NCBI GenBank assembly: GCA_003553795.1
Contig: PWFH01000026.1
Coordinates: 84,711-108,710 of the forward strand
Direction of reading: 5' to 3'
Origin: Egibacter sp.
GTDB lineage: Bacteria > Actinomycetota > Nitriliruptoria > Euzebyales > Egibacteraceae
Length of the DNA stretch: 24,000 nt
Under the pieces are notes generated by a model. It was given only the letters and a program-made list of their open reading frames with translations, was not told where the DNA came from and did not search any database. Below are positions 1 to 24,000 of the stretch, in pieces. The position numbers were made by a program, and so were the translations under genes. Numbering within the stretch: position 1 is the stretch's first letter; every line of letters begins with the position of its first letter.

Positions 1-1
1 C

Positions 2-61
2 GCCAAGGCCGCTGCTGGCAAGGACGCCGCGCCCAAGAGCGGCGGGTCCAAGAAGGCGTGA
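2..61 (+). CDS. recA: C-terminal end of a gene running off the left window edge; probably recA
   Basis: The frame is open from the edge to TGA at 59-61 (...AKAAAGKDAAPKSGGSKKA*). The stop overlaps the recX GTG (GTGA). Identity rests only on the conserved recA-recX arrangement; 19 codons are too few for a motif call. Confidence 0.4.
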   Translation, partial: AKAAAGKDAAPKSGGSKKA

Positions 62-561
62 GCGCGGAGGACGTGGCCGCCGACCGCGACGTCGAGGCGG
101 CCGTGGCCTTCCTCCTGCGCTCGACGCGGGCGCGGCCACAGACCGAGGCGGAGCTCCGCGCGAAGCTGCTCGAGCGGGGCTGGGACCCCGAGGCCGCCGC
201 CGCAGCGCTCGCGCGCGGTCGGGAGCTCGGCGCGCTCGACGACGGCGCCTTCGCCCGGGCGTGGGTGGAGGACCGTGGCCTCGGCCGCGGCTACGGGGCC
301 AGCCGGCTGCGCCGCGAGCTCGCGCGGCGGCAGGTCCCCGACGGCCTCATCGACGCGGCGATGGTCGCCGTCGAGGAGCGCGACGAGGAGGCGGTCGCGC
401 TCGAGCTCGCGACGGAGCGCGCCGCCCGTCTGCCCGCTGACCTCGACCCCGAGCGGGTCGCCGCCCGGCTCGTCGGCTTCCTCGCCCGCCGCGGCTACCC
501 CGAGGGCCTCGCTCGACGCGTAGCGCTGCGGGCCTCCGGCCTCGACCGCCGCTGGGACTGA
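58..561 (+). CDS. recX: Recombination regulator RecX
   Basis: 167-aa ORF with RecX-like helical-repeat sequence (ELRAKLLERGWDPEAAAAAL...DDGAFARAWVEDR...YGASRLRRELARRQVP...RLVGFLARRGYPEGLA). It has a 4-nt overlap with the upstream gene and very high GC3. Confidence 0.85.
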   Translation: MSAEDVAADRDVEAAVAFLLRSTRARPQTEAELRAKLLERGWDPEAAAAALARGRELGALDDGAFARAWVEDRGLGRGYGASRLRRELARRQVPDGLIDAAMVAVEERDEEAVALELATERAARLPADLDPERVAARLVGFLARRGYPEGLARRVALRASGLDRRWD

Positions 562-706
562 CGGGCGGCGACGGCGGGCCGGTCGCCAGCGCCGACGCCG
601 CCGCACCTCGTCTACGCTGCCGAGCGACGCCCCGGGCGGCGACCGAGTCTCGCTCGCGACCTCGGCACCGGCGCCCACGGCGCGCCGAGGGAAGGAGGCT
701 GGCGCG

Positions 707-1000
707 GTGACCGTCGCTCAAGGATGGATCCTCGCGGCCATCCCCGCGCTCGCGATCGCGGTGATCGCGCTCATCGGCCGAGGGTGGTGGCGCGCCCTCA
801 TCGGCTACGGCGCCCTGCTCGCCGCCTTCGGTGTGCTCGTCACCGTCGACCGCGCCTCCGCCGCGCTCTTCGCGGTCCTCATCGCCCTCGTCTACGCCAG
901 CGGCCGTGGCGGCCGCCAGGAGAGCGAGCCCTTCGACGGCACCGCGGGCAGCCGCGCGCTGCAGCGCGCGGGCGATCCCGGCCTCCTATCGCGACAGTAG
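707..1000 (+). CDS. Small integral membrane protein, function unknown (97 aa)
   Basis: GTG start 8 nt after a strong SD (GAAGGAGG, 691-698). There are hydrophobic helices (WILAAIPALAIAVIALIG, LIGYGALLAAFGVLVTV, ALFAVLIALVYA) and GC3 is very high throughout. Confidence 0.6.
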   Translation: MTVAQGWILAAIPALAIAVIALIGRGWWRALIGYGALLAAFGVLVTVDRASAALFAVLIALVYASGRGGRQESEPFDGTAGSRALQRAGDPGLLSRQ

Positions 1001-1011
1001 GTCACCAAACG

Positions 1012-1041
1012 TTGACGGTCGGCCCAAGTCCGACCTATGCT
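1012..1041 (+). promoter_or_regulatory. Candidate sigma-70-type promoter for rny
   Basis: TTGACG (1012-1017), an 18-nt spacer, then TATGCT (1036-1041), about 135 nt upstream of the rny ATG. The spacer contains the inverted repeat GGTCGG...CCGACC. Sequence pattern only. Confidence 0.4.
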
Positions 1042-1175
1042 CCGCTGACCAGCGCGTTTGCCGGGAGTGTGGCTCGCCGCCGACTCGGGTGGCAGCGCTG
1101 GTGGGACCGCCGGGAGGCGGTCGGGCGCGGCGGCCTCGAGCCGCCGCGAGGCCTGCCTGAGGGAACGGAGCGCGC

Positions 1176-2594
1176 ATGGGGGCGACGGCGATCGCGATCG
1201 GGGTCGCGCTCGTCGGCCTGGCTGCGCTCGCCCTGTTCGGAGCCCTCGCCCAGCGCCGACTGCGCGTCCGCGGACGCGACCAGGCCCACCGTCGCCGAGA
1301 GCTCGACGCGCGTGAGGAGCGCCTCGAGATCCGCGAGTCGACGCTCGAGACGAAGGCGCACACCCTCGAGTTGCGCGAGGGCCACCTCATCGACCGCGAG
1401 CGCCGCCTCGACGCGCAGCAGGCCGACCTCGACGACGCGCGCATCGTCGTGCGCAAGCGCCTCGAGGAGATCGCCGACTACACCGTCGACGAGGCCCGGC
1501 GCACGCTCATGCGGGAGGTCGAGGCCGACGCGCGCGCCGACGCCCGTGACCTCGTCCGCGAGGTCGAGGAGCGCGCGCGGGCCGAGTCGACGCGCCGCTC
1601 GCACGACATCGTCGCCACGGCCATCCAGCGTGTGGCGGCCTCGGCGACCCACGCGACGGTGACCTCGACGATCGAGCTCCCCGACGCCGAGCTCAAGGGC
1701 CGGATCATCGGTCGGGAGGGTCGCAACATCCGCGCGTTCGAGCACCTCACCGGCGTGGACCTGCTCGTCGACGAGAGTCCCGGCGTCGTCGTGCTCTCGA
1801 GCTTCGATCCGGTGCGGCGCGAGACGGCACGCCGGGCGCTCGTCGCGTTGCTCGAGGACGGGCGGATCCACCCCTCGAGCATCGAGGCAGCCCACCAGCG
1901 CGCCAGGGCCGAGGTCGACGAGGCGATCGTCGAGGCCGGTGACGAGGCGGCGGTCGAGGCTGGGGTCGACGACCTCGCGCCGGAGCTGCGCCGCCTGCTC
2001 GGCCAGCTCGAGTTCCGCACGTCCTATGGACAGAACGTCCGCGCGCACGCGGTCGAGACCGCGCTGCTCGCCGGGGCGATGGCCGAGGAGCTCGGCGTCG
2101 ACGCCGCCCTCGCACGTCGCTGCGGGCTGCTGCACGACATCGGCAAGGCCCTCACCCACCGCGTCGCGGGCAGCCACGCGGCGATCGGCGCGGAGGTCGC
2201 GCGCCGGCTCGGCGAGTCCGAGCCGGTGGTGCACGCCATCGCCGCGCACCACGACGAGGTCCCGCCGGAGACCGTCGAGGCCGTGCTCACGCAGGCCGCC
2301 GACGCGGTCTCGGCGAGCCGTCCCGGTGCCCGGCGCAACAACGTCGAGGCGCACTGCCAGCGGCTGCAGCGCATCGAGGAGCTCGTCGGCGCCTTCGACG
2401 GCGTCAGCCAGGTGCATGCGATGCAGGCGGGTCGCGAGGTGCGCGTCATGGTCAGCCCCGAGGCCGTCGACGACGTCGAGGCGCGCCGTCTCGCCCGCGA
2501 GATCGCCCGACGCCTCGAATCCGAGCTCGCCTACCCCGGGCAGATCGCCGTGACGGTGATCCGTGAGGTCCGCGCCCGGGGGCTCGCCTCCTGA
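1176..2594 (+). CDS. rny: Ribonuclease Y (membrane-anchored KH/HD endoribonuclease)
   Basis: N-terminal TM helix (GATAIAIGVALVGLAALALFGAL) and a coiled-coil Arg/Glu-rich region. KH motif GRIIGREGRNIRAFEHLTGVDLLVD and HD motif LLHDIGKA...HAAIGAE...IAAHH are present. Position after recA/recX is as in many Gram-positives. Confidence 0.9.
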   Translation: MGATAIAIGVALVGLAALALFGALAQRRLRVRGRDQAHRRRELDAREERLEIRESTLETKAHTLELREGHLIDRERRLDAQQADLDDARIVVRKRLEEIADYTVDEARRTLMREVEADARADARDLVREVEERARAESTRRSHDIVATAIQRVAASATHATVTSTIELPDAELKGRIIGREGRNIRAFEHLTGVDLLVDESPGVVVLSSFDPVRRETARRALVALLEDGRIHPSSIEAAHQRARAEVDEAIVEAGDEAAVEAGVDDLAPELRRLLGQLEFRTSYGQNVRAHAVETALLAGAMAEELGVDAALARRCGLLHDIGKALTHRVAGSHAAIGAEVARRLGESEPVVHAIAAHHDEVPPETVEAVLTQAADAVSASRPGARRNNVEAHCQRLQRIEELVGAFDGVSQVHAMQAGREVRVMVSPEAVDDVEARRLAREIARRLESELAYPGQIAVTVIREVRARGLAS

Positions 2595-2627
2595 CGGACG
2601 CGTGGGCCGCCGCGAGGGTGTGGGCGC

Positions 2628-3113
2628 TCAGCCTCTGCCACCGGTGAAGGCGTCGACGCCGGCCACGCTCAGCCCGACGATCGCCACGGTCCACGCCGCG
2701 AGGCTCGCGGAGGTCCACAGCAGCGCACGACGGGGGCTGCCACCCGAGGCGAGCATGATGACGACCGCGAGGTGCACCCCGGTCACGAGTGGTCCGAGCA
2801 GCGCCAGCCCCGGCACGCCGTAGCGCGCGAGCACGCGCTGGCCGCGCGAGCCCCGGCCCCCGGCCGCGCCGAGGGGGCGCCCCCGCCGGCTTCGCGACCA
2901 CCGGTCGAGGCGCTCGTAGCCCGCGACAATGGCCACGACCGGCAGCACGTTGCCGAGGAGGGCGACGACGCCGACGAGCGCAGGGTCGAGCCCCAGCGCG
3001 ATCGCTGGGGGGATGACGAAGAGGATCTCGAGCCATGGGAGCGCCGCGCCGAGCGCGACGGCGAGGTAGCCCCATGCCCCGGCCTGCGCCCAGGAGGCGA
3101 GCACGTCGAGCAT
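2628..3113 (-). CDS. Small polytopic membrane protein resembling the putative small multidrug export protein family (COG2426-like)
   Basis: 161 aa with about 4 TM helices. The pattern ALPWLEILFVIPPAIALGLDPALVGVVALLGNVLPV matches my recollection of that family (PW.E....IP.GIALGL.P......GN). ATG at 3113, divergent from miaB. Confidence 0.55.
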   Translation of the reverse strand: MLDVLASWAQAGAWGYLAVALGAALPWLEILFVIPPAIALGLDPALVGVVALLGNVLPVVAIVAGYERLDRWSRSRRGRPLGAAGGRGSRGQRVLARYGVPGLALLGPLVTGVHLAVVIMLASGGSPRRALLWTSASLAAWTVAIVGLSVAGVDAFTGGRG

Positions 3114-3171
3114 GCGCCGAGCCTAGCGACAGCCCCCTGGGCGGCGCCCCCGGCGGCGCGCCCGGCGATGG

Positions 3172-4599
3172 GTGACCGCTACCCTGTCGCGCATGGCTGC
3201 GACGTACTTCATCCGCACGTTCGGGTGCCAGATGAACGCCCACGACTCCGAGCGTGCCGCCGGCGTGCTCGAGACGATGGGCTACCGTCCGGCGGCCGAC
3301 CTCGACAGCGCCGACCTCGTGCTCTTCAACACCTGCGCGATCCGCGAGAACGCCGACAACAAGCTCTACGGCCAGCTCAGCGCGCTCAAGCCCCTCAAGG
3401 TCGCTGACCCCGACAAGACCGTCGTCGTCGGCGGCTGTCTCGCGCAGAAGGACCAGCACGCCCTCGCCGCGGCCGCGCCCTGGGTCGACGTCGTCTACGG
3501 CACCCACAACATGGGACGCCTGCCCGAGCTGCTCGCCGAGGCCGACTCCGCGTCGCTGCCGGTCGTGGAGATCCTCGAGCACACCGAGATGTTCCCCTCG
3601 GCGCTGCCCGCGCGTCGCGACGTCGCCCACCATGCCTGGGTGTCGATCTCGATCGGCTGCGACAACAGCTGCACGTTCTGCATCGTGCCGGCCCTGCGCG
3701 GCCCCGAGAAGTCCCGCAAGCTCGGCGACATCCTCGCCGAGGTCCGCGCGCTCGTCGCCGACGGCGTGCGCGAGGTCAGCCTCCTCGGGCAGAACGTCAA
3801 CTCCTACGGACGGGATCTGCTGCGCCACGGTCTCGCGCCGGCGGGCACGGCGCGAAACCGCACGATGTTCGCCGAGCTCCTCCACGCCCTCGGGGAAGTC
3901 GACGGCCTCGAGCGGATCCGCTTCACGAGCCCGCACCCCAAGGACATCACGAGCGACGTCTTCGCGGCGATGCGCGACGTCCCCGCGGTCTGCGAGCACC
4001 TGCACCTGCCGCTGCAGTCCGGCTCGGACCGGGTGCTGCAGGCGATGCGGCGCAGCTACCGCTCACGGCGCTTCCTCGACCTCGTCGCCGAGGCGCGTGA
4101 GACGGTCCCCGGCCTGGCGATCTCCACCGACCTCATCGTCGGCTTCCCCGGCGAGACCGAGGAGGACTTCGCCGACACCCTGCGCGTCGCCGAGGCCGCC
4201 GCCTTCGACGCCGCCTTCACCTTCGAGTACTCCCCGCGGCCGGGCACCCCCGCGGCGGCGATGGCCGACCAGCTGCCGGCGGAGGTCGTGAGCGAGCGCT
4301 ACCAGCGGCTCGCGGCGCTCACGCGCGACCTCGCCTTCCGCGGCAACGCCCGACAGGTCGGCACCGTCGACGAGCTCCTCCTCGAGGGCCCGAGCAAGAC
4401 CGACCCGGCGCGCCTGTCGGGGCGCACGCGGAGCAACCGCCTCGTCCACGTCCCCGCCGAGGAGGGCCTCGCCGCCGGCGACCTCGTCGCCGCCCGCCTC
4501 GAGGAGGCTGCGAGCCACTACCTCCTCGGCACCGTGACGGCCGCCCCGGCCTCGACCCCGGTCGGCGCGCCGGCGCCCTCGGAGGGCGCGTCATGCTGA
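3172..4599 (+). CDS. miaB: tRNA (i6A37) methylthiotransferase MiaB, radical SAM
   Basis: N-terminal MTTase cysteines (FGCQMN, NTCAIRE, GGCLAQ), radical-SAM CDNSCTFC, and a C-terminal TRAM-like region. The start could instead be ATG 3193; neither has a clear SD. Confidence 0.9.
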   Translation: MTATLSRMAATYFIRTFGCQMNAHDSERAAGVLETMGYRPAADLDSADLVLFNTCAIRENADNKLYGQLSALKPLKVADPDKTVVVGGCLAQKDQHALAAAAPWVDVVYGTHNMGRLPELLAEADSASLPVVEILEHTEMFPSALPARRDVAHHAWVSISIGCDNSCTFCIVPALRGPEKSRKLGDILAEVRALVADGVREVSLLGQNVNSYGRDLLRHGLAPAGTARNRTMFAELLHALGEVDGLERIRFTSPHPKDITSDVFAAMRDVPAVCEHLHLPLQSGSDRVLQAMRRSYRSRRFLDLVAEARETVPGLAISTDLIVGFPGETEEDFADTLRVAEAAAFDAAFTFEYSPRPGTPAAAMADQLPAEVVSERYQRLAALTRDLAFRGNARQVGTVDELLLEGPSKTDPARLSGRTRSNRLVHVPAEEGLAAGDLVAARLEEAASHYLLGTVTAAPASTPVGAPAPSEGASC

Positions 4600-5369
4600 G
4601 CGGCGTCGCGCTCGTGCCGGCGGCGCCGGTGCTGCTCGCCGACCTCGCGCCCTCGGTGCCCGAGGAGGTCGCGCAGCTGCGCCGCGCCGCCGAGGGGGCC
4701 GTCGCAGACCTGTCTGGGGCGCCGCTCGCGCTGCTGCTCGCCGCGGGGCAGCGCCCGGCGCTGTGGGGCGGGATCGACGCCGACCTCGCCGGACTCGGGC
4801 GACCCGACCTCGCCGTCGCGCGCCCTGCGGCCGACCAGGCGCCGGCGCTCGCCGCGGCCCTCGATCTGCCCGTCGTCGATGACCGCCTGCCCCTCGACCT
4901 CGCCCTGCTCGCGTGGCGCACCGCGCCCACGACGCCGGTCATCGGGGTGACCGTGCCGGCGGAGGCGCCGGGCACGTCGCTCGCCGACCTCGGCCGGCGC
5001 CTCGCCGGGGCGCTGGCCGGCGGCGACGCCGTCGTCCTCGCCGCCGCGGACGGCTCGGCGGGGCTGTCGACGAAGGCCCCGCGCCACCTCGTCGAGGGCG
5101 CCGGGGCCTGGCAGGGCGCCTACGTCGCCGCGCTGTCGGCGTCCGACACCGCCGGGCTCGCGGCCCTCGGCCCGGCCGAGGCCGCGCGCGTGGCGAGCCG
5201 CGGGTGGGCGAGCGCGCTCGCTGCGGTGGCGGCCGCGAGCGCTGCCGGGCTCGAGGTCGACGTCGCCGCCGACGGCGCGCCCCGCGGGGTCGGCTACGTC
5301 GTCGCCGCAGGCCGGCCCGCCTCCACCGGGGCGGGCGCGGCGCGTGGAGCACGGCCCGAGGGGGCATGA
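4593..5369 (+). CDS. Ala/Leu-rich conserved hypothetical protein between miaB and miaA
   Basis: 258-aa ORF. SD GGAGGG (4581-4586) lies 6 nt before the ATG. The start overlaps the miaB stop (ATGCTGA) and the stop overlaps the miaA start (ATGA). GC3 is high and I recognise no catalytic motif. It is positionally equivalent to Ala-rich hypotheticals in the miaB-miaA interval of other actinobacteria (from memory, the Rv2728c region of M. tuberculosis). Confidence 0.6.
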   Translation: MLSGVALVPAAPVLLADLAPSVPEEVAQLRRAAEGAVADLSGAPLALLLAAGQRPALWGGIDADLAGLGRPDLAVARPAADQAPALAAALDLPVVDDRLPLDLALLAWRTAPTTPVIGVTVPAEAPGTSLADLGRRLAGALAGGDAVVLAAADGSAGLSTKAPRHLVEGAGAWQGAYVAALSASDTAGLAALGPAEAARVASRGWASALAAVAAASAAGLEVDVAADGAPRGVGYVVAAGRPASTGAGAARGARPEGA

Positions 5370-6277
5370 CCGCGCGGGTGCTCGCCCTCGTCGGCCCGAC
5401 CGCGGCCGGCAAGTCGACGATCGCCCTCGAGGCCGCTGAGCGGCTCGGCGCCGAGCTCGTCGCGGTCGACGCCTTCACCGTCTACCGGGGCATGGACGTC
5501 GGCACCGCCAAGCCCGACGCCGGTGCGCGCACCCGCGTGCCCCACCACGGCCTCGACCTCCTCGAGCCCGAGCAGGAGTGCTCGGTGGAGTGGTTCCAGC
5601 GTCGGGCGCGCGCGGCGATCGACGACGTCCTCGCCCGCGGGCGCCTGCCGCTGCTCGTCGGCGGCTCGGGCCTGTACTTCCGCGCCGTCGTCGACGACCT
5701 CGCCTTTCCGCCGACCGACGCCGCGGTGCGCGACCGGCTTCTCGAGACCCACCGCGGCGATCCGGGCGCCGCGCACGCTGAGCTCGCCCGCGTCGATGCC
5801 GCGGCGGCTGCGCGCATCGACCCGGAGAACCTCCGCCGGACGGTGCGCGCGCTCGAGGTGCTCGAGCTCACCGGTCAGCCGTTCTCGGCGTGGCGCACCG
5901 CGTGGGAGGCCCACGAGGCGGTCTACCCCGGCCTCGTCGTCGTCGGCGTCGAGCGTGACCGCCGCGACCTCGCGGGGCGCATCGCTACCCGGGTCGAGGC
6001 GATGCACGCCGACGGGCTGCTCGACGAGGCGCGCGCGCTCGCTGGGCGCGACCTCTCCCGCACCGCCCGGCAGGCGATCGGCTACGCCGAGGCCTTCGCC
6101 CACCTCGCGGGCGAGCTCACCCTCGAGGAGGCCCTCGACCGGATCGCCGCGCGCACCCGGCGCTTCGCCGCGCGCCAGCAGCGCTGGTTCGCCGCCGACC
6201 CCCGGGTAGCATGGCATGGTGCCCGCAGCGCCGCCGACGCGCTGCGCCGAGCCGGGCAGGAGGGACGACCCGCCTGA
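5366..6277 (+). CDS. miaA: tRNA dimethylallyltransferase MiaA
   Basis: P-loop LVGPTAAGKST, then VDAFTVYRGMDVGTAKP, LLVGGSGLYFRAVVDDL and RRTVRALEV. The track ORF 4913-6277 is trimmed to the in-frame ATG at 5366, which forms ATGA with the upstream stop. Confidence 0.9.
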   Translation: MTARVLALVGPTAAGKSTIALEAAERLGAELVAVDAFTVYRGMDVGTAKPDAGARTRVPHHGLDLLEPEQECSVEWFQRRARAAIDDVLARGRLPLLVGGSGLYFRAVVDDLAFPPTDAAVRDRLLETHRGDPGAAHAELARVDAAAAARIDPENLRRTVRALEVLELTGQPFSAWRTAWEAHEAVYPGLVVVGVERDRRDLAGRIATRVEAMHADGLLDEARALAGRDLSRTARQAIGYAEAFAHLAGELTLEEALDRIAARTRRFAARQQRWFAADPRVAWHGARSAADALRRAGQEGRPA

Positions 6278-7110
6278 TGGAGTTCACGAAGGTCCACGGC
6301 ACCGGCAACGACTTCGTCCTGCTGCCCGACCCCGACGACGCCCTGACGCTGACGCCCGGCCTCGTGCGGGCGCTGTGTGACCGCCACCACGGCCTCGGCG
6401 CCGACGGGGTGATCCGTCTCGCCCCCGCGCGCGAGGGGGTGGCCGGCGACGTCTTCATGGACTACCGCAACGCCGACGGCTCGCTCGCCGAGATGTGCGG
6501 AAACGGGGTGCGCTGCGTCGCGAAGTACGTTGCCGACCGTGGCCACGTCAGCGAGCGGGTGCGCGTCGACACCCGAGCCGGCGTCAAGGAGGTCGAGGTC
6601 ACCCTCTGGCACGAGGATGGCACCGCCGCGGAGCTGCGCGTCGACATGGGCGCGCCCGTCGGCATCGGCTCCGAGCGCATCGAGCTCAACGGGGCGGGCG
6701 ACATCGAGCTCACGACGCTGTCGATGGGCAACCCCCACGCGGTCATCGTCATGGGCGACCCGACCGCGGCGCCGCTCGCGGCATGGGCGGAGGCGATCAA
6801 CGCCGATCCGCGCTTCGCCGACGGGGTCAACGTCGAGGCCATCGGCGTGCCGCGGCTCGATCGCATCGAGGGCCGGATCCACGAGCGCGGCGTCGGGGAG
6901 ACCCTCGCGTCGGGCAGCGGCGCCGCAGCGATGGCCGTCGCCGCCCACGTCCGGGGCCTGGCCACCCGCGAGGTCACCGTCGCCCTGCCGGGCGGCATGC
7001 TCGACATCGTCTGGGGGGACGCGGCGCTCACCGTGACCGGGCCCGCCGTCGAGGTCGCCCACGGCGTCCTCGACGCCGCCTGGCTGCAGGCCGTGGAGGC
7101 GCCTTCGTGA
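6277..7110 (+). CDS. dapF: Diaminopimelate epimerase DapF (second catalytic Cys position reads Ser)
   Basis: [34 protein letters not shown] (first catalytic Cys), MGNPHAV, and [16 protein letters not shown] (Ser at codon 212, tcg 6910-6912, where ACGSGA/SCGTG is expected). The ATG at 6277 overlaps the miaA stop (TGATG). Confidence 0.85.
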
Positions 7111-8516
7111 CCGACGCGCGTGAGCAGGACGAGACCTCGCTCGAGCTCTCGCGCGCCGCACGGCGTCGCGCCGCGGCGCAGCGCATCCGCGACGACGCGC
7201 CGCAGGAGGGCGTGGCGATCTTCCGCCCGGTCGAGCAGGCCGTGCTCGTCGCGATCGCGCCGCCCGAGCGCACGCGCGCGCAGGTCGAGGCCGGCCTCGA
7301 CGAGCTCGAGCTCCTCCTCGACACCGCAGGTGGCTCGACGGTCGGGCGCGTCGTCCAGCGTCGTCACCGCCCCGACGTCGCGACGTTCATCGGGCGCGGC
7401 AAGATCGACGAGCTCGCTGACCTCTGCGCCGAGCTCGGCGCCGACGCGGCGATCTTCGACGACGAGCTCACCCCCGCGCAGCAGCGCAACCTCGAGGAGC
7501 GCCTCGGGGTCAAGGTCCTCGACCGCACGATCGTCATCCTCGACATCTTCGCCCAGCACGCCTCCTCCCGGGAGGGCAAGGCCCAGGTCGAGCTCGCCCA
7601 GCTGTCCTACCTGCTGCCGCGGCTGCGCGGCTGGGGCGAGGCGCTGTCGCGGCTCGGCGGCGGCATCGGCACCCGCGGGCCGGGGGAGTCCCAGCTCGAG
7701 GTCGACCGGCGCAAGCTCAACCGCCGCATCGCAAAGCTGCGCCGTGACCTCGAGGAGTTCGCGCGGACCCGCCGCCGCAAGAGCGCCGCGCGCTTCCGCC
7801 GCGCGGTGCCCACCGTCGCGCTCGTCGGCTACACCAACGCCGGCAAGTCGACCCTGCTCAACGCCCTCGCCGACGCCGACCTCCACGTCGCCGACCAGCT
7901 CTTCGCCACGCTCGACACGACCGCGCGCAAGGTGCCCCTGCCCGATGCGCGCACGATCGTGGCGACCGACACCGTCGGCTTCGTGCAGAAGCTGCCCACC
8001 GACCTCGTCGAGGCCTTCAAGTCCACGCTCGAGGAGACCACCGAGGCCGACCTCCTCCTCCATGTCGTCGATGCCGCGCACGACGACGTCGACGCGCAGA
8101 TCACCGCCGTCGAGGGTGTCCTCGCCGAGATCGGCGCCGACGCGGTGCCCTCGGTGCTCGTCCTCAACAAGGCCGACGTCGCCGACGACGAGGCGGTCGC
8201 GGCGCTGCGGCGCCGACACCCCGACGCCGTCGTCGTCTCGGCGCGCTCCGGCGAGGGCGTCGAGGCCTTACGGGCGAGGATCAGCAAGCGCGTTCCCGCA
8301 GCGCGTCGCCGGGTCGAGGTCGTCGTGCCGTATGAGCGTGGGGACCTCGTCGCCGCGGCGCACGACGACGGCGAGATCCACGTCGAGGAGCACCGTGCCG
8401 ACGGCACGCGCCTCGTCGCCGACGTGGGCCTCGAGGCCGGTCGCGCCCTCGCCCCCTACGCCGTCGCCGGTGACCCGTGGGTCGACGGCGACGAGGCTGG
8501 GGCGCAGGAGCCCTAG
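7107..8516 (+). CDS. hflX: GTPase HflX
   Basis: HflX N-domain ([10 protein letters not shown]...[17 protein letters not shown]...[16 protein letters not shown]), then G1 [10 protein letters not shown]3 DTVGF and G4 NKAD. The GTG at 7107 overlaps the dapF stop (GTGA). The track ORF 6495-8516 is trimmed accordingly. Confidence 0.9.
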
Positions 8517-9157
8517 AGGCTGCGCAGCACCGCGGTGACGCGGCCGAGGACCGCCGCCTCGCTCGCGGCGGGCACGGGGATCGGCTCGTAGGCCGGGTTC
8601 GCGGGGTCGAGGAAGACCTCGCCACCCGGCGTGCGGCGGAAGAACTTCACCGTCGCCTCACCATCGATGAGCGCCGCGCACATCTCGCCCTGCTCGACGT
8701 TGGCCTGCTGGCGGACGACGACGAGGTCGCCGTCGAAGACCCCGGCCTCGAGCATCGAGTCGCCGCGGACGGTGAGCATGAACAGCGAGCCCTCGCCGAC
8801 GAGGTCCCGGGGCAGGGGATAGCGCGCGAGGGCCTGCTCGTCGGCGATGACCGGCGCGCCCGCAGCGATGTCACCGAGGAGGGGGACCTCCCGCAGGCCC
8901 GGTGGCAGCGTCGATGTCGGCCGCTCCTGGCCCTCGGGGACGATGACCTCGATCGCCCGCGGCAGGGTCGGATCGCGCCGCAGGTAGCCACGGTCCTGCA
9001 GCGTCGCGAGCTGGTAGTGCACGCTCGACGTCGACTTGAGGCCGACGGCGTCGCCGATCTCGCGCACGCTCGGCGGGAAGCCGCGCGCGCGCACCGCGTC
9101 GCGGATGAAGGTGAGGATCTGCAGCTGACGCTCGGTGAGCGGCTCTTCGGCGGCCAT
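8513..9157 (-). CDS. lexA: SOS repressor LexA
   Basis: wHTH region ([44 protein letters not shown]), Ala-Gly cleavage site (IAAGAPV), and the catalytic Ser/Lys pair (VRGDSM ... ATVKFF). SD GAGGAG lies upstream of the ATG. Confidence 0.95.
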
Positions 9158-9186
9158 GAGGACTCCTCATCGACGGTGCTGTCGGC

Positions 9187-9215
9187 ACCGTAGCCGATCG
9201 GGCACGATCTGACAA
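9187..9215 (-). promoter_or_regulatory. Candidate lexA promoter (autoregulated)
   Basis: On the minus strand: TTGTCA (9215-9210), a 17-nt spacer, then TACGGT (9192-9187), about 30 nt upstream of the lexA ATG. The -35 overlaps SOS box 1. Confidence 0.5.
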
Positions 9216-9227
9216 ACATTTGTTCGA
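9212..9227. promoter_or_regulatory. SOS box 1 (LexA operator)
   Basis: ACAAACATTTGTTCGA matches 10 of 12 specified positions of the actinobacterial consensus TCGAAC-N4-GTTCGA. Confidence 0.65.
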
Positions 9228-9235
9228 CGAATCCG

Positions 9236-9264
9236 TTGACATCGAACAGCGGTTCGACCATCAT
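9236..9264 (+). promoter_or_regulatory. Candidate SOS-repressed promoter of the LysM gene
   Basis: Perfect -35 TTGACA (9236-9241), a 17-nt spacer almost fully occupied by SOS box 2 (box = 16 of its 17 nt), then -10 CATCAT (9259-9264). It lies 90 nt upstream of the ATG at 9354. Confidence 0.6.
9242..9257. promoter_or_regulatory. SOS box 2 (LexA operator, perfect consensus)
   Basis: TCGAACAGCGGTTCGA matches TCGAAC-N4-GTTCGA at 12 of 12 positions. Confidence 0.85.
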
Positions 9265-9268
9265 GGGG

Positions 9269-9284
9269 ACGAACAGCCGTTCGG
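9269..9284. promoter_or_regulatory. SOS box 3 (LexA operator)
   Basis: ACGAACAGCCGTTCGG matches the consensus at 10 of 12 positions, just downstream of the candidate -10 of the LysM-gene promoter. Confidence 0.65.
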
Positions 9285-9353
9285 GAGTGTAGCGGCCCCG
9301 GCGGCGCCACGTGGGTAGGCGGCGCGACGCCGAGGCCGCAGAGGGAGTGAGCG

Positions 9354-9701
9354 ATGTCGGAGGCCACGCGCGACCGTGGGACCGCCCGGACACGACGGCG
9401 ACGCGCCGCGGTGCTCGGCGTCGCACTCGGCGCCTTGGCGCTGACCGCAGGCCCGCTCGGCACGGCGTGGGGCGCCGACGGCGAGACGGTCGTGCCCGCG
9501 CAGGTCGGCACCGCTGAGCGCGTCGACCCCGAGGAGGTCCTCGTCGTGGTCGCGCCAGGGGAGACGATGTGGGAGCTGGTCCTGCCCCACGCCCCCGCGG
9601 GCGCCGATCCGCACGCGTTCGTCGCCGAGGTGGCCGCGCGCAACGGGGTCGATCCGGGCCGACTGGAGCCAGGGATGGCGTTGCGGGTGCCCCAGCGGTG
9701 A
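9354..9701 (+). CDS. ChiZ-like SOS-regulated membrane-anchored LysM-domain protein
   Basis: 115 aa. SD GAGGGAG precedes the ATG. The N-terminus is Arg-rich (TRDRGTARTRRRRA), followed by a TM helix (AVLGVALGALALTAGPLG) and a C-terminal LysM motif (VVVAPGETMWELV...VAARNGVDPGRLEPGMALRVP). It is divergent from lexA, with the same architecture and position as M. tuberculosis Rv2719c (from memory). Confidence 0.75.
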   Translation: MSEATRDRGTARTRRRRAAVLGVALGALALTAGPLGTAWGADGETVVPAQVGTAERVDPEEVLVVVAPGETMWELVLPHAPAGADPHAFVAEVAARNGVDPGRLEPGMALRVPQR

Positions 9702-9704
9702 GGC

Positions 9705-10253
9705 CTACGCCTCGGCGGCTCCGCCCATGGACCCCTGGTCCCCGTCCGGATCGGCATCGTCGTGGCCAGCGCCCCCGGTGGCGGGCGCGTCAGCGGCGGG
9801 CTCCTGGGTGCCGAGCGTGGCGAGCTCCCGCTCGAAGTCCTCGGTCCTCGTGAAGCTCTTGTAGACGCTGGCGAAGCGCAGGTAGGCGACCTCGTGGAGC
9901 TCGCGCAGGGCGAGGAGCACCTCGAGTCCCACCTCCTCGCTGGGGACCTCGTGGCGGTGGCTGTCGCGGAGGTGGCCCTCGACCCGGGCGACCGCGCGGC
10001 GCACGGCGGAGGGCTCGATCTCGAGGTTCTTCGTTGCCCGCAGGATGCCGGTCGCGACCTTGTCGCGGTCGAAGAGCTCGAGGTCCCCGCTGCGCTTGCG
10101 CACCCGCAGCACGGGCTGCTCGACCCGCTCGTAGGTCGAGAAGCGCTGGCCGCAGGCGCGGCACGCCCGGCGCCGGCGGACCGCGCCGCCGTCCTCGGCG
10201 CTGCGCGAGTCGATGACGCGGTCCTCGTCGAGCCCACAGTACGGACAGCGCAC
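9705..10253 (-). CDS. nrdR: Transcriptional repressor NrdR (Zn-ribbon + ATP-cone)
   Basis: MRCPYCG...CRACGQRFSTYERV zinc ribbon, then an ATP-cone (VRKRSGDLELFDRDKVATGILRA...). GTG start with SD GAGGAGG 9 nt upstream. There is an acidic, Gly-rich C-terminal tail. Confidence 0.9.
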   Translation of the reverse strand: MRCPYCGLDEDRVIDSRSAEDGGAVRRRRACRACGQRFSTYERVEQPVLRVRKRSGDLELFDRDKVATGILRATKNLEIEPSAVRRAVARVEGHLRDSHRHEVPSEEVGLEVLLALRELHEVAYLRFASVYKSFTRTEDFERELATLGTQEPAADAPATGGAGHDDADPDGDQGSMGGAAEA

Positions 10254-10284
10254 GGTTCACGACCTCCTCTCGACGTGCGGGGCC

Positions 10285-10428
10285 TGTGGATCCCCGGGGA
10301 CTCCTCCACGGCCCCGTCCACCGCATCGACGTCGTCGTCCACGATCCTCGGCGCCCGTCCACACCCCATCCACGGACTTCCGGCGAGCCGTCCAAGATGT
10401 CGTGGCAAGAGCGGGCTGCTCGTCCACA
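10285..10428 (+). promoter_or_regulatory. Phased array of GTCCAC (DnaA-box-like) motifs upstream of nrdR
   Basis: Same-strand hexamers: cTCCAC 10304, GTCCAC 10316, GTCCAC 10337, GTCCAC 10357, ATCCAC 10368, GTCCAA 10390, GTCCAC 10422, plus an inverted ATCCACA at 10285-10291. Start-to-start spacings are 12, 21, 20, 11, 22 and 32 nt. The best 9-mers are TCGTCCACA (8/9), and CCGTCCACA and TCGTCCACG (7/9 each), against the actinobacterial DnaA box TTGTCCACA. Confidence 0.45.
10390..10405 (-). promoter_or_regulatory. Candidate NrdR box A (facing nrdR)
   Basis: The minus strand reads CCACGACATCTTGGAC, which is 13/16 identical to box B. It lies 137-152 nt upstream of the nrdR GTG. It overlaps one unit of the GTCCAC array, so assignment is ambiguous. 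Confidence 0.4.
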
Positions 10429-10510
10429 GGGTCACCTCGCGGGGGCGTCTCTGCCCACGTCATGGCGCTGCTACCGTCGCCGGCAAGAACACCATAGCCG
10501 ATGGATCACA

Positions 10511-10526
10511 CCACAACATCTTGGGT
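10511..10526 (+). promoter_or_regulatory. Candidate NrdR box B (upstream of nrdJ)
   Basis: CCACAACATCTTGGGT. The core CACAACATCTTGGG fits the published NrdR-box pattern acaCwAtATaTwgtgt at 13 of 14 core positions by my alignment. Confidence 0.55.
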
Positions 10527-10541
10527 CGGGTGGGTTCGAGC

Positions 10542-10557
10542 GTCATGCATCTTGGGG
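10542..10557 (+). promoter_or_regulatory. Candidate NrdR box C (tandem partner of box B)
   Basis: GTCATGCATCTTGGGG shares CATCTTGGG with box B at exactly 31 nt offset, the typical tandem NrdR-box spacing. The left half-site is degenerate. Confidence 0.45.
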
Positions 10558-10676
10558 AATTCTCCCTCACACCTGCTTGACGCCGCCCCCGGGACGAGGC
10601 AAGGTAGCGAGGCCGGCACGGCAAATCACAAGCTTGGAGTTCCACCAACGGGGGCTTCGCCCAGCGAGGAGTTCAC

Positions 10677-13445
10677 ATGGTCACCACACGTCAGGCCCTG
10701 CGCGCGGTCGAGTCCGACGGCCACACCGGCCTCAAGCTCGACCGGCACTTCACCACCGATGGTGCGCACCCCTACGACGAGGTGTCGTGGGAGCGGCGTG
10801 ATGCGGTGATCACCGACTGGAAGACCGGCGAGGTCGCCTTCGAGCAGCGCGACGTCGAGTTCCCCACGAGCTGGTCGCTCAACGCCACGACGATCGTCGC
10901 GCAGAAGTACTTCCGCGGGACGCTGGGCACCCCCGAGCGCGAGTCGAGCGTGCGACACATGATCGACCGCGTCGCCGACACCATCACGCGCTGGGGTGTC
11001 GACGATGGCTACTTCGCCGACGAGGAGTCCGCGGAGGTCTTCAACCACGAGCTCAAGCACCTGCTCGTCAACCAGAAGATGGCCTTCAACAGCCCCGTCT
11101 GGTTCAACTGCGGTGTCGAGGACAAGCCGCAGTGCTCGGCCTGCTTCATCCTCTCGGTCGAGGACCAGATGAGCTCGATCCTCAACTGGTACGTCGAGGA
11201 GGGCACGATCTTCAAGGGCGGCTCGGGCTCGGGGGTCAACCTCTCCAACATCCGCTCGAGCCTCGAGCCGCTGCGTGGCGGCGGGCAGGCCTCCGGCCCG
11301 GTGAGCTTCATGCGCGGCGCCGACGCCTCGGCGGGCACGATCAAGTCCGGCGGCAAGACCCGTCGCGCCGCGAAGATGGTCATCCTCGACGTCGACCACC
11401 CCGACGTCGAGGAGTTCATCTGGTGCAAGCGCAACGAGGAGATGAAGTCCCGCGCGCTCGCCGGCGCCGGCTTCGACATGAGCTTCGACAGCGCTGACTC
11501 CGCGACGATCCAGTACCAGAACGCGAACAACTCCGTCCGCGTCGACGACGAGTTCATGCGGGCCGTCGAGCAGGGCCGTGACTACGACCTCAAGGCCGTC
11601 ACGACCGGCGAGTCGCTCAAGACCGTCAACGCCCGCGACCTCATGGACCAGATCGCCCAGGCGGCCTGGGAGTGCGCCGACCCCGGGATGCAGTACGACA
11701 CGACGATCAACGACTGGCACACCACGCCCAACGCCGGTCGCATCAACGGCTCGAACCCCTGCTCGGAGTACATGCACCTCGACAACTCCGCCTGCAACCT
11801 CGCGAGCCTCAACCTCCGCAAGTTCGAGAAGGGCGGGGTCTTCAACGTCGACGACTTCACCCGCGCGGTGGAGATCACCTTCACCGCCCAGGAGATCATC
11901 GTCGGCAACTCCAGCTACCCGACCGAGCGCATCGCCGAGAACGCCCGCGCCTACCGCCAGCTCGGGCTCGGCTACGCCAACCTCGGCGGCCTGCTCATGA
12001 GCCAGGGGCTGGCCTACGACTCCGACGAGGGCCGGGCCTGGGCCGGGGCGATCACCGCGCTCATGACCGGTCACGCCTACCGCACCTCGACCGAGCTCGC
12101 GCGGGTGCAGGGGCCGTTCGAGGGCTATGAGCGGGACCGCGACGGCATGCTCCGGGTGCTCGCCAAGCACCGCGACGCCGCGGAGGCCCTCGACGACGAG
12201 CGCGCGCCCGCGGGCGTCCTCGACGCCGCGCGCCATGCGTGGAACGAGGCCGTGGAGGCCGGCACCGAGCATGGCGTGCGCAACGCCCAGGCCTCGGTCC
12301 TCGCGCCGACCGGGACCATCGGGCTCATGATGGACTGCGACACCACCGGCATCGAGCCCGACCTCGGGCTGGTGAAGATGAAGAAGCTCTCCGGTGGCGG
12401 TTCGATGCGCATCGTCAACCACACGGTGCCCGCCGCGCTCGAGAAGCTCGGCTACCAGCCCGAGCAGGTCGAGGCGATCGTCGCCTACATCGACAAGCAC
12501 TCGACGATCGAGGGCGCGCCGGCGCTCAGGGAGGAGCACCTCCCGGTCTTCGACTGCGCGATGGGCACCCGGTCGATCGCGCCCATGGGGCACGTGAAGA
12601 TGATGGGTGCGGTGCAGCCGTTCATCTCCGGGGCGATCTCGAAGACGATCAACCTGCCGGAGTCGGCGACCGTCGAGGACGTCGCCGAGACCTACATGGA
12701 GGGATGGCGCCTCGGGCTCAAGGCCGTGGCGATCTACCGCGACAACTGCAAGGTCGCCCAGCCGCTCGCCATCGCCAAGGACGAGTCCAACGAGGCGAAG
12801 GCCCCGGCGACCAAGGAGGAGGCCGCCGAGCGCGGTGTCACCCGTCGGCGCCTGCCCAAGCAGCGCCCGAGCCAGACGATCTCCTTCACCGTCGGCGACG
12901 CCGAGGGCTACCTCACCGCCGGTGAGTACCCCGGCGACGGCATCGGGGAGATGTTCGTCAAGCTCGGCAAGCAGGGCTCGACGCTGTCGGGGGTCATGGA
13001 CGCGTTCGCCATCGCGGTGTCGATCGGGCTGCAGTACGGCGTGCCGCTCGAGGAGTTCGTGAAGAAGTTCACGAACATGCGCTTCGAGCCGGCCGGCATG
13101 ACCGACGACCCCGAGGTGAAGTTCGCCTCGAGCGTCCTCGACTACATGTTCCGACGGCTCGCGATCGAGTACCTGCCCGCCGAGACCCGCCAGGAGCTCG
13201 GGATCTACTCTCTCGAGGAGCGCAACGCCCAACTCGACGCGCAGTACGGGCCGGCGCCAGAGAAGGCGCAGGAGCCGACCGTCGACGTCGAGGGCCAGAC
13301 GGTGCTGCCGGTCGCCGAGGGACGCTCGGAGATCGACGACATCTACGGCGACGCGCCGATGTGCTTCTCCTGCGGCGTGAAGATGCAGCGCTCCGGGGCG
13401 TGCCACGTCTGCGCCCAGTGCGGCACGACGACCGGCTGCTCGTAG
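10677..13445 (+). CDS. nrdJ: Class II (adenosylcobalamin-dependent) ribonucleoside-diphosphate reductase NrdJ
   Basis: 922 aa with SD GAGGAG 5 nt before the ATG. RNR motifs are present: FNSPVWFNCG, SACFI, GGSGSGVNLSNIR, GSNPCSEY and SISKTINLP-like GAISKTINLPE. The Cys-rich C-terminal tail (CFSCGVKMQRSGACHVCAQCGTTTGCS) is typical of NrdJ. Confidence 0.95.
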   Translation: MVTTRQALRAVESDGHTGLKLDRHFTTDGAHPYDEVSWERRDAVITDWKTGEVAFEQRDVEFPTSWSLNATTIVAQKYFRGTLGTPERESSVRHMIDRVADTITRWGVDDGYFADEESAEVFNHELKHLLVNQKMAFNSPVWFNCGVEDKPQCSACFILSVEDQMSSILNWYVEEGTIFKGGSGSGVNLSNIRSSLEPLRGGGQASGPVSFMRGADASAGTIKSGGKTRRAAKMVILDVDHPDVEEFIWCKRNEEMKSRALAGAGFDMSFDSADSATIQYQNANNSVRVDDEFMRAVEQGRDYDLKAVTTGESLKTVNARDLMDQIAQAAWECADPGMQYDTTINDWHTTPNAGRINGSNPCSEYMHLDNSACNLASLNLRKFEKGGVFNVDDFTRAVEITFTAQEIIVGNSSYPTERIAENARAYRQLGLGYANLGGLLMSQGLAYDSDEGRAWAGAITALMTGHAYRTSTELARVQGPFEGYERDRDGMLRVLAKHRDAAEALDDERAPAGVLDAARHAWNEAVEAGTEHGVRNAQASVLAPTGTIGLMMDCDTTGIEPDLGLVKMKKLSGGGSMRIVNHTVPAALEKLGYQPEQVEAIVAYIDKHSTIEGAPALREEHLPVFDCAMGTRSIAPMGHVKMMGAVQPFISGAISKTINLPESATVEDVAETYMEGWRLGLKAVAIYRDNCKVAQPLAIAKDESNEAKAPATKEEAAERGVTRRRLPKQRPSQTISFTVGDAEGYLTAGEYPGDGIGEMFVKLGKQGSTLSGVMDAFAIAVSIGLQYGVPLEEFVKKFTNMRFEPAGMTDDPEVKFASSVLDYMFRRLAIEYLPAETRQELGIYSLEERNAQLDAQYGPAPEKAQEPTVDVEGQTVLPVAEGRSEIDDIYGDAPMCFSCGVKMQRSGACHVCAQCGTTTGCS

Positions 13446-13449
13446 TGTG

Positions 13450-13537
13450 AACCGCCACCCGGATGGCATGGGGATCCGCCAGCTCGTGTCAGTGGATCCG
13501 CCATCCGGTGTCAGTGGTTGCGCCAGGACTGACACGC
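13450..13537 (+). repeat. About 22-nt tandem repeat array with embedded competing hairpins, directly after the nrdJ stop
   Basis: Units: GGATCCGCCAgctcGTGTCAGT (13472-13493), GGATCCGCCAtccgGTGTCAGT (13494-13515) and GGTTGCGCCAggACTGACAC (13516-13535, with the 8-mer inverted), plus a degenerate unit at about 13450-13471 (CCGCCA at 13452). ACTGACAC can pair with either upstream GTGTCAGT. CCGGATGG (13459-13466) pairs with CCATCCGG (13501-13508). Confidence 0.7.
13507..13537 (+). terminator. Possible nrdJ terminator hairpin (no U-tract)
   Basis: GTGTCAGT (13508-13515) and ACTGACAC (13528-13535) form an 8-bp perfect stem 62 nt after the nrdJ TAG. There is no trailing T-run, which is common in actinobacteria but weakens the call. 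Confidence 0.35.
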
Positions 13538-13981
13538 CATGAGTGAGGCCAGGCTGGCCGGTGAGGTGTCGCCGGTCGGCCTGGCCTCCGGCGTCGCGCG
13601 TGCGGAGCAGACACGCGAATCCCTGCCCGCGGCGTCCGGCTCGTTCCGCGGTCCGATCCCTGCAGGTGGTGAGCGGCCTTGAGCGTGACCGATGCGTTGT
13701 CCTGGGCGACAGCGGAACAGGAAGGGGTGGTCGGCTCCCGCCCCGGCGTCAACATGTCGTGGTGTTCGCGCCGGGGAGTAAGGACAGCACACCGGCAACG
13801 CGGTGGCGGGGCCGCGGCGCTCCGGTCGCGGTGCCACCGCAGGGCCGCGGCGAGCGCAGCAACCGCCCGCGAGAGGGTCTGTCGCACGCACTCTCGGCGC
13901 AATTGGCGTGGTGTGGCGGCCAAGCCGGTCGCCGAGGGCACCGACATGCTGCCAGCAACCGCCGAGTTGGTCTTCTGAACG

Positions 13982-14167
13982 GTGTTGGGCCTCATCGCCC
14001 TCGTTGGGCTCATCGCCGCCGGGCTCTGGGCCGCGAAGCATCGGTACTTCGGCTATCGGCGCGTGCGAGCACAGGCGGACCAGGCCTCTGCCCCCGACCC
14101 GCCGCACGAGCGCAGTCTGAAGCGTTCGGACGGCGCCGGGCCGCGGGTGCCCCCTGACCAGCGATGA
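13982..14167 (+). CDS. Possible small single-pass membrane protein (61 aa); weak call
   Basis: GTG start with no SD. The N-terminal helix is LGLIALVGLIAAGLWAA, followed by a basic stretch (KHRYFGYRRVR). GC3 is about 83% by my count, against >90% in neighbouring genes. An internal near-duplicate (GTTGGGCCTCATCGCC at 13984 and GTTGGGCTCATCGCC at 14003) keeps CTCATCGCC in frame. Confidence 0.3.
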   Translation: MLGLIALVGLIAAGLWAAKHRYFGYRRVRAQADQASAPDPPHERSLKRSDGAGPRVPPDQR

Positions 14168-14311
14168 TGGAGGTCCCCACACCGCAGCTCCGTCGGCGCC
14201 GCCATGCGCGCACCCGCCGTCCCTTGACGTCGGTCAGGCGCACCTCAGCCGCAGGGGCGGGGTCGGACCCTTCGCGCACCGCCGCCCAGAGACCGTGCTC
14301 CGCCGCAGGGG

Positions 14312-14342
14312 TGTGAGTCTCGCCATTCTGGCGAGACTCGCA
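14312..14342 (+). other. Strong hairpin in the heliorhodopsin upstream region
   Basis: GAGTCTCGCC (14315-14324), loop attct, then GGCGAGACTC (14330-14339). This is a perfect 10-bp stem extendable to about 13 bp (14312-14342). Function is unknown (attenuator, processing site or protein-binding site). Confidence 0.5.
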
Positions 14343-14610
14343 GAACGATCCCAAGAGGAGAGGCGGGACAGCGTCAATGCGCCACCCCCCCTGAGGGGGG
14401 CGAGCGTCGCCGGGGGACCACGCACCCGGCTGGCGGCCCCCGCAGGGAGGGCCCACGGCATCCCGGCGAGGGGGCCGTGGCCCGCACCGGTCCGTCACGC
14501 GGCTTGGCGCCGGCCCGGAGGGCGCAGAGTCCGTGATCGCCACGGTCACGGGTGCTGGTGGCCGAGCCGCCGGGGCGCTGACGGCCAGCGCCGCAACGGG
14601 AGGATTCACG

Positions 14611-15429
14611 ATGACCGATGCCTTGCTCTTCCCCGGCATGACCGAGGGGGACATCACCGCGCGGCTGCGCCGGCTGCGGTGGCAGAACGCCGCGATGGGG
14701 GTGCTCCATCTCGGCCAGGCCGTCGCGGTGTGGGCGCTCAACGAGACGAAGTTCGCCCTGCCGGTGACGTCGACCTACCCCGCCGGTCCGCCTGGCACCC
14801 CGCCGGCGCTGTGGGAGCCGCCGATCGGCTCGGTCGACATCGGCCTGTGGATCTTCGTGTTCCTCGCGCTCAGCGCGTTCTTCCACTTCCTCATCGCGTC
14901 GCCGTGGTACTTCCCCCGCTACGCCGCCGACATCCGCCGCGGCAAGAACTCCGCGCGCTGGGTCGAGTACTCGCTGTCCTCCTCGGTGATGCTCATCGTC
15001 ATCGCCGCGATCACCGGCATCGTCGACATCGCGGCGTTCATCGCGATCTTCGGCGCGAACGTGGCGATGATCGCCTTCGGGGAGATCCAGGAGCGCTACG
15101 AACGCCCCGGTGGCTCCCTGCTGCCCTTCTGGCTCGGGACCCTCGTCGGACTCGTTCCCTGGGTGGCGATCGGCTTCTACCTCTTCGGCGTCGGCGCGGA
15201 GGGCTACGACCTGGGGCAGGTCCCCGGTTTCGTGTGGGTGGTCTTCTTCGCGATCTTCGCCTTCTTCTTCTCCTTCGGGCTCAACCAGTGGCTGCAGTTC
15301 AAGCGCTTGGGCCCGTGGCGCAACTACGTCGTCGGTGAGACGACCTACGTCGTGCTGTCGCTGGTTGCGAAGTCGCTGCTGGCGTGGCTGCTGTTCGCCA
15401 ACGTGCTCGCCGCCGCGGCCTTCGACTGA
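14611..15429 (+). CDS. Heliorhodopsin (retinal-binding 7-TM photoreceptor, inverted topology)
   Basis: 272 aa from the ATG at 14611, with SD GGGAGGA (14598-14604) 6 nt upstream. Family-defining strings are recalled from the prototype 48C12: GVLHLGQAVAVWAL, LSAFFHFLIAS, RWVEYSLSSSVM (counter-ion Glu), LLPFWLGTLVGLVPW and YVVLSLVAKSLLAW (Schiff-base Lys). The track ORF starts at 14533, but that N-terminus has no SD. Confidence 0.9.
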   Translation: MTDALLFPGMTEGDITARLRRLRWQNAAMGVLHLGQAVAVWALNETKFALPVTSTYPAGPPGTPPALWEPPIGSVDIGLWIFVFLALSAFFHFLIASPWYFPRYAADIRRGKNSARWVEYSLSSSVMLIVIAAITGIVDIAAFIAIFGANVAMIAFGEIQERYERPGGSLLPFWLGTLVGLVPWVAIGFYLFGVGAEGYDLGQVPGFVWVVFFAIFAFFFSFGLNQWLQFKRLGPWRNYVVGETTYVVLSLVAKSLLAWLLFANVLAAAAFD

Positions 15430-15467
15430 CCCCTCGATGGCGCCGCTCGCCGGCGGCCGCGTGGAGT

Positions 15468-15488
15468 CGGGGCCGGCGGCGGGCCCCG
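15468..15488 (+). terminator. Weak candidate terminator hairpin after the heliorhodopsin gene
   Basis: CGGGGCC, loop ggcggcg, then GGCCCCG: a 7-bp GC stem 39 nt after the stop, with no U-tract. A second GC hairpin follows (CCCGCG...CGCGGG). Confidence 0.25.
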
Positions 15489-15571
15489 CGAGGTCCCGGC
15501 CGCGGGCAGCTAGGGTCGCAGGTTCCCGGTTCCGATCTCCGCGGAGCCGCTGCCGAGAGGAGACCTTCACC

Positions 15572-16318
15572 ATGCCCTCCGATGACGTGCCCTTCGACCT
15601 CTCAGGCCGTGTCTACGCGGTCACTGGCGTGAGCAGCGGGATCGGCGAGGCCGTCGCTCGCCGACTCGTGGGCGCCGGCGCCCGCGTAGCCGGCAGCGCC
15701 CGTCGCGCCGAGCGGCTCGAGGCCCTGGCTGGCGAGCTCGGAGGAGCCTTCGCGCCGGTGACCGGTGACCTGCGGGACCCCTCGACCGCCGAGGCGCTCG
15801 TGGCCACCGCCGAGGATCGCCTGGGAGGTCTGTCGGGAATCATCCCTAATGCTGGCATCGGCCGCTACGGCTCGATCATGGACTGGTCGGACGATGAGCT
15901 CGCGGAGATGGTCGACGTCAACGTGGGCGGCACGCTCTGGCCGATCCGCGCGGCGATCCCGCGGCTGCGCGCCCGTGGGGGCGGCGACATCGTCATCGTC
16001 GCGAGCGTCGCCGGTCTGCGCGGCGGCGACGACGAGGCGGTCTACGCCGCGACGAAGCACGCCCAGGTCGGCCTTGCCGGGGCCCTCGACCGGGAGCTGC
16101 ATCCCGAGGGGATCCGTGTGACGGCGGTCTGCCCTGGCGGGGGGGCCACCGAGTTCGCGATGGGGGCCGGCCGCACCCCGGACATGCCCGGCCTCGCCGA
16201 CATGCTCACCGCCGACGACGTCGCCCACGCGGTGCTGACGTGCCTCTCCCAACCTCGGCACGTGCGCACCTTGCAGTGGGTCCTGCGCGCGCAGCCCGAG
16301 GAGAGCTGGGCGACCTGA
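15572..16318 (+). CDS. Short-chain dehydrogenase/reductase (classical SDR)
   Basis: SD GAGAGGAG precedes the ATG at 15572. Motifs are TGVSSGIGEA (TGxxxGxG), PNAGIG (NAG), a catalytic Ser in VASVAG and YAATKHA (YxxxK). The track ORF 15110-16318 is trimmed to this start. Confidence 0.85.
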   Translation: MPSDDVPFDLSGRVYAVTGVSSGIGEAVARRLVGAGARVAGSARRAERLEALAGELGGAFAPVTGDLRDPSTAEALVATAEDRLGGLSGIIPNAGIGRYGSIMDWSDDELAEMVDVNVGGTLWPIRAAIPRLRARGGGDIVIVASVAGLRGGDDEAVYAATKHAQVGLAGALDRELHPEGIRVTAVCPGGGATEFAMGAGRTPDMPGLADMLTADDVAHAVLTCLSQPRHVRTLQWVLRAQPEESWAT

Positions 16319-16337
16319 GAGGGGTGCGGGCGCCCGC

Positions 16338-17060
16338 TCAGGATCCGGGGGCTCCGACCGGCAGGAGGTAGAGCGGGGTGTGGCGCTCGTCGAGGCCGAG
16401 CACGGCGCGCACCTCGTCGTCGTCGAAGGCGCCGATCGGTACGCTCGCGAGGTCGAGCGCGACGGCCTGCAGCAGGACGTTCTGCGCGGCGTGCCCTGCC
16501 TCGAGGGCGACGTAGCGCTCCGCGCGCGCGCCGTAGCGGCCCTCGGTGCGCTCGACGACGCCGCTGAGCACGAGCACCGCCGGGGCCTCGGCGACCTCCT
16601 CCTGGCCGAGGGCCGCGTCTGCGAGGGCACCGCGGAGGTCCGCGCCCGAGACGGACTCGAGGGCGTGCTGCTCCGGGCGGTAGTGCGCGAGGCCGTCGGC
16701 GGTGGCGAGGAACACCTCGAGGGGGTAGGTCGCACCGGCCGAGGGCGCGGTCCGCTTGCCCGACGGGTCGCTGAGCCCCTGGGCGGCCCACAGCAGCTGG
16801 CCGGTCTCGGCCTTCGAGAGGTCGCGGTCGTCGTAGGCGCGCACCGAGCGCCGCTCGGCGAGGACCTCCTCGAGGCTCCGCGGTCCCGTCTCCTCAGGGG
16901 CCGGGAGCGCCTGCACGTCGCCGGCCTGCTCGTCGGTGGGCTCCATCGGCTCCTCCTCGGGTGCGCATGCGGCCGCGATGGCCACGACGACGCAGAGCAC
17001 GAGGCTACGGGCGGATCGGACGCGCACGGTGCTCACCTCGCCGGTCGGTCGCCCTCCCAT
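16338..17060 (-). CDS. SagB/ThcOx-type nitroreductase-fold dehydrogenase with an N-terminal lipoprotein-like signal
   Basis: SLEEVLAERRSVRAYDD...LLWAAQGLSDPSGKRTAPSAGATYPLEVFL...YVALEAGHAAQNVLLQA...PIGAFDD resembles the SagB/ThcOx family as I recall it. The N-terminus is RVRSARSLVLCVVVAIAAAC followed by an acidic linker. The start is uncertain: in-frame candidates are GTG 17105, ATG 17060, GTG 17036 and GTG 17027. Confidence 0.7.
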   Translation of the reverse strand: MGGRPTGEVSTVRVRSARSLVLCVVVAIAAACAPEEEPMEPTDEQAGDVQALPAPEETGPRSLEEVLAERRSVRAYDDRDLSKAETGQLLWAAQGLSDPSGKRTAPSAGATYPLEVFLATADGLAHYRPEQHALESVSGADLRGALADAALGQEEVAEAPAVLVLSGVVERTEGRYGARAERYVALEAGHAAQNVLLQAVALDLASVPIGAFDDDEVRAVLGLDERHTPLYLLPVGAPGS

Positions 17061-17200
17061 GCTCCTACACCCGCCCGCGCTCCGCAGGCCAGGCGTGCGC
17101 CGCACGGCCGGCTGGCACGGGGCGCTCGCGTGCCCAGCCGCGTGCGTGGCAATCCTCCTTGATCCAGGGCCGACGAGCGTGACGGGCGGAGGTGGAGCGC

Positions 17201-18520
17201 ATGCGGGACAGGCTCGCGGACCGCGTCGAAGCCGCGACGTCGCCGCACCGCGACCGCTACGTCGACTTCCTGCGGGTCAGCGCCCTGGCGGCGGTCGTCG
17301 TGGGGCACTGGCTCATCCCGGTGTTCGAGCCCGTCGACGGTACCTACGCGGTGCGCTTCATCATGACCGAGGAGCCGTGGACGCAGTGGGCGACGTGGCT
17401 CTTCCAGGTCATGCCGGTGTTCTTCATCGTCGGCGGCTACGCCGGCGCGGTGGCCTGGATCCGCGCGCGCGAGCGCGGCGAGCGGCCCGAGGCGTGGGCC
17501 AGCGCTCGCGCCCGGCGCCTGCTGCGCCCCCTGCTGCCCCTCCTCGTGCTGTGGGTGGGTCTCGTCGTGCTCGGCGACGCGCTCGGCGTCGAGGGGCGCT
17601 ACCTCACGCTGGCCTCCCAGAGCGCCCTCGTCGCGTCGTGGTTCATCGCCGTCTACGTCGTCGTGACCGTCGCGGTGCCGGTGACGCTGCGCCTCGACGC
17701 GCGGGTGGGGCTGTGGCTGCCGGTCGCGCTCGTCGCGCTCGTGGCCGTTGCCGATGCCCTCGCCGCGGCGGGCCTCGACGAGGCGCAGTGGACGAGCTTC
17801 CTCTGGGTGTGGTTCGCCGTGCACCAGCTTGGGATCGTCTGGCATCGCCGGGGGCTGCCCACGCCGGCGCAGGGCGCGCTGCTGCTCCTCGCGGGGCTCG
17901 CCGCCCTCGGGGCGCTCGTCGGGCTCGCGGGCTACCCCGTCGACATGGTCGCCGAGGTCGACGGCGCGACGAACGCCACCCCCCCGTCGCTGGCGATGCC
18001 CGCCCTGGCCACCGCCCAGCTCGGCCTCATCGCCCTGCTGCGCGCACCGCTCGAGCGGGCGCTGTCGCGACCGGGGATCTGGGCGCTCGTCGCGCTCGCG
18101 GGCTCGCGGATAATGACGGTGTTCCTGTGGCACATGACCGCGCTCGTGGCCGTCGCCGTCGGCCTCGACGCGGCGGGGGCGCTGCCGCTCGCCGCGGCGC
18201 TCGGGTGGGGCTGGTGGGTGAGCCGTCCGGTGTGGCTCGCGCTGTGCGCCGCGGCGCTCGCCGTGCTCGTCGTGGTGGCCGGTCGTGCCGAGCGCCCACC
18301 GCGCCTCACGCCGGCGAGGGTGCCGCGACCGGTCGCCGTGGCCGTCGGGGCGCTCGGCGTCGCGGTCGCGTTGGGCACCCTCGCGGCCGGGGGCGTCCAC
18401 GACCCCGACGGTCCGCTGGGGCTCGCGGCCTGGCCGCTCGCCGGCCTCGTCGCAGCCCTCGCGCTGCTGGGGGTGCTCAGCCCGGCCCGCCGTGGCGAGG
18501 GCGGCGTCGGCGCCCGCTGA
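17201..18520 (+). CDS. Acyltransferase-3 family integral membrane protein
   Basis: About 10 TM helices. The N-terminal RDRYVDFLRVSALAAVVVGHW resembles the acyltransferase-3 signature. The ATG at 17201 lies 8 nt after GGAGG (17188-17192); the track start GTG 17192 is an alternative. Confidence 0.6.
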   Translation: MRDRLADRVEAATSPHRDRYVDFLRVSALAAVVVGHWLIPVFEPVDGTYAVRFIMTEEPWTQWATWLFQVMPVFFIVGGYAGAVAWIRARERGERPEAWASARARRLLRPLLPLLVLWVGLVVLGDALGVEGRYLTLASQSALVASWFIAVYVVVTVAVPVTLRLDARVGLWLPVALVALVAVADALAAAGLDEAQWTSFLWVWFAVHQLGIVWHRRGLPTPAQGALLLLAGLAALGALVGLAGYPVDMVAEVDGATNATPPSLAMPALATAQLGLIALLRAPLERALSRPGIWALVALAGSRIMTVFLWHMTALVAVAVGLDAAGALPLAAALGWGWWVSRPVWLALCAAALAVLVVVAGRAERPPRLTPARVPRPVAVAVGALGVAVALGTLAAGGVHDPDGPLGLAAWPLAGLVAALALLGVLSPARRGEGGVGAR

Positions 18521-18633
18521 GGCCCCCGTCGCGGGCATCTCGGCAACGCCGGTGACGCTCGGCACGCACACGGGCGAGGGAGCGGGCACGCTCCGGACGG
18601 TAGCGCGCAGTCCTGAGCCCTCGGAGGTCCCCC

Positions 18634-19164
18634 ATGGCCGATACCGCTCGACGCCTCCGGCCCACGGCCCTCCTCGTCGTCGCGGTCGTGGCCGTCGCCG
18701 TCGTCGCCTGGGCCGCGTCGGACTCGGTGACCGCCGAGCGCGAGGCCGCCACGCTGCCCGACGTCGCGCTCGTCGACCTCACCGACGACACCCGGGAGGT
18801 CACCCTCGCCGAGCTCACCGGGCAGCCGCTCGTGGTGAACTTCTACGCCTCGTGGTGCCCTCCCTGCGTCGGTGAGATGCGTGAGGCCTTCGGTCCGGTC
18901 GACCGGGAGCGCGAGGACGTCGTGTTCGTCGGCGTCGCGCTGCAGGATGACCCCGACGCCGCGCTCGACGTCGCCCGCCGCACCGACGTCGACTACGCCC
19001 TCGTCGCCGATGCTGACGGTGCCCTCTACCAGGCCTTCGGCCTCGCGTCGATGCCGGCGACGGTCTACCTCGGCCCCGACGGCGAGGAGCGTGGTCGCCA
19101 CAACGGCGCGCTCACCCGCGCCCAGCTCGAGTCGCAGATCGCCGAGCACCTCGACCGGCCATGA
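18634..19164 (+). CDS. TlpA/ResA-family membrane-anchored thiol-disulfide oxidoreductase
   Basis: SD GGAGG lies 6 nt before the ATG. There is an N-terminal anchor (ALLVVAVVAVAVVAWAA) and a thioredoxin fold with FYASWCPPCVGEM (CxxC). Confidence 0.85.
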   Translation: MADTARRLRPTALLVVAVVAVAVVAWAASDSVTAEREAATLPDVALVDLTDDTREVTLAELTGQPLVVNFYASWCPPCVGEMREAFGPVDREREDVVFVGVALQDDPDAALDVARRTDVDYALVADADGALYQAFGLASMPATVYLGPDGEERGRHNGALTRAQLESQIAEHLDRP

Positions 19165-20114
19165 GCGAGCTTCCGCTGCTGTTCGCCTTCACCGCGGGCC
19201 TGCTCGCCACGGTGAACCCGTGCGGCTTCGCGATGCTGCCCGCCTACCTCTCGTTCTTCCTCGGCCTCGACGCCGGCGACGCCGGCGACGGCGGGACGGC
19301 ACCGCGGCGCTCCGCCGGCGCTGCGGCCGGCATCGCCCTCGGCGTCGGAGGGCTCACCGCCGCGGGCTTCGTCGTCGTCTTCGGCGGTGTCGGCCTGCTG
19401 CTCGCCCTCGGCATCGAGTGGATCGTCCCCGCGATGCCGTGGACCGCCATCGCCGTGGGCGTCGGCGTCGTCGGGCTCGGCGGCTGGCTGCTCGCCGGGC
19501 GCACCATGCCGGTCCCGGCGCTGCGCGCCGGTGGGGGCGCCGGTGCCCGGGGCGCCTTCGCCTTCGGGGTGAGCTACGCCCTCGCCTCGCTGTCCTGCAC
19601 GCTGCCGGTGCTGCTCACCGTCATCGCCGCCGCCTTCGCCCAGCCCACCCTCGGCGCGCGCTTCGCCGTCGTCGGCGCCTACCTCGCCGGCATGACCGGC
19701 CTCCTGCTCGCGGTGACCGTCGCGCTCGGCGTCGGCAAGGCCTCGCTCGTGCGCCGCCTGCGTGCGCTCACCCCGATGCTCCAGCGCCTCGCCGGCGGCG
19801 TGCTCGTGCTCGCGGGGCTGTGGGTCATCGCCTACTGGGCGGTCATCCTCGCCACGGGCCTGCCCGCCGAGGAGGTCGCCCTCGTCGACCGCAGCGCCGC
19901 GGTCATCACCGACGCGCTCGCGCGGCGGCCGCTGACCGCCGGCGGCCTCGCGCTCGTCGTGGTCGCCGCCGGCGCGCTGCTCGCCTGGCGCGAGCGGTCA
20001 GCCGCCCGCGCCGTCCGCGACCGCGAGCGCTGCGAGGGCGTGTGCGCGCGGGCGCGGCGCACCGCCCGGGACGCCGCCGAGCGGGAGGATCAGCCCTCGC
20101 GCAGTGAGCGGTAG
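19161..20114 (+). CDS. ccdA: Cytochrome c biogenesis / DsbD-type thiol-reductant transporter CcdA
   Basis: ATGA overlap with the upstream thioredoxin gene. It is polytopic, with the two conserved Cys motifs ([17 protein letters not shown] and [14 protein letters not shown]). An Arg/Glu-rich C-terminal tail overlaps the pgi 3' end by 25 nt. Confidence 0.8.
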
Positions 20115-21718
20115 CGCCGGATGAGGGCGTTGGTCGAGCTGTCGTGGACGAGCTCGGGCTCGGCGGCGGACTGCAGCTCCGGGGAGATGCGCCCGGCGAG
20201 CACCTTGCCGAGCTCGACGCCCCACTGGTCGAAGGAGTTGATGTCCCAGAGCACGCCCTGGGTGAAGACCTTGTGCTCGTAGAGCGCGACGAGCTGGCCG
20301 AGCACCCGCGGGGTGAGCGACGGCGCGAGGATCGTGCTCGAGGGCCGGTTGCCCGGGAAGGTCCGGTGGGGGATGAGCTCGTCGGCGACCCCCTCGGCGG
20401 CCACCGCGGCGGCGGGCTTGCCGAACGCGAGCGCCTCGGACTGCGCGAGGAGGTTCGCCGCGAGGAGGTCGTGGTGCAGCTGATGGGGGTGGGTGGGCCG
20501 GGCGGTGCCGATGAAGTCGCACGGCACGAGCTCGGTGCCCTGGTGCAGCAGCTGGTAGAAGGCGTGCTGGCCGTTGGTGCCGGGCTTGCCCCAGACGACC
20601 GGGCCGGTGTGCCAGCCGACCTCCTCGCCCTCGAGGGTCACGCGCTTGCCGTTGCTCTCCATGTCGAGTTGCTGGAGGTAGGCGGGGAAGCGCGCGAGCT
20701 CCTCGCTGTAGGGCAGGACCGCGTGGCTGGCCGCCCCGAAGAAGTTCACGTACCACACGCCGAGGAGGCCGAGCAGCGCGGGCATGTTCGCCTCGAGGGG
20801 GGCGCTGCGGAAGTGCTCGTCCATCGTGTGGAAGCCCTCGAGCATCTGCGTGAAGCCCTCGGGCCCGAGGGCGACCATGAGGGAGAGCCCGATCGCCGAG
20901 GTCATCGAGTAGCGGCCGCCGACCCAGTCCCAGAACTCGAACATGTTCTCGCGGTCGATGCCGAAGGCCTCGACCTTCTCCGCGGCGGTCGACACCGCGG
21001 CGAAGTGCGAGGCGACGGCGTCGTCGCCGAGCGCGCCGGTGAGCCAGTCCCGTGCGGTCGTGGCGTTCGTGAGCGTCTCGAGGGTCGTGAAGGTCTTCGA
21101 GCAGACGATGAAGAGGGTCTCGGCGGGGTCGAGGTCGCGCAGCGACTCGGTGACGTCGGTGCCGTCGATGTTCGAGACGAAGCGGAAGGTCAGCGAGCGG
21201 TCGCTGTGCGCCTTGAGCGCCTCGTAGGCCATCGCCGGGCCGAGGTCGGAGCCGCCGATGCCGATGTTCACGACGTTGCGGATCGGCTTGCCGGTGTGGC
21301 CGGTCCACGCGCCGTCACGGACGCGGTCGGCGAAGTCGGCCATGCGGTCGAGCACGCGGTGCACGGCGGGGACGACGTTCTCGCCGTCGACGGTGATCTC
21401 GGCGTCGGCGGGCGCCCGCAGGGCGGTGTGCAGGACCGCGCGGTCCTCGGTGGTGTTGATGCGCTCCCCGGCGAACATCGCCTCGATGCGTCCCGGCAGG
21501 TCGGCGCGGCGGGCCAGCGAGACCAGCAGGGCGATCGTGTGGTCGGTGACGCGATGCTTGGCGTAGTCGAGGTAGAGGTCGCCGACCTCCAGGCTCATCC
21601 GCTCGCCGCGGTCGGGATCCTCATCGAAGAGGTCGCGGAGGTGGGTGTCGGCCATCGCGGCGTGGTGCCGCTCGAGGGCGGCCCACTCGTCGGTGTCGGT
21701 GAGGGGCGCTGCGTCCAC
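20090..21718 (-). CDS. pgi: Glucose-6-phosphate isomerase
   Basis: 542 aa from the GTG at 21718, with SD GAAGGAG 5 nt upstream. Motifs are [40 protein letters not shown] and [11 protein letters not shown]. The 1135-aa track ORF is a read-through extension of this frame. Confidence 0.9.
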
Positions 21719-21757
21719 GTCGACTCCTTCTCGGTTGGTGCCGTCGCCCCCGATCAT

Positions 21758-21791
21758 CGCGCGCGGCTGCGGCCTACGCGACCCGCGCGCG
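21758..21791 (-). terminator. Candidate terminator hairpin after the L,D-transpeptidase gene
   Basis: CGCGCGCGG (21758-21766) pairs with CCGCGCGCG (21783-21791) in a 9-bp GC stem, beginning 17 nt past the stop at 21808. No U-tract. It could also belong to the pgi promoter region. Confidence 0.3.
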
Positions 21792-21807
21792 GCCCGGCCG
21801 GGGTGGC

Positions 21808-23361
21808 CTACTCCCGGATCGACACGACCGTCGTGCCCTGCGGGATGCGGTCGTAGAGCTCGACGACGTCGGGGTTGGAGAGTCGGACGCAGCCGTTGGA
21901 GGACGCCCGGCCGATCGAGCCGACGTTGGAGGTGCCGTGGAAGCGGATGAGGGTGTCGCGGCCGCCGTCGTTCCAGTTGAGGGCGCGCACGCCGAGGGGG
22001 TTGGTGGGGCCGGGGCCGATGACGTCGGGCATGTCCGCCCCCCAGCGGTCCGGTGCGGGGTTGTGCCAGGTCGGCAGGTGGCGCTTCGCGCCGATGTGGA
22101 ACGTCCCCACCGGCGTCGGCTGCTCGCCGGTGCCGACCGCGACCGGCCAGTCCGCGACGATCTCCCCGTCGCGGTAGTGGTAGAGGCGGCGCTCGTGCTG
22201 GCGCACGAGCAGGACGTCGCGCAGGTCCTCGCCGGTGCGCTCGGGCGCGAGCGTGGTCACGGGCAGGTCCACCGCGTCGCGACCCTCGTCGACGGCGTCG
22301 GCGACGGCGGAGGCGGCCGCCGCGCGATCGAGCCCGAGGCCCTCCGCGGCATCGGTGAAGGCGAGCCAGCCCCCCGAGGTGGTCACGCTCGCGTCGATGG
22401 GCGCGACGTCGACGTCTGCGGCGAGCTCGGCGAGGGTGGCCTCGACCGCCGCCGCGTCGAGGTCGACGGGGATGCGGGGCCGCTGGACGAGCGCACCGGC
22501 CGGGTCGTGGCCGGCGGCGGCGCGTGCGGCGGCGTGCTCGAGGAGGGCCGCGAGGCGCGGACGGGCCCCGAGGTCGGCCGCGGTCACCTCGTGGGCGACG
22601 TCGCCGGCGGTGAGCGTGACGGGCGCGTCGAGCCGCTCGCGCACCGCCGCGTCGACGTCGGCCCGCAAGCGGGTGGCGTCGGCGCGGTCGAGGGTCGCGG
22701 GCAGCTCCTCGACGCTGAGCTCGAGGGTCGCCGCGCCCTCGGCGATGGCCCTGCGCACCGCCGCCTCGCCGTCGGCCACGTCGAGCCGCTGCCCCGTCGC
22801 GTCGCCGACGACGACGGTGTCGTGCCCCGTCCAGACGAGGCTCGCCGGGGTCGGTTCGACGTCGACGGCCGCCGCGATGTCGGCAAGCCACGCGGCGACG
22901 GTGTCGTCGTCGAGGCCGAGATCGTCGGGCACCTTGGCCTCGGCCTCGGCCTCGGCACCGATCCAGCGCAGGGCGGCGAGCCGCCACCAGCCCGTCCGGC
23001 TCGCAGCCTCGGCGGCGGTCGCGACCGCCGCCTCGGCGTCGACGCTGCCGCCGAGGTGGCGCGCGGTCGTCGTCCATGCCTCGGTGCCGAGGCGGGCGGT
23101 GACCTCGGCGTCGAGGCGGTCCTCGACCGACGCGGCGACGAGCGACGTGGCCTCGACGACGGTGAGCCCGCCGACGTCGACGCCGGCGACGGTCGCGCCG
23201 GGCAGGAGCCGCTCGCCGGCACGGTGCTCCAGCACCCACACCGCCGTGGCGACCGAGAGCGTGGCCACGAGGGCGACGAGCACGGCGGCCGCCACGACCG
23301 GCCGGTGGGGGAGCGCGCGAAGGCGTCGCGCGAGGGGGCGGGCGCCCTCGATGCCGCTCAC
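21808..23361 (-). CDS. L,D-transpeptidase with a long N-terminal Ala/Asp-rich extracytoplasmic region
   Basis: The C-terminal YkuD domain has [20 protein letters not shown] (catalytic His/Cys). There is an N-terminal TM anchor ([23 protein letters not shown]). The 517-aa start is uncertain, because the GTG at 23361 abuts GGGAGG with no spacer. Confidence 0.8.
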
Positions 23362-23459
23362 CTCCCACTCGTCCCCTCGTCAGCCCCGCCGTGTCAGGGC
23401 GCAGCCAGCGAAACGTAGCGTGAGGTAGACGCGCCGTCGAGCCATCTTGGGCCCTACTC

Positions 23460-23494
23460 GAACCCGGGCGCGCGTGTAGCGCGCGCCCGGGTTC
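23460..23494 (-). terminator. Strong stem-loop terminator after the DUF4015-like gene
   Basis: GAACCCGGGCGCGCG (23460-23474), loop tgtag, then CGCGCGCCCGGGTTC (23480-23494). This is a perfect 15-bp stem starting 12 nt past the TAG at 23506-23508. No U-tract. Confidence 0.6.
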
Positions 23495-23505
23495 CACAGC
23501 AGGAA

Positions 23506-24000
23506 CTATTCGACGCCCGCCTCGGCGGCGCCCTCGATCTGGGCGCGCACCGCCTCGGCGCCGGGGTCGCCGATGCCGTGCTCACCCTCGCTCCAGGAGG
23601 AGGGGTAGACGATCGGCGCGAGGCAGTCGACGTGCTCGGTCATGGCCGGGACGTCCTGGCCGATCTCGGTCGGGCGGTCCGCCGCGACGCCGTAGACCGA
23701 GGCGCCGTGCCCGACACCGGTGGGTTCGAGCGCCGCGGCGGCCTCACCGAGGAAGCCTGCGATGGCCTCCTCCGGGGTGCCCTCGAGCCCCTCGAGGACG
23801 AGGTCGTCGAGGGGGGTGTCGCGCCGGTGGACCGCCCCCCAGAGGACGTCGTCGACGCCCGCCTCGGCGGCCTCGACGGCGAGTGCGAGGTTGTAGTCGC
23901 GGACCTCGGCGTCGACGAAGCTCGTGAAGCCGCCGAACCCGCTCGTCCGCGGTGCGCCCTCGGCGGACCCGACGACGGCGTGGCGGCGCTCGTGCTCCAC
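23506..24000 (-). CDS. C-terminal part of a DUF4015-like putative glycoside hydrolase (truncated by the window edge)
   Basis: The frame is open to the right edge. [19 protein letters not shown]...GASVYGVAA...[24 protein letters not shown] resembles the DUF4015 pattern I recall (FG...GQ...YVDYISPMVYPSHW). Only 164 aa are visible. Confidence 0.45.

Follow-up and report, generated by a model that had tools for sequence, protein, structure and literature searches.

Organization of the nrdR-nrdJ locus

The window, by which we mean the whole 24,000-nucleotide stretch of DNA analyzed here (positions refer to it unless a contig is named), has a GC content of 74% and belongs to a host genome of 3.13 Mb, present in 231 contigs and 96.5% complete. 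The genes of interest follow each other in the order hflX (+), lexA (-), a LysM gene (+), nrdR (-), a 423-bp spacer and nrdJ (+). The nrdR gene (9705..10253, - strand) has a GTG start and encodes a protein of 182 aa carrying the Pfam domains Zn_ribbon_NrdR (3.3e-20) and ATP-cone (8.9e-16); its ribosome-binding site, GAGGAGG, was read from the sequence at 10263-10269 on the same strand. The closest named relatives of this NrdR come from MAGs of Egibacteraceae (60%) and Nitriliruptoraceae (59%), which makes a Nitriliruptoria-like organism probable; an exact protein look-up matched two anonymous Logan contigs only. On the other side of the spacer, nrdJ (10677..13445, + strand) encodes a class II, B12-dependent ribonucleotide reductase (Pfam Ribonuc_red_lgC 2.3e-145, Ribonuc_red_2_N 2.9e-20). 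In the 96.5% complete genome, nrdJ gave the one match to a ribonucleotide reductase (RNR) large subunit and is the sole RNR found; at this completeness, no class I small subunit was detected.

The nrdR gene (region 9354-10253 of the window) is inverted with respect to both lexA-LysM and nrdJ and converges with the LysM gene, an arrangement kept in 29/29 relatives with data (L002-L030). To place the locus in an evolutionary context, we used a conservation sample that covers 30 genomes of this order and class and counts the nrdR locus of the window as one of its 30 loci. In 29 of the 30 loci, nrdR and nrdJ diverge across a spacer of 366-540 bp; the exception, L031 of family f4, lacks nrdJ upstream of nrdR.

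Within the spacer, positions 10283-10430 hold an array composed of four exact GTCCAC hexamers on the + strand, three weaker hexamers on the same strand and one inverted copy. The exact hexamers start at 10316, 10337, 10357 and 10422, the weaker ones are CTCCAC (10304), ATCCAC (10368) and GTCCAA (10390), and an inverted ATCCAC occupies 10286-10291 on the - strand. All eight hexamers of the original prediction were located at these positions, and its spacings of 12, 21, 20, 11, 22 and 32 nt were reproduced, as were the matches of three 9-mers to TTGTCCACA (TCGTCCACA with 8/9, CCGTCCACA and TCGTCCACG with 7/9 each). Of its seven same-strand hexamers, all are where they were said to be, but GTCCAA does not hold as an array member: it falls within an NrdR-box-like element at 10390-10405 and is better counted as part of this putative NrdR operator than as a DnaA box.

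We scored the individual sites with a box matrix that was trained on the dnaA flanks of relatives, leaving out the host genome, and then scanned over the host genome. Nearest to nrdR, 30 bp from its start codon, lies an inverted weak DnaA-box-like site (GGGATCCACAGG, 10283..10294, - strand, 7.4 bits), of which TCCACAGG is invariant in a same-genus alignment. All other sites are on the + strand. A weak DnaA-box-like site with a core conserved within the genus (CTCCTCCACGGC, 10301..10312, 6.8 bits) is followed by three predicted DnaA boxes, namely CCCGTCCACCGC (10313..10324, 9.3 bits, 9-mer 6/9), present at the same position in 3/3 genomes of the genus, and GTCGTCCACGAT (10334..10345, 11.3 bits, 9-mer 7/9) and CCCGTCCACACC (10354..10365, 10.3 bits, 9-mer 7/9), both seen in the matrix scan and the genus alignment. 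A further weak DnaA-box-like site, CCCATCCACGGA (10365..10376, 6.2 bits), is placed 11 nt past the preceding box, and its CCGTGGATGGGGTGTGGACG is unchanged across the genus. The strongest predicted DnaA box, CTCGTCCACAGG (10419..10430, 14.6 bits), contains the 8/9 9-mer TCGTCCACA and, in the form CTGTGGACGAG, is likewise unchanged across the genus. The array is therefore made up of one strong box, three medium and three weak sites, one of the latter inverted. All sites of the nrdR-nrdJ spacer scoring at least 5.5 bits fall within 10283-10430, except for one weak match at 10637. The consensus of the predicted boxes, YYGTCCACAG, is the high-GC form of TTATCCACA.

The spacer also contains putative NrdR operators and candidate promoters. 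A single NrdR-box-like operator of 16 nt, CCACGACATCTTGGAC (10390..10405, - strand), which includes GTCCAA, sits in a six-turn gap of the array. An equivalent NrdR-box-like element, CCACnACATnTnGTGG, is found within the corresponding 62-67-bp gap in at least 10 genera, and this recurrence of a single NrdR box inside the array suggests that NrdR autoregulates nrdR. Tandem NrdR boxes, ACCACAACATCTTGGGT and GTCATGCATCTTGGGGA with a 31-nt offset (10510..10558, + strand), follow 80 bp beyond the array. Pointing toward nrdJ, a candidate extended -10 element, TGCTACCGT (10469..10477, + strand), resembles the conserved word TGnTAsssT, which occurs 181-221 bp before the nrdJ start in 12/29 relatives and 253 bp before it in one more; measured from this element, the strongest predicted box would lie ~45-50 bp upstream. 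A candidate nrdJ promoter of the form TTGACG-N17-CAAGGT (10577..10605, + strand) is shared by the three genus genomes and two further relatives, with CCTTGAC enriched in 15/27 spacers. Both promoter positions are tentative, since a consensus promoter and terminator scan of 10200-10720 returned no match and the candidates were placed by conserved words alone.

The array is conserved and helically phased in relatives

In the 30-genome sample, a GTCCAC-type hexamer was present at most 500 bp upstream of nrdR in 29/30 loci and lay on the nrdR-sense strand in 28/30, the nrdR-sense strand in relatives corresponding to the + strand orientation in the window. We then performed an unbiased 7-mer tally over 27 genus-level nrdR-nrdJ spacers. 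TCCACAG was found 47 times as compared to 3.5 expected, in 24/27 spacers, and GTCCACA 44 times as compared to 5.3 expected, while the reverse word CTGTGGA had only 7 copies, reflecting a near-uniform box orientation. The remaining enriched words were those of NrdR boxes, which rank among the most enriched in these spacers, and CTTGAC. Conservation of the array upstream of nrdR, proposed as a check on the original prediction, thus extends to 24/27 genus-level relatives. At closer range, an alignment of three genomes of the same genus revealed that box columns are 84% invariant vs 47% elsewhere (p = 2.5e-6), each box forming an island of identity. About 50 Acidimicrobiia nrdR loci, analyzed as a control, contained almost no boxes.

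The distances between neighboring sites are equally regular. Among the relatives, 86 distances from one box to the next form discrete classes of 10-12, 20-22, 30-33, 41-44, 53-55 and 62-67 bp, the 10-12-bp class being the commonest. A period of 10.75 bp fitted best (mean cosine 0.75), and 0/10000 jittered controls reached this cosine. The helical phasing that had been claimed for the single locus therefore appears as a period of ~10.7 bp across relatives, and such quantised gaps argue for recognition as duplex DNA. In addition, a distal box placed 62-67 bp from the proximal cluster recurs across many genera.

The sites resemble DnaA boxes of the dnaA region

The spacer between dnaA and dnaN of the host contains CGTCCACAG twice, together with GTGTCCACG and CTGTCCACC, and the dnaA promoter carries TTGTCCACA, GCGTCCACA and GATCCACAG. 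The motif of the array is thus present at the organism's own oriC region, and CGTCCACAG is common to the strongest array box and the two copies in the dnaA-dnaN spacer. The density of boxes per strand position amounts to 4.8e-3 upstream of nrdR and 3.4e-3 downstream of dnaA, as compared to 3.0e-4 genome-wide.

To compare the sites beyond their shared core, we used a flank test, in which 86 nrdR-upstream boxes resembled 130 dnaA-region boxes (from 29 relatives) and were unlike 1861 genome-wide GTCCAC hexamers. The boxes had T at -1 in 42-59% (7% for genome-wide GTCCAC), A at +1 in 39-94% (15%) and G at +2 in 50-69% (32%), so that the nrdR-side boxes read [T/C][T/C]GTCCAC-A-G. A second line of evidence came from G026, a relative with ~50% GC, whose equivalent spacer contains TTATCCACAG, TTATCCACAA and TTCTCCACAG at spacings of 20, 21, 11, 11 and 52 bp, phased like the other arrays. 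Compared at the level of sequence, these words are the canonical DnaA box TTATCCACA.

In the matrix scan of the host genome, the leading non-coding clusters were C71:11139, the rplI-dnaB spacer, the dnaA promoter, the nrdR-nrdJ array and the dnaA-dnaN spacer; this placement of the locus in the top five is partly circular, since GTCCAC, the core imposed on the matrix, was taken from the array under study. Two lines of evidence, and no others, do not depend on this pre-set core: the flank test and the low-GC relative. The contaminant contig C137 was removed before clusters were ranked. The proposal that the repeats are DnaA boxes is supported by the motif at oriC and dnaA, the matrix ranking and the conservation data, and we consider it very likely that the array sites are DnaA boxes with DnaA as their binder.

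Alternative explanations for the repeats

Could the cluster have arisen by chance from the GC-rich composition? GTCCAC is not enriched across the window (19 found vs 17.8 expected), and another four-box cluster of the genome, on C121, is inside coding sequence. These observations would fit a chance origin. However, the genome frequency of GTCCAC, 3.0e-4 per strand position, predicts 0.033 copies in the 112-bp core of the array (the earlier estimate of ~0.05 was a fair one), and only ~0.011 same-strand clusters of at least four GTCCAC in 112 bp are expected per 3.1-Mb genome. The genome contains only three clusters of at least four GTCCAC within 150 bp. Moreover, conservation, phasing and orientation persist in 24/27 genera. 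We therefore give next to no weight to a chance outcome, which is effectively refuted by conservation, phasing and same-genus invariance. A more specific alternative is that the repeats are operators of another regulator arranged head-to-tail at 11-bp intervals, with a half-site that resembles the DnaA box by coincidence, for example of the OmpR-family proteins MtrA or PhoP, or of an unidentified factor. Operators of the OmpR family are typically same-orientation repeats at 10-12 bp, and direct repeats of ~11 bp are indeed present, 10-12 bp being the commonest gap class. The mycobacterial MtrA motif is a 9-nt direct repeat with 2-nt spacing and the core G-T/A-n-A-C/T (PMC6265350), one deletion away from GTCCAC. 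Yet in the 27 spacers the MtrA-type word GTCACAG occurred once vs 1.75 expected and the PhoP-type word GTTCACA was absent, which leaves the PhoP/MtrA-type alternative of the original prediction without support. An OmpR-family operator was likewise rejected when GTnAC (MtrA) or GTTCACC (PhoP) was taken as half-site, as the word counts did not agree with either. The box flanks agree with those of dnaA and oriC boxes, the low-GC relative G026 carries canonical TTATCCACA, and further high-ranking clusters of this motif occur at oriC, in the dnaA promoter and ahead of dnaB. All of this speaks against a different regulator, which we regard as improbable.

If DnaA is the binder, the array might still serve mainly as a titration or nucleotide-state site of the datA/DARS type that tunes free DnaA-ATP and not nrd transcription. 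That DnaA can be buffered by box clusters away from oriC is established for E. coli and has been reported for Bacillus and Streptomyces. The array is among the densest box clusters of the genome, at least equal to the dnaA-dnaN spacer, and a further leading cluster, C71:11139-11302, is flanked by converging genes and serves no obvious promoter. Against titration as the main role, lineages and gene arrangements that are unrelated to each other repeatedly have arrays beside nrdJ or nrdR-nrdJ, a pattern pointing to a link with nrd expression; the position of the NrdR operator inside the array is fixed, and the locus is 1.2-1.6 Mb from dnaA in complete relatives, away from the origin. This role is thus possible but unlikely. 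The repeats might also act as RNA, either as CUGUGGAC in the nrdR leader or as UCCACAG toward nrdJ, being bound by protein or forming a structure. The strong strand bias (47 vs 7) would be in line with such a function, and the boxes of actinomycete nrdR-nrdJ operons, which sit downstream of the NrdR boxes and ahead of the ribosome-binding site, are probably within the leader. A spacing quantised at 10.7 bp, however, is a property of double-stranded DNA, and the motif would run in the sense direction in operon leaders and in the antisense direction in the nrdR leader of this order. Folding was not in excess (z = -0.39 and +0.49 for the two strands), and Rfam gave no match in the window (gathering threshold), in the spacer (E <= 5) or in seven related loci. 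A structured RNA or riboswitch was rejected on these two grounds, and a role as RNA in any form seems very improbable. An origin of replication comprises DnaA boxes and an AT-rich unwinding element and is usually located near dnaA. We rejected oriC as an explanation, as an AT-rich unwinding element is missing (the array has 70% GC, and the lowest GC fraction of any 30-bp segment in the spacer is 0.47) and dnaA is on another contig, as well as 1.2-1.6 Mb distant in complete relatives.

Relation of the array to nrdR and nrdJ

The original prediction placed the array on the promoter side of nrdR. This is correct for the window, where the array abuts the nrdR ribosome-binding site and reaches from 30 bp to ~175 bp upstream of the start codon, but it does not hold across lineages, where boxes accompany nrdJ. 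Within the order, the array center is 316 +/- 43 bp from nrdJ and 124 +/- 56 bp from nrdR, its position being slightly steadier relative to nrdJ. In four relatives with long spacers, boxes start ~180-200 bp from nrdR, so the argument that they occlude nrdR expression fails there. In the sister family f4, nrdR (L031) is ~10 kb away and without boxes, and nrdJ, which has no divergent neighbor there, retains a 12-bp double box ahead of its NrdR boxes. An nrdR-nrdJ operon is preceded by 3-5 TCCACAG boxes in Actinoplanes, Aeromicrobium, Propioniciclava and an uncultured actinobacterium, where they follow the NrdR boxes and come before the ribosome-binding site.

In a sample of 59 loci from the phylum, phased arrays were present in family f1, parts of f4 and f13, f36, f48 and f51; in f36 they accompany nrdJ alone, without adjacent nrdR, and in f48 and f51 they belong to operons. 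The distribution is patchy, as arrays were absent from f5, f11, f17, f18, the large-genome family f23 (0-1 box) and others in this sample. Judging from these gene arrangements, the boxes go with nrdJ rather than nrdR across lineages. The safest statement is that the predicted array would control the nrd region in its entirety, with nrdR as an extra proximal target in this order.

A putative link between replication initiation and DNA-precursor supply

Taken together, we propose that 10283-10430 is a cis-regulatory DnaA-box array common to the divergent nrdR and nrdJ genes, which probably couples the supply of DNA precursors with replication start. We consider this assignment likely, including the full mechanism outlined here. 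All array sites are on one face of the helix and, except for the inverted site, share one orientation. DnaA, probably in its ATP form, would nucleate on the strong box at 10419-10430 and spread cooperatively over the weaker phased boxes, and owing to this cooperativity, occupancy of the array should follow the initiation potential of the cell. With the array beginning 30 bp before the start codon of nrdR, a promoter for this gene must be located inside or beyond it, and bound DnaA would therefore cover that promoter or hinder elongation, so that nrdR expression would fall. Toward the other side, the DnaA oligomer would sit just upstream of the candidate promoters directed at nrdJ and may act on those directly. 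The net effect would be that expression of the sole ribonucleotide reductase is coupled to replication initiation.

A bolder version of this mechanism, which we find doubtful, is a two-way device in which a DnaA-ATP filament shuts nrdR and opens nrdJ at initiation, while NrdR in the gap acts back on the filament. NrdR loaded with dATP/ATP would bend the DNA of the six-turn gap, thereby breaking or stabilising the filament, and the dNTP pool could feed back on the DnaA held by the cluster and hence on initiation potential. The array upstream of dnaB, described below, might be part of the same balancing circuit.

For E. coli nrdAB, a DnaA-ATP/ADP switch model was reportedly put forward by Gon (2006) and Olliver (2010). 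The locus described here resembles E. coli nrdAB and nrdDG in that predicted DnaA boxes lie beside NrdR operators in front of RNR genes, adjacent boxes are co-oriented with 11-12 bp from center to center, and initiation would be linked to dNTP supply. E. coli DnaA binds double boxes that are 2-3 bp apart at nrdA and nrdD (PMC11317965). Unlike this pair, the present array has seven or eight phased sites over ~150 bp, is associated with a class II enzyme (nrdJ), belongs to a control region common to divergent nrdR, and has a single NrdR operator embedded in a fixed six-turn gap. There is also a likeness to the E. coli origin. At oriC, arrays of low-affinity DnaA sites in the same orientation guide growth of the DnaA-ATP oligomer, and here, too, head-to-tail sites ~11 bp apart are anchored by a stronger box. 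By analogy, this layout suggests cooperative filling. Different from the oriC arrays, the locus is not an origin, and many of its gaps span two to six turns instead of one.

In Streptomyces coelicolor and Cutibacterium acnes, the nrdR-nrdJ pair is controlled by tandem NrdR boxes (PMC9110341, PMC3848588). These organisms share the gene pair and the tandem NrdR boxes with the present locus, whereas nrdR is inverted relative to nrdJ throughout this order, and the promoter studies do not mention DnaA boxes (PMC9110341, PMC3848588). Judging by these studies and by the 0-1 box of the large-genome family f23, the model actinobacteria studied for nrdR-nrdJ appear to be without the array. This may explain why our literature search, though incomplete, found no paper on actinobacteria that connects nrdR or nrdJ with DnaA boxes. 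Since one ribonucleotide reductase, with one control region, serves this organism, a DnaA array at this place would be the single meeting point of replication initiation and dNTP supply. The connection between DnaA and RNR known from E. coli would then hold for class II enzymes as well, and in a deep order of actinobacteria. New with respect to the E. coli circuit would be the lineage, the enzyme class and the larger, strictly phased layout that is interleaved with an NrdR operator. Actinoplanes and Aeromicrobium, as cultured carriers of the array, would make this idea testable.

Further DnaA-box clusters in the genome and the order

In the host genome (G000), a second phased cluster is located in the rplI-dnaB spacer (C7:67956-68058, L144). 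It consists of CTGTGGACG, CGTCCACAG, CGTCCACAGG and CTGTCCACC, spaced by ~42 and 21 bp. Of the order's three families, two have conserved phased arrays upstream of dnaB, namely f1 (sense) and f3 (antisense); none was found in family f2. In B. subtilis, cells survive otherwise lethal over-initiation when nrdR is lost or the helicase level is lowered (PMC9825946). The dnaB-upstream array fits this genetics, such that the two non-origin arrays of the present organism are at loci equivalent to those identified in B. subtilis.

The top-scoring native cluster of DnaA boxes, with eight sites, is found at C71:11139-11302, in a spacer of ~500 bp onto which a Zincin_2 metallopeptidase gene and a lipoprotein gene converge with their 3' ends. 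As no promoter is obviously served by it, we consider this cluster a candidate orphan site for DnaA titration.

The dnaA neighborhood of G026 (C4, L176; same order, ~50% GC, 2.1-Mb genome) differs from that of the host in gene content. Here, dnaA is followed by rpmH and rnpA, not dnaN, and has few boxes nearby, and the origin region appears rearranged.

Finally, eight short contigs in this 74%-GC genome, among them C137, C129, C149, C184 and C187, have a GC content of 36-57% and are probably binning contaminants. One of these, C137, contained the top-scoring cluster overall and was excluded, as it has 48% GC and a dense set of TTATCCACA words that mark it as an origin-like region of another organism.

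Follow-up and report, generated by a model that had tools for sequence, protein, structure and literature searches.

The gap between nrdJ and the heliorhodopsin gene of an Egibacter species is a patchwork and plausibly the filling of a recombination-prone slot

Within the 24,000-nucleotide stretch of Egibacter sp. DNA analysed here (the window), the gap between the nrdJ stop codon and the ATG of the heliorhodopsin gene (HeR) covers 1165 bp (13446-14610) and is a patchwork, not one big RNA gene or a single functional unit. We read it, with rather more confidence than doubt, as the current filling of a recombination-prone slot behind nrdJ, composed of a module that would act as the site, a spacer, a small gene and the DNA upstream of HeR. 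The module is conserved in part of the class and is duplicated around inserts in relatives, the small ORF is under selection, and the rest of the gap is unconserved. The module at 13446-13588 would be a chromosomal attachment site for small integrative cassettes targeting the nrdJ stop codon or, put more exactly, the right arm and identity segment of such a site. In this genome (G000) the site would be unoccupied, or its cargo decayed. It is followed by about 360 nt of neutrally evolving spacer, by the gene of a 61-aa single-pass membrane protein, and finally by about 440 nt of lineage-specific DNA carrying the HeR ribosome-binding site and presumably its promoter.

Composition of the interval

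The gap lies upstream of a gene whose ATG is at 14611 and whose product matches the Pfam family Heliorhodopsin (E=1.5e-82). It ranks about 15th longest among the approximately 1960 gaps of the genome as delimited by a crude gene caller (median 88 nt, 99th percentile 1035 nt). Under a codon model for which 668 long ORFs of the G000 genome served as training set, all gap ORFs of at least 30 aa score negative (-0.2 to -1.1 bits/codon, compared with +0.97 for nrdJ and +1.08 for HeR), and their GC3 is 0.68-0.84 versus 0.96-0.97. The statement of the preliminary description that the gap lacks an ORF of normal composition therefore holds, although in calling the gap ORF-poor it missed a conserved small ORF. 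The features that we distinguish are collected in Table 1.

Table 1. Features of the interval and its borders, by position in the window
Feature	Position	Strand	Remarks
nrdJ stop codon TAG	13443-13445	+	Left boundary of the module; insertions and duplications in relatives begin here
nrdJ-tail module	13446-13588	+	Four CCA-N5-6-TGTCA units over about 95 nt, followed by a 20-bp GC hairpin
Repeat element of the module	13446-13537	+	Four units CCA-N5-6-TG(T/G)CA
Antisense 223-aa ORF	13511-14182	-	Called as a gene (223 or 230 aa) by public pipelines
Hairpin H2	13545-13588	+	GC-rich, about 20 bp with wobbles, GGTG loop; closes the module
Unconserved spacer	13589-13945		Imperfect hairpin at 13811-13851; one CCGCAGGG at 13837
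ATG-led 10-codon stub ending in TGA	13946-13978	+	In frame with the small ORF; Shine-Dalgarno GAGGG at 13934-13938
Small ORF, 61 aa, GTG start	13982-14167	+	Unannotated; predicted N-terminal transmembrane helix, then a basic stretch
Species-specific region upstream of HeR	14168-14610	+	CCGCAGGG at 14249, 14303 and 14440
Duplicated 14-mer	14244 and 14298	+	Within 14168-14610
11-14-bp hairpin	14312-14342	+	Within 14168-14610
C7/G7 hairpin	about 14386-14402	+	Within 14168-14610
HeR ribosome-binding site GGGAGGA	14598-14604	+	Upstream of the ATG at 14611

A cmscan of 13000-15000 against Rfam 15, on both strands and at E<=1, returned no match, in agreement with an earlier search by eye for known RNA families. 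Scans of the gap for promoter and terminator consensus sequences gave no site for either, nor was a canonical intrinsic terminator (a GC hairpin followed by a U-tract) found in it; the bases after H2 are CGGCGTCGCG and those after the hairpin at 14312-14342 are GAACGATCCC, neither being a U-tract. Folding z-scores are modest across the gap (-0.7 to -4.2), and perfect hairpins occur at 3.4/kb versus 2.6/kb genome-wide. The several long perfect hairpins first reported come down to a single perfect stem of at least 9 bp (14315-14339, 11 bp) besides two imperfect ones, namely H2 and the hairpin in the spacer (84% complementary). Likewise, the tandem 22-nt repeats with which the interval was said to be packed exist as one array only, detected by TRF as 2.5 copies at 13472-13526. 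The recurring octamer CCGCAGGG is confirmed, with four occurrences on the + strand where 0.08 are expected, and a cluster of at least three within 700 nt is unique to this gap in the 3.13-Mb genome. Since blastn of all gap pieces against G000 found no second copy anywhere, we rejected a dispersed repeat or MITE.

The module behind the nrdJ stop codon

In the repeat element, the CCA trinucleotides of the four units lie at 13455, 13479, 13501 and 13523, and their partners are TGGCA (13464), TGTCA (13487 and 13509) and an inverted TGACA (13530); the genome as a whole has just 7 occurrences of TGTCAGTG. Twelve sequences from 6 genera align nearly without gaps over 96 nt from the nrdJ stop. Our model of the element, R1, matches 24 of 143 genomes of the class, directly after nrdJ where checked; among the matching genomes are 12 of the 47 others belonging to the order and 11 of the 86 from a further family. 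The distribution is patchy, as the module is missing from the congener G001 and from most of the order. G000 holds one copy according to both blastn and R1, and not the many dispersed copies typical of REP/BIME elements. A search of the gap with R1, filters off, revealed no degenerate second module, the best extra match (E=0.07) overlapping the element itself. H2 is replaced at the same place by a hairpin of other sequence in G002 and in G118/G119, inside the duplicated unit, and none of the three strain polymorphisms in its stem disrupts pairing on the + strand, one turning U.G into C-G and two turning G-C into G.U. We rejected a conserved peptide encoded by the repeat element, because the reading frames vary among genera (GC3 0.71), and also a read-through extension of nrdJ, for which there is no conservation. 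A single conserved long hairpin over the repeat element was rejected as well, on the grounds that the register varies by sequence type, RNAalifold support is weak and 60% of cells pair.

The slot behind nrdJ is filled differently in every genome: it measures 1.17 kb in G000, 5 kb with two CWB2 genes in G001, and more than 6.8 kb in G015, and in G002 it contains an insertion with a recombinase-like gene. The downstream genes also differ in every genome examined, and the cargo seen in the slot includes a toxin-antitoxin pair, a thioesterase-family (BAAT_C) protein and helix-turn-helix proteins. Direct repeats bracket inserted DNA in G015, G024, G118 and G119, and not in G000, which has one copy. 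G015 carries the module three times, at 119, 1514 and 5363 of C43, and its copy c shares 99% identity with the element of G024, which belongs to another genus and has two module copies 5.4 kb apart. Two copies are found in G118 (155 nt, 97% identity) and in G119 (129 nt, 91%), enclosing in both genomes a Phd/YefM-ParE pair, recognised in G118 by Pfam and in G119 through near-identical proteins. The repeated unit spans 130-210 nt, and the copies share just about 5-8 nt upstream of the nrdJ stop; the duplicated copy of G118 begins at GCAGCTAG. Ahead of the distal copies lies an arm that repeats the first 7-21 nt of the module in inverted orientation, with the stop codon at the centre (ATCCACA-GCTGA-TGTGGAT in G024, GGCCATCCGCA-GCTAG-TGCGGATGGCC in G118). 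At the G000 site, as read from the sequence, the nrdJ-side arm matches this inverted repeat weakly.

The insertion of G002 sits between ...CTCGTGA, which ends in the stop codon, and TGTGAACC, with which the module begins, so that the module stands on the far side of the insertion, ahead of YbjN-HeR. At 160 nt past the nrdJ stop of this genome begins a 455-aa protein with the motifs HDLRHTYAT...LGH...Y, which matches Phage_int_SAM_1 (E=3e-4) and Phage_integrase (E=4e-4) below the Pfam cut-offs, gives weak matches to XerC/D/S and to integrases in the PDB, and stays below the NCBIfam cut-off; its neighbour is a protein of 528 aa. No recognisable integrase lies between the copies in G015, G024, G118 or G119. 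Integration by a recombinase at the module is what these comparisons suggest to us. As G000 has one module copy and the window holds no recombinase, there is no sign of mobility in G000 itself.

A more specific proposal, which we put forward tentatively and hold to be possible rather than probable, is that Nitriliruptoria host undescribed small mobile cassettes that integrate at the nrdJ stop, each with its own repeat-plus-hairpin module of about 150 nt, and that these stack as integron cassettes do without an integron integrase; 13446-13588 would then be an empty or last-remaining site. Among the explanations offered at the outset, decayed remnants at an insertion point came closest, in that the slot differs per genome; the anchor, however, is the nrdJ stop and not HeR, and no pseudogene homology was found.

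Because of its location on the nrdJ transcript, the module may double as nrdJ 3' hairpins. It could even be primarily an RNA element of the nrdJ 3' UTR, whose mutually exclusive hairpins act as a terminator without U-tract, a 3'-end stabiliser or a platform for a regulator, the duplications being by-products of recombination between imported nrdJ-tail alleles; we consider this unlikely, though it deserves to be weighed seriously. The module lies on the nrdJ sense strand, straight after the stop codon, and under a model with two hairpins (U1:U2 and U3:U4) 84% of cells are paired and 15 changes are double-sided, a result matched by none of 500 shuffles. G-U wobbles occur in the stems whereas A-C mismatches do not, 6 of the 9 copies fold better as + strand than as - strand, strain L018 carries a compensatory pair (C13458T with G13508A), and H2 is retained with other sequence in G002 and G118. 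On the other hand, the hairpin register changes with the sequence type, RNAalifold yields 7 weak pairs and the long-hairpin model stops at the share of paired cells given above; the U-tract is absent, and the lack of the module in G001 and most of the order would be strange if it were a core regulator serving an essential gene. The stop-codon-centred inverted repeats at the distal copies are also left unexplained. Finally, the four units change in concert, all four TGTCAG having become TTTCAG in genus g66, which is also compatible with protein-binding sites.

A further possibility is that the units, phased at 22 bp, are double-stranded DNA sites of the iteron or operator kind for an oligomerising protein that controls nrdJ or the downstream genes, with no role in recombination. 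The unit spacing corresponds to two helical turns, the spacers vary around invariant CCA and TGTCA motifs, and the motif copies of a genome evolve in concert. We nevertheless judge it quite improbable, since neither a replication gene nor a regulator gene stands beside the units with any consistency, the genes downstream differ per genome, and duplication of the entire 130-210-nt unit around cassettes is left unexplained.

A small membrane-protein gene amid unconserved DNA

The predicted transmembrane helix of the small ORF is LGLIALVGLIAAGLWAA and its basic stretch KHRYFGYRRVRAQ. Its counterpart in another genus (G015 / L069) is 79% identical in nucleotides and 72% in amino acids, whereas the flanks cannot be aligned. 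Between the two, dN/dS is 0.24, with 19 of 36 changes synonymous versus 27% expected (p=7e-4) and a distribution over codon positions 1, 2 and 3 of 9:8:19. The codon score, +0.17 bits/codon, exceeds the 95th percentile of off-frame sequence (-0.09) and is lower than the value of 0.51 that marks the 5th percentile of genes. In the antisense frame with the same wobble positions, dN/dS is 0.26, near that of the small ORF; this frame is closed in G000 by a stop at 14053-14055. One strain shows a Leu-to-Pro change in the helix. Among 1.84 billion representative proteins, the only relatives were the protein itself and the 65-aa protein of the G015 type. We conclude that the small ORF is a real protein-coding gene for an overlooked single-pass membrane protein, under selection and presumably expressed. 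Linkage of the gene to HeR was rejected, as in the G015-type species the 2 kb downstream of it contain no HeR.

The start is most likely the GTG at 13982, ahead of which there is no clear Shine-Dalgarno sequence; the GAGGG precedes the ATG of the stub instead. The stub is homologous to an N-terminal extension of the G015-type ORF, with a dN/dS of about 1 over 12 codons, and its TGA at 13976 is present in all conspecific contigs read there. Decoding of this TGA as selenocysteine was rejected, given that ARAGORN found no tRNA-Sec among 52 tRNAs in the 96.5%-complete assembly.

We considered whether the gap consists of the remains of one or several lost genes, for example of a frame-2 gene of about 160 codons (13679-14167) broken by the TGA at 13976, with the small ORF as its surviving C-terminus. 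Frame 2 is indeed open over 489 nt save for that one TGA, its GC3 (0.80) is higher than its GC1 and GC2, and the G015-type ORF reaches 12 codons upstream of the GTG. Against this, phmmer with the 162-aa read-through product matched nothing for residues 1-89 among the 1.84 billion proteins, Pfam and NCBIfam gave no match, and the codon score is -0.41 bits/codon. In 13679-13978, moreover, the 11 strain polymorphisms are spread 4:3:4 over codon positions 1, 2 and 3, and the 12 codons ahead of the GTG evolve at the near-unity dN/dS already mentioned. As tblastx of the gap against relatives was swamped by sum-statistics noise at high GC, we used tblastn of all stop-to-stop frames; against the neighbouring variable regions it recovered just the repeat element and the small ORF. 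No pseudogene homology was found, and we regard a wrecked gene as quite improbable.

The antisense ORF that overlaps most of these features has a GC3 of 0.72 and scores -0.55 bits/codon; no Pfam or NCBIfam match was found, and its homologues among 5.8 billion proteins are limited to the cluster of its own species. In view of the atypical codons and the lack of homologues, we rejected it both as a gene and as a pseudogene.

Apart from the small ORF, the approximately 1 kb beyond the module has no homologues in the 143 genomes of the class. The spacer, for which the neighbouring loci likewise gave none, shows 6-9 polymorphic sites among conspecific contigs, no codon-position bias and negative codon scores in every frame. 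The region upstream of HeR shows 9-10 polymorphic sites among strains, including 2 indels, and both stretches vary at about the rate of synonymous sites. An unclassified structured RNA, as proposed earlier, would accordingly be confined to at most the first 145 nt or so, where repeats and a hairpin are conserved, the remaining 1 kb being, outside the small ORF, without homologues and varying at about the synonymous rate.

The other early proposal, a long regulated leader of HeR, finds no support in comparison with related genomes. HeR is 92-93% identical in the congeners G001 and G002. When these two and G048 are aligned with G000, homology sets in no earlier than 13 nt ahead of the ATG and no later than 14 nt past it, and the 200 nt upstream are unrelated both to G000 and to one another. 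No riboswitch or conserved 5' leader of HeR was seen in the comparison with these three genomes, and literature searches combining heliorhodopsin with Nitriliruptoria returned nothing relevant. In its broadest form, in which the whole 1.17 kb is one long structured noncoding RNA or a regulated 5' leader of the HeR mRNA, the idea is close to refuted. The + strand does fold somewhat more stably than its shuffles (z = -2.9 and -2.1), and the octamer cluster lies on the HeR strand; yet there is neither an Rfam match, nor conservation upstream of orthologous HeR, nor a homologue in the 143 genomes, the polymorphism is approximately neutral and tolerates indels, and a selected protein-coding ORF stands in the middle of the interval.

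Comparison with known systems and significance

Some known integrative elements enter conserved genes at the 3' end and come to lie between direct repeats of their target, examples being tRNA and tmRNA islands and e14 at icd in E. coli. The proposed attachment site resembles them in that the very 3' end of a conserved housekeeping gene, nrdJ, serves as target, that direct repeats of the target flank bracket a variable cargo, with tandem occupancy in G015, and that a tyrosine-recombinase-like gene adjoins the junction in G002. It departs from them in that the repeat lies almost wholly past the stop and is 130-210 nt long, internally repetitive and rich in hairpins, that most occupied sites have no integrase between the repeats, and that a single toxin-antitoxin pair can make up the entire cargo. 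Literature searches combining nrdJ with attB gave nothing relevant.

Integron cassettes and attC clusters without an integrase offer a second parallel, sharing small promoter-poor cassettes that include toxin-antitoxin pairs, imperfectly palindromic sites of about 100-150 nt, stacking at one chromosomal position, and sites that resemble each other inside one genome but diverge from one genome to the next. In contrast to integrons, the anchor is the stop codon of a gene and not attI, and the attC boxes RYYYAAC / GTTRRRY are absent, by eye, from the element ends in alignments A2 and A3, and no integrase of the IntI type was noticed; to our knowledge, integrons are not expected in Actinomycetota. 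With REP/BIME palindromes and the 'I-shaped' terminators of actinobacteria, the module has in common GC-rich sense-strand hairpins right after a stop codon without a U-tract. REP/BIME elements, however, number hundreds per genome, whereas the module is present once, is tied to one gene across families and consists of phased direct repeats with an invariant TGTCA. The 22-bp phasing recalls iterons, but, unlike in replicons, none of the genomes examined has a rep gene beside the repeats.

What appeared to be a mystery RNA region is thus resolved into testable parts, and a spurious antisense gene of 223-230 aa is removed from what annotation pipelines report. For heliorhodopsin biology the outcome is negative, as no conserved upstream leader or regulator site was found. 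The small membrane protein is a candidate missed by standard annotation; it adjoins HeR here, a linkage that is not kept in the other species carrying it. In this little-studied class of actinobacteria, the nrdJ stop codon now looks like a place where cargo lands repeatedly. If the module is a recombination site, it would be part of a compact new att/recombinase pair and could serve as a marker of strain-level gene flux in soda-lake communities.

The nrdJ-heliorhodopsin interval

The genome under study is a metagenome-assembled genome (3.13 Mb, ~70% GC), whose relatives are Nitriliruptoria out of Kulunda soda-lake sediments, with SL_5KL/8KL_010_SED as matching metagenome contigs. The nrdJ stop codon and the ATG of the heliorhodopsin gene define a real interval of 1165 bp, which ranks about 15th of 1960 in length in this genome (median gap, 88 nt, with a crude gene caller). 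The preliminary description was largely right, and the interval has no ORF of normal composition. Under a codon model fitted to the genome's own long ORFs (668), the heliorhodopsin gene and nrdJ score +1.08 and +0.97 bits/codon and the gap ORFs are negative, the antisense ORF included, while GC3 is 0.96 to 0.97 in the flanking genes versus 0.68 to 0.84 in the gap frames. The Rfam search proposed at that stage returned no match for the gap at E ≤ 1. The structural features reported previously hold in part. There is one tandem array of 22-nt repeats and no second, and one perfect stem of at least 9 bp instead of several, with a perfect-hairpin density just above the genome average. The recurring octamer stands: CCGCAGGG occurs four times on a single strand, against 0.08 expected, in a cluster which is the only one of its kind genome-wide.

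Features of the nrdJ-heliorhodopsin interval and its borders
Feature	Position	Strand	Remarks
nrdJ	10677-13445	+	TAG stop, 13443-13445
Conserved element	13440-13534		
Tandem array	13472-13526		22 nt, 2.5 copies
GC hairpin closing the module	13545-13588		3' of element
Antisense ORF	13511-14182	-	223 or 230 aa; annotated by public gene callers
Unconserved stretch 1	13589-13945		
Small ORF	13982-14167	+	61 aa, GTG start
Perfect stem	14315-14339		at least 9 bp
Unconserved stretch 2	14168-14610		
Heliorhodopsin ribosome-binding site	upstream of ATG 14611		GGGAGGA
Heliorhodopsin gene	ATG 14611	+	Pfam PF18761, E = 1.5e-82

Readings of the whole gap as a single element are wrong. Two of its pieces, 13440-13534 and 13980-14112, are conserved elsewhere. 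For the two unconserved stretches, no homologue was found among 143 genomes of the class, in neighbouring variable regions or in protein libraries. Among four conspecific contigs 1.7 to 2.0% of their sites vary, compared with 1.1% and 4.6% of third codon positions in the heliorhodopsin gene and nrdJ, and they also tolerate two indels. Folding z scores are -2.9 (+ strand) and -4.2 (- strand) for 13536-13945, and -2.1 and -0.7 for 14168-14610. We treat both stretches as neutrally evolving filler, which must still hold the heliorhodopsin promoter. Three things indicate that the antisense ORF is spurious: its composition, the lack of homologues, and the small ORF conserved on the sense strand. A 15-nt exact repeat, GCCGGTCGCCGAGGG (chance expectation, ~0.01), lies at 13307-13321 within nrdJ (codons LPVAEG) and at 13924-13938, 8 nt upstream of ATG 13946, where it supplies a GAGGG Shine-Dalgarno sequence; it may be a microhomology scar.

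The element behind nrdJ

The conserved element is 89% identical to that of congener G002, with recognisable counterparts in genomes G024, G048, G015, G014, G011 and G037. From the stop codon onward, 12 copies can be aligned over 96 nt with hardly a gap, and their invariant columns form four phased CCA-N5-6-TG(T/G)CA units, the last of which is inverted, as is the first in most genomes. With a sequence-only covariance model, 24 of the 143 class genomes gave a hit, among them 12 of the 47 other genomes of the order and 11 of the 86 from a further family; every hit checked lay immediately 3' of nrdJ. It is single-copy in the genome under study and absent from congener G001. At the place of the GC hairpin, G002 and the genomes G118 and G119 have a hairpin of different sequence. 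Within the element, 13458-13485 is a polymorphism hotspot where seven sites differ in the conspecific contigs L021 and L018; several carry the state of G002, a pattern which suggests allele import through recombination.

Individual module copies fold well (z of -2 to -4), usually better on the + than on the - strand, and their stems contain G-U pairs and no A-C pairs. In a two-hairpin model (U1:U2 plus U3:U4) 84% of cells are paired, and double changes exceed those of all 500 shuffles. However, the register of the long hairpin varies among sequence types (60% of cells paired), RNAalifold yields only seven weak pairs on the element, and in one genus TGTCAG has become TTTCAG in all four motif copies together, a concerted change that would also be expected of co-evolving protein-binding sites. 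Therefore, folding is not decisive between an RNA and a DNA site.

The small ORF

Positions 13980-14112 are 79% identical to 7056-7188 of contig C43 of G015 ('Nitriliruptoria bacterium B1Sed10_92') and to the metagenome contig L069, and neither aligns with the flanks. The predicted product has a transmembrane helix and, after it, a basic segment (LGLIALVGLIAAGLWAAKHRYFGYRRVRAQADQ...). Counted from the shared GTG, dN/dS is 0.24, and 19 of the 36 changes are synonymous (p = 7e-4), with 19 of 36 also at third positions. The 12 codons from ATG 13946 to the GTG have a dN/dS of ~1 and include, in the Egibacter genome, TGA 13976, present in every conspecific contig read there, so that GTG 13982 is the likelier start in both species; no tRNA-Sec was found. 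The codon score of the ORF (+0.17) is intermediate between those of genes and those of off-frame windows. The ORF was found in two species only among 1.84 billion representative and 5.8 billion clustered proteins, and likewise in 185,579 species genomes plus the JGI metagenome collection. In the G015-type species, the heliorhodopsin gene was not found in the 2 kb downstream of it. The sole polymorphism within the ORF is a T-to-C change at 14025 in strain L021, which turns Leu15 of the predicted helix into Pro. Upstream of the G015 copy, two ~130-nt repeats (C43, 6441-6936; 78% identity) enclose a second small ORF (6566-6757), of 63 aa and with a hydrophobic helix at its C terminus; this locus may hold a pair of small-membrane-protein modules.

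A variable slot downstream of nrdJ

The same gap occurs in seven conspecific contigs from other samples (98 to 99.6% identity), and an equivalent is absent from other species. In G001, nrdJ and the heliorhodopsin gene are 5 kb apart, with two CWB2 cell-wall-binding genes on the minus strand; G002 has genes of 455 and 528 aa directly behind nrdJ and the heliorhodopsin gene on a separate contig, downstream of a YbjN-family gene; in G048 the heliorhodopsin gene adjoins a DEAD-box helicase gene; G015 has more than 6.8 kb downstream of nrdJ. The 200 nt before the heliorhodopsin gene are mutually unrelated among the Egibacter genome, G001, G002 and G048, and homology restarts only between -13 and +14 nt of the start codon, which rules out a conserved leader for this gene. 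Contigs break at the nrdJ stop or at most 145 nt beyond it in G015 (C17 end, C43 start) and G048 (C59 end), which fits repeated or strain-variable DNA there.

The suggestion of insertion-point remnants came nearest, except that the hotspot is the nrdJ stop codon. G015 has three unit copies (C43 positions 119, 1514 and 5363), of which the first two are 92% identical across 209 nt, both beginning at the stop codon, and the third shares 99% identity with the element in G024, a member of a different genus. The closed genome G024 has helix-turn-helix and thioesterase-family (BAAT_C) genes lying between two copies that are 5.4 kb apart. A Phd/YefM-ParE toxin-antitoxin pair (by Pfam in G118, by near-identical proteins in G119) is flanked by 155-nt copies (97%) in G118 and by 129-nt copies (91%) in G119; the G118 duplicate starts at GCAGCTAG, which represents the final nrdJ codons together with the stop. 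Upstream of distal copies lies an arm that is an inverted repeat of the first bases of the module, with the stop codon at the centre (ATCCACA-GCTGA-TGTGGAT in G024; GGCCATCCGCA-GCTAG-TGCGGATGGCC in G118). As read from sequence, these arms are arranged as in a putative recombinase core site. In G002 the inserted DNA is bounded precisely by ...CTCGTGA and TGTGAACC..., each junction carrying TCGTRA, and the first gene of the insertion encodes HDLRHTYAT...LGH...Y, with weak but consistent integrase and Xer matches. At the same point, G017 carries an IS5-like element (C31, ~1929-2865) with a 285-aa transposase (YPSDVTDQQWTLIEPLLP...). A second G017 contig has the identical C-terminal 149 aa of nrdJ, whose frame shows an apparent intein-like insert. 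One G002 contig (C97) ends in a 335-nt inverted self-duplicate (2300-2634; 85% identity), which probably arose during assembly, as an artefact where a repeat ends. Most occupied sites have no recognisable recombinase.

The duplicated copies, the inverted arms and the insertions in G002 and G017 lead us to read the module as a candidate attachment site. The module and the small ORF merit further study, the other ~1 kb being ordinary. Positions 13446-13588 would serve as attachment site for cassette-like integrative DNA, and in the Egibacter genome this site would be unoccupied or stripped.

Follow-up and report, generated by a model that had tools for sequence, protein, structure and literature searches.

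Heliorhodopsins (HeRs) have been reported to regulate partner proteins, namely glutamine synthetase in the case of AbHeR (PMC9529153), photolyase in the case of TfHeR (PMC9769723) and the ABC transporter OmrDE in the case of OcHeR (Kim et al. 2024, PMC11109279). The last paper also reports that positively charged cytoplasmic loops of HeRs mediate partner binding. No pumping was detected for the HeRs of Geodermatophilaceae, which occur in diverse gene neighbourhoods without any pattern (bioRxiv 10.1101/2024.05.16.594530). HeRs of Nitriliruptor and Euzebya are present in published datasets already.

In this study, a stretch of DNA of 24,000 nucleotides (hereafter, the window) was analysed around a gene which had been predicted from the sequence to encode a canonical heliorhodopsin (HeR in what follows). 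The original prediction also proposed that light, standing in for UV damage or for the photolysis of adenosylcobalamin, is signalled by HeR to the SOS, NrdR or NrdJ functions encoded on its 5' side or to TlpA-CcdA and SagB-type envelope-redox genes on its 3' side.

Results

Identification of the heliorhodopsin gene

The HeR coding sequence occupies 14611..15429 on the plus strand (272 aa plus stop), and inspection of the sequence revealed a Shine-Dalgarno sequence, GGGAGGA (14598..14604, plus strand), 6 nt 5' of its ATG. Pfam, NCBIfam, alignment with 48C12, AlphaFold and Foldseek all agreed with the predicted identity of the product. The open reading frame matched the Pfam Heliorhodopsin model PF18761 over its full length (model positions 1-242 of 242; E=1.5e-82; 277 bits against a cutoff of 26.7) and scored 261.5 bits with the NCBIfam HeR equivalog model NF038020, whose cutoff is 100. 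Its best PDB match was heliorhodopsin 48C12 (6su3, E=1.9e-68). The four hallmark motifs on which the prediction was based every one aligned with 48C12: GVLHLGQ with GVFHLLQ (H23), LSAFFHF with LSALFHF (H80), the counter-ion motif RWVEYSLSSSVM with the same motif (E107), and VLSLVAKS with VLSLVAKS (K241). Residues H33, S88, H92, N113, E119, Q226, S250 and K254 of HeR are equivalent to H23, S76, H80, N101, E107 (counter-ion), Q213, S237 and K241 (Schiff-base Lys) of 48C12, respectively, the counter-ion being in helix C and the Schiff-base Lys in helix G, so the TM7 Lys is kept, and H33, H92, E119 and K254 were invariant across an alignment of 35 homologues. Full-length and canonical, the product belongs with 48C12 in one actinobacterial group of heliorhodopsins.

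The host, a high-GC member of the class Nitriliruptoria, occurs in soda-lake metagenomes, and HeR is one more canonical member of a Nitriliruptoria haloalkaline sub-clade. Among the matches listed, 45 (cluster representatives) belong to this sub-clade at 66-93% identity, and the next are at most 57% identical. Because its extracellular face is exposed to brine of about pH 10, the sub-clade might be of interest to biophysicists.

The AlphaFold model of HeR (pLDDT 90, pTM 0.86) contains seven long helices and a long AB beta-hairpin with strands at 49-53 and 73-76. In Foldseek searches, the model gave a TM score of 0.92 with an rmsd of 1.5 Å against 6su4, and the scores were 0.89-0.92 for the structures of 48C12 and TaHeR as compared to 0.53-0.70 for type-1 rhodopsins. 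A crude Kyte-Doolittle prediction did not resolve the seven helices, and those of the AlphaFold model were used instead. On the loops of the model, 14 Lys and Arg residues fall on the N-terminus, BC, DE and FG segments, whereas only one falls on the AB, CD, EF and C-terminal segments; by the positive-inside rule, applied in silico, the N-terminus is therefore predicted to be cytoplasmic. These counts indicate the inverted topology that had been expected. The positive residues on the cytoplasmic side include K231, R232 and R237 in the FG loop and five Lys or Arg residues in the BC loop.

By analogy with characterised HeRs, all-trans-retinal would be bound at K254 with E119 as the counter-ion, and the protein would have a slow photocycle and pump no ions. 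It may act as a light sensor which alters the activity of a partner protein via its positively charged cytoplasmic loops. As had been claimed, no retinal or carotenoid synthesis genes (crt, blh) were found within the window by Pfam scans of all plausible ORFs.

Gene organisation around HeR

On the 5' side of HeR, Pfam and NCBIfam scans identified lexA (8513-9157, minus strand) and a YneA/LysM-like ORF (9354-9701, plus strand), followed by nrdR (9705-10253, minus strand), which is divergent from nrdJ. The latter (10677..13445, plus strand; Pfam) encodes a class II B12-dependent ribonucleotide reductase and is the last gene of a conserved housekeeping block, recX-rny-miaB-miaA-dapF-hflX-lexA-nrdR-nrdJ, the end of which coincides with its stop codon. 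HeR indeed lies 3' of lexA, nrdR and nrdJ, but not immediately after them as had been stated: 1,165 bp without a recognisable gene (13446-14610) separate it from nrdJ, and nrdR is on the minus strand.

The variable spacer proper (13446..14597, no strand assigned) had no Pfam, NCBIfam or Rfam match and no tRNA gene. Its ORFs at 13489-14013 (minus strand), 13543-14157 (plus strand) and 13982-14167 (plus strand) gave zero Pfam or NCBIfam matches, and the frame plot showed just a weak coding signal around 13840-14170.

On the 3' side, HeR is followed by a gene for a classical, YdfG-like SDR of 248 aa (15572..16318, plus strand; adh_short, E=1.9e-46), a SagB-type nitroreductase gene (16338-17105, minus strand), an Acyl_transf_3 gene (17192-18520, plus strand; Pfam), a ResA/TlpA-like redoxin gene (18634-19164, plus strand; Pfam and NCBIfam scans) and a CcdA-like membrane ORF (19161-20114, plus strand). 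The SagB-type label given to the nitroreductase was borne out (the TIGR03605 cutoff was reached), as was its export, since the protein carries a lipoprotein-type signal with a lipobox Cys at its end. While the SDR, nitroreductase and TlpA-like genes were thus where they had been placed, the Acyl_transf_3 gene had been missed and the nitroreductase gene is on the strand opposite to HeR, which argues against its being a target of HeR. The proposed TlpA-CcdA pair stands as to the redoxin; the CcdA-like ORF had no Pfam or NCBIfam match and is identified by its Cys motifs only. The pair lies more than 3 kb from HeR with three other genes intervening, which also speaks against a coupling of light to envelope redox.

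Synteny ends at the nrdJ stop codon

The nearest relative (L081, GCA_003551885.1) carries an HeR that is 93% identical, and two segments of the window, 8506-13443 and 14598-23362, align to it at about 90%, the second matching L081 9988-18739 in blastn. Similarity restarts 13 bp 5' of the HeR ATG, at the Shine-Dalgarno sequence. The 1,154 bp between the aligned segments have no counterpart in the nrdJ-HeR interval of L081, which is 5,045 bp long and carries two CW_binding_2 genes; comparison of the spacer with L081 by blastn and tblastx yielded high-GC noise only.

In three relatives whose nrdJ is 85, 80 and 79% identical, the block from recX/recA through nrdJ is kept, and unrelated genes lie beyond it: unknown ORFs plus a type I R-M system, DUF4037/rhodanese/PAS-GAF-SpoIIE genes, and a PA-domain protein gene plus toxin-antitoxin genes, respectively. 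HeRs that are 87, 80, 79, 76 and 71% identical are found in five further unrelated contexts, and the downstream cluster at 16338..20114 is common to the 93% relative only. To judge from these alignments, the DNA beyond nrdJ is a variable region, the contents of which differ in every relative examined.

That synteny breaks off precisely with the stop codon of nrdJ in all of the relatives tells against a functional tie between HeR and the nrdJ block. The adjacency of the two is an accident of genome layout, in which a variable region starts where a deeply conserved block ends. Since unrelated genes accumulate at the edges of strongly syntenic blocks, lying next to one says little about function.

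HeR neighbourhoods in other genomes

The recurrence of the gene order was examined at the best 80 of at least 596 GTDB HeR loci, where the gene content of high-GC loci was taken from database gene calls or targeted Pfam scans. The recurrence that the original prediction had proposed to look for was not seen. Genes for nrdJ, nrdR and lexA were near HeR at one of the 80 loci, against a rough chance expectation for nrdJ of about 0.4 (10-kb window, genomes of about 2 Mb). This locus (L025) is of a distant lineage; its HeR is within about 4 kb of lexA-nrdR-nrdJ, with an SDR gene adjoining. Homologues of the nitroreductase, acyltransferase, TlpA and CcdA of the window were found at none of the best 80.

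Glutamine synthetase, which is absent from the HeR loci of this lineage, was the commonest neighbour in the 80-locus sample (8 loci) and headed a Pfam census of 142 immediate HeR neighbours, followed by NmrA/DUF2867 (4), B12-binding regulators (4) and others; this census, which is approximate (ORF calling was poor on high-GC loci) and weighted toward low-GC freshwater lineages, listed none of the neighbour families of the window. An AhpC/Redoxin gene adjoins HeR in an 80% relative (L082).

Regulatory signals

The window was searched for the LexA box TCGAAC-N4-GTTCGA. Boxes were found only at lexA, at positions 9212, 9242 and 9269 (span 9212-9284), of which that at 9242 is perfect and the other two have 2 mismatches each. 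No LexA box was found 5' of HeR, where the best site (13641) had 3 mismatches. Because the textbook NrdR-box consensus had no match anywhere in the window, an ad hoc repeat derived from the window itself was used: a tandem CATCTTGGG pair, 31 bp apart, lies 5' of nrdJ (10517, 10548) and defines NrdR-like boxes. No such tandem was present near HeR, where one single half-site with 1 mismatch was seen at 14350 on the minus strand. By these box scans, HeR is outside the SOS (LexA) and NrdR regulons, and the lack of either kind of box 5' of HeR weighs against SOS or NrdR control by way of the neighbouring genes.

No match was obtained with Rfam at gathering thresholds anywhere in the window, so neither nrdJ nor HeR has a cobalamin riboswitch or a riboswitch of another kind nearby. 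A sigma-70 promoter scan, which is uninformative at 73% GC, returned no site, and the sole terminator-like match was inside HeR. Any promoter driving HeR must sit in 13446..14597, and HeR would be transcribed from this non-conserved spacer 5' of the gene.

The HeR-SDR pair

The SDR gene is the sole co-directional neighbour of HeR, begins 142 bp downstream of it and has a Shine-Dalgarno sequence, GAGAGGAGA, at its start codon (by inspection). No terminator was recognised in the 142-bp spacer by a scan that is uninformative at this GC content (73%), and the fold z-score of -0.07 speaks neither for nor against one. Since HeR and the SDR gene run in the same direction and no terminator was recognised between them, co-transcription is possible. 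No substrate could be assigned to the SDR: every NCBIfam model scored below cutoff, and its closest matches in the PDB were generic. SDR homologues of 61-67% identity are widespread in Actinomycetota, with thousands of matches. Only this species group (metagenome contig L084) and the 93% relative were found to carry the pair itself.

Discussion

The results of this study very probably mean that HeR is a canonical heliorhodopsin encoded in a variable region, that no functional meaning attaches to its location behind lexA, nrdR and nrdJ, that it is under neither LexA nor NrdR control, and that its partner is not identifiable from the locus.

The only candidate for a partner at this locus is the co-directional SDR. 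HeR and the SDR gene might form a two-gene operon, in which HeR, once activated by light, would bind to the SDR and alter the NAD(P)-dependent activity of that enzyme. In addition to the shared strand and the gap in which no terminator was recognised, this idea has in its favour that the pair is kept in the 93% relative, that the SDR family is among the ten frequent same-operon neighbours of HeRs named by Kim et al. 2024 (PMC11109279), whose operon calls take in gaps of more than 100 nt, and that a 50%-identical SDR is encoded within 1 kb of HeR in L025 and L030. However, in both of the latter the SDR gene is upstream of HeR with an antisense gene between them. The pair is missing in the HeR relatives at 87, 80, 79, 76 and 71% identity, and HeR is lacking near three closer homologues of the SDR (63-67%) on other Nitriliruptoraceae contigs. 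Furthermore, the SDR belongs to the very widespread YdfG-like subfamily, adh_short is outside the top 25 families in the approximate census of 142 immediate neighbours, and the spacer between the genes is 71% identical to that of the 93% relative as compared to 90-92% in the coding regions. On balance, a light-controlled HeR-SDR operon is unlikely.

As has been proposed for HeRs generally, HeR could instead be primarily a two-chromophore light harvester that takes up exogenous xanthophylls via a lateral fenestration. According to the preprint that puts this forward (bioRxiv 10.1101/2025.11.27.691015), the carotenoid-binding site is conserved across HeRs and access to external carotenoids explains the inverted topology; the window, without genes for retinal or carotenoid synthesis, is consistent with this. 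The preprint is the sole source of the proposal, though, bacterial HeRs have no known energy-conversion output, pumping was not seen in a high-GC actinomycete HeR, and nothing at this locus bears on the matter. We regard a harvesting role as very unlikely here.

There is only a slight chance, smaller again, that HeR and the SDR, nitroreductase lipoprotein, Acyl_transf_3, TlpA/ResA-like redoxin and CcdA-like genes constitute a light-responsive module for extracytoplasmic redox or envelope acylation; if they did, the module would exemplify, within a single lineage, the statistical association of HeRs with redox genes described by Bulzu et al.

A light signal from HeR to SOS, NrdJ or envelope-redox functions, which if real would be a new heliorhodopsin output (control of DNA damage responses or dNTP supply, or envelope redox), scarcely deserves credence: the genes are close together in this genome and the 93% relative, L025 has the same three genes near its HeR, thioredoxin, peroxidase and catalase genes are statistically enriched near HeRs (Bulzu et al., PMC8612252) and L082 has its adjoining Redoxin gene, but only this species group shows the adjacency, an outcome named beforehand as refuting the idea.

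HeR resembles several described systems. With 48C12 of a freshwater actinobacterium (6su3, 6su4, 6uh3), it shares 48-49% full-length identity, all eight key-residue equivalents, the AB beta-hairpin and the predicted fold (TM 0.92, rmsd 1.5 Å). Unlike 48C12, HeR belongs to a haloalkaline, high-GC Nitriliruptoria host and to a separate sub-clade, and its N-terminus is about 10 residues longer. With AbHeR, TfHeR and OcHeR it has in common the family and the positive cytoplasmic FG and BC loops, whereas no glutamine synthetase, photolyase or ABC transporter gene is located beside it. The HeR-SDR operon class of PMC11109279 resembles this locus in having a co-directional gene for a classical SDR directly downstream of HeR. 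Here the gap measures 142 bp, as compared to -4 to 56 nt in examples from that paper, and the pair is not conserved beyond the 93% relative. Finally, the Geodermatophilaceae HeRs (bioRxiv 10.1101/2024.05.16.594530) likewise come from high-GC Actinomycetota and have the canonical H23 and H80, although their hosts are of the class Actinomycetes rather than Nitriliruptoria and their genes are mostly opposite in orientation to the neighbouring genes.

Identity and fold of the heliorhodopsin

The 272-aa heliorhodopsin (HeR) was, as originally described, the translation of 14611–15429 (+), and its start codon was well supported because GGGAGGA lies 6 nt upstream and a public MAG has a 93%-identical homologue annotated with the same 272 aa. 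HeR matched the entire Pfam model PF18761 (Heliorhodopsin; E = 1.5e-82, 277 bits against a cutoff of 26.7 bits) and the NCBIfam equivalog 'heliorhodopsin HeR' (261.5 bits against a cutoff of 100). A PDB search placed the three entries of the reference heliorhodopsin 48C12 at the top (E ~1e-68), followed by TaHeR, a second heliorhodopsin of known structure (E ~1e-42). The four motifs quoted in the original prediction all aligned to 48C12, with H33, H92, E119 and K254 of HeR corresponding to H23, H80, E107 and K241; likewise, S88, N113, Q226 and S250 corresponded to S76, N101, Q213 and S237. H33, H92, E119 and K254 were invariant among 35 homologues (52–93% identity), and the AlphaFold model obtained from the alignment of these homologues (pLDDT 90, pTM 0.86) had seven long helices and an AB-loop beta-hairpin. 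This model superposed on 6su4 with a TM score of 0.92 and an rmsd of 1.5 Å, while type-1 rhodopsins reached only 0.53–0.70. The N-terminal/BC/DE/FG side carries 14 Lys and Arg residues versus 1 on the opposite side, a distribution that marks the inverted, N-in topology. HeR is confirmed as a genuine, canonical family member with an intact chromophore site and, in silico, an N-in topology, and chance is not an issue for this assignment.

Gene order and the downstream oxidoreductase gene

The 5′ part of the window carries recX (58–561), rny (1176–2594), a small multidrug-export-like gene (2628–3113, −), miaB (3172–4599), an unassigned ORF, miaA (frame ending at 6277), dapF (6211–7110), hflX (frame ending at 8516), lexA (8513–9157, −), a YneA/LysM-like ORF (9354–9701, +), nrdR (9705–10253, −) and nrdJ (10677–13445, +). 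A stretch of 1,165 bp without a recognisable gene separates nrdJ from HeR, which is followed by a classical short-chain-type oxidoreductase gene (SDR; 15572–16318, +), a SagB-type nitroreductase gene (16338–17105, −), an Acyl_transf_3 gene (17192–18520, +), a ResA/TlpA-like redoxin gene (18634–19164, +), a 317-aa membrane ORF (19161–20114, +), and PGI, L,D-transpeptidase and DUF4015 genes, all on the minus strand. The original gene map needed correcting: nrdR and the nitroreductase gene are on the minus strand, the acyltransferase gene had been overlooked, and HeR is divided from nrdJ by a 1.15-kb spacer instead of lying directly after it. No carotenoid or retinal synthesis gene (crt, blh) was found within the window, as had been stated.

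SDR is the only co-directional neighbour of HeR, no terminator was detected in the 142-bp spacer between them, and 'SDR family oxidoreductase' figures among the ten classes of gene published as frequent operon neighbours of HeR (PMC11109279). However, this spacer is only 71% identical to that of the relative with a 93%-identical HeR, versus 90–92% in coding regions, and the pairing is not conserved, whether viewed from the HeR side or from the SDR side. SDR falls in a YdfG-like subfamily that is very common (thousands of matches at 61–67% identity), and three homologues of SDR on other Nitriliruptoraceae or related contigs had no HeR nearby. An operon of HeR and SDR is therefore rather unlikely.

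Proposed function

By analogy with work on the family, HeR would bind all-trans-retinal at K254, pump no ions and have a long-lived photo-intermediate. Its basic cytoplasmic loops may contact a cytoplasmic or membrane partner and alter the activity of that partner; such direct contact has been shown for heliorhodopsins with glutamine synthetase (PMC9529153), photolyase (PMC9769723) and the OmrDE ABC transporter (PMC11109279). A role as a carotenoid-antenna light harvester, as proposed in a preprint (bioRxiv 10.1101/2025.11.27.691015), seems very unlikely for HeR. Retinal is probably accessible to members of the HeR clade, since one relative (L082, HeR 80% identical) carries a type-1 rhodopsin gene (PF01036, 18094–18837) ~7 kb downstream of its HeR gene.

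Heliorhodopsin neighbourhoods in other genomes

In five relatives, HeR was flanked by DEAD helicase and bPH_2 genes (87% identity; from the same metagenome as a 100%-identical contig), GntR-DUF1648 and AhpC/Redoxin (80%; L082), amidase and M81 peptidase (79%), UPF0102 and ComM-like Mg-chelatase (76%), or MscS and HepT (71%); nrdJ, SDR and the other window neighbours were absent from all five loci. When the window proteins were searched by tblastn against the best 80 of at least 596 GTDB HeR loci, nrdJ, nrdR and lexA were found at a single locus (L025), and an SDR (50% identity) lay within 1 kb of HeR only at L025 and L030, which share a local cassette with SDR upstream of HeR and an antisense 135-aa gene between. 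The nitroreductase, acyltransferase, TlpA and CcdA-like ORF had no homologue at these 80 loci.

A Pfam census of 142 immediate HeR neighbours at the best 80 GTDB loci, made with an ORF caller whose calls are less reliable on high-GC DNA, gave glutamine synthetase (8), NmrA/DUF2867 (4), HTH_17 plus B12-binding regulators (4), Abhydrolase_2 (4) and GSDH (3); Ribonuc_red, adh_short, Redoxin, Nitroreductase and Acyl_transf_3 were outside its top 25 families. At four Acidimicrobiia/Chloroflexota loci, the same-strand gene directly downstream of HeR belongs to one cluster (L023, 10808–11677; L046, 11057–12112; L059, 10741–11589; L062, 10232–11182), which resembles LitR/CarH-type light-responsive regulators. 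This cluster is probably the source of the HTH_17 and B12-binding counts and probably equals the published 'MerR family' neighbour class.

Redox genes are generally enriched near heliorhodopsins (PMC8612252). This enrichment and co-location in two closely related genomes are the only grounds for placing HeR in a light-responsive module for envelope redox or acylation, specific to this lineage, which appears most improbable. The SagB-type nitroreductase, with an N-terminal extension to ~17030, reached the TIGR03605 cutoff; its N-terminus resembles a lipoprotein signal (…LVLCVVVAIAAAC; RVRSARSLVLCVVVAIAAAC before AP) with no obvious twin-arginine motif, in line with its predicted export; it would be an extracytoplasmic flavoprotein, unusual for the family. 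The first 4 bp of the 317-aa membrane ORF (19161–19164) are shared with the TlpA/ResA-like gene, and the ORF gave no Pfam or NCBIfam match even at E ≤ 0.1. It contains CcdA/DsbD-style motifs (NPC and SCTLP, the latter in LSCTLPVL) and could thus be a divergent CcdA that escapes current profiles.

The nrdJ block and the spacer before the heliorhodopsin gene

The full recA/recX…lexA-nrdR-nrdJ order was kept in all three contigs chosen by NrdJ likeness (L096, L098 and L097; 85, 80 and 79% identity), and in all three the gene content diverged straight after nrdJ: four unknown ORFs and a type I R-M system (HsdM/HsdS) in L096 (12574–22418), DUF4037, rhodanese and a PAS-GAF-SpoIIE protein in L098 (13490–21626), and a PA-domain protein with toxin-antitoxin pairs (PhdYeFM/PIN, HigB/HTH_3) in L097 (12997–22772). 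None had HeR or SDR within 10 kb. Many close NrdJ homologues (P0246, P0248, P0265, P0267, P0279, P0301 and others) have 1,250–1,515 aa and intein/homing-endonuclease domains (PF14890, PF14528); the NrdJ of the window (922 aa) is intein-free.

The lexA/YneA-like intergenic region contains LexA boxes at 9212–9284, with one perfect copy (TCGAACAGCGGTTCGA, 9242–9257) flanked by two 2-mismatch copies (9212 and 9269), and the divergent 115-aa ORF weakly matched the SOS cell-division suppressor YneA (22.6 bits against an NCBIfam cutoff of 60). Upstream of HeR, the motif scan found no LexA-like site better than 3 mismatches. Two exact copies of CATCTTGGG, 31 bp apart (10517–10556), lie ~120–160 bp upstream of nrdJ, occur in tandem only there and plausibly represent an NrdR operator pair; the textbook NrdR-box consensus had no match anywhere in the window, and this repeat served as an ad hoc motif for the NrdR-box scan.

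The MAG contig with the 93%-identical HeR (L081, GCA_003551885.1) aligned in two collinear blocks of ~90% nucleotide identity (8506–13443 and 14598–23362), and the 1,154 bp between them showed no similarity with the 5,045 bp that occupy the equivalent place in L081. The first block broke off at the nrdJ stop codon and the second began 13 bp upstream of the HeR ATG, which leaves the DNA that has to carry the HeR promoter unconserved even in this close relative. The 5,045-bp stretch of L081 holds two CW_binding_2 genes on the minus strand. One of them (5555–7702, −) also encodes a GSDH (glucose/sorbosone dehydrogenase) domain; the immediate upstream neighbour of HeR is the CW_binding_2-only gene. 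GSDH adjoined HeR in 3 of 70 loci of the census, and its co-transcription with some freshwater heliorhodopsins has been reported (PMC8612252). The window spacer holds a 61-aa ORF (13982–14167, +) with a coding-like GC3 pattern, one hydrophobic helix (LGLIALVGLIAAGLWAA) and then a basic tail, which had no Pfam match and was without homologues among the loci retrieved. It also contains a 22-bp tandem direct repeat (two copies of GGATCCGCCAGCTCGTGTCAGT, 13472–13515), 27 bp after the nrdJ stop, and a 14-nt inverted repeat with a 3-nt loop (TGTGAGTCTCGCCA/TGGCGAGACTCGCA, 14312–14342), ~270 bp upstream of HeR.

The synteny survey and motif scans therefore indicate that a deeply conserved housekeeping block stops at the 3′ end of nrdJ, where a variable region or hotspot begins, and that HeR is simply among the genes present in this region in the source species group. 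Since synteny ends at the nrdJ stop and the adjacency was confined to that group, an outcome that the original prediction had itself named as a refutation, coupling of HeR to the SOS, nrdJ and redox genes is hardly credible.

Relation to known heliorhodopsins

HeR belongs to a distinct sub-clade: among the matches listed, 45 cluster representatives share 66–93% identity, after which identity falls to ≤57%. The members that could be placed came from soda-lake or brine metagenomes and Nitriliruptoraceae MAGs, and heliorhodopsins of Nitriliruptor alkaliphilus and Euzebya were already present in published datasets. Diverse, pattern-free neighbourhoods have been described for the heliorhodopsins of another high-GC actinomycete family (bioRxiv 10.1101/2024.05.16.594530). 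HeR is 48% identical to 48C12 and falls, as a canonical member, in the actinobacterial group of this reference protein.
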